IMG/VR virus record: IMGVR_UViG_3300050821_013430 | Coordinates: 310,001 to 374,000 of that record | Strand: one strand, 5' to 3' | DNA: 64,000 bases | Made by a program: the position numbers and the translations under genes | Shown: positions 1 through 64,000 of the stretch, in pieces | How positions within the stretch are numbered: position 1 is the stretch's first letter | Layout of the letters: every line of letters starts with the position of its first letter | The notes under the pieces: model-generated | What the model was told of the DNA's origin: nothing | What the model saw: the letters and a program-made list of their open reading frames with translations, nothing else | The model's database searches: none

Positions 1-111
1 CCGTATAACAATGATATGCCGTGGGGTGTATTCTTGCGCGCCATTGATACTTGGGTTTCAGTAAGTCGTCAGTCAGACTGGCTTGGATCAGTGAAGTAAG
101 TTTGCGTAGGG

Positions 112-570
112 TCATCTAACGGTCATCCAGACTATCGGGATCAGAAAGAGAAGGTGAGTGAATTGATCGATGGCGATCATCAGGATGGCTCCAACCGGCT
201 CTTGGATGGTGGTGCGAAAGGCTCGGATATCTGCTTCATCAATCCGCCAACGAAACTTCATGTCAGTCATGGCAGCAAAGGCGGGGGCCTTGCGGATATA
301 CTTCATCCACATTACTGTTGAGTAGTAAGTGTCAATGGCGTGATGACTAACGAACAGGATGGCAAGTGATGCCAGTATCTTCCACCAGCACATTCCAAAC
401 ATGAGGAGTACTGGTAGGAAGAGAAGCGCGTAGATGGCACAATGCTTGGTGCGGATGCGGAAGTTGGTACTCTTGTTAATAGCCTCAAAGTGAGACTGAG
501 GTATCCAATCACTCAACACATGCACAAATGCATACCACGCGAAGTATCCACCAGCGATACCGTAGATCAT
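112..570 (-). CDS. DUF3307-like membrane protein
   Basis: VHVLSDWIPQ...HCAIY...SHHAID...DQFTHL pattern with hydrophobic helices. Confidence 0.6.
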   Translation of the reverse strand: MIYGIAGGYFAWYAFVHVLSDWIPQSHFEAINKSTNFRIRTKHCAIYALLFLPVLLMFGMCWWKILASLAILFVSHHAIDTYYSTVMWMKYIRKAPAFAAMTDMKFRWRIDEADIRAFRTTIQEPVGAILMIAIDQFTHLLFLIPIVWMTVR

Positions 571-824
571 AGTTCGTCCTCTTTCTCCGTCTCATCCCGC
601 TCGAAAAACTGACACCCCATATGCTCGTACGAAAGAAGCCCTGCTCGCTCCGAAAGAGGATTCGTACAGACACCCCAGTCATATCCCTCATCACCTTTCA
701 ATGGATGAAAGTGTTTGCACCCACACGAGCAATCAGGTTTCTCGTGGTTATCAGTATCGGTGCCAGCCTTATAGGCTTCTTGATCTCGACACACTTTCCA
801 TAGTTGCAAGTGCGTAGCCATCAT
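567..824 (-). CDS. Small Cys/His-rich hypothetical protein
   Basis: DCSCGCKHF...WGVCTNP...GCQFF; overlaps neighbours. Confidence 0.5.
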   Translation of the reverse strand: MMATHLQLWKVCRDQEAYKAGTDTDNHEKPDCSCGCKHFHPLKGDEGYDWGVCTNPLSERAGLLSYEHMGCQFFERDETEKEDEL

Positions 825-1009
825 TCATCTCCTACCAGCCACAACTCGTTCTCTACCACTGGCAACTGCATGTAGTAGCAGCGCATCGTAGTAGCAGCAA
901 GGAGAGCAGCCTGCACATTGTCGGTCTCGACGACCAAAGTCTTCTTGCCCAACACCATAGTGATTGAGCACTGAAACTCTTGATCGCCTACTTGGATGGG
1001 GAAAGTCAT
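821..1009 (-). CDS. Hypothetical protein
   Basis: ATGA-type overlap, operon context. Confidence 0.45.
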   Translation of the reverse strand: MTFPIQVGDQEFQCSITMVLGKKTLVVETDNVQAALLAATTMRCYYMQLPVVENELWLVGDE

Positions 1010-1492
1010 TGGCTACCGCCGAATGATGAGGTAGAGGATGATTCCAACCATCAATACCAAAGCCGTAATCTCTGCGCCGTATTGTCTAAGCATGTACAGT
1101 CTCCATTAGTTGGGCGTCGATAGGACGCCAATGCACTTCCATGATGTCCCGCCCGTCCAGAGTATGGACAAACGGCAACCCCTCTTGACTGAGACGGATA
1201 TCCACCTTCTCTCCTTGGTAGAAGCGAGAGCGATGCCATTCCGATCCCAGGTAGCGATGATTGAGTTTGACGAAGAGGAACTCCCCCTTAGCCTGTACTG
1301 TCCGTTTCATCTGCCTTGGCATCTGCTCGAACATAGTTGTCTCCCCAGGCGATAGCCGCAGCATCGTCCTTGAAACCTGCCTGCTCGAATAGCAGTACCC
1401 CGTCCTTGTAGATGAATAGCCAGGTGCCATGATTACCATCCAACATTACGAGAGCGTAGGTAGTGTCGCCTATCTGAATCGTCTTCTCTCGG

Positions 1493-1765
1493 TTACGCAT
1501 TGAACACCAATCCATCGTGGGTATGGATACTGACTACCTGATCATTTGAGTTCAGATACACCAAGTCTCCGGTGTTGTACTTGATGGATGTACGACCAAT
1601 ACCGATGATGGCGGTCTCCTCAGCACCATTGGCATAATGCTTGATGACCAGATCGCTCTCCTTCAACTCATCTTCCTGGTGTCCCTTATGCCACTCACGG
1701 CACTTGGGGACATCGCATTCCAGGAATCCGTCAGCGTGCCAAGTCCAATGAACCGTTGAAACCAT
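1493..1765 (-). CDS. Hypothetical protein (MVSTVHWTW...)
   Basis: AAGGA SD before ATG at 1765. Confidence 0.5.
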   Translation of the reverse strand: MVSTVHWTWHADGFLECDVPKCREWHKGHQEDELKESDLVIKHYANGAEETAIIGIGRTSIKYNTGDLVYLNSNDQVVSIHTHDGLVFNA

Positions 1766-1783
1766 CGTTATTCCTTTGCTTAT

Positions 1784-3065
1784 CACGTCGCAACTTCGCG
1801 ATTTCATTTGGTAATCAGGGCATAATGGTGCATCCACTTAGACCCATGATGACCTTCAAGTACAAACTCTACAAGAGCCATAAGTTTGGCTACTTAGAGG
1901 CACTTTTGCCCATCGCCTGCGATATCTACAACTGGGTGCTTTTGACCAAACGGGAAGCATATTCATGGGATAAGACCAACATCAGCCTTTATGAGATGCA
2001 GAAAATGGTCAAGGACAGGCGGAACGAGTCTAATTCGGCGTGGAAGATGATCGGCTCGCAAGCCGTAGAGCAAATCATCGATCGTATCTACAATGGCTAT
2101 GAGCGTTTCTTTGGCGATCTGAAACGGGGCGTGAAAACTTCTCCTCCTAAGCTCAAAAAGACACCTAAGTATCGGAGCATCACATTTAGACAGGGCAGGG
2201 GCTACAAACTACTCGATAACAACATCATCTACATCAGCGGACAAGGCTGGAAAGGACGAGGAGGCAAAACATTCAGGTTTCACAAACACCGAGATTGGCG
2301 GGGCCAGATCAAAACCCTTACCATCAAGAAAAACAACTTAGGCGAATGGTTCATCTACATCACAACGGACTATGAGGGAAAACTTCCAGAGCCAACCAGA
2401 ACGGGTAAAAGCGTCGGTTTGGACTTCGGGCTCAAAACATTCCTCACCACATCCGATGGTCAGATGATTCAATCTCCTCAGTTCTTCAAGCAAGGCCTTC
2501 GAGAGATCAAGAGACTGTCAAAACTGTTGAACTCGAAGAAGAAAGGCAGCAACAACTGGGAGCGGGCGAGACTAAACCTTGCTCGGGCCCACGAGAGCAT
2601 AACCAACAAGCGGAAAGACTTCCACTGGAAACTAGCAGTCAAACTTTGTCAGCAGTATGAGTTCATCTGCTTAGAGATACTCAACCTCAAAGGAATGAAA
2701 GCTTTATGGGGTCGCAAGGTTTCCGATCTGGGCTTTTACCAGTTCGTTCAGATACTCAAATGGGAGGCCCAGAAACACGGATGTAGGGTGATCCAAATTG
2801 ATCGTTGGTATCCTTCGTCGAAAGAGTGCGGTGCTTGTTGGCACATCAATCAAAGCCTTTCGTTGCGAGATCGAGAGTGGAACTGCGTTGCCTGCAACGC
2901 CCATCACGATCGTGATCTCAATGCTGCTCAGAACATACTTAGAGTGGGGTTAGCCACTCTTGCAGGAGCCGATGTCAGACCTCTCAAACCCTTGCGGAAG
3001 CAGGGCAAGAAGGCATTCGGCGTTGATAACACAAGATCGAAGCGACACAAATCGCTTCGGATCAA
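1784..3065 (+). mobile_element. Non-autonomous IS200/IS605-type element (tnpB only)
   Basis: tnpB antisense to the operon; subterminal hairpin then TCAA (3062-3065); TTAT at 1780-1783 as candidate left junction; no tnpA. Confidence 0.55.
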
Positions 3066-3069
3066 CTAA
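1825..3069 (+). CDS. tnpB: TnpB RNA-guided endonuclease
   Basis: RuvC motifs VGLDFGLK, ICLE, HDRDLNAAQNI; CxxC...CxxC Zn finger; start 1825 or 1846. Confidence 0.93.
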   Translation: MVHPLRPMMTFKYKLYKSHKFGYLEALLPIACDIYNWVLLTKREAYSWDKTNISLYEMQKMVKDRRNESNSAWKMIGSQAVEQIIDRIYNGYERFFGDLKRGVKTSPPKLKKTPKYRSITFRQGRGYKLLDNNIIYISGQGWKGRGGKTFRFHKHRDWRGQIKTLTIKKNNLGEWFIYITTDYEGKLPEPTRTGKSVGLDFGLKTFLTTSDGQMIQSPQFFKQGLREIKRLSKLLNSKKKGSNNWERARLNLARAHESITNKRKDFHWKLAVKLCQQYEFICLEILNLKGMKALWGRKVSDLGFYQFVQILKWEAQKHGCRVIQIDRWYPSSKECGACWHINQSLSLRDREWNCVACNAHHDRDLNAAQNILRVGLATLAGADVRPLKPLRKQGKKAFGVDNTRSKRHKSLRIN

Positions 3070-3085
3070 CACAGCCGATCAGAAG
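2945..3085 (+). ncRNA. Putative omega-RNA of TnpB, overlapping the tnpB 3' end
   Basis: Similar to the 3' end of the second tnpB, with covarying GNRA hairpin; terminal hairpin gatcgaagcga/tcgcttcggatc. Confidence 0.6.
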
Positions 3086-3214
3086 GAACGGCAGGGCTGC
3101 CATCGCAGCGATGAACGCCGTTAGACCAATCGCGTACCAATAGGCCGAGGGGTCTTCGGGGATGCGGACGACTTCGATTCCACGCTTCGCGTCTTGTACC
3201 AGTAGTTTCTTCAT
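3062..3214 (-). CDS. Small membrane protein
   Basis: MKKLLVQD..., C-terminal hydrophobic helix; its stop lies in the IS right end. Confidence 0.5.
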   Translation of the reverse strand: MKKLLVQDAKRGIEVVRIPEDPSAYWYAIGLTAFIAAMAALPFLLIGCVS

Positions 3215-3231
3215 GATCGGTCTCCTTGTTG

Positions 3232-3510
3232 TTAGTGTGGTAAGTAGCATTGAGGACATACGGCTTGCTTGATCTCGGAGGCTGCGACGTACCAGAGTTT
3301 GCTGGCCCTGTACTTGTCTTCCAGACCCTCGAACTTGTCGTAAGGCTGCCAGAGCCAGCCATGACCGTTTTGACTAAGGACGATGTAGCCGGTGTCATAT
3401 GCCTGCGGCGATAATGCATTAGTTGAATTGTAGGCTACGATAGTGTGAAACTGGCCACCACCGGTATCGAAACGAACTTCAATGGTGTCGCCAATTGAGT
3501 ACTTGTGCAT
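3232..3510 (-). CDS. CxQCxxxH-tail protein, SH3-like N-domain (family A)
   Basis: MHKYSIGDTIEV...VCPQCYLPH*. Confidence 0.75.
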   Translation of the reverse strand: MHKYSIGDTIEVRFDTGGGQFHTIVAYNSTNALSPQAYDTGYIVLSQNGHGWLWQPYDKFEGLEDKYRASKLWYVAASEIKQAVCPQCYLPH

Positions 3511-3518
3511 AGTCGCTC

Positions 3519-3776
3519 CTAAGGATGGTTTTGCTTGCACTGCGGACAAACTTCTTCTACCACTGAGCCTCGGCTAACCCAGTAGAGTTTCTCGTTCTTG
3601 TACCTCTCATCCAATTCCTGGATTTCCTTGTAGAGGGTGGGGTTGCTTTCCTTCGTCCATCCATTCAACGGATTGAGAACAAAATACCCGCCATATCCAC
3701 GGCCAACGATGATATGGTAATGGGTATCGGCTACATAATGGCCCAACCGTACATGCGTTCCAACTGCGTATTCCAT
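3519..3776 (-). CDS. CxQCxxxH-tail protein, family A
   Basis: MEYAVGTHVRL...VCPQCKQNHP*. Confidence 0.75.
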   Translation of the reverse strand: MEYAVGTHVRLGHYVADTHYHIIVGRGYGGYFVLNPLNGWTKESNPTLYKEIQELDERYKNEKLYWVSRGSVVEEVCPQCKQNHP

Positions 3777-3779
3777 AGT

Positions 3780-4040
3780 CTATACTCCGTGGTGTTTGCC
3801 GCACTGAGAACAACGATCTTCGGTAATGACTTCTCCTCTGATCCACCAATACCGATGTCCATGATACTCTTGCGGCATCGCCGTGATCTTTACGTCTTCC
3901 ATCTCAAACCAGCCATCGTCTTGCAAGACCAGATATCCCTCTTCGCGATTGTAGATGGCATGCGCAGCGATCTTTTTCACCCCGGGCCCAATGCAGGTCG
4001 CATTACTGACATAGACCATCATTCCGATCGGATACTTCAT
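3780..4040 (-). CDS. CxQCxxxH-tail protein, family A
   Basis: MKYPIGMMVYV...RCSQCGKHHGV*; ATGA overlap. Confidence 0.75.
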   Translation of the reverse strand: MKYPIGMMVYVSNATCIGPGVKKIAAHAIYNREEGYLVLQDDGWFEMEDVKITAMPQEYHGHRYWWIRGEVITEDRCSQCGKHHGV

Positions 4041-4327
4041 CGCTTCACCTGCATGAGGATCACCCCTTCGTTGAGCCAAGCCAATAACTGCTTCCACTGC
4101 GTTTCCCCCAACGGAACAATCCGTTGCCAGTCCTTCTCGGACGCTTCTACCTCCGCCTCGAAGGCAAGCCAATCTTGTTGAGGCTGACCCCATGACGGGA
4201 CGCCCTTGATGAACTCGGAGTGTATAGTAGGGCTCAGGTTCAATAACCAAAGCCGAACAGCGATCAACTTCTCATCGTGATAGGCTAAGTGGTTAGTGCC
4301 TGGGATAGTAAGGTAGATAGTAGCCAT
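4037..4327 (-). CDS. Hypothetical protein
   Basis: Coupled overlaps at both ends. Confidence 0.55.
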   Translation of the reverse strand: MATIYLTIPGTNHLAYHDEKLIAVRLWLLNLSPTIHSEFIKGVPSWGQPQQDWLAFEAEVEASEKDWQRIVPLGETQWKQLLAWLNEGVILMQVKR

Positions 4328-4449
4328 TAGTATTCAGGAGTCCCCCTCTTACCACACCTGGTGCAAACATCGTAATAGACCTCTCCCCACTCATACCATC
4401 CTGCTTGTTTCCAATCATGGCCAAACAGCAAACAGTATAGGCGCTTCAT
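4327..4449 (-). CDS. DUF1660-like small Zn-binding protein (not in ORF track)
   Basis: MKRLYCLLFGHDW...CTRCGKRGTPEY*; TGATG/TAATG overlaps. Confidence 0.6.
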   Translation of the reverse strand: MKRLYCLLFGHDWKQAGWYEWGEVYYDVCTRCGKRGTPEY

Positions 4450-5222
4450 CAGAACTCACTGACCATAACGCCAAACTTCTTGCTATGTTCCTGATCGGTA
4501 ATCGCATCCTCGGGAAACTCGGTCTCGGCAAGAAGGGTCTTGATCGCAGTCTTCTCGGCTTCTAAGGCAGCAGCAGAGAAGGATTTTGACCACCACTGCT
4601 TAGAACAACCAGAGCATTCCACGCCCTTGAAACCACCGTCGTAGAACATCCAGGGGACAAGAGCGCATCTGCATTCCGGGCACCGCATTCCAACGTCTTG
4701 TTTCGATGTCTCGATCCAATACCTGCGTGTCTCTCTTTTGAGAGCAGCATTCCACGCCCTATCTTCCAGGACACCGCCCAACCTCTCAATGATACGATAG
4801 GAGGCTATGTTGTCATCGGCGCAGGTCAATAACGCCTTCTCAATGCCAAGGGCCTCGCAGATGGGCAGTGCTTGCTGCATCATCTCAGAGCCATATCCCT
4901 TGCGACGGAAGCGCTCTGCTACTGCATAGCCAATATGGCCACCATAGACTTTGAGGGATTCGGTAAGGCGATGTCGGATGCTGAGACGACCAACGATGGC
5001 TTGTCCCACGAAACCATAGAGCACGGTATGGGGGGCCCAGCCTTCGGGCAAGTCTTCTCCGACCTGATGCTTTTGCAGCAGGGAGAACAACTCCTTGTAG
5101 GTCATTCCCTCTCGCCAGGATGGGGCATACCAATGCTGGTCTTCGGGTTTCCAGTCTTTGAGACCGAGAAGCCAGGATTGTTCGTCAGTTTCGGTGAGGG
5201 GTCGTAGAACGAGTTTGGTCAT
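4449..5222 (-). CDS. GNAT acetyltransferase with C-terminal Zn-ribbon extension
   Basis: GHIGYAVAERFRRKGYG, LTCADDNIASYRIIERLGG; then CPEC...CSGC. Confidence 0.85.
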   Translation of the reverse strand: MTKLVLRPLTETDEQSWLLGLKDWKPEDQHWYAPSWREGMTYKELFSLLQKHQVGEDLPEGWAPHTVLYGFVGQAIVGRLSIRHRLTESLKVYGGHIGYAVAERFRRKGYGSEMMQQALPICEALGIEKALLTCADDNIASYRIIERLGGVLEDRAWNAALKRETRRYWIETSKQDVGMRCPECRCALVPWMFYDGGFKGVECSGCSKQWWSKSFSAAALEAEKTAIKTLLAETEFPEDAITDQEHSKKFGVMVSEF

Positions 5223-5225
5223 TGT

Positions 5226-5510
5226 CTATCCGTGAATGGGGCAGCCGCGGCTGGTGTATTGTTCGCAAGAGCAGCGAGGATCGGTTTTGACTGCCTCACG
5301 CTTACCCGTGTAATCTTTCAACGCTTGACTGATCGTTTCCTCTACTGCGTTGTTGATGTCCTGCGCATAGTCCTCATCCAACTCCCCACTCTTGTCCTTG
5401 ATCATCTTGGATAGGGCGTCGAAGAGTTTCTGCATCGCTTCGTTGTAGTCGTCTCGATCCCGCCAACTACCGACTTGGGTAGCAGTCCAGAGTTTCTTCC
5501 GCTTACTCAT
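5226..5510 (-). CDS. Hypothetical protein ending CxC...CPIHG
   Basis: ORF track, operon context. Confidence 0.55.
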   Translation of the reverse strand: MSKRKKLWTATQVGSWRDRDDYNEAMQKLFDALSKMIKDKSGELDEDYAQDINNAVEETISQALKDYTGKREAVKTDPRCSCEQYTSRGCPIHG

Positions 5511-5721
5511 CGTTGTCTTCGCCCTTCTTTGCCCGATCTTCCTTCTCTTTGGCTCGACGCTCGCCCTGCTTATGCAAGCCTTGACCTGACTTGAACTTTA
5601 CGGCAAGGGCCAATTGGCTCCTGGCCTTCTTCTGCTTGCGCGGTTTCTTCCGTTTGGTTCTGCGCTTGTGCATCGTTCCGCACTGCCTCGCTATGATCAT
5701 AACAGCCTCAAATCTGAGGCG

Positions 5722-6579
5722 CTATTGCCTCAATTGTCGAGTGTGTTTGTAGATGGATTCGATCTGATCGAGAAATTCATCGAGTGTCAGATCACTCTTC
5801 ATCCAGTTGCATATCTTGCAACATGGCACCACATTATCGATGATGTGGCCCTTAGAACTATCGATACGATCGATGCCGTTATAGATGAACGGTTCAGCTT
5901 TTTGGTCGTCGCCCTTCAAATTGAAGGAGTTGCTGGGTGGGCGCCCGCAATAATAGCACTGTTCCTGTGAAAGGCTATAGAAAGAGTCAAAATCAAGGAT
6001 CTCATCTCCGTACCCTCTATCTTTTTCGCGGGATCGATAACCCCTCCACACGATCTTTGCAAGAGCCACGATAGGCGTATACCTTGTCTCAAATCGATGA
6101 GACTTGGGGCTGGTATGTAGCGTCGCGCGATGTTCGGCTGCCATACAACCACAACTCTTATTACGCCCGCCTTTCACATCGGCTGGGGTCGCAAGCGTCT
6201 GATTACCACAATCACATTCAACTTCCCATAGTACACCGTCACGACGTCTTTGTTCTGTTGGTTTGAGAAACTTGAGTCGATGGATTTTGATCTCGGTCAT
6301 ATCCAAATTGGTTCGAGTTTTGCCGGGGAGCGTGGCCGCTTCAGCCGGAGCGCCAGCCTTTTGGTGAATAGGATTGCAACAACGCAAATTACCACAGGTA
6401 GGGAATACATAAGCACCATTAGGAACAGTCCCGTGAACCACCAAATAAATCGCCCTCCTATTATAGGCGTTCGTTTTTCTGCTCACGCTACCTATGTATT
6501 CCCAGCATTCGTTCTCACCACAAATACCTATCCGTTTCCCGAACCGTTCTTTGATCTGTGCCAGTATGTCTTTGTCCAT
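5722..6579 (-). CDS. HNH homing endonuclease
   Basis: CYYCG...GIDRIDSSKGHIIDNVVPCCKICNWMK; CDCG..KSCGC domain; degenerate N-terminal HNH. Confidence 0.85.
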   Translation of the reverse strand: MDKDILAQIKERFGKRIGICGENECWEYIGSVSRKTNAYNRRAIYLVVHGTVPNGAYVFPTCGNLRCCNPIHQKAGAPAEAATLPGKTRTNLDMTEIKIHRLKFLKPTEQRRRDGVLWEVECDCGNQTLATPADVKGGRNKSCGCMAAEHRATLHTSPKSHRFETRYTPIVALAKIVWRGYRSREKDRGYGDEILDFDSFYSLSQEQCYYCGRPPSNSFNLKGDDQKAEPFIYNGIDRIDSSKGHIIDNVVPCCKICNWMKSDLTLDEFLDQIESIYKHTRQLRQ

Positions 6580-6639
6580 ACTGAATCATATATCGAGCGA
6601 TCCAGAGATGTTATCCTAACGATTGGATTTCGATGAGGA

Positions 6640-6939
6640 TTATCGGTGTCTTCCTCCTCCGCCATGAAAACCGCCTCTAAATCCGCTATGATACCCTCTC
6701 CCGTGAAAGTGATACTCGTGATACCGTCCATACCACTCATGGCCGGGGCCTATCCATCCATATCCTGGGTGATAGTAATACACCACACCATTGTATCCGG
6801 TGTAATACTGCACCTGATAACAGGCGCCGGTCTCATCACAATACTGCGTGTATCCACGAGGATAGTCCGCATCATACGGATACACCACACACCCACTCAG
6901 CATCAAACACGCACTCAGTGCCAACAGTAGTCTCTTCAT
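6640..6939 (-). CDS. Putative lipoprotein with Tyr/His/Gly-rich tail
   Basis: MKRLLLALSACLMLSGC lipobox. Confidence 0.6.
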   Translation of the reverse strand: MKRLLLALSACLMLSGCVVYPYDADYPRGYTQYCDETGACYQVQYYTGYNGVVYYYHPGYGWIGPGHEWYGRYHEYHFHGRGYHSGFRGGFHGGGGRHR

Positions 6940-6952
6940 AGTCTTCTTCCTT

Positions 6953-7204
6953 TCAATGCAGGACGATACATTGGTCTTTCTGGTACTTGACTGCGAACTG
7001 AATGAATACTGGCTTTTGAGTATCGGGGTCGATATAGAAACGGCTTTCTGCTATCCCATACACTGATGGTACTGGTGCGCCGGGCCCAACATATCCCGTA
7101 TCTACGAAGCACATTGTCCCATAGTATGAGGGCGTTATATACGGTTGCCTTTGAGAAGCACATCCGAACATACACGCACTCAACGCAATCAATAGCTTCT
7201 TCAT
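6953..7204 (-). CDS. Putative lipoprotein
   Basis: MKKLLIALSACMFGC; signal similar to neighbour. Confidence 0.55.
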   Translation of the reverse strand: MKKLLIALSACMFGCASQRQPYITPSYYGTMCFVDTGYVGPGAPVPSVYGIAESRFYIDPDTQKPVFIQFAVKYQKDQCIVLH

Positions 7205-7382
7205 CGTACTACTCCTATCGGAAGGTTTGGATACGCTTCCATTGGTTCAACATACACGCCCTTGTCGCGACTATCCGGATGCCTTCTGCAATTGGGGCAT
7301 CCTGATCCGAAGAACACTCGGGTGCAGGTACCGCAAATGGCAGCGTTACATACCGGATGTGTGGTGATGCGGTAGGGACTTT

Positions 7383-7574
7383 TCACGGGATGAACTTGGT
7401 CTTAGAGCAGACCAAACACTGCTCATAGTGATCGTTCTTCTTGAACCAGCGATGTCCCTTGAACTCGCAGGCCAAATTACGGATGGCTTGAATTGAGCCA
7501 GGCCCTTCCTTCTTCGGCTTGTCCTTCTCTTTGCGGAGCAGTTTACCGAGGAACGTGTCCTTATCGATGTTCAT
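7383..7574 (-). CDS. DUF1660-like small Zn-binding protein
   Basis: LACEFKGHRW...CLVC. Confidence 0.5.
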   Translation of the reverse strand: MNIDKDTFLGKLLRKEKDKPKKEGPGSIQAIRNLACEFKGHRWFKKNDHYEQCLVCSKTKFIP

Positions 7575-7971
7575 GTCTATACCTCTTCTCTCAGGTCTTC
7601 CAACACTGAGTAGGCATAATCGAATGCCCACTCGTCATGCTCGTAGGCTTCCATCGGGGAGATGCTGCTGGGAAGATCGTCGATCCCTTGACCGACCACC
7701 TCCAATAACACCTTATCCACTTCCTGCTTCCATTGTTCAAAGGTCATCGCACTTCTCCTGGCTTTTTCATTGAGTTGTCTTGGATCTTGGGATGCTTACA
7801 GTTTACGTGCCACCAGTTGTAGTTATGACTATGACTGAAATGCATCTCGTTCAGTACCAGACAGGGACGACAGATCAGAAAGGCGCTGGTCTCCTGATAG
7901 TCATGGAGCCAGTCAGTCTGATCGGGAACGATCTCTTGTTCGCAGTTAGAGCAGCGATATTCCATGTCAGG

Positions 7972-8298
7972 CTACCCCTTCAACGGTTGGATATGCAGTC
8001 GGAACCATCGTGTTCCGTCGTTCTTTGGTTCTGACCACTCCCATATCTCGATAGCATCGCCCTCTTTGATCTGACCTGAGACGGTGATGTGGGGAGCCTT
8101 GGCGCAGAACTTCAACCACTGCTTGGGGCCGAGAGTTTTGGGACGCACCTTCTGAAAGGCGATGTAGAAGGCATCATCGTTCCATCGCTCAATGACTTGG
8201 GCGATATAGTGGATGGAGTTAGAGGCTGGCCCGCTGATGTACTTCTTAGGTGGCAATGTCCTGACAGCAAGTTGCTTGGTTGGCTTGGTAGGTATCAT
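7972..8298 (-). CDS. Hypothetical protein
   Basis: GAGGAG SD before MIPTKPTK. Confidence 0.5.
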   Translation of the reverse strand: MIPTKPTKQLAVRTLPPKKYISGPASNSIHYIAQVIERWNDDAFYIAFQKVRPKTLGPKQWLKFCAKAPHITVSGQIKEGDAIEIWEWSEPKNDGTRWFRLHIQPLKG

Positions 8299-8519
8299 AG
8301 GTCTCCTCATTGGCGACGGAATGAATGGGAAGCACGGTGCCATGACACTTAGGGCAGGCGTCATAGACGGGGTAGAAGGAATAGACGGGGTTTTCCGCCC
8401 GTTTTCCACCCCAAGAACATGCAATGCACTTCACTCGGAATTTGGAACTGGCTGTTTTCATTGATGATCCTGTCTGGTAATAAGGGGGCATCCAAATAGA
8501 CCCCTCTTAGGAGCCCCCA

Positions 8520-9278
8520 ATGGTATCTCTCCCCCAACTCTCTGCAAAAGTCGTCTTCTGGTTCAATCCCGCGGATGGCATTATGGTGCAAGCAGGCACC
8601 GGCGTTTCCAGTCTTTTAGACAGCGCCAACGGCTATGCCCTCACCCAACTCACCGTCGCTAATCAGCCTACACTAAACATCAATGGGATGCAGTCAGGCC
8701 CGCAGCAAGTGGTAGGTACTACCTACTTCAACTGCAACTACGACCTCAACTTCGTCCTTGCCTCAACTCAGTACATGACCAATAATAATATTGGAACTGC
8801 ATTAAGCCAACAAGACTTCACTATCTGTTGGGCATCGAAAGTAACAGCAATTGCTGGCGCCACCGGCGATGTTTTTTCGTTAGGTCATTCAACAATTGGC
8901 GGAAGTATTGCGGTCGGATTCGGTGGTGGGAATGTTACTATTGGTGCATTAAATGACGCACATAGTGGTGGTGGTGTTTCGACTACTGCGACAAATGACG
9001 GTTTGGCACACGCTTACACCTTAGTCAAGCATGGATCTAACCTAACCATTCGACAAGATGGTGTTCAGAAAGCCCAACTCACCACTCTCTCGGGTACATA
9101 CAGTTTCGACACCTTCACCCTCGGCGCTCTCGCAAGAGGCGGAGTGGTCAATACCCCATTCGGTGGGGACATTCTCCAAATCGCTGGTTGGTTTGGCGCA
9201 GTTGATACTCCCAAGCCAGTAGAGACCTACCTAATGGGTCAATGCGGAGTGTCCAATCTCGATTGGAACATGGGCTAA
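8520..9278 (+). CDS. LamG/concanavalin A-like beta-sandwich protein
   Basis: AGGAG SD; VVFWFNPAD, LGALARGG...FGGDILQIAGW pattern; G/T/N-rich. Confidence 0.6.
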   Translation: MVSLPQLSAKVVFWFNPADGIMVQAGTGVSSLLDSANGYALTQLTVANQPTLNINGMQSGPQQVVGTTYFNCNYDLNFVLASTQYMTNNNIGTALSQQDFTICWASKVTAIAGATGDVFSLGHSTIGGSIAVGFGGGNVTIGALNDAHSGGGVSTTATNDGLAHAYTLVKHGSNLTIRQDGVQKAQLTTLSGTYSFDTFTLGALARGGVVNTPFGGDILQIAGWFGAVDTPKPVETYLMGQCGVSNLDWNMG

Positions 9279-9282
9279 TCGC

Positions 9283-9642
9283 TCAGACGAACTCCACTTC
9301 CACATCGTGCTTAGCGAAGATCTCCTTCACCGTTTCCTCACGCTTATCCTCAGCGATAGCGAGAGTATCGTTGGCTATCGTCAATTGATAGCACTCTTCC
9401 GAGACATTGAACACGTTGCCACCAAAGAGCCACTTTGCCGCTTCGATGGGGAATAGGGTATCCTTGTACAGGGCCTCAATACCAATCGGGGACTTGACGT
9501 CGGTCAGTTTCCCAGAGTCCAATCCGAGAGCCGCGCAGTAGAAACCGAGACAGCACTGCTTACCATCCTCCTTACGACGGAGATAGGCGTTGGTACTGCC
9601 TTCGCCTCGGAGCCAGGTAGATCGATCAATGGTGAGTTTCAT
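9283..9642 (-). CDS. Phage hypothetical protein (CCLG motif)
   Basis: WLRGEG...QCCLGFYC...ANDT. Confidence 0.55.
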   Translation of the reverse strand: MKLTIDRSTWLRGEGSTNAYLRRKEDGKQCCLGFYCAALGLDSGKLTDVKSPIGIEALYKDTLFPIEAAKWLFGGNVFNVSEECYQLTIANDTLAIAEDKREETVKEIFAKHDVEVEFV

Positions 9643-10067
9643 AGCGGTGTAATCCTTTCGATATGGCATGAGCCGTTAGGCCATGCGAAGGTATAGCGTT
9701 CGATGTTCTCACGAGAAAAGCACCTCAGGTAGCGGACAGCCTTCCGATTAGTGATTCGCCTCTGGTAGAAGGGATCATCAACGGAAGTGATGTTGATCTT
9801 GGGTTTGCCGTATTGAGAGTGGGTCAGATCGAAGATACGGCCTTCGTGCTCGACCCAAGCATGCCCGTTCTTTGGATCGGTAAAGTACTTGCCTACTACC
9901 AGGGTAGGCTGAAAGTCCATCTGCCTCAGTCTCAGGAAAAGCGAGTAGGAAGCAACTGAACAAGCGCCTTTGAGGGTCTGAGGCGAGAAACCTGCTTGAT
10001 GGGCTATTCGGGCGCAGGCGAGGCGAATGTCGGGGCCCAATTGCTTTTTGACCAGATGGTCGATCAT
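9639..10067 (-). CDS. Transglutaminase/papain-like fold protein
   Basis: GAC...GHAWVEHEGRIFDLT suggests a Cys-His-Asp triad. Confidence 0.5.
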   Translation of the reverse strand: MIDHLVKKQLGPDIRLACARIAHQAGFSPQTLKGACSVASYSLFLRLRQMDFQPTLVVGKYFTDPKNGHAWVEHEGRIFDLTHSQYGKPKINITSVDDPFYQRRITNRKAVRYLRCFSRENIERYTFAWPNGSCHIERITPL

Positions 10068-10074
10068 GGGCTTG

Positions 10075-10734
10075 CTACTTGGCTAAACCGTTGGGAGTAA
10101 TGGTTTGATGCTTCCAATGTACATCGGTCTGCACATGATCTTTGCGTACCCACTTCTGCACACACTGAGGAAACTCCTCATCGGAGAACTCTCGTTCTAC
10201 ACGGACAACCACACCTTCTCGAATAGTACCCAGAGCAGATGGCTGCTTGGCGAGATTGAGAATAAGGTCTTTCAATGTCTTGGCGGTATCCACCTTACCC
10301 TCAAACAAGACTGGTACAGTAGGCAGTCCAAGTAGGGAACAGAATCGACATACTGCACTCCAACGCAGCCAATTATCGTTGATCCTGATGCCGAACATCA
10401 TGAGGTAGCCGGGGAGTTTGTCGTAGGCTAAGGAATGCTTGGCGTAGGCGTATTCGCCAAACCATTGAGAGTCAGGAGGAATGTCGTGCTTGATGGTAGC
10501 GTGTAGGGCTTTCAACAAGTCGAAAGAAGGATGGATGGGAGGGCCCGAATGAGAACGGGCAAACACTCCGTCATGCTCTAAGCAGACATTGGAGCCATCA
10601 ATCTTCTCCGTAATGACAATGGGAACATTGAGCAATGCTTCTACACTGTCAGCGATCTTGTCGTCGTTGGTGGCACCTTCCGAGAAAGGTAGGTGCATGG
10701 TGCGGGGATACTTAGGGCTGGTCATGACTGACAC
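10075..10734 (-). CDS. ATP-dependent RNA ligase family protein
   Basis: KYPRTMHLPFS, TEKIDGSN (motif I), EGVVVR, KWVR. Confidence 0.85.
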   Translation of the reverse strand: MSVMTSPKYPRTMHLPFSEGATNDDKIADSVEALLNVPIVITEKIDGSNVCLEHDGVFARSHSGPPIHPSFDLLKALHATIKHDIPPDSQWFGEYAYAKHSLAYDKLPGYLMMFGIRINDNWLRWSAVCRFCSLLGLPTVPVLFEGKVDTAKTLKDLILNLAKQPSALGTIREGVVVRVEREFSDEEFPQCVQKWVRKDHVQTDVHWKHQTITPNGLAK

Positions 10735-10903
10735 ACTGCTTAGGGATCGGCTCGCAGATACATCCCTGCACGGCGGAATAACTCTTCATATGCTGGCCTT
10801 GTTGATTACAGACCCCAGCGCAAGCCCTTATGTTGATGGCATCGTTCATACCTACACCATCACACGCGCACAGACACACCAGCGCAATCAATAGGTATCG
10901 CAC
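10712..10903 (-). CDS. Small Cys-rich lipoprotein-like protein
   Basis: MRYLLIALVCLCAC... Confidence 0.45.
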   Translation of the reverse strand: MRYLLIALVCLCACDGVGMNDAINIRACAGVCNQQGQHMKSYSAVQGCICEPIPKQCVSHDQP

Positions 10904-11081
10904 GGTTAGTTTCTCCTCGGGCGGAAGTCCTGCGCCTCGATCTCGACCGGCTCGACCTTACAATCAATACCTTCCTCTCGGAACACCTTGTCGCCGTATT
11001 GATCGGCCTCTTCCTTGCGGATGGTTTCCAATCGAAGTCTTCCGTTCTCACCAGTTTCGCGAACATAGTAGCAAGTGATCT

Positions 11082-11357
11082 TCATTGAGAGATGCCTTTC
11101 GTTGAGTGGAATTGACCGCATTGTGGGCAGAGACAAGCCTTCAATGTATCGAGAGCCGCGAAGATCGGATCTGGATTACCAGCGGCATCTTCGGGATCAG
11201 GATACCAGCCCATTCCGTCATAGTGATCGTACCAGTAAGGAGACACCTTCCCATAATCCATCAGAGGGCGCGCTGCTGTATCGCAGTACTGGCATAGGAT
11301 GATTGGGGCTTCCGAACGGTAGGTAAGCGTCTTGGCGCAAACAAGGCAGTCGCTCAT
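11082..11357 (-). CDS. CxQCxxxH-tail protein, N-terminal CxxC..CxxC finger (family B)
   Basis: MSDCLVC...CQYC...CPQCGQFH. Confidence 0.75.
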   Translation of the reverse strand: MSDCLVCAKTLTYRSEAPIILCQYCDTAARPLMDYGKVSPYWYDHYDGMGWYPDPEDAAGNPDPIFAALDTLKACLCPQCGQFHSTKGISQ

Positions 11358-11587
11358 TGGTGATATCCCTTACACTGAGGACAGAGTGAGGCTCGTGTTG
11401 CTAACACCCTGTCTTGGTTTTTCGAGGTATTAGCCCAGCCATCTCCGCCATACCTTTCCCAGTAAGAGCGGATATACTCACAAACGGTGTCTCCCAGCCT
11501 ACGAGCATCAATTTTAGCGCAGGAGGCGCAGATCACAAGCGACTTTGTTTCGTACCTGCACTCTCGATCACAAACTACGCAGATCAT
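11354..11587 (-). CDS. CxQCxxxH-tail protein, family B
   Basis: MICVVC...CASC...CPQCKGYHQ*. Confidence 0.75.
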   Translation of the reverse strand: MICVVCDRECRYETKSLVICASCAKIDARRLGDTVCEYIRSYWERYGGDGWANTSKNQDRVLATRASLCPQCKGYHQ

Positions 11588-11829
11588 GGATGCACCTGCT
11601 TGCATTGAGGACAGAGGGCCAACTTCAATTGGACTGCCTTTATTCTCTCTCGCATCATTAGCGTATCCAAGAATCCGTTCCCGTCATGCTCCGCCCACCA
11701 ATTACGAAGGTGCTCAGATGGTTCTTTCCCTTGCAAGCGTTCATCGATCTCATCGCAAGCGGGGCAGAAGAACAATGGCAATTCGAGGCCATACCTACAC
11801 TCGCGTTCGCATGCTGCACACTTTCTCAT
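11584..11829 (-). CDS. CxQCxxxH-tail protein, family B
   Basis: MRKCAAC...CPAC...CPQCKQVHP*. Confidence 0.75.
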   Translation of the reverse strand: MRKCAACERECRYGLELPLFFCPACDEIDERLQGKEPSEHLRNWWAEHDGNGFLDTLMMRERIKAVQLKLALCPQCKQVHP

Positions 11830-12086
11830 AGGTGAAACTCTCCACATTGAGGGCATTGAGTGTTCCACTGCTTTGAGTGATTCCAAAAGGCAACCCAATC
11901 TTTCAGGCAATCGCACGCAGCATGCGCGAGGGTCGACCTCTCATTGGGGTCTCCCTTGGCCTTCAATTCCACCTTCGCCCCACACACCGAACATATGGCG
12001 GGCACCCTGACCTTGGCAAACTTCTTGCTGCCCACTGCTTTCAGGCCAAACCAACTCGGGTTGACCCAATACTCTAAGAACTCCAT
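11826..12086 (-). CDS. CxQCxxxH-tail protein (MEFLxYW subgroup)
   Basis: MEFLEYW...CSVC...CPQCGEFHL*. Confidence 0.75.
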   Translation of the reverse strand: MEFLEYWVNPSWFGLKAVGSKKFAKVRVPAICSVCGAKVELKAKGDPNERSTLAHAACDCLKDWVAFWNHSKQWNTQCPQCGEFHL

Positions 12087-12346
12087 CAATGCACCTCACC
12101 ACATTGTAAGCACAACTCGTTCCATTCCTTGCACATAGCCCACGCATCAGAGACATTGTGGACATGTTCGCATCTATCAGACGTCAGATAGGAACGCTCA
12201 CTTTTAGACCCAGGCTGCAACAACTTGATGGGATACTTGCAGATAGGGCATTCGGTTGGCATTCTGATCTTGATCGGTCTGCGAGGCATGCCTTCTGGCA
12301 AGACTCGAATAGCCCAAGAGTTGATCCAGTAGTCTAAGAACTCCAT
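12086..12346 (-). CDS. CxQCxxxH-tail protein (MEFLxYW subgroup)
   Basis: MEFLDYW...CPIC...CLQCGEVH*; tandem paralog of previous. Confidence 0.75.
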   Translation of the reverse strand: MEFLDYWINSWAIRVLPEGMPRRPIKIRMPTECPICKYPIKLLQPGSKSERSYLTSDRCEHVHNVSDAWAMCKEWNELCLQCGEVH

Positions 12347-13003
12347 TCATCGCTCCACGAAGGTAGAAGGTAAGACCGGATCGCCCACGTAGTAGAAGGC
12401 AAACCCGTAGAAGGTATGGTAGGTGCCGTAGCACTCACTACTACTCGGGTCGGTGGTCAGGAAGAAGAACTCCTTCCCGGGCCACTGATCCCCAATCAGG
12501 AATACACTGTCAGTAATAGCCGCGTCTTGCTTGTAGGCATCCAAACCTACGTACGGCATGATGGGAACATCCCCATTCATCTTGACAAGGGCAATTGGCT
12601 GAGAGCAGCCAGGATCCGCAAAGAGGAAGTTGGTCGTTTCATTGTTGGGAAGACACCGCTCTAAGTCATCAGCGGCCAACCCCCAGTTGCAAGTGATCTG
12701 CAATTGGCTATCGAAGTAGTGGTCAAAGGTGATCACGTTGTTGGAATCGACGCAATCCACCTCAGTCAATCGGGGGTATTCGGTTGGACGAACAACGGTA
12801 GAGACGCAGTAGTTATAGGGAGTGCTGACATCACCAGCATCATCAGAAGCGGTGGCATCCACTCCCATATCATCAGAAGTAGCGTCATTGGAAGTGGCAT
12901 CGGGAGAGCCATCGGATGCTGATCCGGCATCAATAGCCGGGTCAGCAACCACAATGGAACTGCAAGCCAGTAAGACAAGACAAGCAACGATGAGTTTGCG
13001 CAT
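12347..13003 (-). CDS. Secreted or exported protein with D/A/S low-complexity linker
   Basis: Signal peptide MRKLIVACLVLLACSS; DA(T/G)SxD repeats. Confidence 0.6.
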   Translation of the reverse strand: MRKLIVACLVLLACSSIVVADPAIDAGSASDGSPDATSNDATSDDMGVDATASDDAGDVSTPYNYCVSTVVRPTEYPRLTEVDCVDSNNVITFDHYFDSQLQITCNWGLAADDLERCLPNNETTNFLFADPGCSQPIALVKMNGDVPIMPYVGLDAYKQDAAITDSVFLIGDQWPGKEFFFLTTDPSSSECYGTYHTFYGFAFYYVGDPVLPSTFVER

Positions 13004-13398
13004 CAGACTTCGAGCCTTGACAGCATCTCCGTCTTGGTGGCGGGCTTCTCATGAGCCGCTTCCAAAGAAAGCAACTTGGCCTTGCACTTCCTCAATTCCT
13101 CTTCCACCTTGGGCAAGTCTTTCTTGGCCCAAAGCATCGGCAGGTAATTGACGTCATCCTCTGCCAACATCTGTACGTAGTTTGGATGAATGGCTACATA
13201 CAGGTTAGAGGGCCCAAGCCAACGACACCGAGGGCGATGCTGCTGCAAAACGGTGCCTTCCTTCTTACCAGTTTGAGCACCGCAGAAGATGCACATGTTG
13301 CCGTTATTGAGGTTGCGCTGCCAGTAGGCACTAAACTTGTACCAGTAGCGATGGATGAGGGAATTGAGAGACCAGAGGAATTGGAGGATGAGTTTCAT
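13003..13398 (-). CDS. Hypothetical Zn-finger/coiled-coil protein
   Basis: CIFC...H.P.C; ATGA overlap. Confidence 0.5.
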   Translation of the reverse strand: MKLILQFLWSLNSLIHRYWYKFSAYWQRNLNNGNMCIFCGAQTGKKEGTVLQQHRPRCRWLGPSNLYVAIHPNYVQMLAEDDVNYLPMLWAKKDLPKVEEELRKCKAKLLSLEAAHEKPATKTEMLSRLEV

Positions 13399-13709
13399 GA
13401 CGACTTTCCCTTCTTGGACAGACGAGTGGCAGACTTCTCTTTGGCCACGCGCTCCTTGTTCTTCTCGGAACGATCGGCGTTGGCAGCGCCACGCTTGTTG
13501 GCGATTACTGCCTTGGCATCCGCATCCCCGCTCTTGGATTGGGAACGCATGTACTGCTTGAAAGAGAGGTGGGAATTGGCCTTGCGCCAACGGGACTTCA
13601 ATCGCGATGACGGAGTACCAGTACCGAGAACGCCGCTACTGTTGCGGGCAGAGGTGCTGCTAATGGTACTGACGGTGCCACTGGTAGTCGTCGTGTTTTC
13701 TTCGCTCAT
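13395..13709 (-). CDS. Basic low-complexity protein
   Basis: K/R/S/T-rich. Confidence 0.5.
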   Translation of the reverse strand: MSEENTTTTSGTVSTISSTSARNSSGVLGTGTPSSRLKSRWRKANSHLSFKQYMRSQSKSGDADAKAVIANKRGAANADRSEKNKERVAKEKSATRLSKKGKSS

Positions 13710-14008
13710 TTGGACTTCTTGCCTTTGGTCTTGGGTTTGGACTTGGGTTTCTTGCCGGAGGTGAGGTCGTCGAACAATTTCAGAGACTGCTTGGGGACTT
13801 CACCCTTTTGCTTGGTCAGGTTAGTCCTGACCTTCATCAGGTCGGTATAGGAGGAGTTTCCGATGATCCGGATCAGATGCTGCTCCATTCGCTTGTAGGT
13901 CGGAGTAGAATAGTATGGGATCTTGGGATTGGTGCCAGTGGGCTTTTGGAGGGAGATGATGGAAAGTTGATCCAGAAGGAAAAGACGGGTATCGACCAGA
14001 TTACTCAT
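13706..14008 (-). CDS. Basic hypothetical protein
   Basis: GAGG SD, Lys-rich tail. Confidence 0.5.
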   Translation of the reverse strand: MSNLVDTRLFLLDQLSIISLQKPTGTNPKIPYYSTPTYKRMEQHLIRIIGNSSYTDLMKVRTNLTKQKGEVPKQSLKLFDDLTSGKKPKSKPKTKGKKSK

Positions 14009-14227
14009 CTCGTGCCTCCCAATACTGTGTGATCTTGGCCCTGATCTTACCGTCAAAGTCAATCCAGTAGTTGTAATCGCGTTCATCGCCAAAACATCCA
14101 CCTTGTTCATAGGTATCGCGCAGTATCAACCCACAAGGACGACATACCAGAGCACAGTAAGTTTCATCAGGTGGGAAGGAGAGATGGACTTTCCTTTCGC
14201 ATCCGATACAGTAAGAGACATGAGTAC

Positions 14228-14515
14228 TCATCGTTCGTCCTTGATCATCAGGGACTTCTCGTAAGCCTCTACATCCTCGAAGCCGTTGGCGATGGCATCT
14301 TCCTTGCGTTGCTGATTCCAAAGACGGAGGCCTTCCTCGTTGGTATTGAGGGTCTTGGCAATTTCCCAACCAGAAGCAATCTGGGTGTTGAGAAAGTCTC
14401 CGTCCTCGTTCTTGACCCAGCGCCAGTAGGATTTAGAACGACGCTGAACAATTACTTGCTGGCACTTCTGGCCCGGCCGAGACATCTTCTTCTGTACCTG
14501 ATCGTAAAACATCAC
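14228..14515 (-). CDS. Hypothetical protein
   Basis: Coupled to neighbours. Confidence 0.5.
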   Translation of the reverse strand: MMFYDQVQKKMSRPGQKCQQVIVQRRSKSYWRWVKNEDGDFLNTQIASGWEIAKTLNTNEEGLRLWNQQRKEDAIANGFEDVEAYEKSLMIKDER

Positions 14516-14776
14516 TCACACTCCTTCGTGGTTTTCACCACACTGACGACATCTTCCGCGGCACTCAACAATCACATCATCCCACTCACTGCCCTTGGCA
14601 ATGGCAGATCCATAGTCTATCTGTATGCGTTTCATACCAGCATTGGGTATGCTGCCGTACATCACAATGCAAACTAATTCCGAGCACTTAGGGCACAGAT
14701 AGTGATAGCGGACGCCATCCTGCGTGCCACCAATGTAGTCGAAGTTAGCATCACAAACGGCGCAGGTTTGATTCAT
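14516..14776 (-). CDS. CxQCxxxH-tail protein, family B
   Basis: MNQTCAVC...CPKC...CRQCGENHEGV*. Confidence 0.7.
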   Translation of the reverse strand: MNQTCAVCDANFDYIGGTQDGVRYHYLCPKCSELVCIVMYGSIPNAGMKRIQIDYGSAIAKGSEWDDVIVECRGRCRQCGENHEGV

Positions 14777-14777
14777 C

Positions 14778-14975
14778 TCAGTACCACGACCTGCTATCAG
14801 TGGTATTCTGGCGGTAGGTCAGATATCCACGCGTGCGCCAGCAACGGCCGCAAAAGTCGCCTGCTCCGTATAGGTGCTTCCAGTTATGCCCCCTCATCAG
14901 ACAAGCAATCAGCCTGTACAAGAAGAAGGCCCAACTCACCATCATGATCCGCATTCTCTCGATCTGCCAGTTCAT
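14778..14975 (-). CDS. DUF1660-like small Zn-binding protein
   Basis: LIACLMRGHNW...CGRC. Confidence 0.5.
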   Translation of the reverse strand: MNWQIERMRIMMVSWAFFLYRLIACLMRGHNWKHLYGAGDFCGRCWRTRGYLTYRQNTTDSRSWY

Positions 14976-15824
14976 CTCAACACCTTCCTGAGTAGAAGAG
15001 TCCAATCATTCCACCGAACACCAACACACTGGTGAGAGTTAGCGGCACCCAGGTGCCAAACCGATCGTTCAGGTAGTTCAGCAGTTTGCTGAACAGAAAG
15101 AGCATCAACACTCCCCAGGAGATTAGACAGTACCACAGAACGGCTCTCGGCATGCTATCGAGGATATGGTCGATCATCAGTTTCGATCTCGGGCGACCAA
15201 CAGCAATTCCTTCCCGTTCTTTCGGGCCAAGGAGATCATCTCTCGCTCGACTTCCTGTTGAGAGAGGGCACGATTCCACAAGAGGTTAGCGTAGGACGCC
15301 ACCTGATAGTGATTTAGGCTGGTGGCCTTGCTAACGGAGGCAATCCAATCGGGAGTCAGTTTGAGTTTGCTCACGTGTCGATCCTATCAGTTATGTAGAG
15401 GGTGATACGGCCAGAGAGATACAACGGAATGGTTAGAGTCCCAAGACCTAACCAGAAGGCGGTATAGGCGATCCTCCGAGGGGAAGACCAGGCGTGCAGA
15501 TGCTGAGCCATCTCGAAGGAGATGGCGGTGGGGCATCCTGCTGCCATCATCAACAAGCCAGTGTTTTCAATCGTTCGTTTGAGTCGCATAGTCCAAGTGC
15601 CTTTCCTAAGGAGGTAAACCCTGACCCCATCTGTTGTAGGGTCTGCTCAATCACTTCCGTCTTGAATCGAGTGGCGTAAGGAGTCGAGGCGGGAAGTAGA
15701 TCTCGAAACTCTCCACAAAAACATCCATACACCCAGCAAGCAAACCAATGGATTTGATCTGGCTTAGCCAGATCCTTGATCATAGCGTGATGCTTGGATC
15801 GCTTATGCTTGCACTGGCAGATGT

Positions 15825-16115
15825 CTATGGATGCGTTTTGCCGCATTGGGGGCAGACCTCCACTGAATCGAGAGAGACCCAAAAGACTCGTCGACCATTG
15901 TATTGTTGATCCCATTCACGAGCGATGCTACTATCTACAAGCACCCAGCCCCGATCGTTGAGTACGATATACCCCTCTTGGGAGAGATAGACGCCATAGC
16001 CAACGATAGTGGTCGGTCTGGTTTGATTCGTGTTTGGACTCGGCCGCTCTAATAGGCTGCCAGCAGCGGATGCACCAATTCTAACCTGAGTGCCGATGGG
16101 GAGTTTGGTGATCAT
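15825..16115 (-). CDS. CxQCxxxH-tail protein, family A
   Basis: LPIGTQVRI...TIVGYG...GYIVL..RGW...CPQCGKTHP*. Confidence 0.75.
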   Translation of the reverse strand: MITKLPIGTQVRIGASAAGSLLERPSPNTNQTRPTTIVGYGVYLSQEGYIVLNDRGWVLVDSSIAREWDQQYNGRRVFWVSLDSVEVCPQCGKTHP

Positions 16116-16355
16116 CTTAGCCTTCCAAGATCACAGAGGGCTTCTTGTACTTGGTCGGATCCAGTTTCTTGCAGGTCGAAAGGGAAGCGTCAATCCATGC
16201 CCAGCCTGCGATCTTCCTCGCGGCGGGGACACAATCCGCAGCCACGATCATCTCTGTTGGCACCATATGGAAGTCCATACACCAGGAGATATGATCCTTA
16301 GGGGCGAGGTGGTAGATGTTCATCGGCTTCTTGGTTGCCTTGACTTTGGACTTCT

Positions 16356-16625
16356 TCATGGATGTTCCTTTCCACATTGGTGGCAGAGGGAGGGGTCGAT
16401 GACGATCTGCCTAATCTCGGAGGCGCGCATCGTACCTGTCTCCCAGAAAGTCCAGCCATGATCCGTCGAGAAGCAGTCATCAATCGATCGATTGACCCAC
16501 ACTTGCAGTTGATCGGCACAAACCAGGAAACACGCCCGACAGATGATGATGCTGCCGTAGCGGATCTCACTCTCCCAGACATTGGGAATGGACTGATGGC
16601 AGCGAAGACAATTGGTGGTCGTCAT
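16356..16625 (-). CDS. CxQCxxxH-tail protein, family B
   Basis: CLRC...CRAC...CHQCGKEHP*. Confidence 0.75.
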   Translation of the reverse strand: MTTTNCLRCHQSIPNVWESEIRYGSIIICRACFLVCADQLQVWVNRSIDDCFSTDHGWTFWETGTMRASEIRQIVIDPSLCHQCGKEHP

Positions 16626-16628
16626 GGG

Positions 16629-16898
16629 TCAATGCACCTTTCCACACTGAGAACAAGGATAGAACGGAGAGAGGGAGAGCAAGAGCGTCCACTTCTCCTG
16701 ACACTCCTTCGGAAGAGACCAGTAGTATGGGCCCCAGAAGGTATAGCCAGAGGATGTCGAGTGCAACTCATCTGAGGGGCGGAAGATGTCAGCCAGCGTC
16801 AGGCAAGAGCGTTGATCGAGACAACATGCCCTACACCAGATCATCCAATCCTTTTGCATCGTACCATTCACCTGGGCGTTGCAGCGATGGCAATTCAT
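16629..16898 (-). CDS. CxQCxxxH-tail protein, family B
   Basis: MNCHRC...CRAC...CSQCGKVH*. Confidence 0.75.
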   Translation of the reverse strand: MNCHRCNAQVNGTMQKDWMIWCRACCLDQRSCLTLADIFRPSDELHSTSSGYTFWGPYYWSLPKECQEKWTLLLSLSPFYPCSQCGKVH

Positions 16899-16901
16899 GG
16901 C

Positions 16902-17171
16902 TCAGTGTTCCTTCCCGCATTGGGGGCAAAAGAGGCCAAACAGGCCTAAGATGGACGACCATATCTCCTGGGCCGTGCGTAGTTCTTCGGAGAAGAAGGT
17001 AGCGCCTTCCTTGATGAAGTGGGCCGCATCAATACTGTCCCAGAGTCCAAATCGTTTGAGTTGGTTTTTGACAGGAGTACAGCATTCCACGCAAAACCAG
17101 TGGAAGTCTTTGCCGAGGACGCGGGCTTTCGGCAAGTGCTTTTTGCAGGCACGGCAATAGACCATTTCCAT
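16902..17171 (-). CDS. CxQCxxxH-tail protein, family B
   Basis: MEMVYCRAC...CVEC...CPQCGKEH*. Confidence 0.75.
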   Translation of the reverse strand: MEMVYCRACKKHLPKARVLGKDFHWFCVECCTPVKNQLKRFGLWDSIDAAHFIKEGATFFSEELRTAQEIWSSILGLFGLFCPQCGKEH

Positions 17172-17175
17172 TCGA

Positions 17176-17436
17176 TCAGCCTTCCACGATCTTGACCACC
17201 GGACTGGTGATGGTGGTGGGAAGAGAGCCTTCGACCGGCGGTGGCTGAATGTCGCTCGTCCAGACAATCATCACTGACCGTCCGACTTCGATGCCACTGA
17301 GGATAGCATCGTAGTGTTTCCACTCACCATCCTTGCCCTGACGAGGGGTAGGATCGCTTGCGCCATTGAGACGACGGACTTGCTTGTCGATCTCATTGAC
17401 CTCGTAGAGAGAGCCGCTTTCAGTTTGGAATCGCAT
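17176..17436 (-). CDS. Phage hypothetical protein
   Basis: MRFQTESGSLYEV...TITSPVVKI. Confidence 0.6.
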   Translation of the reverse strand: MRFQTESGSLYEVNEIDKQVRRLNGASDPTPRQGKDGEWKHYDAILSGIEVGRSVMIVWTSDIQPPPVEGSLPTTITSPVVKIVEG

Positions 17437-17449
17437 AGGGTAATCCTTT

Positions 17450-17710
17450 CTAAGGGTGAGTGCCGAAGCATTGGGGGCAATAGATGTCTGATGGGCAAAC
17501 CGCAAGAATGCGCTTACCATCGTGAGTTGTCCAAAGAGTGAATCCGTTTCTGTCTATCCAATGCTTGTCAGTCCATGTCCAAGTATCCCCAAGTATCGGA
17601 GCCCGACTAACAGCGCACGCAGCACACATGATGAGAGTAAACTCACCTCCCATATGGCCATCATAGATGAGACCGTCCTTAGCACACCACGAACATCGAT
17701 AGGTAGTCAT
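17450..17710 (-). CDS. CxQCxxxH-tail protein, family B
   Basis: MTTYRCSWC...CAAC...CPQCFGTHP*. Confidence 0.75.
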   Translation of the reverse strand: MTTYRCSWCAKDGLIYDGHMGGEFTLIMCAACAVSRAPILGDTWTWTDKHWIDRNGFTLWTTHDGKRILAVCPSDIYCPQCFGTHP

Positions 17711-17976
17711 GAATGGACATCTCCGCATTGAAGACAGATCTGATCGAGCGGTGGCAACTGACAAAGCCGGTCGCCATGATCCTCCGCAGCACGAAACCAA
17801 GTGTGCCCGCGCGTCTCTAACAGGTAGTCATCGCTTTCCGTCTTCCAGATGCCAAGTCGGAGTAGACTCTTCCTTTCTCGAAGAGAGCAGACTTTGCACC
17901 AGACAGGTATTTCGGCAATTGAACTGGTCGAGACAGAAACACTAACACCGCAACGCCAACACTTAGTGGGATGCAT
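17707..17976 (-). CDS. CxQCxxxH-tail protein, family B
   Basis: MHPTKCWRC...CKVC...CLQCGDVHS*. Confidence 0.75.
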   Translation of the reverse strand: MHPTKCWRCGVSVSVSTSSIAEIPVWCKVCSLRERKSLLRLGIWKTESDDYLLETRGHTWFRAAEDHGDRLCQLPPLDQICLQCGDVHS

Positions 17977-18218
17977 TAGTGATGTACCTTTCTGCACTGG
18001 GGGCAAGAACCTTTGAGAGGTAAAGCGTTCAACTTCCGCAGATTGAAGTCCGCGCTCCAATCCATATAGCCCTTACTCTCGACATACTCATCGTTGATGG
18101 TGATGTCGTTGGCGATTAGGAGAGGTCTTTCGGATCGATAGCAGTCAGCGCACCAACAAACAGTGTAGCAACCTCCGGACTGCTGCATGCCTGTACAACG
18201 ATCGCAAGTGGGAGGCAT
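17976..18218 (-). CDS. CxQCxxxH-tail protein, family B
   Basis: MPPTCDRC...CADC...CPQCRKVHH*. Confidence 0.75.
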   Translation of the reverse strand: MPPTCDRCTGMQQSGGCYTVCWCADCYRSERPLLIANDITINDEYVESKGYMDWSADFNLRKLNALPLKGSCPQCRKVHH

Positions 18219-18221
18219 TGG

Positions 18222-18914
18222 TTAGTGCCTCTTGCCACATTGAGAGCAGATAGGATCAAGATGATGGACTGGGGCCGCGACCTCTTCGTCATCATCGTCC
18301 TCGTCCTCATCAAACTCCTCTTCCTCTTCCTCTTCCTCTTCCTCTTCCTCTTCGCAAGAACAGCATTCGATTAGGTCGCCACACTCGTAGCAAGTACAAT
18401 CGCCAGAGCAACCGCAAGTATCACAGTCGCTGCACGGCCCTTCGCAGTTAGATTCGCCACACTCACTACAACACTCGCAATACTGCGGACAGTTATCGCA
18501 ACCCTCACAAGTGTCGCAAGGGGCACAACAATAGGAGCAGCACTCACAATCAGATTCTGGCTTGTTGCATTCTGGGCACTCGGGTTCGGCGAAGAAGTCA
18601 TCGTCCAACGGATTCGGTGCTTCGACTTCGATCTCAGCCTCTACGCCAGCAATCTCGATCTCGAGATCACCGCCACCATTCTCCTGAATGAAAGCCTTTA
18701 CCGCCTGTTTCCATTCGCCATTACGAATCAGATCATTGATATCCTTGCCAAGTTCCCGATCCTCTGGCTGATCCATATTGAAGTTCTGTTCGATACAACT
18801 CACGATGGTATGGCATGCGGCTTTGGCAGCCAACTCCTCCGTCTTGTAGATGGAAACTTCGGGTTCGTCGTAGCAGGCACTGCTGTCTTTGGTCGTAAGC
18901 ATCCAAGTCTTCAT
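18222..18914 (-). CDS. CxQCxxxH-tail protein with metallothionein-like Cys block and poly-Glu tract
   Basis: About 26 Cys in about 75 aa, E/D run, ends CSQCGKRH*. Confidence 0.75.
   Translation of the reverse strand: MKTWMLTTKDSSACYDEPEVSIYKTEELAAKAACHTIVSCIEQNFNMDQPEDRELGKDINDLIRNGEWKQAVKAFIQENGGGDLEIEIAGVEAEIEVEAPNPLDDDFFAEPECPECNKPESDCECCSYCCAPCDTCEGCDNCPQYCECCSECGESNCEGPCSDCDTCGCSGDCTCYECGDLIECCSCEEEEEEEEEEEEEFDEDEDDDDEEVAAPVHHLDPICSQCGKRH
18317..18352. repeat. (CCTCTT)6 microsatellite encoding poly-Glu
   Basis: Six perfect hexamer copies. Confidence 0.9.
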
Positions 18915-18926
18915 AAGCAATTCTCC

Positions 18927-19298
18927 TTAGCAAGCGTATAGATTCCAGGGTCGATGATCAGCGTCCAATTCAGGAAGTGGATCATCGTTCGGTGATATAT
19001 GGGTCAAAACACCGTTGGTGTGTCGAGCGATGGCATGGTCGCACGCATAGCACCAGCCACTCTGCACACGGAAGTACGGACGCACGGAGGCAAAGACCTC
19101 TTCGTCAAAGTCCGGCAGTCCCATCCACACCACATTGAAAGAGGCGGAATACTGCGTCCAAAGTTGCTGAGCCTGCATCGGAGAGACATCATAGTCTCGA
19201 TCTCGGAAGACCCTGACGATCCGATCACACTCACGTGGATGCGTGATGGTGGGGGCAGGAGTATGAAGTTGGATGGATTTCAATGGGCTTCTCCGCAT
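18927..19298 (-). CDS. Phage hypothetical protein
   Basis: ORF track, GGAG SD. Confidence 0.5.
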   Translation of the reverse strand: MRRSPLKSIQLHTPAPTITHPRECDRIVRVFRDRDYDVSPMQAQQLWTQYSASFNVVWMGLPDFDEEVFASVRPYFRVQSGWCYACDHAIARHTNGVLTHISPNDDPLPELDADHRPWNLYAC

Positions 19299-19501
19299 TG
19301 AGGGCAGACATTGTAGAGGGTCATCGGATTACTCCAACCATACTCTACGCACTTCTCAGCGTGAGCCTTGCGCAATCGAACGAGGCAAAAGTCGCCGCGG
19401 CCGCTGATGGTGGTGTAGAAGGCCATGGTGGCAGGATCGTGGCCACTATTCCGACAACACGCACGATAACCGTTTTGATCGCAGTCGAAGTAGATGTCCA
19501 T
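19280..19501 (-). CDS. CxQCxxxH-tail protein (family D, C..CC..GxH)
   Basis: MDIYFDC...ACC..SGHD...CPQCGEAH*. Confidence 0.7.
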   Translation of the reverse strand: MDIYFDCDQNGYRACCRNSGHDPATMAFYTTISGRGDFCLVRLRKAHAEKCVEYGWSNPMTLYNVCPQCGEAH

Positions 19502-19518
19502 TGTAGTCTCCAACAAGC

Positions 19519-19552
19519 AAAAAGCCCGCAGACCTTTTACAGCCTGCGGGCT
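19519..19552 (-). terminator. Rho-independent terminator
   Basis: agcccgcag/ctgcgggct stem followed by 5 U on minus strand. Confidence 0.7.
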
Positions 19553-19580
19553 CAGCACTTCGATCCCTAATTAGGATGGC

Positions 19581-19868
19581 TTACCAGCCGAGGTCGCTCT
19601 CGATTTCGATAATCGCATCCACCTTGCAGTCCTTATGGAAGGAGTAGGTTTTCTCGTTGATCTTCATGGTGATGATCTTGTTGCGAGGTGCGCCCTTCTC
19701 CTTGCATACAAAGCACTTAGGCTTCGCCAATTCCCGCGCGTGAGCCGTTTTGATGAACTCTTCCAGAGCGGTTGCCTGCTGGGAATTGTCGAGGTATTCG
19801 GCCACTATTTCGAGGGGCTCATCGCCCAACTCTTCACTGTACTTGTTGATGATCTCTAAACTGTTCAT
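19581..19868 (-). CDS. Acidic protein with C-terminal Zn finger
   Basis: PKCFVC...LGW*; paralog of next ORF. Confidence 0.6.
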   Translation of the reverse strand: MNSLEIINKYSEELGDEPLEIVAEYLDNSQQATALEEFIKTAHARELAKPKCFVCKEKGAPRNKIITMKINEKTYSFHKDCKVDAIIEIESDLGW

Positions 19869-19893
19869 ATGCGTATTCTCCTTGTAAGTCAAT

Positions 19894-20373
19894 TCAGTTC
19901 CAACCCAGTTTCTTGGCAGCCATATCGAAGACCGCCTCTCTGCAACACTCGCTCTCGCAATAGCGCAGGGTCTCGTCTCCGTTGATGGTATGGACATCGC
20001 CTTCGTCAAACTTCTCTTCGCACTCGGAGCACTTCGGACGATCCAACTCTTCCTTGTAGCGTTCCTGCATGAACTCGTCAAACTGGGCAACCATACCCTG
20101 CGTCTCATCGATGAACTCTTCGATCGTCTCACTGGCATCCATACACCACGATCCGTTCTCGTACTGATCAACCAGATCAGATACCGACTTGATCTCGTTC
20201 TGATCCTCTTTGACCTTCTTCTCGAAGAACTTCGTCAAGAGATTCAGACGACTCTTGTCCTCATCGATGAATGCTTCCATGTCTTCCCAGTTGCCATCGT
20301 AGAGCATGATGCCCTCGTTTTCCAACTTCTCGATCACATCAGCGACCGTCTTACACACCTTGTTTGTACTCAT
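19894..20373 (-). CDS. Acidic protein with C-terminal Zn finger
   Basis: PKCSEC...LGWN*. Confidence 0.6.
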   Translation of the reverse strand: MSTNKVCKTVADVIEKLENEGIMLYDGNWEDMEAFIDEDKSRLNLLTKFFEKKVKEDQNEIKSVSDLVDQYENGSWCMDASETIEEFIDETQGMVAQFDEFMQERYKEELDRPKCSECEEKFDEGDVHTINGDETLRYCESECCREAVFDMAAKKLGWN

Positions 20374-20422
20374 TGCTATTCTCCTTCATAAGCCAAGCGT
20401 AATTGCCAGGCAACATCTTCGT

Positions 20423-20653
20423 TCAGTGCATTAGCCCACACTGAGGGCAAGCACACTCGTGTAGGGTCAAGGGGTGAGTGCTCCAGCCGTATTCACGCGC
20501 GTGCGCTATCTGATCCGCACAAAGCAAGACCACTTCCTTGCCCCTAATATCAGTGCGATACACCCTTTGGGTATGCTTATCGTGTCTACCTCGTCCCTTG
20601 CAACAGGCGTGGGGCGCGTCAGCACAGTCCCAATTGATCTTGACTTCGGTCAT
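20423..20653 (-). CDS. CxQCxxxH-tail protein, family D
   Basis: WDC...ACC.GRGRHD...CPQCGLMH*. Confidence 0.7.
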   Translation of the reverse strand: MTEVKINWDCADAPHACCKGRGRHDKHTQRVYRTDIRGKEVVLLCADQIAHAREYGWSTHPLTLHECACPQCGLMH

Positions 20654-20850
20654 CAGTGTATCTCGCTGCACTGAGGACAAGCCAATACGGCAGGACCTTT
20701 CCATCCATATCCACGCCAACCATCAACCCACTGCTGACAAGACTTGACGCAGCAGTCATTACCGACTGAATTGATCACTCGATACAACTGTATCTGATGG
20801 GTGCTATGATCACTCAGTCCACAGGAATACTGTCCACGATAGTCTCTCAT
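20653..20850 (-). CDS. CxQCxxxH-tail protein, family D-like
   Basis: ends ACPQCSEIH*; shares YGW motif with neighbours. Confidence 0.7.
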   Translation of the reverse strand: MRDYRGQYSCGLSDHSTHQIQLYRVINSVGNDCCVKSCQQWVDGWRGYGWKGPAVLACPQCSEIH

Positions 20851-20986
20851 ACTAAGTCTCCATTAGGGCGAGAATGGGGCGATAGCCTTTCGACCACCGC
20901 CCCTCAGTTCGCTACTTACGATTCTTCCACTTGTCCAGGATCAGTTTGAGCAATTTGGCCAAAGCGTCTATGATGTCATTCATTGT

Positions 20987-23900
20987 TCAGTTCTCCATTG
21001 TCTTGGGCGTTTCGGTTTCTTCGGACTCGGATACTGTTTCAATCGACTCTTCCGCGCAGACACTTGCGCCTACGGTAGATTCCGCCTTCGGAATCCCCGA
21101 GAGGGATTCGCTAATCACCGGCAGCAACTGCTCCAAAGCCATCTCAATCATCGAGTTGCCGATGACCGAAAGACTCTGCACTCTAAACTCAGTGGCCAGT
21201 CGTTGCGCCTTTTGATGCTCAGAGAGTTTAGGGGCGTAGGTAAAGAGCAGACCCAGAATGGCGCTAACCAAAGCATCGCCAGCCTCCGTCTCCATCAATC
21301 CCTTGATGGATTCGACCATCTGACTGTTCTTGCCCTGTTGTGTTAGCATTCGGACAATCCCGGCCTTGGCCGCTGCATTGATCTGAGTTGCTGCAACTCG
21401 GTATAGAGCCGAGGATGCGTCTTCTTTGATCATGGCACCGAAAGGAGTACGATGGATAGCGACTGCTGCGGCCGTGGCCGCAACGGCTGCCGTTGCTTCT
21501 GGCACAAACTTGGGTTTGGTCTCTATCGGGGCGGTACCAGTAGAGGGACGGAAGCAATTGGCTTCGCTCTCCAATCCAGTGACGAACCAGGTGCGTCCGC
21601 CTTTGGCCTGTTCGACATATGCGGGATCGATGAAACCCGCGCCGCAGTCATTGTGCCATGAATGGCCTCTGGAATCGAGAGGAAGACTCAGCAGATAGCC
21701 AGGAGCGCTAGTGTTAGTCCTGATTCCAATGACGGTGGCTCGTACACTACTGCGAGTTTCGTCTCGCTTTGACTGCGAGTGATAGCAGTAATGCCCATCA
21801 TCCGCGACGAAGAGGTCTACCTTGTCGCCAACCTTGGTGGTCGGGATATACTTCGGCTTCTCTTCCTTCTTGACTTCGACCGGCTTGGGCTTTTCTTCGA
21901 GAGGCGGAGGGGCGTCTGGATGTACTTTCTTGAAGGCATCGGCGATGTTGATATACCAGCATCGAGTGCCTTTTTCCATCACCATCTTCTTGTAGACGAG
22001 ATCGACTTCTTTGAGGCGTCCCTGATAGTCAGATATTGGCCAACCGATGTTCTCCTTAGTCTCGAAGTTGACTAGGATCTGACCTTCACCGACACCGACT
22101 ACGGTTGCTAAAACGGTCTTTGGAACGGCTGCGTCGCTGGCGGTAATCGAACACAGACTTCCGTTGTTGTTTTGGTAGACCTCGATTACATCTCCCACCT
22201 TGACTCCAAGAACGGTCTTGGACTTGCGGAAGAACTCCTCGTCGTTGATCCAGTAAAAGGACTTGCCTTTGGACTTCTCCCGGTATTCGGGAGTGATCCA
22301 CGAAAACTGAGTCCCATAACTATGGCCATATCCCAACGAGGGATCCAGCATCGCCATCGGCTTACCATTCGTATCGAAGCCGCAGATGGTGGCCTTGATA
22401 GGAGACAGGGTGATATCCGGATCGTAACCCAGATCAACCAATCCTCCGGGGGAGCGGCGGAAGATCTCGATCTCATCGCCAACCTTCAATCCGTAGTTGC
22501 CTTCGAGGACATAAGTGACTCCCGTTTTGGCAGGCTCGGCCGGAGTTTCCGCGACAGGTTTCTCTTCCTTGGCTTCGGCCTTTTCAGTCTCCGTCTCGGC
22601 CTTCTCCTCTACTTCTTCATCAGGAGCGCTGGCTTCCGACTGACCCTCCTCGGCCTCAGTCTCTTCCGTTTTGGGCGAAGGGACTTTGGTGCCAAACAGG
22701 AAGCCAACCTTCTTGAAGGCATTTGCCGAAGAGAGTTCCCAGCAGTCCTTATCTTTGACCTCTTCCAAATATCGAGGGTCAATGTTGTACTGCGTACCAC
22801 CCTTAGAATGACCAGAGTTGACACCGGCTGCTTTCTTGTCAAAGACAGCCACCGGATAGCCATGAGTGCTGAAGGCGACGACGGTAGCACGGACGGGCGT
22901 CAATGACTTATCGCCTACCGATCCATCAGCGAGATACTTCTCGGTCTTCCGATCAATCGCGATCACATCTCCGATTCTGACCCCAAGAGAGGTTCTCTCG
23001 AAGGCTTTCTCTGAGTAGATGAATTGGAAGAACTTCTCATCATAGTCATCGACATCCAGACCGAAATCATTGGGGCTATGACGACAGTAATGGTCGTCGC
23101 TATCATAGGCTACGACTGGGCGTCCAGCCGAGAAGGCAACCACCTTGGCAGGAAGGGCCTCCTGATTGAGATCAGGCTCCTCGAACATATCGATGACTTT
23201 ACCGTCCGAGTCCTTGCGAAGATAGACCTTATCTCCGACTTTGAGACCCAAGGTCTTGTCCGTCTCACCGAGCGTAAACACACTATTGGCGGTCAGTCTA
23301 TGAATCGCAGCGTTTCGCTTCTGCGCTTCCCTGGCGTACTTGGGATCGATCTCGAAGTCGAGATACTCCTGATTGGTGTTTTGGAAGTCTTTGGAATCCA
23401 GCATGGCAAGCGGATTGCCATCGAAGAATCCAACGATGGTGGCCACTTCCGAGCCCACGGCGTCTTTCGCCAGGCTGGTTTCGTCAAAGCATTCGCCATC
23501 CTTATTGACCTTGATCTCGACCCGATCTCCGATCTTGAGTCCGAAAGAGTCCAACTGCGGCTTCTCGACCACTACGAAGTCAGCCCGATCAAACAGAGGC
23601 CAGAAGGACTTGTCCTTGAACTCTCCCTTGACCCTCTCCTCTATGCCGAGGTCTTCCATCGAGTCTTCGAGACCATCGTTGATGCTGGAATCGAAGGCGA
23701 CAAGGGGTCGATCCTCACTATCGAATCCAGCAACTACAGCCGGGATCCTCTCGGACTCCTTGTCCGCAGTGTAATCCTCGTTGATCAGATCTCCGTCCTC
23801 ATCGCGGTACATCTCGATCTTGTCGCCGATCTTGAGACCGAGCCTGATAGAGGGTTGACCCAAACGTCTGCAAAGACGCTTGTCAGTTTCGGGGCCGAAG

Positions 23901-24646
23901 CAAGACTTGCTATCCAACTCCCAGAGGGGGCCGTATTCCGATTCCTCGATATACTCCTCATCAATTTCGTAGTCTTCGCCGTGGTTGCCGTTGCCATCGT
24001 TGTTTTCCGCATCATCCAACAGAACGACCGGCTTGCCTTCCTTAGTGAAAGCGACAACAGTGGCAGTTTCGGTCTCGTACTCTTCGTCCCGCTCTTGATC
24101 ATCTTGGCAGAGATCACCGTCCTCATTGCGGAAGACTTCGACTCGATCTCCGATCTTGAGACCAAAGGTTTTCTCGGGGCTGTACTTGGGACTCACCTCG
24201 AAAGCATCCTTATGAATAAGGCCCCAGAAGGACTTGCCTTCGGTCTCGCCTTGGTACTGTTGGGCGACGTTGAGACCTGCTGGTGTTCTTGACAAACTGA
24301 GACTGCTGAAATCGAGATCCAACATGGTCAATACGGCGGGACCACTGAATCCAACGACAGTAGCGGTTGCGGGGGCGAAGGCCTCCTTGTTAGCCGGAGC
24401 GCCGTTGTCGCAAAGCAGATCCGTTCGATGTCGCCAGATCTTGACCCGATCTCCGACCTTGACTCCCAGTTTGGGAGAGGCATAGGACATGGCATCTTCG
24501 AGAGTCTCATAGCCGTTTCCGTCAGTAGACCCATCACATGCTTCGCAGATATTGAAGTAGCGTTCGCGGGCGGAGGAGCCATACTTGCCCCAATCCTTGC
24601 ACGGGGCTCCGCAAGCGCAACAGTTGGTCATAGGTTTAGTGGCCAT
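20987..24646 (-). CDS. 1219-aa protein: N-terminal Zn finger, 9 SH3-like repeats, helical C-domain
   Basis: Nine (G)(L/V)(K/R)(V/I)GD(R/K/V/E)(V/I) starts about 95 aa apart with AT(V/I)VG(F) and FW motifs. Confidence 0.85.
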   Translation of the reverse strand: MATKPMTNCCACGAPCKDWGKYGSSARERYFNICEACDGSTDGNGYETLEDAMSYASPKLGVKVGDRVKIWRHRTDLLCDNGAPANKEAFAPATATVVGFSGPAVLTMLDLDFSSLSLSRTPAGLNVAQQYQGETEGKSFWGLIHKDAFEVSPKYSPEKTFGLKIGDRVEVFRNEDGDLCQDDQERDEEYETETATVVAFTKEGKPVVLLDDAENNDGNGNHGEDYEIDEEYIEESEYGPLWELDSKSCFGPETDKRLCRRLGQPSIRLGLKIGDKIEMYRDEDGDLINEDYTADKESERIPAVVAGFDSEDRPLVAFDSSINDGLEDSMEDLGIEERVKGEFKDKSFWPLFDRADFVVVEKPQLDSFGLKIGDRVEIKVNKDGECFDETSLAKDAVGSEVATIVGFFDGNPLAMLDSKDFQNTNQEYLDFEIDPKYAREAQKRNAAIHRLTANSVFTLGETDKTLGLKVGDKVYLRKDSDGKVIDMFEEPDLNQEALPAKVVAFSAGRPVVAYDSDDHYCRHSPNDFGLDVDDYDEKFFQFIYSEKAFERTSLGVRIGDVIAIDRKTEKYLADGSVGDKSLTPVRATVVAFSTHGYPVAVFDKKAAGVNSGHSKGGTQYNIDPRYLEEVKDKDCWELSSANAFKKVGFLFGTKVPSPKTEETEAEEGQSEASAPDEEVEEKAETETEKAEAKEEKPVAETPAEPAKTGVTYVLEGNYGLKVGDEIEIFRRSPGGLVDLGYDPDITLSPIKATICGFDTNGKPMAMLDPSLGYGHSYGTQFSWITPEYREKSKGKSFYWINDEEFFRKSKTVLGVKVGDVIEVYQNNNGSLCSITASDAAVPKTVLATVVGVGEGQILVNFETKENIGWPISDYQGRLKEVDLVYKKMVMEKGTRCWYINIADAFKKVHPDAPPPLEEKPKPVEVKKEEKPKYIPTTKVGDKVDLFVADDGHYCYHSQSKRDETRSSVRATVIGIRTNTSAPGYLLSLPLDSRGHSWHNDCGAGFIDPAYVEQAKGGRTWFVTGLESEANCFRPSTGTAPIETKPKFVPEATAAVAATAAAVAIHRTPFGAMIKEDASSALYRVAATQINAAAKAGIVRMLTQQGKNSQMVESIKGLMETEAGDALVSAILGLLFTYAPKLSEHQKAQRLATEFRVQSLSVIGNSMIEMALEQLLPVISESLSGIPKAESTVGASVCAEESIETVSESEETETPKTMEN

Positions 24647-24767
24647 CGTTATTCCTCTTTCGCTAAGGGAAGTTCACTCACTCTACAAACGGCGAATCGG
24701 GCGCGGCAGATTGGACTTACATCCAATCCACCGGCCCGACCAACCGACAATCAACTACAACTGGTTA

Positions 24768-26393
24768 TCAGTTGACGTGATTGACCTTGGGGGAAGCCGT
24801 TTCCTCTTCCACCACTTCCGTCTCCGTCGTTTCGCCGATACGACCCTTTTCAGTCGTGGTCGTGCTGGGCAAGTTGCTCAGCGCCGAGGTCAGGACAGGG
24901 AGGAAGTGTTCGACAGCGGCGCCGATCACTTCGTTGCCCACGATGGTCAACGACTGAGTACGGAACTCACCTGCCAACTTCTGAACCCGGGGATCATCGC
25001 TGATCTTGGGCATGTATGTGAGAGCAAGACCGGCAATGGCATCCACCAAAGCGGTTCCGATCTCCGTCTCCAAGAGATCCTTGACAGCGGCCATCTTGCC
25101 ACCATCGAGGCCCTTGCTTTCCATCAGACGCAAGAGAGCGACTTTCACTCCCTTGGCGATCTGGGTGGAAGCCACACGGTACGCCGCGTTTTCGGCGTCG
25201 CCCTTGAACATGTCCATGAACGTCTGCTTGTCGCTGGTCTCACTCATTGTCTTGCTCTCTTTCTTGGTTGCTACTTTGCTGGTTGTCTTGGTTGTTTTGG
25301 TTCCGAAACCCTTCTGCTTCAGTTTCTTCCGGCGATCATCATTGATGCCGGGAAGTTCTTTGTACGTGCCCTTCTTGATTCGATCCGTTGTTTCCGCTAC
25401 GTTGACCTCCGGGAGCATGGAGAAGATCACTCCGTCCTTCTTCATTGCCAACATGTTGACATCGGCATCCTCCGTACCAGGCGTCAGCGGCGTGGTCAGA
25501 GTGTTGTTCCCGACGACAACATCCATCATCACCTCATACCCGTTTTTGGAAACGGAGTAGAGAGGCTTGGTGGTAATGTCCTTGCCTTGGCCATCCTTGG
25601 CATAGGAGACGAAGTTGACCTTGAAACCTGCGGCCTGCAACTTGGAGACGTAGTTGTTCGGCTCCTTACCTGCCATGAACAGATTGACGTCAACGAAGTC
25701 CTCGTTTCTGATCTGGTCTCTGACCACTCCGCCGTAGAAGTAGTCGGTGTTTTCCAGATGCTTGAGCATCTCCGCGACAATCGTCTGACGCTGGGTCTTC
25801 TTGACGATGGCCTTCTCGTTCTCCACTTTGGAGTCCACCTTCTTGAAGGACTCCTTGGAACAGAGATACCAGAATCGACGCTTGGTCGGATCGGGACACA
25901 ACTCCTTATCCACGAAGGGATGGTAGAGAGTTGCTTCCGTCATACCACCGACGAAGCCTTCGTCAATCATGACGACCGGCTGCTCCTTGGTATTCCAGCC
26001 CACTACCGTGGCAGTGGCACGATGCTGAGTCTCGTTCCAACTGGAATCGCACAGTCGGGTCAACGTGTTATCTGTGTATGGAAGCTCCACACGATCTCCT
26101 ACTTTCAACGCATAGTCCGCTTTTGCCATTGTCTTCTCCTCTTTGATCTGGTTCTTGTAGCAATCCGAGTAGTTCCGATAATGCTCACAGGCATTCCCAT
26201 TGAACCAGAAGTTCTGGCCATCTCTGGTGCCTGCTCCGCCTAACGATGGTAAGGCTTTGGAACATAGAGGGCAAACCTTTGGCAGTTTGACTGCAACGCC
26301 CTTAGTCGGACTAAGATGCGTTTCCACATGTTCTTGTAGCCATGTCCTGCTGATGAACACCGATACGGTGTCAATGATCTGAGTTTGACTCAT
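24768..26393 (-). CDS. Multidomain protein: Zn finger, SH3-like repeat, nucleotidyltransferase (CCA/polyA-head-like) domain, helical C-domain
   Basis: YALKVGDRVEL; YGGVVRDQIRNEDFVDVNL; C-domain homologous to 20987..24646. Confidence 0.75.
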   Translation of the reverse strand: MSQTQIIDTVSVFISRTWLQEHVETHLSPTKGVAVKLPKVCPLCSKALPSLGGAGTRDGQNFWFNGNACEHYRNYSDCYKNQIKEEKTMAKADYALKVGDRVELPYTDNTLTRLCDSSWNETQHRATATVVGWNTKEQPVVMIDEGFVGGMTEATLYHPFVDKELCPDPTKRRFWYLCSKESFKKVDSKVENEKAIVKKTQRQTIVAEMLKHLENTDYFYGGVVRDQIRNEDFVDVNLFMAGKEPNNYVSKLQAAGFKVNFVSYAKDGQGKDITTKPLYSVSKNGYEVMMDVVVGNNTLTTPLTPGTEDADVNMLAMKKDGVIFSMLPEVNVAETTDRIKKGTYKELPGINDDRRKKLKQKGFGTKTTKTTSKVATKKESKTMSETSDKQTFMDMFKGDAENAAYRVASTQIAKGVKVALLRLMESKGLDGGKMAAVKDLLETEIGTALVDAIAGLALTYMPKISDDPRVQKLAGEFRTQSLTIVGNEVIGAAVEHFLPVLTSALSNLPSTTTTEKGRIGETTETEVVEEETASPKVNHVN

Positions 26394-26497
26394 CGTCCTC
26401 CACTCTAACTAAGGGGCAGTTTCATTGGTCAAACCTTTCGTATTCAACAGTCCGATTTCACGACTAAACCGCGGGATCGACGGATATAAAGGGCGTT

Positions 26498-27256
26498 ATG
26501 GACGAGAACTTTATCACTGAACGTATCTTACCGAACATCAAGATCACGCCAACTGGTTGTTGGATATGGCAACTATCCACTACCAATGGTGGATATGGCC
26601 AAATTTCCTTTCGAAGGAAACCACAAGCAGTACATCGTGTAGTGTATTTGATGACGCACGGCGTCATACCAGAAGGACTGTATGTTTGCCATCTATGCGA
26701 CGAGAAACTCTGCTGTAATCCGGAACATCTTGATGCTCTCACCCCAAAAGAGAACACTATGGACTGCGCTCGGAAAGGTCGTCTCAACCATGCCACGTAT
26801 CAGCATGGACACGAAAAGTGCACTCCTGAAAACTTCTGGGAGAGAACGACCAAACGAAAAACGGGGTGTTGGGAATGGAATCGTTCAACCGACCATAAGG
26901 GATACGGTCAAGTGAAATTCGATGGTAAAACCAGAAGAGCCCATCGAGTGGCTTATACGCTGATCCACGGTAGCATCCCAGAAGGAATGCTTATATGTCA
27001 TGCGTGCGACAACAAACTTTGCTGCAACCCAGCACATTTGTTCCCTGGAACGGCATCAGACAATGCAAGAGACTTGGTGAAAAAGGGACTACACAAACGT
27101 GTAGCGGCCAAACTTACCGACAGACAAGCGGTACGGATTAGAGAGTTGTACTCCGATGAGTCGTACACCTATCAAGAGTTATCTGATGAGTTCAATATGT
27201 CGCTAACTGCCATTGGCAACATCATCCGCGGTACAAGCTTCAAGCACTTACTATAA
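26498..27256 (+). CDS. Homing endonuclease with two HNH domains
   Basis: Twice CWxW...GYG...HRV.Y...G.IPEG..(V/I)CH.CD.K.CCNP.HL; HTH tail. Confidence 0.9.
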   Translation: MDENFITERILPNIKITPTGCWIWQLSTTNGGYGQISFRRKPQAVHRVVYLMTHGVIPEGLYVCHLCDEKLCCNPEHLDALTPKENTMDCARKGRLNHATYQHGHEKCTPENFWERTTKRKTGCWEWNRSTDHKGYGQVKFDGKTRRAHRVAYTLIHGSIPEGMLICHACDNKLCCNPAHLFPGTASDNARDLVKKGLHKRVAAKLTDRQAVRIRELYSDESYTYQELSDEFNMSLTAIGNIIRGTSFKHLL

Positions 27257-27281
27257 GTGAGGTGGTTCTGCCGGATTGATG

Positions 27282-27306
27282 GGGCTCCCGACAAGGGAGC
27301 CCTTTT
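27282..27306 (+). terminator. Rho-independent terminator
   Basis: gggctccc-gacaa-gggagccc-tttt after HNH stop. Confidence 0.75.
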
Positions 27307-28004
27307 GGTAATCGCACCGGCAGATGGGACGGACTAAACCGCCTCGCGCTCACGGCGCGCTTCGAGGTAGTTCTTGATTTTGTCCGAGACCACGCTCTGA
27401 ATCGCCGCGCTGGCGATATTGACGAGCACGAAACTGAGAGCCTTCTTGATCATTGATCGATCCATTGTTGTCTCCTTGTTAGGGGTTGAAACGCTCAGTT
27501 GACGTTGAGCGTTGTATCCGTGGAACTACCACGGCTTTTCACGGCCATACGCCGTTTCACCTTCTCGTTGACCAGTGTACGAATTGCCTGATCAACCGCC
27601 GAGTATGCTACGAGCACACCCATCTGAACCAGAAACTGTCTGAGCATTCCACGCCAGTTATCCATTGTCGTTCTCCTTGTTTTCGTTGTTGAACCACTCC
27701 AAAACGACGCGGGTGATCAGCGATGTTATCACCGTGATCTTGGTGTCCCGAAGGACTCCGCGTCCAATCTTCTTCCAATCCATCAGTTGTCTCCGTTCTC
27801 TTTGCGTTCTTTGCGAGCCGCAACCCATTTGCGGACGCTTCGTACCGTTAGCCATGTTGCACCAATCAAGTTGATCAGCACCGAGATTACCAGAGCGATC
27901 AGGGCATACTTATGCGACCACATTTCGAGTAGCATGAAGATGATGTTGATCAGCGCAATGATGGCGTTGATGATCTTGACGATCAGTTTCATGGGAGACT
28001 CCTT

Positions 28005-28406
28005 CTATCGGGTGATGAAGATGGTTCCAACAACCATCATCGCAAGTCCTACGCACTTCTGCCATGAGAAACTCTCATGCAGAAAGGCCACTGCCAAGAA
28101 GAAGGACAACATCGGATACAACGCAGTCGTGCTAATGGCCGAACTAACGCTGGTACGCATCGCCAGAACAGTATAGGCCAGGACTGCGGTGCAAACGCAA
28201 ACTGATGATGCTACTATCCATCCCACCCCTGTCCAACTCGTCTTGAACGACTTGACCATCGGTAGATAGAACGGCACCATTATGAAGTTGGACATCATAC
28301 CGATCATCATCGTTAGGTACGGATCCACTCGCTGAGTGGCTAATCGATTGAAGATCGACCAGAGGGCCCATCCAACGATGGCAACGATGATCAGGAAGAT
28401 GTTCAC
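28005..28406 (-). CDS. EamA/DMT family transporter
   Basis: GWALWSIFNRLA...ALYPMLSFFLAVAFLHESFSWQKCVGLAMMVVG; GTG start. Confidence 0.8.
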   Translation of the reverse strand: MNIFLIIVAIVGWALWSIFNRLATQRVDPYLTMMIGMMSNFIMVPFYLPMVKSFKTSWTGVGWIVASSVCVCTAVLAYTVLAMRTSVSSAISTTALYPMLSFFLAVAFLHESFSWQKCVGLAMMVVGTIFITR

Positions 28407-29248
28407 TTGGGAACAGGCTCCTTCACAAGGAAGAAGAGCACGGTACAGGCAATGACGCAGGACACATTGAGAGCGAAGAAACTCCAATGCTTGCTCATCA
28501 AAGAGGATGAGCCCAATAGGAAGTTGATGATACCGAGGACTAAGAACGTCCACTTGCTGCCACAGATACGATCGATCATGATGTTGCCTCCACTTCTTCT
28601 TGTCCACGAGGAGTGATCTTCAGATGGCAGACGTTTCGATCGTCTACCAGCACGTTCTCCCATCCGATGTATCCGCAGCATCGCAGATAGAACACCGAGT
28701 CTACGGTATGATCGCCAAACTCTTGGACGAGATAACTAAGAGCGAGAGAGGATTGATGCAGCCGTTGCAGCACTGCCAATTCGCGTGTATGCATGCTCGT
28801 CCTTACATCCGTAGGATGTTGCCATAGGCGGTACGACGGACTCGGGCACCATCCCAAGCCTGCGCCAAGTTATAGGCCTCTTGATCGGAGTGAAAGTAGC
28901 GAAGCGGCTCGATCACGGCACCATCGGAGAGATGGACTTTGACCGATGACACCTTGCCACCTTGCTTGATGACTTCGGTATGATCGACTCGAAGTTCTTG
29001 GGCCTCCTTGACTTTGACTTCGACTTTGGGTTTGGGGCCCATCCACAACGAGATGAGCCAGGCCTTGAATTGCAACAGCCAGAAAATGACCCACGACATG
29101 GTATACCTCTCACTCTCTATCGAACAGTTTGGGGAATCGGCGGAGGGTTTTGCCCTTACGACGGTGCTCTTGCAAGAGACGCTCCTCTTCTTCCTCATCA
29201 TCATCGAAGGTGAAACCTTGCGGCTTCAACTCCTGCTCAGCCTCTTTC

Positions 29249-29479
29249 TTAGTCTCTTCGCTCATGACTTGTACTCTCAGGTAAGAGAAGTTTGGTACGC
29301 ATCAACTCCAACAACTCAACTTGTCCGCACCACTTGCATCGCCGAGAGTTTCCGGCCCAACAAGGGACGAACATCCAATCGTGTCCTTTCAGTTTGCAGA
29401 TCAATCCAATGGTGATGGTTTTCGCATAGCGCTTGGCAAGCCTGCCAAGGTGAGACACGTTTTGTCGCCAGGAGTGCAT
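29249..29479 (-). CDS. DUF1660-like small Zn-binding protein
   Basis: LICKLKGHDW...CKWCG. Confidence 0.55.
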   Translation of the reverse strand: MHSWRQNVSHLGRLAKRYAKTITIGLICKLKGHDWMFVPCWAGNSRRCKWCGQVELLELMRTKLLLPESTSHERRD

Positions 29480-29489
29480 TGGTCTTTCC

Positions 29490-30113
29490 TCAATCGCAGT
29501 AGGCGGTGGATTCAACGTTGCAGCCGTAATAGGCGCATAACTCAGTCATGTCGTTCTTATCGAGACACTTGGTGCCGGTGTACTTCCGATACATCACGTC
29601 CTTACTATCGCCCGAATCTCGAAGCCACAGCATATGGCCAAACTCGTGAAGAGCAACCTGCTCGAACATGTACTGATCAGTTATCCTGGGGCTGATCAGG
29701 AACATCCTCTGCGGCTTGGTATGATCCGTCTCGTCATGATCCGTGAGCGCGACCACCTTGGCACCGGCAGTGTAATCCGCCCGATCAACCAACTCAGTGT
29801 GTTCTGTCGCCAATCTCAGGATCATGTTCTGATCCTTGAGCCTATTGATCGAATTGATCGAAGTGAAGTCTAAGTCATACTCGATCACAATCACTACTGC
29901 CTCATGGGAGCGCCGCGTCCATTCATCACCCGCACTGTCCAATGCCCAACGCTCACCAGGAGTGAAAGCGGTATCAGCATGTAGGATGAGAGGCACATGA
30001 GGATGTTCGTGCGTGGGAGAGACTGGCAATTTAGTCTCTCCGCACGCAAAGGTCAATCCTGCGCAGATGGATAGGACGACAGCAGAGCAGAACGCCTTAT
30101 AGGCAGATGCCAT
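29490..30113 (-). CDS. Matrixin-like zinc metalloprotease, exported
   Basis: ALHEFGHMLWL...DVMY (Met-turn); signal/lipoprotein N-terminus. Confidence 0.75.
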   Translation of the reverse strand: MASAYKAFCSAVVLSICAGLTFACGETKLPVSPTHEHPHVPLILHADTAFTPGERWALDSAGDEWTRRSHEAVVIVIEYDLDFTSINSINRLKDQNMILRLATEHTELVDRADYTAGAKVVALTDHDETDHTKPQRMFLISPRITDQYMFEQVALHEFGHMLWLRDSGDSKDVMYRKYTGTKCLDKNDMTELCAYYGCNVESTAYCD

Positions 30114-30285
30114 AGCGCTCCCCCGGATCCTTTGAGCAGAAGGCGGGCCATTGGCATTCGGAATCAGCAGAGCAGTTGTAGTTGCGCTGGATGGGAGTTG
30201 TCTCCTGATCGCGCAAAGAGGTATCGTGAGTGCTGGCGCAATTGAGACAGGAGAGGGTGAGGATACAGAGGAGGAGAGTTTTCAT
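30097..30285 (-). CDS. Small Cys-rich lipoprotein-like protein
   Basis: MKTLLLCILTLSCLNC...CSADSEC. Confidence 0.5.
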   Translation of the reverse strand: MKTLLLCILTLSCLNCASTHDTSLRDQETTPIQRNYNCSADSECQWPAFCSKDPGERYGICL

Positions 30286-30295
30286 GGGGAGCCTT

Positions 30296-30466
30296 TTAGG
30301 AATGGAGGGAGCAACGGTTCGTGTAGTGGCATTGACATTCTGGGCAATAGATGAGGGTGGCATCATCCAGTTTGCGGAAGCGCGGTGGTTTGTATCCGCA
30401 GCGATAACAGTCCTTCCGAGAATCGAACTTGCTATCACCACAATTAGGACAGGATTCATCTGACAT
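30296..30466 (-). CDS. Small Zn-finger protein
   Basis: MSDESCPNCG...CYRCG...CPECQC. Confidence 0.55.
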   Translation of the reverse strand: MSDESCPNCGDSKFDSRKDCYRCGYKPPRFRKLDDATLIYCPECQCHYTNRCSLHS

Positions 30467-30522
30467 CAGTGTATCTCTCCGCATTGAGGACAGGAACGAT
30501 CGCAGCAACCACAAGAGGTCAT
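30466..30522 (-). CDS. 18-aa tail-only micro-ORF MTSCGCCDRSCPQCGEIH (not in ORF track)
   Basis: ATGA overlap upstream, TGATG overlap downstream, perfect tail. Confidence 0.6.
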   Translation of the reverse strand: MTSCGCCDRSCPQCGEIH

Positions 30523-30755
30523 GCTTGATGCACCTTCCCACACTGCGAGCATTGGGCTTTGAGTTTGACCAACGCCTCTTCGTATGCAGGCGTGCGCAGG
30601 AATGAACATCCACCTTTGGATTCCCAGTAGGTGCGATCGAAACTATGCATCCCAATCATCTCGTGCACCTTCTCGCCGCAGTCCGTACAGAACAACAGGT
30701 CATCTCCCCAACGAACACGAGAGAGAGGCGTTTGGCAGTGATCGCAACGGTTCAT
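30519..30755 (-). CDS. CxQCxxxH-tail protein, family B
   Basis: MNRCDHC...CTDC...CSQCGKVHQA*. Confidence 0.75.
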   Translation of the reverse strand: MNRCDHCQTPLSRVRWGDDLLFCTDCGEKVHEMIGMHSFDRTYWESKGGCSFLRTPAYEEALVKLKAQCSQCGKVHQA

Positions 30756-30994
30756 AATGAGTGCTCCTTACCGCACTGGGGACAGATCTTTTTCTCCCTG
30801 AGGAGGAGAGCGTACGAGTAGTAGGCGCCAGTAATCATGCCTGGGTATGGTCGATGATTGATGTTCTGTTCGGCTAACTTGGGATGCGCGGCTCTCTGCA
30901 CTGCAACATTGCAACACTTGCACATGTTGTACGTTCTGGAATCAGGTTGGGGCAAACTGACTGGTTGGTTGCAGCAGAAACACACGCTACTCAT
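30752..30994 (-). CDS. CxQCxxxH-tail protein, family B
   Basis: MSSVCFCC...CPQCGKEHSL*. Confidence 0.75.
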   Translation of the reverse strand: MSSVCFCCNQPVSLPQPDSRTYNMCKCCNVAVQRAAHPKLAEQNINHRPYPGMITGAYYSYALLLREKKICPQCGKEHSL

Positions 30995-31226
30995 GGGTAG
31001 CACCGCACTGAGGGCATATCTTGCCCTTCAACTGATTGACATAGGTGATGTACTTGCCTTCGAAGGAGAGTTGGATGGCGTCTTCCTTTCGGACTTCTGA
31101 CCAAGGAGGATCGTCAAACAGTGCGCCAGCCGCATTGGCACAAGTGAAGCAGATCAGGTACGAATACTTGGGATCGCAGTTCCTGAAAGGGAGTTGCTTG
31201 CCGCAGCAGTAGCAAGTGCTGGTCAT
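30987..31226 (-). CDS. CxQCxxxH-tail protein, family B
   Basis: MTSTCYCC...CFTC...CPQCGATHE*. Confidence 0.75.
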   Translation of the reverse strand: MTSTCYCCGKQLPFRNCDPKYSYLICFTCANAAGALFDDPPWSEVRKEDAIQLSFEGKYITYVNQLKGKICPQCGATHE

Positions 31227-31462
31227 GAGTGAAACTCTCCGCATTGGGGACAAGCCCCATTATCTCGACGCACTTTGGCTATGGCACGAAGTCGGTCTGG
31301 CTGATCTCCAAAACCAAAGGCGTCATAACTCAGATGCGCAGTAATGGGTATCTCGCCCAAAGCCTTCCAAACCTTGGAAGCACAATCCCAACATACCATT
31401 ACACAGCCCTTCACGTCGTCTCGTGTATAGGTGGCGGGACAGCAGGCACATCGTTTGGTCAT
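31223..31462 (-). CDS. CxQCxxxH-tail protein, family B
   Basis: MTKRCACC...CWDC...CPQCGEFHS*. Confidence 0.75.
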   Translation of the reverse strand: MTKRCACCPATYTRDDVKGCVMVCWDCASKVWKALGEIPITAHLSYDAFGFGDQPDRLRAIAKVRRDNGACPQCGEFHS

Positions 31463-31690
31463 GGCACACCATAGAGTGAAAGGTTGGGCAGTTTGGTTTC
31501 GTCAGACTTGCCCATAAACCCGGCCTCGCTGGTTTTACGACTCCACCACTTCCAAGGCCAAAGCCGAATACGGTGTTCGTCGCCTATCTCGTTTTGACGC
31601 CTAACCGATTGACGCTGTAATGAGAATGACCAGGACGAGATAGGTGATCCTGACCACTGGCCCACCAACGATACGGGAAGGCGTAAAGTG

Positions 31691-32029
31691 CTAACTGGCG
31701 AAGGCTGCCAGAGCAGGGCCCATCGTCTTGATCTTGGCAACGGCTCCGCTCTTGGAAACCAGTTCGCAGGCCTGCAATGCGGCGTTCTTTCGATCCTCTT
31801 CCGAGGCGGAGGCGGAATTGGCCTTGCTGACCAACTGCTCCAACTTGACAGGATCGATGCCCAATAGCATCTTGACCATGAATGCGTGCTTCTTGAACTT
31901 GGCTACGATCTCTCCTTGAAAGACCGTGGTGGCCGCTTCCAAGGCTGCGGCCTTCTTCTCCTCTTCCGTCGCGTTGGACGAGTTGGTGATGTTGAGGAGT
32001 TGCTCCAACTTGTTGACGTCGATGTTCAT
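31691..32029 (-). CDS. Small helical protein with two internal repeats
   Basis: ID..KLEQL......A.EE..K.AAL.A twice. Confidence 0.65.
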   Translation of the reverse strand: MNIDVNKLEQLLNITNSSNATEEEKKAAALEAATTVFQGEIVAKFKKHAFMVKMLLGIDPVKLEQLVSKANSASASEEDRKNAALQACELVSKSGAVAKIKTMGPALAAFAS

Positions 32030-32707
32030 GACTTGGTTCCTTTCAGGAGAGAGACGAGGTACTTGGCGAGTTTGTAGAGTTGAGCAATCGCTATGATGCC
32101 CAATAGGAAGAACGGGAACAGCAGGATCATCAGGAAGACGTGCATGGCTACACCTCTCCGTCGACGACCACGATGTCAGCCGAAGACTGCTTCTTAGCCT
32201 TCATCGACTGCTGGCGGTTTTGAGTTTTGCGAAGAGACCGAGACATCGAACGCTTGTAATCGGTCTTGCGTTTGCCGCGAGACTTGCGCTGTTGCTTGGT
32301 CAACTTCTTCATGGTGCCTTTCTTCATCAGTGCCTCCGAACAATCAGCACGACTACGATCATCACAACGAACAGGAAGACGCACATGACTTACCGACCCT
32401 TTCTGAGGAGCAAACGGTTGAACCAGTATCTGACGACCAGGAACGAGAACGCGCATCGATAGTAGAGCGTCAGACAGAACATCTGCCATCGACTGAGAGG
32501 GAAACCTGCTACTCTCCCGGCCGTACTGGCGCCGAGATGAAAGACCGCTTTACCCATTGGGATCCTCCTTCGGATCGTTCTTGATCACCTTGACGGAATC
32601 CGTCAGGCGATTGTTGAGGACTTCGACATCCTTCTCGGAGTCGCGACCCTTGATGGGTTGCAGATCAATGGTGCCATCGTCATTGGGAAGGACTTGGTAG
32701 GTGGTAA

Positions 32708-33136
32708 TCACGAAGCAGTCTCCTTGGTCTTCTCTTCGGGGACAACGATCTCGTATGGCTGATAGTCTTTGGGGGCGGTATGAGCGAGTATGATGTACTT
32801 GCCTTTACAGCCCTTGTAGGACGGATCGGAATCTGCGACTTTGCAAGTATAGTGGCTGTGGTGATACCGAACCAGATCACAATCGCAAAGTGTGATCCCT
32901 GTGGAATGCCAGCCTCTGCTGCAATAGGGACAATTCCACCCTTTCTTCCATGGATCGTCGCAGTGAATTACCCTCTGACGTCTCGACAGAGGCGCACTTT
33001 CCAATTCTAGCCTCGCCAACTCTTGATCAACTTCGGCAGCAGTCTTACGCTTAGGCCGTTTAGAGATGAACACTCGCGACCATACCCAGCCTGCGGTGAT
33101 GCTGGTGCTAACGAGAGCAAGGGTTTCGAGGATCAT
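32708..33136 (-). CDS. Membrane-anchored Cys/His-rich protein
   Basis: N-terminal TM; CPYC...C.C...H.H..C; paralog of 43403..43711. Confidence 0.6.
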   Translation of the reverse strand: MILETLALVSTSITAGWVWSRVFISKRPKRKTAAEVDQELARLELESAPLSRRQRVIHCDDPWKKGWNCPYCSRGWHSTGITLCDCDLVRYHHSHYTCKVADSDPSYKGCKGKYIILAHTAPKDYQPYEIVVPEEKTKETAS

Positions 33137-33139
33137 AGG

Positions 33140-33694
33140 CTAATGCAACTCCGTCATCGCGATCAGCGCTTCGAGCGAAATGGGTTTGTATTCATGAACG
33201 TCAACACCTACGTTGATCATCTTGTCTTTCCGAAGCCATGCTTTGTGCACGTGGCCACAAATTAGGTAGCCACCATCGTTCTTCGGGCGCCACTCAGGAA
33301 AACGAGCCTCATGCCCTGTATCATCGTCCTTCATGTACGGTAGGTGATTGACAAGGAAACGCTCAACACGTGTCTCCATCATCACATCCTTGAATCCATA
33401 TCCGATGTATCGCTTGATGGCTTCTTCGTGGTTCTTACGACCAGCGAAAGTGCGATCATGGTTGCCAGAGATCAGGTACTTGATACCTTTGAGAAGGGGA
33501 ACAACGATCGGTACGATGCTCTCCTTCATAGAGAGGTCTCCCACATTATACACCACATCATCATCTTGCACTACGGCATTATAGCGGGCGACGAGTTCTC
33601 GGTTCATCTCGTCGATGTTGCGGAAGGGTCGCTCACTGTACTCGATAATCCGAGCATGCGATAGGTGGAAATCACTCGTAAACCTCGTTGTCAT
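33140..33694 (-). CDS. Calcineurin-like metallophosphoesterase
   Basis: SDFHLSH, VGDL, GNHD, H, GHVH. Confidence 0.9.
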   Translation of the reverse strand: MTTRFTSDFHLSHARIIEYSERPFRNIDEMNRELVARYNAVVQDDDVVYNVGDLSMKESIVPIVVPLLKGIKYLISGNHDRTFAGRKNHEEAIKRYIGYGFKDVMMETRVERFLVNHLPYMKDDDTGHEARFPEWRPKNDGGYLICGHVHKAWLRKDKMINVGVDVHEYKPISLEALIAMTELH

Positions 33695-34158
33695 CTCGTC
33701 ATCCACTCCCAACATCGTTGCCACCAGGGCTTCTGCGACGAATGAGCAACCAACGGCCCCTCAGGCTCATCTTGATCCTTAGGCTGGTTATCCACCCACT
33801 CTTTGATCGTTTCCTTCGACAAGGCAGGCAAGATGTACTTCGCCCGCAGTCTTTGTCCAATCGCATAGACGTCCTTGTCGTACTCTTTGCTGACGTCTTC
33901 CATCTTCATGTCGTCAAAGCCATACCAGATGGAATACACCTGCGAGTAGCCGAGCCTCACACCCAACAAGATCGAGAAGCAATCAACGCTGGTGTCGAAG
34001 TGTTCATTCTGGGAATTGAGTAGGGCGGTGATGGGGCAGCACTCATTGCCATTGTTGCTACTGAAACGCTTGTCGATGATCTTGCCACCAGCGGAGATAT
34101 GCTTGTCCGCCGCTTCGGTCAGCAGTCGTTCCAACTTGTTCAACTGTTCGGGCGTCAT
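33691..34158 (-). CDS. Hypothetical protein
   Basis: ORF track; CCP motif. Confidence 0.5.
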   Translation of the reverse strand: MTPEQLNKLERLLTEAADKHISAGGKIIDKRFSSNNGNECCPITALLNSQNEHFDTSVDCFSILLGVRLGYSQVYSIWYGFDDMKMEDVSKEYDKDVYAIGQRLRAKYILPALSKETIKEWVDNQPKDQDEPEGPLVAHSSQKPWWQRCWEWMTR

Positions 34159-34312
34159 GACTTCCTCCATCCCAGCATACGGAATACCCACTGCCAGAAA
34201 CCGGATGGCTTCTTGCCTGCTTCTACCTGCCAGGTATGCAGCAGATAGCGCGGAACGCAAACTAACTCTCGCTCTTCGTGGGTGAGTTCTTTGGGCATGG
34301 CTATTACCTCGG

Positions 34313-34591
34313 TCAGTGAATCAGCCCGCATTGAGGGCAGGCATTGACATCAATCAGAAAGCACTCGGCGGATTGCATGATGTAAGCGCCTACCGTAAAC
34401 CCCGGCATGTCGGAAAAGGTTGGACACGTCAGTGGGGTGGTAATCTCGCCCTCTTTCCAAGCGATGAAACTGCCACTTTGGAAGATGGTGCCAACGATGC
34501 TGCCATGCCCTTCATCCTTCATGGCGAAGTTGCTTCCTCCGCCGCGCCATACTCGAACACGAGTTCCGTCTTTGACTTCACGGAGTCTCAT
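34313..34591 (-). CDS. CxQCxxxH-tail protein, family A subgroup
   Basis: EVKDGTRVRV...WKEGE...NACPQCGLIH*. Confidence 0.75.
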   Translation of the reverse strand: MRLREVKDGTRVRVWRGGGSNFAMKDEGHGSIVGTIFQSGSFIAWKEGEITTPLTCPTFSDMPGFTVGAYIMQSAECFLIDVNACPQCGLIH

Positions 34592-34878
34592 GTTGCCACC
34601 TTTTGATGGATCAATCCGCACTGGGGGCAAGCGTTGTCCAGAGGATGCACTTTACAACTACTCCATACAGCCGCTTTCACACAGCCGAAGGCGTTTGGAG
34701 GACTTCCGCAAGTGATCTGGGGGGTCTCTTCGCCATCCTTCCATCCCACATAGGTGGGGCCAAGAACGATGACTTCGGTACTCCCGAAGCCTTTATCCAT
34801 ATCTGAGATGAAGCGTTTCTCAGAAGTCGACCAGAACAACTTGACCCTGGTACCCGGTTTGACGTCTTCAATCTTCAT
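34588..34878 (-). CDS. CxQCxxxH-tail protein, family A subgroup
   Basis: DVKPGTRVKL...WKDGE...NACPQCGLIHQKVAT*. Confidence 0.75.
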   Translation of the reverse strand: MKIEDVKPGTRVKLFWSTSEKRFISDMDKGFGSTEVIVLGPTYVGWKDGEETPQITCGSPPNAFGCVKAAVWSSCKVHPLDNACPQCGLIHQKVAT

Positions 34879-35086
34879 ACTGCAACCTCTTTCCCTAAGC
34901 ACTCTCGCACCACGATCTTGTCGCATTCCGGGTCTTTGCACTTCCAGACAAAGGTGGTTTGACCAAAGGTGTATGCCTGCATTACCAGATCACTCGGCGT
35001 CCATAGATATGCATCGATCTGTCCAGCCGGAACTGGTGCGGCATAGGTCTTTCTGACCAAGATCAGTTCGTGTTTGTGGAACCAAC

Positions 35087-35356
35087 TCACTTGGACTTGA
35101 CCTTGGTGCCATCTTCGGCAGCCTTACGCATCCACTTCTCAGCCAATTTACCTCCGGTGTCTTCGGAGTAATCTACCTTGCGAAGGTTGGACGGGGCGAG
35201 GAGATAGGCGTCATTCCCGTAGGAAACCGAAAACAGGCCATCACTGGTACGACCCACGATCTCACCGATAGCATTGGTGCCACGGAGATTGGGATGCTTG
35301 TCCCCGACATAGCGCACATGATCGAATACGTTGAGAACCTGCTGATGCTTATTCAT
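35087..35356 (-). CDS. Small SH3-like protein
   Basis: FDHVRYVG...GEIVG...SVSYG...NLRKV. Confidence 0.5.
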   Translation of the reverse strand: MNKHQQVLNVFDHVRYVGDKHPNLRGTNAIGEIVGRTSDGLFSVSYGNDAYLLAPSNLRKVDYSEDTGGKLAEKWMRKAAEDGTKVKSK

Positions 35357-35856
35357 TGAGTGATGCTCCTTGTCTGATTGATGGCTGACTTCTTGGTAGC
35401 GCCGGTGGGCCACGATCCCACAAGAGCATTACTGCCCAGCAGTTTTTGAGACTGCCCTGTATTCCAATTCCAGCACGGCGCCATACGCTTCTACTTTCTA
35501 CCGTGTAGTCTCTCCAACGCTTCATGCACCATTCCAATCAACATCCAAACTGGTGCCAGAATGAAAAGGAGTGGCCATGCCAGAGTGGTAAACCCACCTC
35601 GCCAAGTCCAAGACTTGGTTAGCCAATCAAAGGCCAGTATCACTACCGTCCCTGTGATGTACGCTATCAGTATGTATCCCAGCATCATCTCACCAACTTC
35701 CCTTCGTCTCCACCAGATGGTCTCTTACCACCCCATCCTCACACTTCACCAACAACACCAATCCACCAGTCTTCAACGTCCATCCATGACAGATGGAAGA
35801 GATAGGCTCCTTGGCGGGGTCTTTGTTCTTGGCGACTTCGGCCTTGACTTCGCTCA

Positions 35857-36297
35857 CTACGCGCTCTCCACCCATTGCTTCGCCGTACAGACCAGGCACT
35901 TCTCCGTATCGCTTCTCTCCAAGCAAGTGCGGAGTTTCCAATCGATGAAACGGACTTCCTTGCAAGCAACGCTGGGCTCTAAGGCTTTGACAAAGGCCTT
36001 TGCCCTGGCCAACTGCTTTCGCATGTCCTCCAATTCCTTGGAAGGCTTGGTAGCCTCGGCCTTGGCCTCGGCCAATTGCTGACGAAGGCTTTCCAACTCC
36101 TCCGGTGGCTTCTTGGCTTCGCAGAGTTGCGAACGCAGTTTTTCCACCTCATCGGAGCATTCCGACTGCGGGTCTTCGGTATCCTTCAACACTTTGCCGA
36201 TGATCTTGGGATGCTCTTCCTGAAACCGTTCGAGGGCTCCGCGAGCAATGGCGAGTTTCTCTCGGGCTGAACAGCCCCACACGTTAGATGTCTGCAT
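35857..36297 (-). CDS. Coiled-coil protein
   Basis: E(V/L)E.(L/M)R.QL..AK repeats. Confidence 0.55.
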   Translation of the reverse strand: MQTSNVWGCSAREKLAIARGALERFQEEHPKIIGKVLKDTEDPQSECSDEVEKLRSQLCEAKKPPEELESLRQQLAEAKAEATKPSKELEDMRKQLARAKAFVKALEPSVACKEVRFIDWKLRTCLERSDTEKCLVCTAKQWVESA

Positions 36298-36557
36298 AGT
36301 CTATGTCCTCTCAGTGTATCGTTGCGTTTGACGATAGGCGAAGTGTCTACCATCCGTGTATCCATCGTAGTACGCGTCTTTCCATTCCGCCCGAGACTTC
36401 TCAATAGCGGAGAGTTTGGCTTGTATGGCTGCCTTCTCCTTCTCCCAATCTTGCCGCTGAAACCAGAAGCGAGAGCGGAGATGGAAAGAAGGATCGGGTT
36501 TGGGTAGCCCAACCTGCTTAGGACGAAAGAGGTGTTTCAGCCAATCAAACATCGCTC

Positions 36558-36905
36558 TCACTCCGGGCAATCGCAAGGCAACAGAATGGTGCAACGGACG
36601 CAGTAGTTATCCCTTGCGCCCAGCAACTTCTTCCTGACCTGAGCCTCTATCTGATCCAACATCTCCTCAACCACTTCGTTGGGAGGAGAGATGACATGCA
36701 AACCAGTTTCCTCTTCTGCGTTGTCTGCGTCTCCGAACAGGATCTCACGAACACGAGTAGGCAGGTAATCGATGTCCTCTTCCAGCATCTCCCAGATGTC
36801 AGTACCACGCTCGCACTCGTTGAACATAGCGCTCATACAACACGCCTGCACACGAGGATCAGCGGCGACGATGGCGATCTGTTCCGTGATCTCTCTTCGC
36901 AGCAT
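36558..36905 (-). CDS. Hypothetical protein
   Basis: AAGGA SD, C-terminal CxxC..CxC. Confidence 0.5.
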   Translation of the reverse strand: MLRREITEQIAIVAADPRVQACCMSAMFNECERGTDIWEMLEEDIDYLPTRVREILFGDADNAEEETGLHVISPPNEVVEEMLDQIEAQVRKKLLGARDNYCVRCTILLPCDCPE

Positions 36906-37066
36906 TGTCCTTATCCTTCTTTGCCCATGCCAGAATGGTCTTAGCATGAGGGAATGAGATGCCATCCGATTGGAGAGCAACCAGAATAAACAGGTCGCAA
37001 ACCCCAACAGCAACAGCAGCCTTGCTATCCCGAATCGCTTGCACCAGCATCAACTTCTTCACGGCA

Positions 37067-37420
37067 TTACCTCGGCAGACAGAATGGCTTGAACCAGTGT
37101 TGACCACGAGAGTCAATCACCACATCCACCTGGCACAACTCCCTTCGAAGGGAGCGATAGGCATCGGAATTGATGCCGTAGGTTTCAATGACCATCTGCA
37201 ATCTGAGTGCTTCATCCTTGACCTCCTGAAAGAGTCGTGCATCCCGCTCGGCCGGAGTTAGCAGGCGAGGAGCGCGATACACTGGGACGGGCTGATGCAG
37301 CGTAATCTCTTGCTCATCGGAAGGTGGTAGATACTCGGCCGGATTGACTGCGGACTGCTGAACGGGCCTGGTAGTACAGGCGACCATGGAGAGAGCGCAC
37401 ATCAGAAGAACGGTTTTCAT
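37067..37420 (-). CDS. Putative lipoprotein
   Basis: MKTVLLMCALSMVAC. Confidence 0.55.
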   Translation of the reverse strand: MKTVLLMCALSMVACTTRPVQQSAVNPAEYLPPSDEQEITLHQPVPVYRAPRLLTPAERDARLFQEVKDEALRLQMVIETYGINSDAYRSLRRELCQVDVVIDSRGQHWFKPFCLPR

Positions 37421-38341
37421 GACGACACCTTCTTAGGGATGGTGGTTATTGGGACGCTATCTTGGCGAAAGAACGCATGATGGGGTGATTGATGTTGTAG
37501 AAGGAGCAAGCACGCCAGATATCATTGGCATCCAACATGGCTCCGTCCTTGACCTTGCATTCATCGCACCACACCACATGGATGGTTTCGACAAAGAAGC
37601 CATAACAGGGATCGGTGATATCGACCGGCTTCTCGCAATGGTCGCAGAAAGTGGTGGTCATAGGGTACCTCCCAAGGCAAGAATGCGTTCGCGGTAGTAA
37701 GGGATCTTGGTCGTCGCCAGCATCTTCTTACGCTGACGGAAAGAACGAGAGTCGTCGAATTGGAGGGATATGATGCGGCTATGGCAGAAGGACTCTTCCC
37801 AACAGGCAGCGTTGAGTTTTTCTTGCCAGTAAGAAAGGTCTCGCATAACACACTCCGGAAGTTGATTGGACACCTACGTTTAGAGACCGGGTGTCCGGAC
37901 GGTCTTTCCATGGCTGGGATCGTTCTTGGGGAGAGAACGATCAACCAGCCTTGGAGAGGCTACTGAGCCAAAGATGGCTGCGCATTGAGCCAAGACTTTC
38001 TTTGCTCGACGATGATCCGTTTGGCCCCACATCCCGGGCACACGTGCTCGTAGGTGCCTGGCTGCAAGACGATATAGCCGGGAGGGTTATGTTCGGGATG
38101 CAAGCAGGGCTGTTGGTGCCAGGTTCGTTCGTCTGCGATTCGTCTGAGTGTCATTGAGTAGGCTCCATAATTCGGTTCTTCATCAGAGCGAGGACAGGCC
38201 ATGCCAGCCACCAGAAGAAACTGACGATGATCAGTTTCCATTCAGGAGCGGCTCGGTTAGGGAAGAGGACTCGCCACAAGAGGTAGGTAATGGCGGTTCC
38301 GGTAAGTTCGATACCACCAGCGATGAGTAGGATGTTCGTGT

Positions 38342-38611
38342 TCATTGGACGATGGCTTCTCTTTCGATGTTGGGGTGGAGACGACCACACTGAGGACAGA
38401 GATGCTCTTTCAATCTGGCTGGCATCTCTGGTTTGCCATAAGACCACCAACCACCATATTCACCTGCACGGTTATAGATCCCATCTCCCACCAATTTGCG
38501 GTCTACCAGGTTGTAAAGGGTGGTGCTACAATCAGGACAGAGATAGGTGTAGAGAGGCTCTTCGTTCGTTTTGAGCACGGGCTGTTTGCAGAGGACACAG
38601 TTAGGGGTCAT
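38342..38611 (-). CDS. CxQCxxxH-tail protein, family B
   Basis: MTPNCVLC...CPDC...CPQCGRLHP (10-aa extension). Confidence 0.75.
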   Translation of the reverse strand: MTPNCVLCKQPVLKTNEEPLYTYLCPDCSTTLYNLVDRKLVGDGIYNRAGEYGGWWSYGKPEMPARLKEHLCPQCGRLHPNIEREAIVQ

Positions 38612-38814
38612 AGGTGAAGCCTTCCGCATTGAGGGCAACAGATCTTCTTGAACTCAGCGTGGGCACTACCATCCTTGTAGATGGCAATGGAGGTTGACCG
38701 ATCATTAGGCCAACGATACCTACAGCAATCACCGCAAAGGAAGATGATGCCGGAGACTGAGCCATTCTTACGATCAGGTAGTGGCTTGTTGCAGTAATGG
38801 CAATAGGGGATCAT
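38608..38814 (-). CDS. CxQCxxxH-tail protein, family B
   Basis: MIPYCHYC...CGDC...CPQCGRLHL*. Confidence 0.75.
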   Translation of the reverse strand: MIPYCHYCNKPLPDRKNGSVSGIIFLCGDCCRYRWPNDRSTSIAIYKDGSAHAEFKKICCPQCGRLHL

Positions 38815-39023
38815 GGGTGTCTCTTGCCACACTGAGGGCAAAGTAAGGGTTTGAGGTCGTTGGGCACATCATAGAATGGATAGCCACCAGTACCTGTACC
38901 AGTACTGAAACAGTGCTTACTACCATAGGCAATGACAATACACTCCGTGCAATACCAAGAGTAGTTTGCTTTCGGGCATAAGGGAAGCGGTTTGTCGCAA
39001 GCAGCGCATACAACGTCCATCAC
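38811..39023 (-). CDS. CxQCxxxH-tail protein, family B
   Basis: VCAAC...CTEC...CPQCGKRHP*. Confidence 0.75.
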   Translation of the reverse strand: MMDVVCAACDKPLPLCPKANYSWYCTECIVIAYGSKHCFSTGTGTGGYPFYDVPNDLKPLLCPQCGKRHP

Positions 39024-39374
39024 TTCTTCACCAGTCTTTTCAGGAAGCCAACCACGTTATCCAGCGCTTTACCACCAGCCTCTACTACATCCTTACCCGC
39101 ATCGGTCGTCTTCTTGACAGTCGCAGCCGCTTTGGCTTTCAATGCCTCTTTGGCCTGCCGCAACTTCTCTTCTCTCTCTTCTCGTTCTCGTTCCCTATCC
39201 TTCTCTTTCAGATGACGGATCAGGAAGAGGCCCAACATCCCGCAGAAGCAGGAGGAGCCAATGACAACGGCGAAGGATGGCTCGAATAGGATGAAGCCGA
39301 GAATAGCTCCGCCCACCGTAAAGACAAGCACCACATTCAGTGTCTTGACTTGCAGCCACATGAGAATAGTCCTT

Positions 39375-39677
39375 TCAACTCCACTTGAGTCGTTCTTGTT
39401 CGACCAATACTCGACGTTCTTGTTCCTTCTCGTACTCTTCGTCTCTGAGTTCGATATGGGCAATGATCTGGTCAGCGGCCATGGAAGAGTAGTCAGGCTG
39501 CTTCTTGTTCGGCTCCACGCACGATTCTACCTCCCCCACATAACGCAAATCGTCCCAGAGACTGTTGGCGGTCTTCTCTTTGGTGACTTCGGTGATCTGC
39601 ACTCGTTCGCCCTTGTCATTGAGGTAAACGGCAAAACCGAATCGATCCGCAGCGTACTTGGAATACCAACCATGCAT
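39375..39677 (-). CDS. Hypothetical protein
   Basis: VQITEV...WDDLRYVGEV. Confidence 0.5.
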   Translation of the reverse strand: MHGWYSKYAADRFGFAVYLNDKGERVQITEVTKEKTANSLWDDLRYVGEVESCVEPNKKQPDYSSMAADQIIAHIELRDEEYEKEQERRVLVEQERLKWS

Positions 39678-39683
39678 GACTAC

Positions 39684-40025
39684 TTACCTCGCTTTACCGC
39701 AATTCAATGAGCCACACTGCGGACATGGATTAGCCATCGGCACATATGGACGAACGCATGCACAATCGGGATTGTATGCGTGCGCCTCGACAATTCCCCA
39801 CTTCTCCCACTCAGGGAGGATCTTCCTCGAAGAGGAGTTTGTGGGAGGCTTCTCTCCGGACTTCCACCCTAAGATGGTTTCACCGGGAGCATTGGATAGC
39901 ACCATGGCAGGGATGCTCCGAGTGGTCGGAGCGATATTAGCGTACCCCTTCTCTTGTAGGTACATCTCAATAGTCTCGCCAACTTCGCAATCACGAAACC
40001 TGGGCACGACGACCTCCACAATCAA
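39684..40025 (-). CDS. Variant-tail protein (CPQCx4C), family A-like
   Basis: LGWKSGE...CPQCGSLNCGKAR*. Confidence 0.65.
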   Translation of the reverse strand: MIVEVVVPRFRDCEVGETIEMYLQEKGYANIAPTTRSIPAMVLSNAPGETILGWKSGEKPPTNSSSRKILPEWEKWGIVEAHAYNPDCACVRPYVPMANPCPQCGSLNCGKAR

Positions 40026-40320
40026 CGCGATGGCATTGAGGACAATGCTCCATCAATCGGAGTATCTTGGTTTGTCGGGCTGAGTAGTACCACCCAATCG
40101 GCTGGGATGGATCGAAACCAAACTCCCTTGCCTTGTCTTCCAATCCGGAGAGTTGGTGGAGATTGGACTTGGCCTCAGTCTCTGTGTTGTAGTAGGGGGT
40201 GTCGAGGGCAAACTTACGAGTGCCACCATCAATACTGCCAATCAGCGTCGCCAATCTCTTCTCTCGTCCCTCAATCTCGATTTCCACCACGTCGCCAACT
40301 TTCAGTTCCGTTATCTCCAT
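39991..40320 (-). CDS. Variant-tail protein (CPQCx4C), family A-like
   Basis: ELKVGDVVEI...ATLIG...CPQCHRVDCGG. Confidence 0.7.
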   Translation of the reverse strand: MEITELKVGDVVEIEIEGREKRLATLIGSIDGGTRKFALDTPYYNTETEAKSNLHQLSGLEDKAREFGFDPSQPIGWYYSARQTKILRLMEHCPQCHRVDCGGRRAQVS

Positions 40321-40334
40321 GGCTCGTCTCCTAA

Positions 40335-40750
40335 GTTAGGGAGCCCCGTTAGCAGCGCTGCCTTGTACCTTTGTCCTTCTCACCACGGGGCGACGATGAG
40401 AAGTGAGACCGATATGGGGTGGCTATTCTCGGTCTATCCTGTTCGTGTGCCACCATACGGAGCCCACCTTTTGGGATGGGCGTCATTAGAGGTCATCAGG
40501 CGTGGCAGCTATTCCACGGTCTCCTGCGGGAGCAACTCATTACCCAACCAGGCAAGTCAGATGCCGCAGCACGTTGCCTGAGAGTTGAATAGCAAGTCCC
40601 TGATGACCAGAGGGAATGGCAAGGTTCGCATCTTGCTTTCATCGAACAGGTGATCCACCACGAGCCTGTCCGACTATCTTCCTCGCGAAAGGAGAGCGAG
40701 GCATTCCCAACACCATCGGTTTAGACTCCAAGATGGCCTAAGGAGTTTGA
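40335..40750 (-). ncRNA. Candidate structured ncRNA or leader (about 400 nt); strand inferred
   Basis: No credible ORF; many nested perfect stems and a pseudoknot. Confidence 0.55.
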
Positions 40751-40951
40751 GGAGGATGTTCCCTGGCTTAGAGGGTATCTACATCGTCCTCGTTTCATCG
40801 GTCGCCTCCGTGGGCGCCGATAACTCGTGAGCATGGCACTTCTTGCCGAACTTGGCATGCCACCAGAGATGCCATCGTCGGAAGTAGTATCCAACGAAGG
40901 GGATGGCAGACATCAGAGCATAGGCTTCATCTTGACAGAAGTGCATCGAAA

Positions 40952-41314
40952 CTACCGCTTGCTGAGATAGGTTCCCAGTGCGCGAAGAGCCTTTCTCGTA
41001 GGCTGCACCACGTACTGATCACCCAACACCGCGGCCACGGCGAGAAACTCCTTGCCAGTTTCGGCGAGAGGCTTTTCGGTAGAAGGAGTGGTGGTCGTTT
41101 CCAGAGCCTTGAACTCGGGAACATATTCCACCTTGATGCTGACCCCATCGACCAGGGTGGGGAATCCGGTAGGAACCGAATCCACCCCATTGAAAACGAC
41201 GCGGAGAGCATTATTGCCATCCGTGTCCTTGGTCAATCCCACGGTCAATTCGGGATAGGTCTTGAGCAGCGTTTCCTTGGCAGCCTGGGCTGCCTCTTTG
41301 GTAATCTTCGTCAT
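40952..41314 (-). CDS. Stand-alone homolog of the Nal1-like protease prodomain
   Basis: TVGLTKDTDGNNALRV...VDGVSIKVEYVPEFKAL resembles SVGITRKGKENILAL...VGGECEFKVIPEMCAF. Confidence 0.6.
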   Translation of the reverse strand: MTKITKEAAQAAKETLLKTYPELTVGLTKDTDGNNALRVVFNGVDSVPTGFPTLVDGVSIKVEYVPEFKALETTTTPSTEKPLAETGKEFLAVAAVLGDQYVVQPTRKALRALGTYLSKR

Positions 41315-41419
41315 TGGTTGAGTCTTTCTTGGGTTAGGGTGAATTTACTGAGAGGTGAGGATATAGAATGTGGTAGGGGTGATTTGGGCAGTAGTAAAAC
41401 ACGAGTAATTGAGGATGAG

Positions 41420-42409
41420 ATGACGAAGAGCAGGGGCATTAGGAAGCCGTTTACAGAAGAGGAACAGAACGCAATCTGCGTAGAATACAGTGGTGGCGCG
41501 CTTATGGGCAGTCTAACAGAGAAATACAGGCGTTCTGCGAATACGATTAGGAAGTGTCTTGTAGCACACGGTGTTCAGAGTATTGATCATCACGTTGGTC
41601 CATCCAAGTACATCTATAACACGCAAGTCTTCACCAACGAAGATGACATCAGCTACTACCTGCTCGGAGTATTCATGACCGATGGATGTGTTCGGTTAGA
41701 CGTTCAGAAACGGAAGGGCAAAGAGTACCCCTACTATCGCGTCTCTTTGACCAGTAAAGATGGGGATTGGATGGAAACCATCACCGATCTCATTTGTACG
41801 GGGAGAAAACCAACCGAACGCAAAACTCGCAACTGCTACGAAGTAGAGTTCAACTCCGGTGAGATAGCACAATGGTTGATGAGTAAGGGATGTTTGCCCC
41901 GGAAATCTCTTACTTTGCAGTTCCCAGATGTTCCGCCTCAATATCTACCTGACTTCTTGCGTGGTGTAATCGATGGTGATGGTATGGTTTCAATGACTAA
42001 ACCAGGACGCATAATGACAATGCGTTGCGCCGTATTCACGGGAAGTCTTGATTTCGCTAATGGTATTGAAACAGCGATCAGAACACTTGGTGTTGAAAGC
42101 AAGATACTCGTCCGCAAGATGCAACCCAGACTCATTGGAGATCGAATGGTTCTCTCTGAGAGAGATAACTATGCGGTGCGTCTGAAAAACGGTGAGAACG
42201 CCTGCAAGCTCCTAAAACTCGCCTATTACTCAGGACATCGGCTTGCCTTAGCGCGTAAGGCAAAGACAGCCCAAGAGCTGATCGCATATTGGGAACGAGA
42301 GTTCCGATGCGTTGATTGCGATCAGCTCTTGGTCATTGGCAAGAGATCGCGTTGCACGAAATACTGCGACGGATGTCGCATCACACGCACAACGACCAGG
42401 ATTCAGTAA
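41420..42409 (+). CDS. LAGLIDADG homing endonuclease with N-terminal HTH
   Basis: YLLGVFMTDGCV and DFLRGVIDGDG; GAGG SD before ATG 41420. Confidence 0.88.
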   Translation: MTKSRGIRKPFTEEEQNAICVEYSGGALMGSLTEKYRRSANTIRKCLVAHGVQSIDHHVGPSKYIYNTQVFTNEDDISYYLLGVFMTDGCVRLDVQKRKGKEYPYYRVSLTSKDGDWMETITDLICTGRKPTERKTRNCYEVEFNSGEIAQWLMSKGCLPRKSLTLQFPDVPPQYLPDFLRGVIDGDGMVSMTKPGRIMTMRCAVFTGSLDFANGIETAIRTLGVESKILVRKMQPRLIGDRMVLSERDNYAVRLKNGENACKLLKLAYYSGHRLALARKAKTAQELIAYWEREFRCVDCDQLLVIGKRSRCTKYCDGCRITRTTTRIQ

Positions 42410-42412
42410 GCC

Positions 42413-43351
42413 TTATCCTATGATCTCTACGCCAAGAGTCTTGACTACGGCGTCCATGTAATTCAGAAGCGTAATCTGGCCCCCGCCCGCATATAACAAC
42501 CCAAATGGCCGATTACTGCCATTCATCACACAACAACTTCCCGAGTCGCCTCCGGAACTATACAGACCGCCGATGCCCGTCACTTCGATCTGATCCTTGA
42601 ATCCAAGGACTCCGCGTCGTCCGTAATTGACTCGCACATTGTCCAGCTCAATAGCGGTAATGTGGCCCAGAGTCTTTCCGGTGGTACGACCGAACTTGGC
42701 CACTTCCTGGCCCGGCTCGATCTCGTCATGGTGCATGACTCGCTTGTCCAACTTGCCCAAACCATGGACAGTGGAAGGATCGTACTTGACTCCATCCACC
42801 AATGTCGCCACTGCGGCGTCGACGACGTTTCCACGGCTCTGCAACTTGACCCACTTGGTCAGCTTGGCCACCGTATCGGACTCCTTGCCACCGTCATGCT
42901 TGCCGGGCTGATAGATAGCATCTCCCTCCTTGGCATAGTCGCAATTGGCGAGCACGTGATTGTTGCTGAGAACGAAAACGGTCTTGCCCTTCTGAGCAAA
43001 GCATCCGGTTGTTCCTGCCGTGATCTCGTAGTGCCCGATGCTGGCACCGATTCGGAGCGGACGATTCTTGCGCTGTCTCCAATCGGGGAGATCATCCGGA
43101 TTGCCGAATGCACACATCTCCGGAATCACCTTGAACTCGCATTCACCACCGACCAACTTGTGCACCAAGCCAGCCACCATTCCGAACGCACTCGCCTTGT
43201 CCGCTCTCAGGGCCAGGATGTTCTCCTTACCCTTGCGCGTGATTCCGACCGAGACGCTTCCGAAACCCATCGGGTTGGTGGTCATTGCCACCATCGAAGC
43301 CACCTGAGACAACACCTTGGATTTGCATTCGCGAACTGATTCCATCTTCAT
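42413..43351 (-). CDS. Trypsin-like (S1, Nal1-like) serine protease with prodomain
   Basis: LSNNHV (His), VDAAVA (Asp), GGDSGS (Ser), GRTTG. Confidence 0.88.
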   Translation of the reverse strand: MKMESVRECKSKVLSQVASMVAMTTNPMGFGSVSVGITRKGKENILALRADKASAFGMVAGLVHKLVGGECEFKVIPEMCAFGNPDDLPDWRQRKNRPLRIGASIGHYEITAGTTGCFAQKGKTVFVLSNNHVLANCDYAKEGDAIYQPGKHDGGKESDTVAKLTKWVKLQSRGNVVDAAVATLVDGVKYDPSTVHGLGKLDKRVMHHDEIEPGQEVAKFGRTTGKTLGHITAIELDNVRVNYGRRGVLGFKDQIEVTGIGGLYSSGGDSGSCCVMNGSNRPFGLLYAGGGQITLLNYMDAVVKTLGVEIIG

Positions 43352-43402
43352 GATCGTTCCTCTTTCCTTGTTAGGCCGCACTAAGGCAGCACTTGTTGCG
43401 TT

Positions 43403-43711
43403 TCACTTGTCGTCTGCTGTTCGCATGATGGCTTCGTACTTGCACGAATTACACTTGTAGTGGAAGTGCGATCTTGGGAAGCAGAAGTCATCGCAGAGTG
43501 GATAATCCGTTCCATTGCAGGCGATTGATCTGCACTTGGGACACCCGTACCCAACATAACTATGACCACGCTCTACATAGTCCTCCCATAGGAACTTGTG
43601 GGAGAACGGCTCCTCAATCTTGGGCTTCTTCCACTTCGACCAGCCTTTACTCATACTGAGGGTAGAGACTACACCAGCCGCGTAGCAGATGGTATCAACC
43701 AGGATAGTCAT
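43403..43711 (-). CDS. Membrane-anchored Cys/His-rich protein
   Basis: CPKC...C...C..SHFHYKCNSC; paralog of 32708..33136. Confidence 0.6.
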   Translation of the reverse strand: MTILVDTICYAAGVVSTLSMSKGWSKWKKPKIEEPFSHKFLWEDYVERGHSYVGYGCPKCRSIACNGTDYPLCDDFCFPRSHFHYKCNSCKYEAIMRTADDK

Positions 43712-43971
43712 GGGTGTTGTTCTCCGCATTGGGGGCACACCTTGCTTTTGAGACGGGCTCGGACTGTCTCGATGCCTGAATTGCGTCTTGCGCAAAGACC
43801 CTCACCACCCATCGATTGCCAGTGTTCCCGCCGATACTCCTCGATTTCAAGGCCCATCTCATTGAACACCAACTCAGCGCAAGATGGGCATGCCAGGGTA
43901 TAACCACTGCCTGGCAGCCCATACTCACACTCAATCAGTTTGCCGCAGACTGCACACGGGCGCGGGCTCAT
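43708..43971 (-). CDS. CxQCxxxH-tail protein, family B
   Basis: CAVCG...CPSC...CPQCGEQHP*; coupled to Clp stop. Confidence 0.75.
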   Translation of the reverse strand: MSPRPCAVCGKLIECEYGLPGSGYTLACPSCAELVFNEMGLEIEEYRREHWQSMGGEGLCARRNSGIETVRARLKSKVCPQCGEQHP

Positions 43972-46187
43972 GTCAGTACCAGTTTCCCATCCACCACATC
44001 CACCAATACCGTCCTGCCATTCTCGAAACGACCAGCCACGATCAATTCGGAGATGGGGTCTTGGATGTTCTTCATGATGGAACGCTTCAACGGGCGGGCG
44101 CCGAAACGCGGCTCGTAGCTGATATCCACCAACATCTGCTTGGCTTCGGGAGTCAGGTTGACCTTGGTCTTCCTGTTCTCCAACACCTTCTCCAAGTTGC
44201 GTAGTTGGATATCCACGATGCCCGTCAGATTCTCCTTGGTCAGCGGCTGGAAGACCACGATGTCATCAATACGATTGATGAACTCCGGTCGAAGGTGCTT
44301 CTTCACCTCTCCCAACAGGGTCTCCTTCAATTCCGCCACTCCTTCCGCCGAAGCGAAAGTCTCTGGGCGTTCTTTGGCCACATCCAAGATCAGCGGAGTG
44401 CCGATGTTGGAGGTCATGATTACCACGGTGTTGGAGAAGTCCGCAGTCTTACCACGACCATCGGTGAGTCGCCCATCATCCAGAACTTGGAGCAGGAGAT
44501 TGAACACGTCCGGGTGCGCCTTCTCCACCTCGTCGAAGAGGAGAACGGAGTATGGACGCTTCTTGACCGCCTCGGTAAGGTGGCCACCGGCCTCCGAATC
44601 GGCATAACCAGGAGGCGCACCAATCAACCGTTGAGCCATATGACGCTCCTGAAACTCCGACATGTCGAATCGAGTGAGAGCCTTCTCATCATCGAAGAGG
44701 AACTCAGCGAGTGCTTTGGCCACTTCCGTCTTTCCGACACCGGAACTTCCCAGGAAGAGGAAGGATCCAATCGGTCGGGTGCCCTCTCTCAATCCAACGC
44801 GAGACCGACGCACCGACCTCGATACGGCTCCGATGGCTTCGTTCTGTCCAACCACCCTCTTGCCGAGAGTGCCTTCCATCTTGGACAACTTCTCGTTCTC
44901 CGCTTCCATCATCTTGGATGCAGGGATGCCAGTCCAATCCGAGAGAACGGATGCCACGTCGTTATCCTCCACCAATTCGGCGGATCGGATCCGACACTTA
45001 GAACCCGCTTCGTCAATCAGGGAGAGGGCGGATTCCGGCAGGAACTTGTCCTGCACGTATCGCTTGGCCAGTTTGACTGCTGTTCCTGCCGCAGCCTCAT
45101 CGATCCTCAGACTATGGAAGATCTCGTATCGAGGGTAAAGAGCCTTGACGATCTCGGTGGCGAAGTCGAGAGAAGGCTCCTCGATGTTGAGCACGGTAAA
45201 GTGCTTCAACAGATTGGTATCCTTCTCCTGCACCTTCTTGTAAGAGCCCGGAGTGGAAGAGGCAAAGAATCGCGTCTTGCCGTTCATCAGGATGGGTTTC
45301 AGACAATCAGAGAGGTTGCCAATGGCTGCTCCCTGATTGACCACCGCTTCGATTCCGTCTATGAACAGGATGACATCGTTCTTCAACAGAGCGACAACTT
45401 GCTTGATCCTCTCATCAACTTCGCCTCTGGCCTTGACGCCTGCGAAGAGTTCGTTCATCTCCAATTGCAGAATGGAGACGTGTTTCAGATTGGGCGGGAC
45501 GTTGCCGGAGTTGATCGCCTTGGCCAGAGCCATGACGATGGTGGTCTTGCCCACGCCATACTCACCCACCAGGATAGGGTGGTTCTTGGAATGACGACCC
45601 AAGATTTGGATCAGCCGCTTCAACTCCTTCTCTCGACCTACCAATGGATCGGTATCCGTCTTGGCCAGAAGAGACAAGTCCTTGGTGTACTTGCCTACTC
45701 GGGAAGCCTGCTCGCGCTTACCCTGTAAGAACTCGTTGAATGGATCGAAGGCTCCCTTGTTGAGCGAGAAGGTCTTCAACAAGGTATTGGCCGCACCATT
45801 GACTTCGGCTGAAACCAGAGAGAGGAGATCCTCGATCTGAATCGGATTGCCATCCTTCCGCTTCTCGATCTTGGAGAAGAGGGAGAGGAGACGACCGGGC
45901 CAATAGGCGTGCTCGTTTTGCGTCTTGGGAAGAAGAGTGAGCGAGCTCTTGATGGCTGCTTCGCATACCAGCAGATCAATGCCGAGCCTCTCCAAGATCT
46001 CCTTGACCACATCCATCTCGAAGAGACAGGCGAAGATATGGATCGGGTCGACGACTTCGTGGCGATTCTTGTCCGCCAGTTTCTCCGCCTTGACCATGAT
46101 CTCTCGTGCTTCTCGCGCGAAAGTCTTCAAGTCAAGCGACTTGACCTTCTCAGTCGCAGTGCCGTTCTGGGTAGCGTTGTTCTCCAT
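43968..46187 (-). CDS. ClpA/ClpB-family AAA+ ATPase, atypical
   Basis: Clp N-domain; GEYGVGKT; GSSGVGKTE; LLFDEVEKAHPDVF; FRPE-like and GARPL motifs. Confidence 0.92.
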   Translation of the reverse strand: MENNATQNGTATEKVKSLDLKTFAREAREIMVKAEKLADKNRHEVVDPIHIFACLFEMDVVKEILERLGIDLLVCEAAIKSSLTLLPKTQNEHAYWPGRLLSLFSKIEKRKDGNPIQIEDLLSLVSAEVNGAANTLLKTFSLNKGAFDPFNEFLQGKREQASRVGKYTKDLSLLAKTDTDPLVGREKELKRLIQILGRHSKNHPILVGEYGVGKTTIVMALAKAINSGNVPPNLKHVSILQLEMNELFAGVKARGEVDERIKQVVALLKNDVILFIDGIEAVVNQGAAIGNLSDCLKPILMNGKTRFFASSTPGSYKKVQEKDTNLLKHFTVLNIEEPSLDFATEIVKALYPRYEIFHSLRIDEAAAGTAVKLAKRYVQDKFLPESALSLIDEAGSKCRIRSAELVEDNDVASVLSDWTGIPASKMMEAENEKLSKMEGTLGKRVVGQNEAIGAVSRSVRRSRVGLREGTRPIGSFLFLGSSGVGKTEVAKALAEFLFDDEKALTRFDMSEFQERHMAQRLIGAPPGYADSEAGGHLTEAVKKRPYSVLLFDEVEKAHPDVFNLLLQVLDDGRLTDGRGKTADFSNTVVIMTSNIGTPLILDVAKERPETFASAEGVAELKETLLGEVKKHLRPEFINRIDDIVVFQPLTKENLTGIVDIQLRNLEKVLENRKTKVNLTPEAKQMLVDISYEPRFGARPLKRSIMKNIQDPISELIVAGRFENGRTVLVDVVDGKLVLT

Positions 46188-46440
46188 TGGTCTTTCCCTT
46201 TCAGGTTGGGGTAGTCAGATCACCAATAGCGTTCCAGATGGATGATTGGTGTTTGGTGTAGTCCTGGTAGGCAGATGTACCTGCGATGATCTTTCAGGTA
46301 GAGGCGATGGACGCGAGCAAGACACTTGCGGCAGCGTCGAACATCAGGCCCCGAGGTATCGAGGAACAGGTATTGGCACACCCATCGAAAGAGATGGGAG
46401 AACCATTGGAAGATGGCTTGCATTGAACTGCCCTAAGTGG

Positions 46441-46764
46441 TTAGAGATTAGCCACAATAGCGTTCAGAACTTCACGCACATAGGTGGCGTTGGATCCGAA
46501 TAGCGCTGACTTTACGAGGGTGATACTCTGGCCAAGAGCGGCCATCGGGGGCATTCTCTTATGGGCAATCTCGTTCTCATTCAGAACCCGAATCTTGCCC
46601 TTCAAGTTCTGAATAGCGGCTTGACGACTCTTCTCGGGGATGCGGCCCAACATAAAGCGAATCACGTCAGCAAGATAGCGGCCGGTCAGTGCGGAAGCCG
46701 TAGCACCCTGAGAAACAAGGCCATACTTGGTCTCCATCTTCGCTGCTAAGTCTCTGACACCCAT
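46441..46764 (-). CDS. Phage hypothetical helical protein
   Basis: AGGA SD; ORF track. Confidence 0.6.
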   Translation of the reverse strand: MGVRDLAAKMETKYGLVSQGATASALTGRYLADVIRFMLGRIPEKSRQAAIQNLKGKIRVLNENEIAHKRMPPMAALGQSITLVKSALFGSNATYVREVLNAIVANL

Positions 46765-46785
46765 ATCCTAATGCCGAGTTATCCG

Positions 46786-46974
46786 TCAGTGAAACTGGCC
46801 ACACTGAGGGCAAAGAGTGCCTCGTTCATCGCGGAAGTACTGTACCAGACTGGGAACGAAGACGCCGTTTTCACAAGGCCAATGACACCAAGCGATCGGA
46901 TCATCGGCGTAATGAGAGCCATAGTTCTCACCACAAGCCAAACACTTGGTGTCCATCGGTATATTGACCTTCAT
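46786..46974 (-). CDS. CxQCxxxH-tail protein (CxxC..GxH subgroup)
   Basis: CLACGENYGSHY...CPQCGQFH*. Confidence 0.7.
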   Translation of the reverse strand: MKVNIPMDTKCLACGENYGSHYADDPIAWCHWPCENGVFVPSLVQYFRDERGTLCPQCGQFH

Positions 46975-47747
46975 TGCCGTTCCTTCTCCTCCAACTTGCC
47001 CCATTGCTCGTAGAAGTCTGCTGATAGATCGAGTTTGGTTGCCTTCGTCTTCATCATCTGATCAATGGCGTAAGCATACTCATTGATGAACCATTGCCGT
47101 TCGAAGGAGCGACCAGACTTGATCGCGAACTTGGACGTCTCCTTGCGGGACTTCCTTATCTCCCACTCCCCCATCATCCAATGACAAGCGTCTCGAATGA
47201 TCTCGCCGAGTCTGCATGCTGGCCCTACGAACACTTGACGCCACGCTTCCGATAGAGACCTGCGTTGCTTGCTCCATAGTCCCGAGAAGTCCCGATAGTC
47301 TATCGACCAGGTGTTAGAGTGAGGCAGGCGATACGAGACCAGAGGGGCTCCGAGTTTCACCATCGCTTGCTTCCACGCATCTCCATGTCCGTGCTCATGA
47401 GAGAGAAGATGGGCTACCTCATGCCGCATCAAACGCTCATCCCATATCTGCTCCAAGTGAGGGAAACAGATCACTCCGGATTCAGAATGAGCGTGGGCCA
47501 TATGCTCATCGTACTTCCACGCGGTCTCCACATCGTAGTAGCAACTGCCGATATGAATCACCTTCAACTCATCGAAGGCTTGCAGGTATCGAGGCCACTG
47601 CTCTCTTGATAGAGGGTATCGGTAAACGACTATCTTCGTTCGCAGAGGGTCGGGACTAATGGACAGCGTATACCATCCCCACCAAAGCAGGAACCACGCT
47701 GCGAGAAAGGCAGCAGATTGGACGATGATGCGGAGTTCGTAGGTCAT
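46971..47747 (-). CDS. SprT-like zinc metalloprotease with N-terminal TM
   Basis: LMRHEVAHLL...HGHGDAWKQAMVKLGA. Confidence 0.65.
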   Translation of the reverse strand: MTYELRIIVQSAAFLAAWFLLWWGWYTLSISPDPLRTKIVVYRYPLSREQWPRYLQAFDELKVIHIGSCYYDVETAWKYDEHMAHAHSESGVICFPHLEQIWDERLMRHEVAHLLSHEHGHGDAWKQAMVKLGAPLVSYRLPHSNTWSIDYRDFSGLWSKQRRSLSEAWRQVFVGPACRLGEIIRDACHWMMGEWEIRKSRKETSKFAIKSGRSFERQWFINEYAYAIDQMMKTKATKLDLSADFYEQWGKLEEKERQ

Positions 47748-48041
47748 AGGTACCTGACCTCAGTTGTCCTTCTTGGGAGTGTAGAGATCAGGAAAAGCGT
47801 TCGGCGTAGACACCATCGATCGGTAAAGCGGAAAGTGCTGTACCAGTTTGACGTCCCCATCTCGCTTCTCTTGCACCTTGGCCTTGGCTCCTTCGAGGCA
47901 GAGACCGAGACACTTGGCTACGCGTTCATCAGGCGTCATTGGAACTTCTCTTTCAGCCACATCGCCAGTAGCGTGCATCGTACCCGAAGCCACACCTTGA
48001 ACAGACTCCAACGAGACCAATGCTTGGTCAGCTCAGACCAC

Positions 48042-48299
48042 TTACGATGGCCCATGAATCCCTCCGCACTGCGGACACAATAGCGACTCGATTCGTTTGG
48101 CTGGTGGAGAGCCACGGCCCTGCCACGCAAACCCCTGTCTCTTGGAATATCCGTCATCATCGTAGTCCTGTACGTCTTTGATCAGATGGCCATGCTTGAC
48201 ATAACAAGCACGACACCAGATGATGTCTTCGTCATTGGCATGACAAGTGGCCAACGAATTGGTGATGACTGCTTGGCAGAGATTGCAGGATGCGCTCAT
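48042..48299 (-). CDS. CxQCxxxH-tail protein, family B
   Basis: CNLCQAVI...WCRAC...YDDDG...CPQCGGIHGPS*. Confidence 0.75.
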   Translation of the reverse strand: MSASCNLCQAVITNSLATCHANDEDIIWCRACYVKHGHLIKDVQDYDDDGYSKRQGFAWQGRGSPPAKRIESLLCPQCGGIHGPS

Positions 48300-48544
48300 A
48301 GGTGCAGCCTTCCACATTGGGAACAGCACAATGGCTGAATACTCCACCAAGTCGTTGCATTGCGACTCCACCAAGCAAACCCGTGTCTGCTGGAAAAGCC
48401 ATCGTCATCATAGGTCAGGAAGTCCTTGATCAGATGGTAGCGCTCCACGAAACAGGTACGGCACCAATTGACGATGTTGGAATGATCGAAAGCCAATGGC
48501 CCAATGATGGTGGCTTGGCAGATCTGACAAGTAGCAACACTCAT
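48296..48544 (-). CDS. CxQCxxxH-tail protein, family B
   Basis: CQICQATI...WCRTC...YDDDG...CSQCGRLHL*; tandem paralog. Confidence 0.75.
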   Translation of the reverse strand: MSVATCQICQATIIGPLAFDHSNIVNWCRTCFVERYHLIKDFLTYDDDGFSSRHGFAWWSRNATTWWSIQPLCCSQCGRLHL

Positions 48545-48801
48545 AGATGAATCCTTCCACATTGAGGACAAACCTCAGGGTCTTGATCGAAGAAGTTGCC
48601 TGGACTTTTGTTCGGCAGCAACTCTCTCACTCGTGCGTCCAAACATCCGAGCACGCCCGCCACTTCTTTGGCCTGATGCCAGGTCAGCGGCTCAGGATTC
48701 TTAGGGTCTTGCAAGCCGTTATGAAAGGGGAAACGACGGTTAGTCCAACGATAACTGCCATCATAGTTCTTGACCCAAACTCCAAACACTCGTGTACTCA
48801 T
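48541..48801 (-). CDS. CxQCxxxH-tail protein (family C, FxVW..RWT)
   Basis: VFGVW...RWT...RELLP..SPGNFFDQDPEVCPQCGRIHL*. Confidence 0.8.
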   Translation of the reverse strand: MSTRVFGVWVKNYDGSYRWTNRRFPFHNGLQDPKNPEPLTWHQAKEVAGVLGCLDARVRELLPNKSPGNFFDQDPEVCPQCGRIHL

Positions 48802-48832
48802 AGATGCACCTTTCTGGCACTAACGAAGTTGA

Positions 48833-48946
48833 TGCGGCTCTTTGATTGGGAGCCGCAAGACCAATCTTCCCTGGCCGGAGAAGAGGGTGCATCGAGATAC
48901 CGGAGCGACCGGCGCGAGCCTAACACGTAGCAACATCCCAATCAAA
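48833..48946 (-). ncRNA. Stem-closed structured element upstream of family C gene
   Basis: tttgattggga/tcccaatcaaa 11 bp; competing tgcggctc/gagccgca hairpin. Confidence 0.45.
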
Positions 48947-49398
48947 CCGGCAAAGAGTGTTGGCTTCTGCCAGCCCGCAATTGGAACGCTTCTCTCGATG
49001 ACGACAGGTTGTCCGGCTATTCACGTACCGGACTGAAAGGCTACTCGACCCAGAGCGGTTAGTCGTTCGCCTCAACGGATGGACTGCGTGTCTATCGGAC
49101 GCCATGCTTGACCTAAGAGCATGGGAGGACTTGGGAAAATTGGCGAGGAAGCAAGAGCCCTAATATCCATGTTTGAGAAGGAAGGACTCTTTGGCTCGCC
49201 TAACATTGACGGTGGGGAAGCAGAGACCGTAGGTTCATTATCTTCGTGCCCATAAGAGACCGTTCCTTTCTGAGTGAATTGAAGAGGCTTCCGGCCAACT
49301 TGTCGATTGCCCACCAGCCATCCAATCCCCATCACAGAGATTGGCGTGCCGGGCCCAAGGCCCGGTGCTAATGGATCGGTTTACCGGCGAAGCCTCAG

Positions 49399-49481
49399 TT
49401 GGAGATGATGGAATCGAACCATGCGACCTCCCTCTTTCGCATTGCTGCGACGAGGGTGCTCTGCCACTGAGCTAATCTCCA
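49399..49481 (-). tRNA. tRNA-like RNA with anticodon loop replaced by a GCAA-capped hairpin; no encoded CCA
   Basis: Acceptor TGGAGAT/ATCTCCA, D-arm GCTC-AGTGGCA-GAGC, AC stem CCCTC/GAGGG, variable AGGTC, T-loop TTCGATT. Confidence 0.8.
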
Positions 49482-49688
49482 AAGCGCCCCGTGTGCTCAT
49501 TGAGCATGATTGTCTCTCCTAAACCCACGGGGCCACGGGTCAAGAGGTTAGTCGAGGTTAGAGTGGCGACGCTCGACCTTCGTTCTTTCAGCCACCATAG
49601 CAACCGGCATTCTGCCGATGATAGCACCCATCTACTTATGGCCAAGGCCTCGCCAGCGGCTTTCATGGGTGCGGCGTCTTGTAGTCTC

Positions 49689-49889
49689 TCAATGGTACCT
49701 GCTGCATTGAGGACAACGATCTACATCCTTGCGGGCGGTTCTCCCCGAATCGATGAAGGATGTTCCTTCCATGAACCTGTTCTTGAATCGTGGCCCGTTA
49801 TTCGCATCTTGTGGACACCACCCACTCCTGCAAGAGTGTTCTCCTCTTCGGAAACTGCACAGATTGCAAACGGCATCGCGAGTGTTCAA
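49689..49889 (-). CDS. CxQCxxxH-tail protein (CxxC..GxH subgroup)
   Basis: TTG start; CNLC..RGEH...CPQCSRYH*. Confidence 0.7.
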   Translation of the reverse strand: MNTRDAVCNLCSFRRGEHSCRSGWCPQDANNGPRFKNRFMEGTSFIDSGRTARKDVDRCPQCSRYH

Positions 49890-50107
49890 TGATACCTCCC
49901 ACACTGAGGACATCTCGGTACGCCTATGGTAGCCTCAGTCTTACCGGAAGAGACGAAGGCGGTAATGGCATACCCAGATTCGGGGTAAGTGTCTTTGGCA
50001 GACGGGCACACGGTAGTGCCAGCGGTCTTGCTGCCATGAGAGTAGTGCTTGCCGCGAGCGAACAAGCAAACAGAGCAGACGGTATCGTAAGGACTATCGT
50101 CGATCAT
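49886..50107 (-). CDS. CxQCxxxH-tail protein (CxxC..GxH subgroup)
   Basis: CSVC..RGKH...CPQCGRYH*. Confidence 0.75.
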   Translation of the reverse strand: MIDDSPYDTVCSVCLFARGKHYSHGSKTAGTTVCPSAKDTYPESGYAITAFVSSGKTEATIGVPRCPQCGRYH

Positions 50108-50343
50108 GGGTGCAGGTTTCCGCACTGCGGACAGTTTGGATCGGTCTCGAAAAAGCGACCTCGCGATCCATCAGCGAGCACTTCCCTAACTTCACACCTT
50201 GGATGCGGCGTGATCTCCTTCACCCACTTCGCTGCTTCTTGGTAGGTAAGTCGTCTTACACTCCCAGGGCCCTGGCCGTAGTTAGTCCAACGCTCAGGCC
50301 CGTTTGCGGGATAGCACCAGACATTGAAGACGATGCTACTCAT
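50104..50343 (-). CDS. CxQCxxxH-tail protein, family C
   Basis: VFNVW...RWT...REVLADG..G.FF...CPQCGNLHP*. Confidence 0.8.
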   Translation of the reverse strand: MSSIVFNVWCYPANGPERWTNYGQGPGSVRRLTYQEAAKWVKEITPHPRCEVREVLADGSRGRFFETDPNCPQCGNLHP

Positions 50344-50585
50344 GGGTGCAACTCTCCACATTGATGGCAAGTGGGGTTTTGCGTGAAGACGTTGCCTGGG
50401 CTGCCATCCGTAAGGACTTCCCTGATCACCGGATGACGATCATTGCTGATCGAAGCCATAAGTCTCGCTGCCTCAACATAGGTCAGTCGGTTTGGGTTTT
50501 CAGGATCGTTGCCACCAGCGATAGTCCAACGAGAGACTGAGGTATCGTTCTTCTTCGGGGTTTGCAACCAGACATTGAATCGCAT
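50340..50585 (-). CDS. CxQCxxxH-tail protein, family C
   Basis: MRFNVW...RWT...REVLTDGSPG...CHQCGELHP*. Confidence 0.8.
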   Translation of the reverse strand: MRFNVWLQTPKKNDTSVSRWTIAGGNDPENPNRLTYVEAARLMASISNDRHPVIREVLTDGSPGNVFTQNPTCHQCGELHP

Positions 50586-50614
50586 GTGTATCTCCTAAGA
50601 TGGGAAAGGGATTC

Positions 50615-50691
50615 CAGAGAGACCAACGGACTAATTGAGAGCGTGTCGCGGGGGAGCGGAGACACACCCTCATACACCGTCAGTCTCTCTG
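50615..50691 (-). ncRNA. Stem-closed structured element upstream of family C gene
   Basis: cagagagac/gtctctctg closing stem with inner acgg/ccgt and gtgtc/gacac stems. Confidence 0.4.
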
Positions 50692-50846
50692 AAAACTGGG
50701 GTCAGCCTGCATAGGTCGTGAGATCGCTACACGTCTCTTGCAGGTCGATCATATCGGCCTCTCGTTCCGTTGAGCCTATCTCAGTACGGGCCTCGATCAT
50801 CTCCTTGACCCGACGAATGGCATCGGTGATGATCTTGATCTCCTGC

Positions 50847-51104
50847 TCAGTGAGCATCGGTAGAGATCGGCTCGTAAGCGATCGACTCGGCGTTGATGAC
50901 TCCTTCCGGAATCAGTCCTTCGATCTCTTCGAGGTACTTGGCACCCTCTGCCTCGGCGAGAGCCAACAACTCTTCCATGTCCTCTTTCCATTCGGGCATA
51001 CCCTTAGGGAAACGAGCATCGAGGCCTCGCAGGATGGCGATGGCGCTCTTGGCCGCAGTTTCAATCAGGGTCTTGGTCTGTTCGCGTTCAGTCGTTGTAA
51101 GCAT
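50847..51104 (-). CDS. Hypothetical protein
   Basis: AAGGA SD. Confidence 0.5.
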   Translation of the reverse strand: MLTTTEREQTKTLIETAAKSAIAILRGLDARFPKGMPEWKEDMEELLALAEAEGAKYLEEIEGLIPEGVINAESIAYEPISTDAH

Positions 51105-51122
51105 CGTTAGTGTCCTTTCAGG

Positions 51123-51740
51123 TTATGGGTTAGAGGTATTGTCTGCTTCATCGGCCAGGAGTTTGGCCTCGTCGAGGAGAAGGATAACCAGATCGTACAG
51201 ACCGTTGTATCTCTCACCCGAGTTTGCGGGAGTTCGTGCCCTGATTGAATCGCGGGCACGGAGAATGCCGAGTTGTGCCTGCGTTCTCTCTTCGTCGGTG
51301 AGAGTGTCTTGCTCGTCCGGACAGGCACTATCTTGTTGAGAGTATGGAGGCAACATCCCTTCCAAGAGTTTGACCAACTGCTCCATGTATCCCTGGCTCG
51401 ACTCTTCCAGCAACTCGAACCAAGAGAAGATGGCAAGCCTTCGCTGCTCTTCGTTGGAATTGCGGTCGATGATGCTTTTCAGCGTGAAAAGCAAGCCTTC
51501 CCCGACAGCCGCGATGCTCATCTTGGTCATCAGTCTTTCCGACCAAGTAAGTGGAGAACTCTGAGCCTCCACTTGCTGCTCGGCCTCAATCAGGTCGAGC
51601 AACTTTTGGAAGCGCTCGTTGCAATACTGTCCAATCTCGCACAAGGCTTCTTGCCTCTGCTGGGGAGGACGGGACTTGAGACTCGCGTAAAGCGAATCAA
51701 CGCAAGTGTCAATGGTCTTCTTCTCGTGCTCGGTAATCAT
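51123..51740 (-). CDS. Hypothetical helical protein
   Basis: AGGAG SD. Confidence 0.55.
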   Translation of the reverse strand: MITEHEKKTIDTCVDSLYASLKSRPPQQRQEALCEIGQYCNERFQKLLDLIEAEQQVEAQSSPLTWSERLMTKMSIAAVGEGLLFTLKSIIDRNSNEEQRRLAIFSWFELLEESSQGYMEQLVKLLEGMLPPYSQQDSACPDEQDTLTDEERTQAQLGILRARDSIRARTPANSGERYNGLYDLVILLLDEAKLLADEADNTSNP

Positions 51741-51920
51741 GGTAGTCTCCTTATGGCTTCATTACACAGTGGTAGAGATGGGCAGACGGGAGACACCCAT
51801 CCGGCCCCGACATGCAGTCGTAGGTATGAGCCATGGTCTTCCCATTACCATCCGCCCAAAAGCAGACAGCGCTGAGAAGGAGGTAGAAGTAGAGGCCATA
51901 CTTGACCACTTGACGATCGT

Positions 51921-52283
51921 TCATGACGGTTGCTCCTCTGAAACGGTTTCGACTATTGCTGCCGTTGCCTCATCACCCAATACCACGGGCGCTTCGACAA
52001 CCTTCTCCTTGATGCGGAGGTCTTTCATCAACTTGGCGTGGTCTTCGGCATTGGGCATGACAGGGCAACCCATACGAAACCACGCTTTCCTTCTCGTGTG
52101 ATAGTTCGGATGATTGACCGTCTCATCCGGCTTCTTTGGATTGAAGATGGCCAACGGGTTGCTCATGTCGAGGAATCGTTCGGGGGGCAGGGCCCCGGAA
52201 GCGATGGCTCGCTCCGCTTGCATGCGCGTGTACTGACGAGCGGGTTTGACTTTGACGCGGTTCTTCTTCTTGCTTTCGGACAT
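51921..52283 (-). CDS. Hypothetical protein
   Basis: GGAGG SD. Confidence 0.6.
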   Translation of the reverse strand: MSESKKKNRVKVKPARQYTRMQAERAIASGALPPERFLDMSNPLAIFNPKKPDETVNHPNYHTRRKAWFRMGCPVMPNAEDHAKLMKDLRIKEKVVEAPVVLGDEATAAIVETVSEEQPS

Positions 52284-52318
52284 GGCTTCCTCCTGGCCTT
52301 AGCCAATTGGGTTTGGAA

Positions 52319-52564
52319 TTACGGATGTATCTGACCACACTGAGGGCAACAACCCGGATCTTGTTCGTAGACTTGTCCGCAGGTATTGTCGGGTAGCAGT
52401 TCTCGAATGCTGAGTTCGTGCTGTTTCCATCCAGCACGACGGAGAGACGCCATCAATATCTCGGCTTCCTGATAGGACTTTGGAATAGGGGTTTCTTGGG
52501 ACTGACCACTATTAGTCCATCGATTGGCTTCGGGGATTGATACCCAGACATTGAAAACCATCAA
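52319..52564 (-). CDS. CxQCxxxH-tail protein, family C
   Basis: VFNVW...RWT...RELLPD...QDP.CCPQCGQIHP*. Confidence 0.8.
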   Translation of the reverse strand: MMVFNVWVSIPEANRWTNSGQSQETPIPKSYQEAEILMASLRRAGWKQHELSIRELLPDNTCGQVYEQDPGCCPQCGQIHP

Positions 52565-52794
52565 TGCACCTCACCACATTGAGGACAATAATCGGGGTCT
52601 TGGTCGTAGAAGGCGCCGGGAGATCCATCGGGAAGCACTTCTCGAATGCGAGGTTTCAACTCAACAAGGATGCCTCCTAACTTCCCCTTGACTTCTTTCC
52701 AGGTGAAGGGTTTTGGCGAGTTGGCAAACTGGCAACCAGAAGCAATCGTCCAGCGTTCCTTGCTACCATCGATGACCCAGATATTGAAGCGCAT
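52561..52794 (-). CDS. CxQCxxxH-tail protein, family C
   Basis: MRFNIW...RWT...REVLPDGSPG.FYDQDPDYCPQCGEVH*. Confidence 0.8.
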   Translation of the reverse strand: MRFNIWVIDGSKERWTIASGCQFANSPKPFTWKEVKGKLGGILVELKPRIREVLPDGSPGAFYDQDPDYCPQCGEVH

Positions 52795-52814
52795 AGATGA
52801 CCTCGTTGATTGAA

Positions 52815-52911
52815 GAGTGTCGTGCTGTGGCTACTTCGCTCGGTTTCGGGCATGAAACCGCTAGTCCTACTCCATCCATGACGATGCGGCCTGGCAGCAA
52901 ACACGACACTC
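52815..52911 (-). ncRNA. Stem-closed structured element upstream of family C gene
   Basis: gagtgtcgtg/cacgacactc 10 bp; inner cggtttc/gaaaccg hairpin. Confidence 0.45.
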
Positions 52912-52913
52912 AG

Positions 52914-53019
52914 TGGAATCCCCTTGAATCGAACAAGGACTCTAACCTCCTACTTGCCCCTTTTACACCGCGGAGGGACTTTCGGGAATCGATTAGAGAG
53001 GCTGTACCATCCTGATCCC
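52914..53019 (-). ncRNA. tRNA-like RNA resembling the tRNA-like domain of tmRNA (G3:U70, A73)
   Basis: GGGATC/GATTCC acceptor plus A; T-arm CCTTG-TTCGATT-CAAGG; 8-bp CTCTAATC/GGTTAGAG stem enclosing a 43-nt insert. Confidence 0.55.
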
Positions 53020-53241
53020 GTAAGCCCCCACCGTTGTTTTACGGGCTGAGGGGGCGATAGGCCCGGATGCACCGTTGCCAGTGCATGCAGCCTTCGTTGC
53101 CTTTACAGGCAAGCCCGGCTATCGGCCCGCGCCGGTATTTACATACCATGCGGAGAGGGCCAGTGCCATTGGATTGAAGTCATCTCACCAATGGCTTGCA
53201 ACATCTTTACTGCGGGGAGTTGCCAGACCCCTATTCCAGAA

Positions 53242-53667
53242 TCAGACCGCTTCCGCAGTCTTGCTCGACTTCTTCTCGACCGGCATATCCTCGCCATGCT
53301 CCATGTAATAGGCGAGGCTTTCTTCGTTGCGAATCGTGCAACCGCCTTTTCCACGACTAATGCGGAAGCGCGGATTGCTGCGCATACGCTCGACCACGCG
53401 ACGCTCGATCTCCTGAATCGTATCCGCCGAGGTCTCGATCTCCTTCATGGCAAGACCACGCCACACGGGAACCGTATAGCCCTTGTCATGATTCGCATCG
53501 GCGAGCTGATTCAGCACCTCGTCGATTCGCTCATCATTGGCAGCCTGCAACTCCAACCACGAATCGAGTTGCGACTCAAACTTGGCGATCGTCGCATTGC
53601 GATCAATCTCCTTAGTCTGATCATCACGCTCAAAATTGCTCACATCAAACGAAAACGTTGCGCTCAT
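53242..53667 (-). CDS. Hypothetical protein
   Basis: AGGA SD; basic C-terminal RISRGKGG hairpin. Confidence 0.6.
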   Translation of the reverse strand: MSATFSFDVSNFERDDQTKEIDRNATIAKFESQLDSWLELQAANDERIDEVLNQLADANHDKGYTVPVWRGLAMKEIETSADTIQEIERRVVERMRSNPRFRISRGKGGCTIRNEESLAYYMEHGEDMPVEKKSSKTAEAV

Positions 53668-53768
53668 GTTCCTATCCTGCTTTCTCTGTCTTGTTGTTGC
53701 CGTATCCTTGGGCCACGCATAATCACACCATGCGATCAGTTTGGCTTGCCAGCGAACGAGAGCGAACC

Positions 53769-54092
53769 TTAGCGTTCGTAATCTCGATCGCGTCGTCTGT
53801 CCTCATACCTTTCACGAGGAGGGGCTGCGGTCTTATTCACATCCTCCTCAGCAATGGGAGCGAAGCCAATCTTGGGCGTCGCAACCCAACGATTGGATCG
53901 TACGGTAGGAGACGGGGTGGAGCCAACGAAGAGGCTGATAGGAATCTCCGTCAGACCCACATAAGAGAGACCCTTCTGTCCCTCCTTATAGAAGACCTTA
54001 CACACCAAGCAGTTCTTGTTGACCGTCGAGTTTCTGACGGGCTTGACAAAACGATCCTGATCGATCTCATCGCGGAATAACTGGTTGAGCAT
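53769..54092 (-). CDS. Hypothetical protein with CxxC
   Basis: TAATG overlap. Confidence 0.5.
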   Translation of the reverse strand: MLNQLFRDEIDQDRFVKPVRNSTVNKNCLVCKVFYKEGQKGLSYVGLTEIPISLFVGSTPSPTVRSNRWVATPKIGFAPIAEEDVNKTAAPPRERYEDRRRDRDYER

Positions 54093-54499
54093 TACCGCTT
54101 CTCCTTCTTCTTGGTCTTCTTCTTGTCGCTCTTCTTCTCGGTTTTCTTGGCAGCCTTCTTCGCAGCCTTGGCTTCCTTCTTGGCCTGCTTTGCTATGCGC
54201 GCTTCCGCCTCTTCCAATGCCACCCTATCGGCATCTTCCTTGGCCCGTCTGCGAATCTCGACTTCCAATTCATCCGCCAATTTGAGCGCTTCCCCTGCGA
54301 GGTCTCGCAAGTGATCGGCATACAACTCACGGCTCAATGCAACGGAAGCCTCGCCGTTGTTGTAGTCAACGAGGAAGGACTCGGTAGAAAGAGTGATCTC
54401 CGCATGGTCGGTGCCAAACTGATTCCGAGTCTTGCGAAGTACCATGAGGGTATTACCCCAGCCGGGAGTGAATCGGATCTCATCGAGTTCGTTCGTCAT
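54092..54499 (-). CDS. Hypothetical protein with Lys/Ala-rich tail
   Basis: AGGA SD before MTNELD. Confidence 0.55.
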   Translation of the reverse strand: MTNELDEIRFTPGWGNTLMVLRKTRNQFGTDHAEITLSTESFLVDYNNGEASVALSRELYADHLRDLAGEALKLADELEVEIRRRAKEDADRVALEEAEARIAKQAKKEAKAAKKAAKKTEKKSDKKKTKKKEKR

Positions 54500-54792
54500 T
54501 GGAGTGTTCCTTGATGTAGTTGACCACATTGCGGGCAACATTGGAGGGCTTGTTGCCATTGCTGTCCGCGACAACAATCGGTAAAGGTATAGCCATCTTG
54601 TTCGAAGAGAGTCGTATCGGCACTACCCAACAGAGACTGAATAGCCGAATGCTTGCCACAGTCCGCGCACAAGAAGAAGAAGGGGGTCGATAGATGACCG
54701 GCATTGTTCTCATCCACCATCAGAGACTTGGAACATCCGACGCAGGGCTCTTGGTAGAGCGGCGTACCATACTTGGCTGATCGTGCAGTCAT
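54496..54792 (-). CDS. CxQCxxxH-tail protein, family B
   Basis: CVGC...CADC...CCPQCGQLHQGTLQ*. Confidence 0.7.
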   Translation of the reverse strand: MTARSAKYGTPLYQEPCVGCSKSLMVDENNAGHLSTPFFFLCADCGKHSAIQSLLGSADTTLFEQDGYTFTDCCRGQQWQQALQCCPQCGQLHQGTLQ

Positions 54793-55161
54793 GAGAAGAC
54801 CTTCTTTGCTGCCATCCAGGCTTGCTTGAATGCCATCAGAACAATGACCAAGATACCGAGGGGCCAGCCGAAGGTAAAGAGGGGCCATCGTTCAATGGGG
54901 ACACTCAATGTTCCCCATGCTATGAAACCAACGGCTGCCCCCACCACATAAGTGGTGCAGAGTCCTGCGATGGTGTCGTGGCTCATAGGAAGACCTTCTT
55001 GAAAAACGCTACGATGATCCCCCAGATGGTAAGAGCATATGCCTTGATGATGAGCCACGCCATTTTGATCTTGTCCATTGGGCTAATCCTTTTCTTTTGA
55101 GGGCTGCGGAATTTGGCTCGTTCCTGAGTCAAACCGGAAAGGCCGGGATATAGAAACCAGC

Positions 55162-56202
55162 ATGAGAAAACGAAGCGTGGAAGAACGATTCTGGGAAAAG
55201 GTGCTGAAAACTGAGGAGGGGTGCTGGCTATGGACTGCCGGTAAGTTTCCGTCAGGGTATGGGGCCTTCGCCATATCACACCGAAAAACGGTGAAAGCGT
55301 CCCGTTATTCCTACGAACTACATCACGGCCCATTCCAAAAAGACCTCTTCGTTCTCCATACTTGCGATCAGCCTTCTTGCGTCAACCCATCCCATTTGTT
55401 CTTGGGTACTCATCAAGACAACATGGATGACCGTACCGCTAAGGACAGGAACCACAAGAATCGTCCTAATCCACCACCGATACTAATCACCCTACCAACT
55501 CGTAGGCCAACTCTCGAAGAGAACTTTTGGAGTATGGTAGAAAAGACAGATGGTTGCTGGGTTTGGAAGGGTCAGGTCAGACATGAAAGTGGAAAGGTAA
55601 GAGGGTGTTTCTACATCGGGAGAGAGGTTGGGGTACTTCCTCAACGGTTCTCATATGAACTACATGCCGGAATTACCGTTGATCCGAACAAGGATCAAAT
55701 CATCCAATCGTGCGGCGAACGACTATGCGTCAATCCAGATCACTTGTCTCTTCGTAAGCGCTACATGGACAAGGACGAAAGGTTTTGGTCTAAGGTGGAT
55801 AAGACAGGAGAGTGTTGGGTATGGACTGGCTACAAGCCAGAAGGCTATGGCCGCTTCTCGTATTGCGAAAACGCAGTAAGAACAAACATACCGGCTCATC
55901 GATATTCTTGGGAACTACACAGCGGCAAAATACCGGAAGGTATGTTCGTTTGTCATCAGTGCGATAATCCACCATGCATCAGACCTGAACACCTTTTCTT
56001 AGGTAGCAACATCGACAACATAGTCGACAGCATCGAGAAGAAGAGGCACAGTTTCGCGAAACTCACTATTGACCAGGTGAAACTAATACGCTCACCTGAA
56101 TTAGCAACTCATAGCAGCCAGGAACTCGCAACCATGTTTGGTGTTTCTTCATACACCATTAGCAAGGTTCTGGATAGAACAACTTGGGCTCATCTACCAT
56201 GA
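55162..56202 (+). CDS. Homing endonuclease with three HNH repeats
   Basis: Three FW.(K/M)V.K...CW.W units; second lacks the conserved His; HTH tail. Confidence 0.9.
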   Translation: MRKRSVEERFWEKVLKTEEGCWLWTAGKFPSGYGAFAISHRKTVKASRYSYELHHGPFQKDLFVLHTCDQPSCVNPSHLFLGTHQDNMDDRTAKDRNHKNRPNPPPILITLPTRRPTLEENFWSMVEKTDGCWVWKGQVRHESGKVRGCFYIGREVGVLPQRFSYELHAGITVDPNKDQIIQSCGERLCVNPDHLSLRKRYMDKDERFWSKVDKTGECWVWTGYKPEGYGRFSYCENAVRTNIPAHRYSWELHSGKIPEGMFVCHQCDNPPCIRPEHLFLGSNIDNIVDSIEKKRHSFAKLTIDQVKLIRSPELATHSSQELATMFGVSSYTISKVLDRTTWAHLP

Positions 56203-56990
56203 TTAGACCATGGTCCTACAACCCGCGTCTGCACCGTTTTTTGCCCTGCTTTTAGAGACTTCGTGGTTTTACTGGGCACTCGACAAATCGCCCCCTTCTT
56301 CTTAGGGAAGATGGTTGAGAAGGCATCGGTTCGATTGATCTCCGTCTTGATCGGAGAATCGAAACAATTCACCACCTCACCACGAGTGCCATCGCCACGA
56401 GCCACCAGCACACGACAACCCTTTCGATAGGCTTCTTGGAAGGTTGCGTAATGCCACAGCATCGGAGTATGGATTTCGATCTTCCGCTGCTTGCCGGTCT
56501 CTTCATCTTCTTCGATCTTGTAGGTGATCTCGACGCCAAGGCTTTCGGTTTCGATGCCGAGTGAATCCACCTCTTTCGTCCATACCGAAACGCAATAGCC
56601 ATCGGTGAATCCAACCTCCGGGGATACCACCCGAATCAGATCCGCCTCTTGCTTCTCTTTGGCCCTCTGCACCGCTGCATCCGTTGCCTTGGACTTGCAT
56701 TCCAGGAAATAGGCATAGAGAGCCTCATGAACGCATTGACGGGCCTGAGTCGGAGCAATGACCTGCTCACGATACGCCTGCAACACCCCATGCAAGAAAG
56801 AGAACGATTCGAGATACGCTTGGTGCTTGGCCAGAAACTCATCACTCGGAGTCTTGCCCTTGGACGGATCACAACTACGGATGAATTGGAGAAGCGATCT
56901 TGGTCTCTTAGGCTTCTCCTCGCCCAACAGATCATCCAAATCGGCCACAGGCTCCGACGGTTCCAGCATGTCCAGAATTGATTCGGTCAT
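56190..56990 (-). CDS. Phage hypothetical protein
   Basis: GGGAG SD; 266-aa ORF. Confidence 0.65.
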   Translation of the reverse strand: MTESILDMLEPSEPVADLDDLLGEEKPKRPRSLLQFIRSCDPSKGKTPSDEFLAKHQAYLESFSFLHGVLQAYREQVIAPTQARQCVHEALYAYFLECKSKATDAAVQRAKEKQEADLIRVVSPEVGFTDGYCVSVWTKEVDSLGIETESLGVEITYKIEEDEETGKQRKIEIHTPMLWHYATFQEAYRKGCRVLVARGDGTRGEVVNCFDSPIKTEINRTDAFSTIFPKKKGAICRVPSKTTKSLKAGQKTVQTRVVGPWSNHGR

Positions 56991-57479
56991 GTTCTCCCTC
57001 GCTTGTTTCAGCAGACACCATTATCCGCTGCATTGAATTGGTTGCCCCGAGTCCTCGCCGATCTCGTTTAGAGGGCCCCTCCATAGAGGAGCGCTAATGC
57101 GGCGCGATTCATTCGTCTTACAGACAAGGGGCAAATTTGGAGGCAGTGTCATCGGTTTCCCAATGCAAACGCAGAGTCGACACCTTAGCGACCACCGCCA
57201 TAACTCCTACTTGGCCAGCCTAACTATCAGTAGGATGATCATCATCAGCACTGTGCTGGCGAACATGAAAGCAACGAAGTGTTCTTTGGTAGGAAGCATC
57301 CTTCGTTCAACAGGCAGTCCCCAGGACAAACATCGATCCACCAACCAACAGAGACAAGTTAGAGGCAAGCCGGGAAGACACAAGATGAACATGACGGTTA
57401 GTTTGATGTTCTGTTTGGTCATCGGCTTGCCTCTGTTGAATTGGCCCCAGCGTCTCGTTTAGGGAGCAAATCATTGACG

Positions 57480-57900
57480 GTTGGTACCATTAGTCAATGA
57501 TGCCGCTGGGATGATTAGGTGGGAAGCGGAGAGAACTTCTACTTGGCGGTCTGCCTATTGGCGGACATCTTGCCCATTAGGTGCGAAGTTCTCCGCTTCC
57601 CGAATTAGCGGCTCTCTATACGAGAGCCATTGATAGATGAGCGAGGTGGGGGCAAGCATCTTGTGGCTCACTCTTTCCTCTGGTTAGGCGGTCGATTAGT
57701 CCGTGGTCGATACCAGCGACCATGTGAGAAGGCTTTGCCTTCCGGGTTTATCGTCTCCTTCGTTTCCACTCTCGCTCGGCATTCGGAGATTGATGAGGCA
57801 CCTATCAGCATTATCGGGGCGGTGTGCCTTTTGGGTAATCTCAAACCGAATACGGCTGTTTTGCGAAACAGCCAAAATCGAAATCCCTCGGCAGCAGTCC
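57480..57900. ncRNA. Candidate structured ncRNA
   Basis: No credible ORF; long hairpin 57521-57601 and several perfect stems. Confidence 0.45.
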
Positions 57901-58669
57901 TCTCCTCTTACACCTCACGAGGCCAAGAAGAAGAACCGAGAGGCAGGAAGACCGAACACGGTCTGAGGATAGCATACTGCAAACACAATGCTACCTTCGC
58001 ACCCTTACCCATCAAGCGCTCATCAGAGCAGTGGGTTCTGCCAGAACTTGTTTAGGCGGACTTTTTGCCCATCTGAATGTATCGGATGAGGAAGGTTGCG
58101 ACCAGAAAGAATCCGGCCAGAAACACTATCATCGGATAGGTTGGCGTGAGATGGAACAACCTAACTATGAGGTAGGAACTCAACGCACCGCCGAAAAAAC
58201 CGGAAGTCGTTTCTTGGAAGGCGGAGAGAAACGCAGTCTTGAATCGAGAAGTGTTCATGTGATGTCCTTTCGTGTCTAAGTGTCCGACGCCTTGGAATTG
58301 AACCAAGCTCGAAGATCCGGGGTTATAAGCCTCGCGGCACTACCTTGTGCCTTGCGTCGGTAAGTCTATCTCTTCATCAACAGCATCGCCCCAAGCACCA
58401 CCGCTGCCAATCCAACCGGCACTACCAGATACCTTACCCACCAACGCGTCCTCGGAAAGACGACATGGTTGAGAACCGGCGCTACAAAGAACATGATCGC
58501 GAACACGACGATGCTTTGCTTATCCATTAGTCCATTCTCCCACGCGTCTTATACAGCCTCACCACACTCTTCCCAATCAGCAGCAACCATGTTGTCGAAC
58601 CGCTGATCCATTCGATCTTCCGAATCCCCAACCACTCGAAACCGAAAGTCTGTATGGTAAGATGTGGGC

Positions 58670-59341
58670 TCATCCCCCCTCTATCCCGTAGTACCTGGCT
58701 ATCTTCTCCGCAGCCAATCTTGCTTCGTGAATCCGAATCCTATCTCTGGTAGATGGCAAACCTGGCGTGTATGTCTTGCTACCTTCCGGCAGACTATACC
58801 GATTGCCTTCTTTGCCAGCGCTAACTGGTTTCAATCTGAGTTGCGCTTCTCTTCGCAGGTTATCGAAGGCGCTGGCGAATGAAAGGCCCTGAGAGATGTA
58901 CTTGCCACCACCGTTCGCTAATACCAACGGTCGAAGAGACTTGTTCTCTACATAGAGAGAGGCCCTCATAAAGTCCTCATCCCCTAAAACATGCGCTTGA
59001 CAGAACAAAACCGGAGCAGCCTTACGACTCTCCGGTCTGTAATCGAGGTCTATCGATGTAGAGGACTTGCGAGTATATGAGCGAGTAGGCTTGTCTTCCT
59101 TGATGCGGGCTTCTTGGCGAGCCCTTTCCTTGGCACTTTCGAGAAGATCAACAATGAACGAAGGCAACTCCTCTTGCGCAGGTGTTTCGATCTCTTCCTT
59201 TGGTTTGGTATAGGATGCACCTGCACTTGGAAGTCTGGGTTTGGGTGAGGAGAACGAACTACTTGTTTCTTCGGTTTCGATCTTGGTATCTGAATCGTTG
59301 GTAAGGGATGTTGAGATGGGAAAGTAGTCCGTCGTTAGCAT
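58670..59341 (-). CDS. Hypothetical protein
   Basis: AAGGA SD before MLTTDY. Confidence 0.55.
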   Translation of the reverse strand: MLTTDYFPISTSLTNDSDTKIETEETSSSFSSPKPRLPSAGASYTKPKEEIETPAQEELPSFIVDLLESAKERARQEARIKEDKPTRSYTRKSSTSIDLDYRPESRKAAPVLFCQAHVLGDEDFMRASLYVENKSLRPLVLANGGGKYISQGLSFASAFDNLRREAQLRLKPVSAGKEGNRYSLPEGSKTYTPGLPSTRDRIRIHEARLAAEKIARYYGIEGG

Positions 59342-60092
59342 TAGGTGTGATTCCTTTCGCGGCGTTTCGTGAAACGGAAAAAGAGAAGGGAGAGAAACGG
59401 GACGGTCTGTTTCGAGGGGGACAGACAATGTAAGGCTCGGCCTGAATCCGCGCCACCTGGCATGGATATTGCTTCGGGGGCGCCCACCCCCAGGTAGGCA
59501 AGACGCCTACATGGCCATACTCCCCCGCGCTCGGCAAGGGAGGGGTGCAACGCATAACCTAAGCATTCTGCCGCGCGGTGCAAGGGGGTGTGGCAAAGAG
59601 ACGCGCCGGAGACAAAACCCTGACGCGGTGCAGCAACGGGGGCTTGGCATGCTTCTTGCTACGGCGCGGCGGATTGTCCTACATGGTAGGACGGACGGAA
59701 CGGCGAGGAGGGGGGCTGAGGTAGGTGCTGGTAGGGGAAGGTGCGGGCCAGTCAAACCCACTTTGTAGGCCAATGTGCGCTGTTATCCTACCCACACGCC
59801 CTACATCGCTTGCAAACACGCCACGAGCGTGCCTTTTCAATAGCGCAATGCACCGTATCCCTTATCTTGATGCCGCAATGAGTGCGCGCCCAACCGTCAA
59901 TATGACCATCGATCTTATGGATCGAAGGCAAAAACTCGGCTCGTTTGGGTGGTTGGACGAGAAACCAAGGCTCGATTCGATTACGCTTGTTCATCGGCAT
60001 CCTCTTCTTCCTTCTCGTAGTCCTCAGGTTCCAATTTCTCGGAGTAGAAACTGATCGGTGGTTTCGTGATATCGGCGAGGACGCTCATTGAA

Positions 60093-60614
60093 TCAAACCT
60101 CCACATAGTCGCACTTCTTAGCCACCCCAACGCCCATAATATGGGTTGCCGCGGCCTCGATAGATCGTTCGATGCGTCTGCGAGGAGAGCACTTTGACAG
60201 AACATGCATAGCACCGAGAGCGACTGGTGCCCCGTTTCCAATGCAATGGAACTCAGCCTTCACACGATGCCACCCAGCAATATTGCCCATATACACGATC
60301 GTTGTGTTTTGAGCCAGAAGTAGTTCGCCATTGCCAGTCGAACTGGCTGTTTCTTTGAGCAGATTGAAGACGTCCAGCAAACTACCATCATCGGTAGAGA
60401 TGTCTATTGTCGTGAAGCCGGTTTCCGGTTTGATTAGCACTTCCTCAATTGAGTTTTGCAACGCCAATGCTCCAGAAAATCCGACAACTACACCAGACGG
60501 AAACCTCTTCAACTTTTCTCCGTTCAAATGAACGCCACCAAATGAGTTTGAGATCGCATGATCCGCACCCATATGAACCTTACCATCGTTTCGCAAAGCA
60601 ATAATGCACGTCAT
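60093..60614 (-). CDS. HslV/proteasome beta-like Ntn protease
   Basis: N-terminal M-T-C-I-I-A, GAD, GFSG, IGNG...ALGAM. Confidence 0.72.
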   Translation of the reverse strand: MTCIIALRNDGKVHMGADHAISNSFGGVHLNGEKLKRFPSGVVVGFSGALALQNSIEEVLIKPETGFTTIDISTDDGSLLDVFNLLKETASSTGNGELLLAQNTTIVYMGNIAGWHRVKAEFHCIGNGAPVALGAMHVLSKCSPRRRIERSIEAAATHIMGVGVAKKCDYVEV

Positions 60615-60711
60615 CTTGATCGATTCCCTTCTGTCATTGGTAGTGTTCTCACCTCTCCCGCCATCCCACGAATAGGACAGCGGAAGCGGTCAGAACCCTA
60701 CTTATTCGTAG

Positions 60712-61425
60712 TCATACTTCTTTCGTTGGCAGTATCCAATATCCATCGATGATGGCTGTTCCATCCTCCGAAGGATCGAACGTGTCGTGGATCACACCGT
60801 CTATGACTGCGACATAGTGTTCAGGAATAGAAACCACCAATCTCCCCATTGGAAGATCGCCCGCGCGAAGCCGCGTGTTCTTTCCTTTGCAATCCACATA
60901 CACCCATCCACGAGATTCAAGATATGGTTCATACAGATCGGGAGCGCACCCATTATCCAGATTAGAGCTAAACCATACCTCATGCAGAACGACCGCAGCA
61001 TCATTTCTTTCTGGATCGTCGCTTCGACCACATCGAACCTCACTTGCGAACACAGGATCAATGCCCTCAAGTTCTCGCATCTGATCTTCAACTTCTCCTT
61101 GATGAATATTTGTTAGGCCAGAACGGACGTCCAGATACGGCAAGTGGTTAGCTATAGCGATGGCACGATTTACACAATCGCTTTTGTATTCGCCAAGACC
61201 AGCCCCAGCCCTACCACCATCGTTCAGAGAGAACGGCATAGTCTCCCACCGTTCTTTGCAGTGAGATAGTAATTCTTCGACAGACATGCAGTTATCTTCT
61301 GCTTGCTGTGGTATATCGTCCTCCCGCACCACACGAGAGTAGACGTTGGGCAGTTTCATCATGGCGAGAACGCCTTCTGGAAGTTCCCCCAGGTCCAAAG
61401 GAGTCTCAATACGGAACATCTTCAT
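60712..61425 (-). CDS. Papain-like (C39-like) fold protein
   Basis: DCVNRAIAIA...HYVAVIDGVIHDTFD. Confidence 0.55.
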   Translation of the reverse strand: MKMFRIETPLDLGELPEGVLAMMKLPNVYSRVVREDDIPQQAEDNCMSVEELLSHCKERWETMPFSLNDGGRAGAGLGEYKSDCVNRAIAIANHLPYLDVRSGLTNIHQGEVEDQMRELEGIDPVFASEVRCGRSDDPERNDAAVVLHEVWFSSNLDNGCAPDLYEPYLESRGWVYVDCKGKNTRLRAGDLPMGRLVVSIPEHYVAVIDGVIHDTFDPSEDGTAIIDGYWILPTKEV

Positions 61426-61709
61426 GATCAACCTCATTTTGGTAGTCAGCTTTGGGACGGGGCAGAAGACATTCGGCCCCGTAGTCAAAACTAACTACGC
61501 CTATCATCAGAACTAGGACGACCACGTGGGTGGCATGCGTAATGGACGACACGACAGTTACTTAGTTCTGTCCGACCGCCAAGGCTCATATCCTCCCGGC
61601 GGTTTGCAGTAATGCGTTTTTCGGCGGTGGGGTACCCCGTATCAAACCAGAAGTGGCTCTGTTGCGAAGTTCTATCGGTCGATAGGGATGTTCATTCATT
61701 GTCCTTCTC

Positions 61710-62207
61710 CTATCGGATGCATTGGCTGGCATCCTTGATTCCGATGCTTCGAGCGAAGCCATCCACATCGTTCCTATCCGGCACTTCTACCACTTTGATG
61801 TCGGTCATATTGGCAAACGGCATATCCGGGCCTTTCACATAGAGTTTGCCACTGCCATCCGCCTGAGTCTGCGGAGAGACCACCCAACAACGAACCACCG
61901 CATCGTCAGCGCCATACCGCGCCACCAAATATCCCATCTTGTTGATGCGCTGGTTATTCTCCTGCACTTCTCTTTTCAGAGCCTCACCCAGACACGCTGC
62001 GCCCAAAACGAAACCGATGGCAATCCCACCCCATATCGCAGACCAGAACGCCACCTTTCTTGTCGAACGCCAGAACGGCGACCAATCCTTCTTCGGCTTG
62101 GGGGCGGGCGGTTCTTCGGGGATATCCATTGCAGCGGGCTCCCTATAACTCGTCGTTGCTTCCACTTCGCCGGAACCGTTGCAATCGAGACACTTTTGCT
62201 TACTCAT
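61710..62207 (-). CDS. Membrane protein with N-terminal CxxCxGxG motif
   Basis: CLDCNGSG; TM segment. Confidence 0.55.
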   Translation of the reverse strand: MSKQKCLDCNGSGEVEATTSYREPAAMDIPEEPPAPKPKKDWSPFWRSTRKVAFWSAIWGGIAIGFVLGAACLGEALKREVQENNQRINKMGYLVARYGADDAVVRCWVVSPQTQADGSGKLYVKGPDMPFANMTDIKVVEVPDRNDVDGFARSIGIKDASQCIR

Positions 62208-62389
62208 GATTACACCTTCCCTTTCTTCCAACAGGCATTCCGAAACTCGGTCTCATCGAACTTTGGGTTGTCCCTGAACAGATCGACGAAGGCGTTGATG
62301 ACATCCAACTTATGAACGCCGCAGCAAGCAGGCCCAATGATGTTGGCAATCTTGATGGCCTTGTCAAAGTCCTTTTGGCTGCTCATCGG

Positions 62390-62701
62390 TCATTGCCCTT
62401 TCAGAACGGCATCGACGCGCACCAACGCTCGTTCATCATCAGCCTTGTCGTTCTCTACATCCAAAGAGCCGTGGAAAACGATGCAGTCTCGGGCAACGAC
62501 CAAAGCATCGCGCATTCTTTCAGTCTTCTCCTGCTCGTTATCCAAGGCATTGACCAATTCGACGGTATGTCCATCCGCAGCAACTTGCAACAGACGCACC
62601 TTCTCTCGCAGTTTCAGTATCTCCCGAGCCATCTCGTGGCCCTCATAGGGGCCAAAGACTTCGGCCAACTCGACGAGTCGGTCTTCGGATACACCTTTCA
62701 T
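62390..62701 (-). CDS. Ead/Ea22-like coiled-coil phage protein
   Basis: EDRLVEL...EMAREIL.LR. Confidence 0.45.
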   Translation of the reverse strand: MKGVSEDRLVELAEVFGPYEGHEMAREILKLREKVRLLQVAADGHTVELVNALDNEQEKTERMRDALVVARDCIVFHGSLDVENDKADDERALVRVDAVLKGQ

Positions 62702-63007
62702 TGTCTCGCTCCTTACTTGCTTGCCTTCATCAGAATCGGAACCAATCGACAAGTCAGTTTATGATCCTCGAATGTCTTAGGGTAGGAGAGAAATTCTCGA
62801 CAATCTGGGCAGAAACCAGACAACTCCCCGTAATACCCAACCTCAAAGGAGAGGTAGAGTTTGACCAGCATCTCGATGGTCTGCTCCGGGGTGAGCGAAG
62901 GTAGGCCGGTCGGGTGTTCTAACTTGCAGTTTGGCCGAAAGAACCAATGCCCAGATTCTTCCTGTCTGCATCCTTCGGGATGAGTGTTCATTGTCTTGCT
63001 CCTCGGG

Positions 63008-63262
63008 TTAGGGTCGGTAGTTGAAAGTGATAGACATCCCGGTGGTGTTGGGCTCGGTGCAGATATACACCTTCGACTTCCAGGGATAACAGCAGCGGAT
63101 GAATTTGCAGGACAAGGATTGGTCAGGCGTTTGGTAGATGCCCTTCTCGTAGTCGAAGGTACCCGCACACCCGCACATGCTCAACAACACCAATAGACCG
63201 ATATACCTCACCCAATAATGCGGGGCTATTCCTTGCGGACGTGTAGAAGCATCCGACACCAT
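63008..63262 (-). CDS. Lipoprotein-like small protein
   Basis: LLVLLSMCGC; starts right after the IS right end. Confidence 0.45.
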   Translation of the reverse strand: MVSDASTRPQGIAPHYWVRYIGLLVLLSMCGCAGTFDYEKGIYQTPDQSLSCKFIRCCYPWKSKVYICTEPNTTGMSITFNYRP

Positions 63263-63264
63263 TG

Positions 63265-63395
63265 GTGATATACTCTCCGAATGGTTTTAGCCGTTCGAGA
63301 TTGTGCCATCAACGCTGAGAGCCTGCTTGCCACGCTTGCGCGTGGGCTTCGCAGGTCTTACCTCAACTCCGACAAGGGTTGATATCCCAACCCCG
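63265..63395 (-). ncRNA. Putative omega-RNA / right end of second TnpB element
   Basis: Similar to 2945-3066; terminal hairpin then TCAC. Confidence 0.55.
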
Positions 63396-64000
63396 TTCTT
63401 GCTTTTCAGCAAGGACATACCTTGTGTATGAATGTTGATCGCGGCATTCGCATCACGATCGTGATGCGTGCCGCAGTTTGAGCAATCCCATTCTCGATCT
63501 TTTAGGTCGAGAGTCTCATTGATATGCTGGCAGCAAGAACAAGTCTTGCTGCTCGGATAGAAACGATCAATGAAGATCACCTTTGAGCCATACTTGCTGG
63601 CCATATAGACCAGTTTCTGAACGAAGGAGTAGAGGCCTAAGTCTCCAATCTTGCGACTACATAAGGCTTGCATCCCTTTCAGGTTGAGGGTCTCTAAGCA
63701 AATTGTCTCGTAGGTTTGCACCAATTGGTAAGCCAACTGCCAGTGAAAGTCTTTTCGTTGGTTGGCGATGTCGTCATGAGCCTTGGCAAGCGCACGAAGT
63801 GCGCGCTTGCTATTCCCACTACCCTTGACCTTACTATCTAACTGCTGATTGAGTCTCCTGATCTTCTTGCTGCTTTGCTTGAAGAACAAGGGAGATTGGA
63901 TCGCTGTACCATCACTTCCTGTCAGGAAGTTTTTGAGCCCGAAGTCGAAACCGACGCTTTTACCCGATCTGGTTTCTTGTTTGGACGCTTCCTGAAAGTC
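63287..64000 (-). CDS. tnpB: TnpB RNA-guided endonuclease (5' part outside window)
   Basis: In frame to window edge: VGFDFGLKNF, ICLE, HDRDANAAINI, Zn finger. Confidence 0.93.
   Translation of the reverse strand, partial: DFQEASKQETRSGKSVGFDFGLKNFLTGSDGTAIQSPLFFKQSSKKIRRLNQQLDSKVKGSGNSKRALRALAKAHDDIANQRKDFHWQLAYQLVQTYETICLETLNLKGMQALCSRKIGDLGLYSFVQKLVYMASKYGSKVIFIDRFYPSSKTCSCCQHINETLDLKDREWDCSNCGTHHDRDANAAINIHTQGMSLLKSKNGVGISTLVGVEVRPAKPTRKRGKQALSVDGTISNG

What the first reader, a model, noticed from the sequence alone, without database searches (positions are those of the whole stretch)
49399..49481. tRNA body with the anticodon loop replaced by a GNRA-capped hairpin
Seen in sequence: near-canonical acceptor, D, variable and T arms (the T-stem has one bulge or mismatch). 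The 7-nt anticodon loop is replaced by 17 nt, G-TCGCA-GCAA-TGCGA-AA. The insert is too short for a self-splicing intron and has no bulge-helix-bulge. The perfect 5-bp stem and stable tetraloop suggest selection rather than decay. Inference: a non-decoding tRNA mimic, for example an uncleavable decoy for anticodon nucleases or a ligand for tRNA-binding defence or stringent-response sensors.
Basis: partly seen in the sequence, partly recalled or inferred. Interest (0 to 1): 0.72.

Follow-up and report, generated by a model that had tools for sequence, protein, structure and literature searches.

The report
Anticodon-capped tRNA mimic in huge phage
A 473-kb soil phage encodes an RNA that is a well-formed isoleucine-type tRNA except that its anticodon is replaced by a tight capped hairpin, so it probably cannot read codons and may act as a tRNA look-alike; an unrelated huge phage carries the same design.

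Summary
Window 49399-49481 (minus strand) is a cloverleaf that passes Rfam's tRNA threshold (39.7 bits). All core tertiary nucleotides are present. A 17-nt G-UCGCA-GCAA-UGCGA-AA segment sits where the 7-nt anticodon loop should be, and the T stem has one bulge. The gene is identical in three independent assemblies.

The window lies in a 472,749-bp tailed phage. I found no splicing endonuclease or RtcB in the genome. The insert fits neither the bulge-helix-bulge/loop rule nor the 32:(-3) pair. The only possible spliced anticodons (CGC, CGA) do not fit the body, so splicing is unlikely.

The body is closest to phage tRNA-Ile(GAU) genes, in which GAU occupies the place of the hairpin. A second complete huge phage of 360 kb, with an unrelated terminase, has an Ile-like body with an 18-nt CGA-GGGG-GAAA-CCCC-AGA "loop". 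That loop has no U33 and cannot give any anticodon loop.

Best reading: a non-decoding, tRNA-Ile-derived mimic kept for its acceptor/elbow half. Its function (decoy, competitor or processing signal) is untested. A young pseudogene is the main rival. No orthologue of this exact locus was found.

The parts
49399..49481 (-). Whole tRNA-shaped gene (83 nt; RNA position p = 49482 - coordinate)
   Evidence: RF00005 39.7 bits; cloverleaf MFE, z = -3.2; identical in L209 and L210
49475..49481 (-). Acceptor 5' strand UGGAGAU. It pairs 7/7 with 49400-49406 (AUCUCCA); the discriminator A73 is at 49399; no encoded CCA
   Evidence: Sequence; the same U1-A72/G2-C71/.../U7-A66 + A73 pattern as phage tRNA-Ile(GAU) and the G005 element
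49458..49472 (-). D arm (GCUC / AGUGGCA / GAGC) with G18 G19
49452..49456 (-). Anticodon-stem 5' strand CCCUC (pairs with 49430-49434, GAGGG)
49435..49451 (-). 17-nt segment replacing the 7-nt anticodon loop: G, then UCGCA-GCAA-UGCGA (hairpin 49437-49450, tetraloop 49442-49445), then AA
   Evidence: chance estimate; aligned against UU-GAU-AA of phage tRNA-Ile(GAU)
49407..49424 (-). T arm: G(C)AUGG / UUCGAUU / CCAUC, with the bulged C at 49423
   Evidence: Rfam alignment; the relatives have GCUGG/CCAGC without a bulge
49425..49429 (-). 5-nt variable region AGGUC (class I tRNA)
48802..49688 (-). ORF-poor 887-nt region that holds the gene, between two blocks of small CPQCG-ending paralogues. Soil-metatranscriptome contigs lie at 48868-49113 and 49495-49664. 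A terminator-like hairpin is at 48865-48884 and a sigma-70-like site at 49618-49645
   Evidence: the 3' flank folds with z = -3.2. Contigs carry no strand, so the direction is inferred from the terminator

Best explanation
The gene makes a non-decoding, tRNA-Ile-derived RNA. Its acceptor stem, D/T elbow and variable region are those of the tRNA-Ile(GAU) genes common in phages. The anticodon (GAU in those relatives) has been replaced by a segment that zips the loop into a rod: anticodon stem, then a G opposite AA, then five Watson-Crick pairs, then a GCAA cap.

Shown: the structure; its stability; its identity in three assemblies; the absence of intron hallmarks; the absence of a phage-encoded splicing endonuclease or RtcB; and a second occurrence of the same design in an unrelated huge phage.

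Inferred: the RNA is transcribed with the surrounding non-coding region. Its ends are cut by RNase P and RNase Z and it receives CCA like any tRNA, because those enzymes read only the acceptor/T half. It cannot pair with codons and cannot show IleRS the anticodon that enzyme needs. Its flawed T stem (pairs 49-51) may further weaken EF-Tu binding.

It would therefore act through its acceptor/elbow half, as a look-alike that occupies or diverts tRNA-binding proteins without entering translation. Those proteins could be host tRNA-directed defence enzymes or toxins, or phage enzymes. Which partner it binds is unknown.
For: Canonical body with a 17-nt closed loop. A 5-bp stem with a GNRA loop arises in about 1e-4 of random 17-mers.

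Closest GenBank phage matches over the full length are tRNA-Ile(GAU) of Serratia phage Kashira and Pectobacterium phage DU_PP_I. They share the U1-A72...U7-A66 acceptor pattern, A73, the D arm and AGGUCGC. Their UU-GAU-AA loop aligns with the hairpin.

G005 (360,451 bp, terminal repeats, complete; its terminase does not match G000's) has at 113909-113992 an Ile-like body: UGUAGAU/AUUUACA + A73, with 3:70 changed on both sides. It has a different anticodon stem that still pairs and an 18-nt CGA-GGGG-GAAA-CCCC-AGA loop without U33. It also has a T-stem flaw (A51.C63). It lies in a tRNA cluster and shares that cluster's flanking motifs.

No EndA or RtcB in G000, and no EndA in G005.

The non-coding region around the gene is the only part of 47000-52000 present in a soil metatranscriptome.

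Other phage contigs carry conserved tRNA bodies with remodelled anticodon arms. One family keeps its hairpin through changes on both sides of two pairs.
Against: No orthologue of this locus with sequence divergence was found. IMG/VR pattern scans, a metagenome scan with the neighbouring ClpB-like gene, and GenBank phages gave nothing syntenic. Selection on this copy is therefore argued from one analogous element only.

The candidate and the G005 element may be independent derivatives of a common phage tRNA-Ile. Two cases are few.

The tRNA itself is not covered by the RNA contigs, so its transcription, end processing and lack of splicing are not shown.

The phage's other tRNA-like genes are partly odd or weak. 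Two ARAGORN calls have no Rfam support and one is below threshold, which fits a genome that tolerates decaying tRNA genes.

The host is unknown. A bacterial host is inferred only from the phage gene content and from the bacterial-type, long-armed tRNA-Tyr of relative G002.
Confidence: 0.5

Rival explanations
1. A young tRNA-Ile pseudogene. A single complex indel destroyed the anticodon and the gene has not yet decayed. The hairpin is a by-product of the mutation (for example, snap-back or template-switch synthesis makes perfect inverted repeats) and has no function.
For: It is a singleton with no diverged orthologue. The T stem carries a second lesion. There is no encoded CCA, although several other tRNA calls of this genome have one. 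Other tRNA-like genes of G000 are weak or unsupported.
Against: All other stems and tertiary nucleotides are intact. The change is a replacement of GAU by 13 nt rather than a simple duplication or inverted copy of the neighbouring sequence. The hairpin is not a repeat element. The same capped-hairpin design recurs on an Ile-like body in an unrelated phage.
Confidence: 0.25
2. An intron-containing tRNA gene. Ten nucleotides are removed to give a 7-nt loop GU-CGC-AA (cut at 37/38) or GU-CGA-AA, and the product decodes GCG or UCG.
For: 17 = 7 + 10, with U33 and A37/A38 kept. The anticodon pairs with the insert, as in many pre-tRNAs. A giant-virus contig (L251) has a 10-nt insert of the same size at 37/38.
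Against: In L251, positions 32-35 pair with insert positions n-5..n-2 and a 3-nt bulge holds the 3' site. In the candidate, position 32 is G opposite G(-3), the helix is shifted by one, and only two nucleotides are unpaired at the 3' side (sequence). The genome is a tailed phage with bacterial-type gene content and no EndA or RtcB. The body is Ile-type. It lacks G3:U70 (needed for Ala) and a long variable arm (needed for Ser). The analogous G005 element cannot yield any U33 loop.
Confidence: 0.1
3. A processing signal rather than a free-standing mimic. The tRNA shape recruits RNase P and RNase Z to cut a longer non-coding transcript (about 49690 to 48865) into stable flanking RNAs, and the anticodon arm is irrelevant.
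For: Metatranscriptome contigs flank the gene but do not cover it, and one ends at a terminator-like hairpin. The 3' flank is unusually structured. RNase P and RNase Z need only the acceptor/T half (established knowledge).
Against: This would not explain why the loop is closed by a perfect capped helix. It would not explain why the G005 element, which sits in an ordinary tRNA array, has the same feature. Contigs have no strand and coverage is thin.
Confidence: 0.12
4. An assembly or sequencing artefact.
For: None found.
Against: Identical sequence in three independent assemblies from different samples, with 1 difference in 4.8 kb elsewhere. The source DNA run covers it without variants.
Confidence: 0.01

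Closest known systems
Phage tRNA-Ile(GAU) genes (e.g. Serratia phage vB_SmaM-Kashira ON287374 54193-54267; Pectobacterium phage DU_PP_I MF979560 142935-143009)
   Same: U1-A72, G2-C71..., A6-U67, U7-A66 acceptor pattern; A73; identical D arm; AGGUCGC variable/T junction; T loop.
   Different: They have a normal 7-nt UU-GAU-AA loop, an unflawed T stem and an encoded CCA. The candidate has 13 nt in place of GAU, a bulged T stem and no CCA.
Intron-containing pre-tRNAs of archaea, eukaryotes and giant viruses (BHB / bulge-helix-loop motif; example L251, Thr-UGU with a 10-nt insert)
   Same: Enlarged anticodon loop in which the anticodon region pairs with the insert; insert size of 10 nt.
   Different: No 4-bp helix of positions 32-35 with insert n-5..n-2, no 3-nt 3' bulge, no 32:(-3) pair, no endonuclease found, and a tailed phage.
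Phage tRNAs that escape host tRNA nucleases through anticodon-loop or anticodon-stem changes (PMC10264068, PMC11555353, PMC12445682)
   Same: Phage-encoded; the change is concentrated in the anticodon arm, the part that defence nucleases attack.
   Different: Those tRNAs keep a 7-nt loop, are charged and decode. They replace the cleaved host tRNA. The candidate cannot decode.
tRNA-like non-coding RNAs (tmRNA tRNA-like domain, mascRNA, gammaherpesvirus vtRNAs, bacterial YrlA); own knowledge
   Same: Use of the tRNA acceptor/elbow shape for processing or protein binding without decoding.
   Different: None is a full four-arm cloverleaf with a capped, extended anticodon helix. No Rfam family other than tRNA matches.
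Non-proteinogenic tRNA-Gly of staphylococci (cell-wall synthesis); own knowledge
   Same: tRNAs kept out of translation, partly through T-stem pairs that weaken EF-Tu binding. The candidate and the G005 element both have flaws at T-stem pairs 49-51.
   Different: Those tRNAs keep a normal anticodon loop and are charged by GlyRS. Charging of the candidate is unlikely because IleRS needs the anticodon.

Membership tests
Canonical decoding tRNA (Rfam RF00005) | Cloverleaf with conserved tertiary nucleotides | tested here: met
   39.7 bits against a cut-off of 29; U8, A14, G18G19, G15:C48, U54U55C56, A58 read from the sequence
Canonical decoding tRNA (Rfam RF00005) | 7-nt anticodon loop with U33 and a free anticodon | tested here: not met
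   17 nt, of which 10 are paired in a 5-bp hairpin
Canonical decoding tRNA (Rfam RF00005) | Anticodon and identity elements agree | tested here: not met
   The body is Ile(GAU)-type. The possible spliced anticodons are CGC or CGA. There is G3:C70 rather than G3:U70, and a 5-nt variable region
BHB/BHL intron-containing pre-tRNA | 4-bp helix of positions 32-35 with the insert, flanked by 3-nt bulges (or a bulge and a loop) | tested here: not met
   The helix is 33-37 with insert positions 5-9; only G32 and two A are unpaired. The positive example L251 meets the rule
BHB/BHL intron-containing pre-tRNA | Pair between position 32 and insert position -3 | tested here: not met
   G32 lies opposite G(-3) (sequence)
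BHB/BHL intron-containing pre-tRNA | Splicing endonuclease and ligase available | tested here: inconclusive
   No PF01974 or PF01139 in G000, with controls positive. An Rnl2-type RNA ligase domain is present at window 10075-10734. The host genome is unknown
BHB/BHL intron-containing pre-tRNA | Insert removed in the mature RNA | not testable with these tools
   The only RNA run holds contigs beside the gene, not over it
Group I intron in a tRNA anticodon loop | Catalytic core of about 200 nt or more | tested here: not met
   The insert is 10 nt; no Rfam intron match
Nuclease-evading decoding phage tRNAs | Normal loop length with point changes; decodes | tested here: not met
   Loop closed by a hairpin; definition from PMC10264068 and PMC12445682
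tRNA pseudogene | Scattered disabling changes in stems and conserved nucleotides | tested here: inconclusive
   Only two lesions (loop replacement, T-stem bulge); everything else is intact. No diverged orthologues exist to measure constraint
Proposed family: anticodon-capped tRNA-Ile-like RNAs of huge phages | Ile-type U1-A72 acceptor + A73, normal D/T elbow, GNRA-capped hairpin in place of the anticodon, purine-rich joints | tested here: met
   Candidate and G005:113909-113992. Only two members are known. None was found in 36 other large phage records

The most novel reading that the evidence does not exclude
Huge phages of unrelated lineages maintain a dedicated class of anticodon-less tRNA-Ile mimics (U1-A72 acceptor, A73, weakened T stem, GNRA-capped anticodon helix). 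These RNAs are matured like tRNAs but excluded from the ribosome. They serve as a counter-defence or regulatory ligand for a protein that reads the acceptor/elbow of tRNA. They would be one branch of a wider, undescribed practice in phages of remodelling tRNA arms with capped hairpins, as in the variable-arm hairpins of G002 and G005 and the other anticodon-arm families seen in IMG/VR.
Probability: 0.3. Interest if true: 0.8.

Novelty: new variant of a known kind. Interest (0 to 1): 0.6.

Why it matters
Phage tRNAs are now seen as weapons against host enzymes that cut or modify tRNAs. All described cases are working tRNAs that replace damaged host ones. A tRNA whose anticodon is deliberately sealed would be a different tool: a look-alike that binds tRNA-recognising proteins without touching translation.

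If real, it gives a direct handle for finding such proteins by pull-down with the RNA. It would also explain part of the many "odd" tRNA calls in huge-phage genomes that annotation pipelines discard or mislabel as intron-bearing. If it is only a fresh pseudogene, it is ordinary.

Tried and rejected
1. Eukaryotic or giant-virus origin of the window: rejected. No NCLDV capsid or PolB was found. Baseplate_J and a GpA terminase are present.

2. Alternative genetic code to explain the sparse long ORFs: not needed. Standard-code ORFs cover 77% of the GC-rich half against 15% in shuffles.

A second run search found the same single RNA run.

4. Orthologue hunts all gave no diverged copy of this locus:
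- exact and degenerate DNA patterns in IMG/VR;
- the ClpB-like neighbour in IMG/VR and in metagenomes (at most 43% identity, cellular ClpB);
- an exact-protein look-up of neighbours (the same strain only);
- GenBank phages.

5. The relative G002 (53% identical baseplate protein) has 41 tRNAs but no counterpart.

6. Pattern TGNAGATTAGCTCAG in 36 large phage records: only the G005 element is a real tRNA-like hit. The other three matches are chance.

7. A single-sequence covariance model (R1) did not separate capped-hairpin elements from ordinary tRNAs. L470 scored 49 bits, in the midst of normal tRNAs. It was dropped.

8. The hairpin as a repeated or mobile mini-element: rejected.

9. Host inference from TnpB: the nearest relatives are cyanobacteria and Poribacteria at 46% or less, too distant to name a host.

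10. Literature searches found no description of anticodon-capped phage tRNA-likes. This is absence in the held library only.

Full report
WHERE THE WINDOW LIES. The window is bases 310001-374000 of a 472,749-bp IMG/VR virus record from soil, rated complete. It has no NCLDV capsid or family-B polymerase. It encodes a Baseplate_J protein, a GpA-type large terminase, and collagen-repeat and pectate-lyase-like fibre proteins. It is therefore a huge tailed phage.

The genome has two parts. The first 240 kb has 37-43% G+C and long minus-strand genes. The stretch 250-430 kb has 50-56% G+C and is packed with short ORFs lacking family matches. Standard-code ORFs cover 77% of the GC-rich part against 15% in shuffles, so no other genetic code is called for. 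All tRNA-like genes lie in the GC-rich part on the minus strand.

THE OBSERVATION. The reverse complement of 49399-49481 is an 83-nt cloverleaf.
- Acceptor: UGGAGAU/AUCUCCA (7 Watson-Crick pairs), discriminator A, no encoded CCA.
- D arm: GCUC-AGUGGCA-GAGC.
- Anticodon stem: CCCUC/GAGGG.
- Variable region: AGGUC.
- T arm: G(C)AUGG-UUCGAUU-CCAUC, with one bulged C.
- Loop: G-UCGCA-GCAA-UGCGA-AA (17 nt) in place of the usual 7 nt.

Rfam's tRNA model scores it 39.7 bits (cut-off 29) and treats the 17 nt as a local insert. ARAGORN finds it only when introns are allowed. The minimum-free-energy fold is exactly this structure, and no shuffle of 200 folded as well.

A perfect stem of 5 or more pairs occurs in 1.3% of random 17-mers of this composition. 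A 5-bp stem with a GNRA loop occurs in about 1 in 10,000. The gene is identical in two further assemblies from other samples.

IS IT AN INTRON? Removing 10 nt can give only GU-CGC-AA or GU-CGA-AA (enumerated from the sequence; ARAGORN picks CGA). Four lines argue against splicing.

(i) Geometry. In canonical pre-tRNAs, positions 32-35 pair with insert positions n-5 to n-2. The last two insert nucleotides plus nucleotide 38 form a 3-nt bulge, and position 32 pairs with insert position -3. This is established knowledge. I checked it on a giant-virus tRNA-Thr with a 10-nt insert found here (L251). That element fits the rule, and its contig bears a chlorovirus-type minor capsid domain. In the candidate, G32 faces G(-3), the helix is shifted by one register (33-37 with insert 5-9), and only two A's are unpaired 3' of it.

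(ii) Enzymes. Neither tRNA-intron endonuclease nor RtcB is encoded, while the control genomes gave hits. An Rnl2-type ligase domain is encoded 39 kb away, which is not enough on its own.

(iii) Identity. The body lacks G3:U70 (needed for Ala) and a long variable arm (needed for Ser).

(iv) The analogous element in a second phage (below) has no U33 at all.

The host is unknown. The gene content, and the bacterial-type long-armed tRNA-Tyr of the relative G002, point to bacteria. TnpB relatives are too distant to say more.

WHAT THE BODY DERIVES FROM. In GenBank phages, the only full-length matches are a tRNA-Ile(GAU) of Serratia phage Kashira and an unannotated counterpart in Acinetobacter phage ABPH49. 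The 5' half also matches the tRNA-Ile(GAU) of Pectobacterium phage DU_PP_I.

The alignment shows the same unusual acceptor pattern (U1-A72, G2-C71, variable 3:70 and 4:69, G5, A6-U67, U7-A66), A73, the same D arm and the same AGGUCGC junction. Their loop UU-GAU-AA aligns with G-U-[13 nt]-A-A of the candidate. So the anticodon itself was replaced, not merely interrupted. IleRS depends on the anticodon (established knowledge), so charging is unlikely.

A SECOND CASE. A length-only pattern scan of IMG/VR for class-I tRNAs with 8-14 extra nucleotides in the anticodon arm returned mostly false matches to initiator tRNAs. It also returned a few real cases. One of them, L470 (= G005:113909-113992), lies in a complete 360,451-bp phage with terminal repeats and 58 tRNA matches. 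Its terminase is unrelated to that of this phage. Its features are:
- acceptor UGUAGAU/AUUUACA + A73, differing from the candidate by a two-sided change at 3:70 and a G-C to G-U change at 5:68;
- the same D arm and AGGUCG junction;
- a different anticodon stem that still pairs (UCUUG/CGGGA);
- an 18-nt loop CGA-GGGG-GAAA-CCCC-AGA, again a GNRA-capped helix joined through purines, with an unpaired A on the 3' side;
- a T-stem flaw of its own (A51.C63).

It has no U33, so no excision can produce an anticodon loop, and G005 has no EndA. It sits in a tRNA array and shares the array's flanking motifs, so it is presumably matured with its neighbours.

In 36 other large phage records, no further member was found. 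Two unrelated phages thus carry Ile-type bodies with the anticodon sealed by hairpins of unrelated sequence. This is hard to explain by decay and is the main argument for selection on the architecture.

CONTEXT IN THE WINDOW. The gene lies in an ORF-poor 887-nt gap inside a tandem array of small minus-strand paralogues that end in CPQCGxxH. Of the 5 kb laid, only two pieces of this gap occur in a soil metatranscriptome: 48868-49113 and 49495-49664. The first ends at a terminator-like hairpin on the minus strand. The 3' flank is more structured than shuffles (z = -3.2).

This suggests a non-coding transcription unit containing the tRNA-like gene. It leaves open that the tRNA shape also serves as a cutting signal for RNase P and RNase Z. 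The contigs have no strand and do not cover the gene, so expression of the gene itself is not shown.

WIDER PATTERN. Relatives and other phages show that remodelling tRNA arms with capped hairpins is common.
- G002 and G005 carry many class-I isoacceptors with extra GAAA-type variable-arm hairpins. G005 also has arm-less tRNA-likes.
- About 100-kb contigs share a near-invariant tRNA body with a 22-26-nt anticodon "loop" holding a conserved motif.
- A third family has (A/U)AUA plus a 5-bp/GACG hairpin, with two pairs changed on both sides between members.
Rfam knows all of these only as tRNA. The literature held here describes decoding phage tRNAs that evade nucleases, but nothing like these elements.

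VERDICT. The best-supported explanation is a non-decoding tRNA-Ile-derived mimic that works through its acceptor/elbow half (0.5). A fresh pseudogene (0.25) and a pure processing signal (0.12) are the rivals. It is a new variant of known kinds (phage tRNAs, tRNA-like RNAs). Interest is moderate to high because the design recurs, and it is limited by there being only two members and no RNA-level data.

Noticed in passing
whole record G000 (window = 310001-374000): The phage genome has two parts: about 240 kb at 37-43% G+C with long structural genes, and about 190 kb at 50-56% G+C packed with short ORFs without family matches. All tRNA-like genes lie in the GC-rich part, on the minus strand.
   Followed up: partly
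window 48042-48801 and 49689-50585 (minus strand): Tandem array of seven small overlapping paralogous ORFs (74-110 aa) of two alternating subtypes, all ending in a CxxCG(R/N/E)xH zinc-ribbon-like motif. They flank the tRNA-like gene and have no Pfam match.
   Followed up: no
window 48802-49688: Only this ORF-poor stretch of 47000-52000 appears in a soil metatranscriptome (contigs 48868-49113 and 49495-49664). One contig ends at a terminator-like hairpin at 48865-48884(-). The 3' flank folds with z = -3.2. There may be further non-coding RNAs here.
   Followed up: partly
window 58282-58360 (minus strand): ARAGORN's 79-nt 'tRNA-Ile(UAU)' fits Rfam's tRNA-Sec model best (30.5 bits, below cut-off). 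It has a long acceptor, a 4-bp T stem and an 11-nt variable region, like the allo-tRNAs of PMC5389517. G002 has a 93-nt Ile(UAU) with a long variable arm.
   Followed up: partly
window 35394-35482 and G000:275261-275342: Two ARAGORN 'tRNA-Leu(CAA)' calls with mismatched stems get no Rfam tRNA match even at E = 1. They are doubtful or highly divergent.
   Followed up: partly
window 10075-10734 (minus strand): 219-aa Rnl2-type RNA ligase nucleotidyltransferase domain (PF09414, 95 bits). No RtcB or EndA is in the genome.
   Followed up: partly
window 1756-3069 (+), 26498-27256 (+), 55162-56202 (+), 20987-24646 (-): A TnpB (OrfB_IS605 + Cas12f-like TNB) whose nearest cellular relatives are cyanobacterial at 46%. 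Two HNH_3 homing-type endonucleases. A 1219-aa protein with a MazE/AbrB-type match.
   Followed up: no
G002 (L094 record) and G005 (L530-L535): Many normally class-I tRNAs (Lys, Arg, Ile, Thr, Gly, Gln, Asp, Val, Cys, Met, Asn) carry extra GAAA/GNRA-capped variable-arm hairpins, often beside a normal-length copy. G005 also has tRNA-likes of 45-65 nt lacking the anticodon arm. G002 has a CUA suppressor.
   Followed up: partly
L536-L562 (about 100-kb IMG/VR contigs, e.g. L536:2334-2423): At least 18 contigs share a near-invariant tRNA body (G1.U72) with a 22-26-nt anticodon 'loop' that forms an extended arm and holds the conserved motif AAUGAUU..UUAAAGGUAGUU. There is no U33. Rfam calls it only tRNA.
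   Followed up: partly
L235:3575-3660, L248, L250:13707-13790, L265:2720-2803: GC-rich phage contigs with a tRNA body whose loop is (A/U)AUA plus a 5-bp hairpin with a GACG loop, abutting the 3' strand of the anticodon stem. Two hairpin pairs differ on both sides between L250 and L265. In L265 the element lies just 3' of the large terminase gene.
   Followed up: partly
window 47835-49096: Short pieces 100% identical to the window occur in a seawater and a freshwater DNA run of 2025 (X3, X4) at low depth. This could be wide distribution of the phage or carry-over between libraries.
   Followed up: no

What the first reader, a model, noticed from the sequence alone, without database searches (positions are those of the whole stretch)
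52914..53019. 106-nt RNA resembling a tmRNA tRNA-like domain without a message
Seen in sequence: a 6-bp acceptor with G3:U70 and discriminator A, a perfect T-arm, no canonical D-arm, a 1-nt connector, and an 8-bp stem enclosing 43 nt. Established knowledge: G3:U70 and A73 specify alanylation; the tmRNA TLD lacks a D-stem and binds SmpB; some mitochondrial tmRNAs lack the mRNA part. Inference: a mini-tmRNA or SmpB/AlaRS decoy that alters ribosome rescue. Both tRNA-like RNAs are followed by ACTGAG, a possible shared processing cue (weak).
Basis: partly seen in the sequence, partly recalled or inferred. Interest (0 to 1): 0.65.

Follow-up and report, generated by a model that had tools for sequence, protein, structure and literature searches.

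The report
Anticodon-less tRNA mimic in huge phage
A 106-base stretch between two genes of a 472-kb soil phage folds like the top half of a tRNA (acceptor stem and T-arm, no anticodon); it is most likely a tRNA-derived RNA-processing signal rather than a miniature tmRNA, but no expression data or diverged relatives exist to settle this.

Summary
The described fold is real. It lies on the minus strand, 53019 to 52914. It has a 6-bp acceptor stem with G3:U70, discriminator A, a perfect T-arm with a canonical T-loop, no D-stem, and an 8-bp stem enclosing 43 nt. A strict tRNA minihelix of this kind turns up in only 0.7% of shuffled windows.

It is neither a tRNA nor a tmRNA by any model: ARAGORN and Rfam, including the tmRNA families, give no hit.

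The element sits in a 447-nt spacer between same-strand genes of a 472,749-bp soil phage. A second module 3.5 kb away has the same layout: GC hairpin, short leader, tRNA-like RNA, A/CU, a GAG...CUC stem-closed domain, then UUCAAU. That second RNA has a tRNA-Ile-like body whose anticodon loop is replaced by a GCAA-capped hairpin.

Both therefore keep what RNase P, RNase Z and CCA-adding enzyme read, and lack what decoding needs. My best reading, at about 0.35, is a tRNA-derived processing element like plant-mitochondrial t-elements, which releases a stable non-decoding RNA.

G3:U70 with A73 makes alanylation conceivable, but nothing supports a link to tmRNA or SmpB.

All available copies are nearly identical, and no RNA data exist.

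The parts
53024..53055 (-). GC-rich hairpin (GCCCCC...GGGGGC) that ends 4 nt before the tRNA-like 5' end. It would be the 3'-terminal hairpin of the upstream RNA after RNase P cleavage.
   Evidence: Sequence; fold of the upstream 222 nt; constrained fold. Module 2 has an analogous CCCCGUG...CACGGGG hairpin ending 5 nt before its tRNA-like RNA.
53020..53023 (-). 4-nt leader UUAC between the hairpin and G1 (the putative RNase P site is between 53020 and 53019).
   Evidence: Sequence; inference.
52914..53019 (-). The 106-nt tRNA top-half mimic (the finding).
   Evidence: Fold; strict minihelix scan; 100% identical in L003 and L007.
53014..53019 (-). Acceptor 5' strand GGGAUC (G1-C6).
52999..53013 (-). 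15-nt unpaired D-region A7-U21 (AGGAUGGUACAGCCU). AUGGUACAGC aligns with the D-loop plus 3' D-stem (AGUGGCAGAGC) of element 2, so the GG is probably the G18/G19 elbow remnant. The 5' D-stem strand is missing.
   Evidence: Alignment of the two modules; fold.
52940..52998 (-). 59-nt irregular hairpin replacing the anticodon arm and variable region. It has an 8-bp basal stem (22-29/73-80), then 3 bp, then 6 bp with a 12-nt loop.
52921..52939 (-). T-arm: (U)CCUUG-UUCGAUU-CAAGG(G).
52914..52920 (-). Acceptor 3' strand GAUUCC plus discriminator A (52914). No encoded CCA.
52815..52911 (-). Stem-closed Y-shaped domain that starts 2 nt (CU) after the discriminator. It has a 12-bp closing stem GAGUGUCGUGUU/AGCACGACACUC.
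   Evidence: Fold z = -3.37. Counterpart in module 2: z = -4.08.
52809..52814 (-). UUCAAU directly after the closing stem. Exact CUCUUCAAU occurs only here and at 49278-49286 in the window.
52792..52804 (-). GAGG ribosome-binding site (52804-52801) and ATG (52794) of the 77-aa CPQCG-family gene.
   Evidence: JGI gene calls show the same 447-nt gap.
49399..49481 (-). Element 2. A tRNA-Ile-like body with a 17-nt 'anticodon loop' forming a UCGCA-GCAA-UGCGA hairpin. A73 is followed by CUGAG.
   Evidence: RF00005 39.7 bits; ARAGORN -i; 72.6% identity to a Serratia phage tRNA-Ile; fold.
49278..49396 (-). Module 2 downstream domain (closing stem GAGGCUUC...GAAGCCUC, 49396-49284) plus UUCAAU (49283-49278).

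Best explanation
The element is a tRNA-derived 'top-half' mimic embedded in a polycistronic phage transcript. It keeps exactly the parts that tRNA end-processing enzymes read: the 12-bp acceptor/T-arm stack, the T-loop and a D-loop GG for the elbow. It has lost the parts needed for decoding.

The proposed mechanism is inferred; none of it is shown:
1. Host or phage RNase P cuts before G1 (53019).
2. RNase Z or a 3' trimming pathway cuts after A73 (52914).
3. The upstream mRNA is left ending in the GC hairpin (53055-53024).
4. The downstream mRNA for the 77-aa gene is left beginning with the 12-bp stem (from 52911).
5. Both ends are then protected from exonucleases and from 5'-end-dependent decay.
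6. The released 106-nt RNA would be a stable by-product or effector. It could receive CCA and, because of G3:U70/A73, possibly alanine.

The same logic applies to the paralogous module at 49481-49278. In function this is the phage counterpart of plant-mitochondrial t-elements.
For: - A canonical T-arm plus acceptor is found in only 0.7% of shuffles under strict criteria.
- The element is on the same strand as, and lies between, two same-strand genes. No terminator or promoter consensus is present in the spacer.
- No cloverleaf can be recovered by any single internal deletion. It is therefore not simply an interrupted tRNA.
- The D-region still aligns with the D-loop of element 2.
- A second module 3.5 kb away shares the order hairpin / 4-5 nt / tRNA-like / A-CU / GAG...stem...CUC / UUCAAU.
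- Between the shared motifs the two modules differ completely in sequence, yet both closing stems are perfect.
- The composite pattern occurs only at these two sites in all of IMG/VR. In the metagenome collection it occurs in this phage plus one unrelated chance match.
- Element 2 is a bona fide tRNA body (39.7 bits) with its anticodon loop closed into a GNRA hairpin. Both RNAs are thus non-decoding yet processable.
- The two genuine tRNAs of the window sit in short spacers without such flanks.
- t-elements with a conserved T-arm and non-canonical remainder are cut by RNase P and RNase Z and get partial CCA (PMC1920247).
Against: - There is no RNA evidence at all: no RNA run holds the sequence.
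- There is no covariation. All four independent copies are identical across the 106-nt element, with one substitution and one indel elsewhere in the spacer of L003.
- The 106 nt alone are not more stable than shuffles (z = -0.46).
- In context an alternative hairpin wins by 4-6 kcal/mol.
- The spacer's z-score (-4.06 by the tool, -2.84 in my re-run) is matched by 2 of 8 coding controls.
- In module 2 the downstream domain is followed only by a 17-codon ORF and about 450 nt more non-coding sequence, so 'protecting the 5' end of the next gene' fits less well there.
- N-1 of element 1 is C, not the U that bacterial RNase P prefers (my own knowledge).
Confidence: 0.35

Rival explanations
1. One reading: an alanine-accepting mini-tmRNA, or an SmpB/AlaRS/EF-Tu decoy, that interferes with ribosome rescue.
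For: - The architecture equals a tmRNA tRNA-like domain: unpaired D-region, a helix in place of the anticodon arm, and a T-arm.
- G3:U70, G2:C71 and A73 are the alanine identity set (established knowledge).
Against: - No tmRNA call by ARAGORN at a 90% or higher threshold.
- No Rfam tmRNA or mt-tmRNA hit at E up to 10.
- No tag reading frame.
- By eye against my remembered tmRNA D-loop consensus, only GGAU is shared.
- The paralogous element 2 has G3:C70, so the function the two modules share cannot be alanylation.
- A G:U at one given pair of a random stem is expected in roughly 5-10% of cases.
- No SmpB was seen in the 64 kb.
Confidence: 0.08
2. A non-functional relic. A tRNA gene in a fast-turnover tRNA/homing-endonuclease region lost its D-stem and anticodon arm in one replacement event, and the intact top half is simply young.
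For: - The region is rich in HNH genes, and these vary between nearly identical phages.
- tRNA-Ile(UAU) is swapped for another allele in L003.
- D-loop remnant similarity to element 2.
- There are no diverged copies that would show purifying selection.
Against: - Two separate modules both keep perfect acceptor and T pairing while their flanking stems have diverged completely. That implies age plus maintenance.
- In element 2 the anticodon loop is not decayed but neatly closed by a 5-bp GNRA-capped helix.
- Conserved CUGAG and CUCUUCAAU motifs frame both modules.
Confidence: 0.22
3. A decoy or sponge for tRNA-binding host defence proteins (anticodon nucleases and other tRNA-targeting toxins) or for tRNA-modifying enzymes. 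It would be a tRNA body that binds them but cannot be cut in an anticodon loop.
For: - Both RNAs lack an anticodon loop.
- The window encodes an RNA ligase and a metallophosphoesterase, which is typical tRNA-repair equipment (PMC7824862).
Against: - Element 1 lacks the whole D/anticodon half that such nucleases recognise.
- No defence or counter-defence gene is linked to the spacer.
- The idea is purely inferential.
Confidence: 0.1
4. A chance resemblance. The spacer really folds into the alternative long hairpin, and the T-arm look-alike is a coincidence. In that hairpin GGGAUC pairs with the internal GAUUCCC, and GGGGGCUU pairs with AAGUCCCU.
For: - The alternative fold is 4.1-10.4 kcal/mol better in context.
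- GAUUCC occurs twice.
- The loose motif is common in shuffles.
- A 6-bp complement within 160 nt of a given 3' strand has a chance of about 0.13 (my estimate).
Against: - The strict motif occurs in only 0.7% of shuffles.
- Its position and strand fit an expressed element.
- It shares T-loop, A-CUGAG and CUCUUCAAU with a certain tRNA derivative.
- Real tRNAs fail the same context-folding test.
- The L003 variant breaks the long-range helix of the minimum-energy fold but keeps the local hairpin.
Confidence: 0.1

Closest known systems
tmRNA tRNA-like domain (SsrA), including the message-less mitochondrial tmRNAs of jakobids
   Same: - Acceptor with G3:U70 and discriminator A.
- Canonical T-arm.
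- D-region without a stem.
- A long helix in the place of the anticodon arm, joined almost directly to the T-arm.
   Different: - No tag reading frame or pseudoknots.
- No match to any tmRNA model.
- The D-region sequence is not the tmRNA consensus (by eye, from memory).
- No encoded CCA.
- Only 6 acceptor pairs.
- It sits inside a gene spacer with a paralogue that lacks G3:U70.
t-elements of plant mitochondria (tRNA-like processing signals; PMC1920247)
   Same: - Conserved T-arm motif and acceptor-like stem with a non-canonical remainder.
- Embedded in mRNA precursors next to genes.
- No decoding function.
- Expected substrates of RNase P, RNase Z and CCA-adding enzyme.
   Different: - Different domain of life and no homology.
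- Here processing is not demonstrated.
- The phage modules add conserved flanking hairpins and the CU-GAG...CUC-UUCAAU frame.
Canonical phage tRNAs, and element 2 of this window
   Same: - Identical T-loop GUUCGAUUC.
- A73.
- The same 3' trailer.
- A D-loop remnant.
   Different: - Element 1 has no D-stem, anticodon arm, U8 or variable loop.
- It is not detected by ARAGORN or RF00005.
Phage T4 stable RNAs C and D (species 1 and 2) in the tRNA cluster (from my own memory; not tested here)
   Same: Small non-decoding RNAs that are co-transcribed and processed with tRNAs in a large phage; function unknown.
   Different: T4's lie inside a tRNA array, whereas these lie between protein genes.
Bacterial and phage YrlA (Y RNA) tRNA-like module; mascRNA of MALAT1
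   Same: tRNA elbow mimicry without decoding. mascRNA is released by RNase P and RNase Z from a longer RNA.
   Different: - YrlA has its ends in the Ro-binding stem and a closed acceptor (PMC4201824).
- No Rfam hit, and no Ro gene in the window.
- mascRNA is eukaryotic.

Membership tests
tmRNA (SsrA), incl. mt-tmRNA | Acceptor stem with G3:U70 and discriminator A | tested here: met
   G3:U103 and A106. CCA is not encoded.
tmRNA (SsrA), incl. mt-tmRNA | T-arm with a T-loop; D-region without a stem | tested here: met
tmRNA (SsrA), incl. mt-tmRNA | mRNA-like domain: resume codon, tag ORF, pseudoknots | tested here: not met
   Only 43 nt are enclosed. ARAGORN tmRNA mode finds nothing at a 90% or higher threshold, and at 80% gives noise-level calls only. 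(mt-tmRNAs also lack this domain.)
tmRNA (SsrA), incl. mt-tmRNA | Match to a family covariance model (Rfam tmRNA, alpha/beta/cyano tmRNA, mt-tmRNA) | tested here: not met
   No hit at E up to 10 on 136 nt or on 2 kb. These models penalise the missing middle, so this negative is weak.
tmRNA (SsrA), incl. mt-tmRNA | Conserved D-loop sequence and SmpB binding; alanylation | not testable with these tools
   By eye only GGAU is shared with the consensus I remember. This needs gel shift and charging assays.
Canonical tRNA | Cloverleaf with D-arm, anticodon arm and 7-nt anticodon loop | tested here: not met
   ARAGORN with or without introns finds nothing. RF00005 gives no hit. No single deletion restores a tRNA.
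t-element-like processing signal | Conserved T-arm motif (GGTTCRANYCC type) plus an acceptor-like stem, with a non-canonical rest | tested here: met
   The core GTTCGATTC is present with a 5-bp Watson-Crick stem. The outer G/C of the 11-mer are U/A here. The motif definition is from PMC1920247.
t-element-like processing signal | Lies within a transcript, on the same strand as the flanking genes | tested here: inconclusive
   Same strand, a 447-nt spacer, and no terminator-like site. Transcription itself was not observed.
t-element-like processing signal | RNA ends coincide with RNase P and RNase Z sites; non-encoded C/CCA at the 3' end | not testable with these tools
   No RNA run holds the sequence.
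YrlA / Y RNA | Ro-binding terminal stem, closed acceptor, Rfam model, linked Ro gene | tested here: not met
   No Rfam hit. The ends are at the acceptor. No TROVE protein was found among the ORFs scanned.
attP copy of a host tRNA/tmRNA 3' end | Exact identity of the T-arm plus acceptor 3' strand with a bacterial tRNA or tmRNA gene | tested here: not met
   The 25-mer is absent from the representative genomes of 185,579 species. No integrase lies nearby.

The most novel reading that the evidence does not exclude
A huge phage makes an anticodon-less, alanine-chargeable 'top-half' tRNA. Once released by RNase P and RNase Z and given CCA, it acts in trans on the translation or rescue machinery (SmpB, EF-Tu, AlaRS, or as a non-ribosomal Ala donor). 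That would make it a message-less tmRNA-like effector of viral origin.
Probability: 0.06. Interest if true: 0.8.

Novelty: new variant of a known kind. Interest (0 to 1): 0.35.

Why it matters
If the two modules are processed as proposed, this would be a bacterial-virus example of tRNA punctuation by degenerate tRNA mimics. So far this is documented mainly in organelles. Here it comes with a recognisable cassette of hairpin, mimic and stem that could be searched for in other giant phages. It could also be reused as a compact RNA-processing or insulation part.

It would also show that phage 'tRNA-like' sequences missed by tRNA finders can be functional non-decoding RNAs. If the RNA is in addition charged with alanine, it would be a new kind of viral tRNA-like effector.

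As things stand it is a well-formed but unverified motif known from a single phage lineage.

Tried and rejected
- tmRNA: ARAGORN tmRNA mode at 95, 90, 80 and 70% thresholds gave nothing above noise.
- Rfam: gathering thresholds on the window, and E-value mode on 2 kb, on 136 nt and on both flanks, gave no relevant family.
- tRNA with an intron or insertion: ARAGORN -i found nothing, and 1995 single-deletion variants gave none detectable.
- attP or host tRNA copy: the 25-mer is absent from the GTDB representative genomes.
- Search for diverged homologues:
  - IMG/VR by protein, by protein alignment and by DNA patterns returned only the source contig.
  - INPHARED by megablast and blastn returned nothing.
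  - The 5.8-billion-protein search with the flanking 141-aa protein found 2 close clusters.
  - The exhaustive profile search with the CPQCG family found distant homologues whose contigs lack the spacer.
  - The metagenome collection searched by protein returned nothing; searched by composite DNA pattern it returned only the same phage plus one chance match inside a coding region.
- Variation between copies: L003, L007 and the contigs of three other metagenomes are 99.5-100% identical in the spacer, so no covariation test was possible.
- Expression: no RNA-seq run holds the sequence, so ends could not be mapped.
- Structure by z-score alone: rejected as evidence after coding controls reached similar values.
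- Context folding as a test of the tRNA-like fold: rejected because genuine tRNAs fail it.
- Plus-strand ORFs in the spacer (72 and 77 aa): no family hit, and not called by JGI.
- ACTGAG as a general tRNA trailer: the two true tRNAs do not have it, and the hexamer is not enriched in the window (52 observed against 40.8 expected).

Full report
**Where it is**

The window is part of IMGVR_UViG_3300050821_013430, a 472,749-bp viral contig from a soil metagenome. Most of its genes read on the minus strand. The window carries typical giant-phage equipment:
- a ClpB-like ATPase;
- an RNA ligase and a metallophosphoesterase;
- HNH and LAGLIDADG endonucleases;
- TnpB.

The finding lies in a 447-nt spacer (52795-53241). 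This spacer separates a 141-aa gene (53242-53667) from a 77-aa gene (52561-52794), both on the minus strand. Neither neighbour has a Pfam or PHROG family.

**The observation**

- Acceptor: G1:C, G2:C, G3:U, A4:U, U5:A, C6:G.
- T-arm: CCUUG / UUCGAUU / CAAGG.
- Discriminator A, with no encoded CCA.
- A 15-nt unpaired stretch where the D-arm should be.
- An 8-bp stem (22-29/73-80) enclosing 43 nt, one nucleotete before the T-stem.

If U81 pairs with G99, the acceptor/T stack is 6+6 = 12 bp, the same length as the canonical 7+5.

Under loose criteria such a motif is common in shuffled sequence, about 0.7 per window. Under the canonical T-arm consensus it occurs in 0.7% of 1000 shuffles, and the real window has two: tRNA-Ile and this element.

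The 106 nt are not unusually stable as a whole (z = -0.46).

**What it is not**

- ARAGORN finds only tRNA-Leu(CAA) and tRNA-Ile(UAU) in the window.
- With introns allowed it adds one more, at 49398-49481, but still not this element.
- In tmRNA mode it finds nothing at a 90% or higher threshold. At 80% it gives 20 noise-level calls spread over the window.
- Rfam gives no tRNA, tmRNA, mt-tmRNA, Y RNA or other hit, even at E up to 10 on just 136 nt. The flanks match nothing either.
- None of 1995 single internal deletions turns it into a detectable tRNA.
- The T-arm plus acceptor 25-mer is absent from the representative genomes of 185,579 species. It is therefore not a copy of a known host tRNA or tmRNA 3' end, as a phage attachment site would be.
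- The plus-strand ORFs in the spacer have no family and were not called as genes.

**The second module**

- It scores 39.7 bits against the tRNA model, above the gathering score of 29.
- It aligns along its length with a Serratia phage tRNA-Ile.
- Its anticodon loop is 17 nt long and folds into a 5-bp helix capped by GCAA. It cannot decode as it stands.

Both RNAs sit in long spacers with the same layout:
1. A GC-rich hairpin ends 4-5 nt before the 5' end.
2. The tRNA-like RNA follows and ends in discriminator A.
3. Then come two nucleotides, CU.
4. Then comes a strongly structured Y-shaped domain whose closing stem begins GAG and ends CUC (z = -3.37 and -4.08).
5. UUCAAU follows directly.

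Exact CUCUUCAAU occurs only at these two places in the window. The composite pattern (T-loop, 11 nt, ACTGAG, 85-115 nt, CTCTTCAAT) occurs only at these two sites in IMG/VR. In the metagenome collection it occurs only in the same phage plus one unrelated match inside a coding region.

Between the shared motifs the two modules have no sequence similarity, yet both closing stems are perfect. The acceptor and T stems of the two RNAs also differ while each still pairs.

It consists of the discriminator, a 2-nt spacer and the first three pairs of the next helix.

The D-region of element 1 (AUGGUACAGC) aligns with the D-loop and 3' D-stem of element 2 (AGUGGCAGAGC), with the 5' D-stem strand missing. 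Element 1 thus looks like a tRNA that kept acceptor, T-arm and elbow and had its lower half replaced.

**Caveats on structure**

- The tool gives the 447-nt spacer z = -4.06 on the minus strand and -1.54 on the plus strand.
- My re-run gave -2.84, and 2 of 8 coding controls reached -3 or lower. I give this little weight.
- When the upstream 35 nt are present, an alternative hairpin is 4.1-10.4 kcal/mol better than the tRNA-like fold. In it GGGAUC pairs with an internal GAUUCCC and GGGGGCUU pairs with AAGUCCCU.
- The tRNA-like fold dominates only if the RNA starts at G1.
- Genuine tRNA-Leu and element 2 also fail this context test, so the test is neutral.
- The L003 variant (G to C plus an inserted C near the 5' end of the spacer) breaks the long-range helix of the minimum-energy fold but preserves a local hairpin.

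**Comparative and expression data**

Four independent assemblies carry the spacer:
- the source contig;
- L003, from another JGI sample;
- L007/L128, from a third sample;
- short contigs from two further soil runs.

All are 99.5-100% identical in the spacer, and the 106-nt element is identical in every copy. The phages are 97-99% identical overall. No diverged homologue could be retrieved from any collection. No RNA run holds the sequence. Covariation and end mapping, the two decisive tests, were therefore impossible.

**Interpretation**

What the two RNAs share is what RNase P, RNase Z and CCA-adding enzyme recognise. What they share in context is a stable hairpin just upstream and a stable stem just downstream. 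They do not share an amino-acid identity: element 2 has G3:C70 and U1:A72.

The most economical mechanism is tRNA-style punctuation of a polycistronic transcript. The flanking helices would become protective mRNA ends, and a stable non-decoding RNA would be released. This is what plant-mitochondrial t-elements do (PMC1920247). I put this at about 0.35.

The rivals and my estimates:
- a young non-functional relic in a region of rapid tRNA and endonuclease turnover, 0.22;
- a decoy for tRNA-binding defence proteins, 0.10;
- a chance resemblance, 0.10;
- something else, the remainder.

However, membership in the tmRNA family fails every test that could be run. A G:U at the third pair is also not rare by chance.

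**Verdict**

This is a genuine, well-formed tRNA top-half mimic in a giant soil phage. It belongs to a two-copy cassette not described in Rfam. Its function is inferred only. It is of moderate interest, and it becomes testable with a simple processing assay.

Noticed in passing
window 46786-54600, minus strand (e.g. 52561-52794, 52319-52564, 50340-50585, 50104-50370, 49886-50125, 49689-49913, 48541-48801, 48296-48571, 48042-48374): At least ten paralogous small ORFs (74-110 aa) end in CPQCG-x-H and fall into two subtypes. They have no Pfam or PHROG family. A profile of four members finds small homologues in other metagenomes. It also finds giant proteins (3280 and 1864 aa) that carry 14-18 matching stretches. 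Both tRNA-like modules are embedded in this gene family.
   Followed up: partly
window 49399-49481 (-): A tRNA-Ile-like gene (RF00005 39.7 bits) whose anticodon loop is replaced by a 17-nt segment forming a 5-bp helix with a GCAA tetraloop. ARAGORN reads it as 'tRNA-Ser(cga) with a 10-nt intron'. There is no bulge-helix-bulge motif. It is identical in L007.
   Followed up: partly
window 58282-58360 (-) versus L003 1091-1182: Two phages that are 97-99% identical carry clearly different tRNA-Ile(UAU) genes at the same place (79 nt against 92 nt, with different acceptor stems and variable arm). The surrounding locus is about 800 nt in the window and 119 nt in L003.
   Followed up: partly
L003 5614-7000: Two HNH endonuclease genes are inserted between the 141-aa gene and the spacer in one phage strain. 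They are absent from the window and from L007, and homology resumes about 8 nt into the spacer.
   Followed up: partly
window 10075-10734 (-) and 33140-33724 (-): An RNA ligase (PF09414) and a calcineurin-like phosphoesterase, possibly an RNA or tRNA repair set.
   Followed up: no
window 1756-3069 (+) and 63287-63889 (-): A full-length TnpB (OrfB_IS605 plus the Cas12f1-like TNB domain) and a second copy that looks truncated. No associated guide RNA was looked for.
   Followed up: no
window 20987-24646 (-): A 1219-aa ORF whose only Pfam signal is summed weak matches to the MazE/AbrB-type (SpoVT-AbrB) fold (55.7 bits in total, with no single significant stretch).
   Followed up: no
window 53080-53195 (-): The upstream half of the spacer is a row of adjacent hairpins 1-2 nt apart. 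Two of them are capped by GUAA tetraloops (GGUAU-GUAA-AUACC and UUGCCU-GUAA-AGGCAA). It has no Rfam match.
   Followed up: partly
window, whole: The Rfam gathering-threshold scan of the full window reported no tRNA at all. Yet ARAGORN finds two, and a short-range scan gives 39.7 bits for element 2. The fast filters evidently miss these phage tRNAs.
   Followed up: no
L005 130-165 and 662-720: In a distant relative's contig, a roughly 35-nt motif (AGAYGCGCGTGTYYTRGCTACGAYRGTGARGRAAC) recurs upstream of genes. It may be a phage promoter or leader motif.
   Followed up: no
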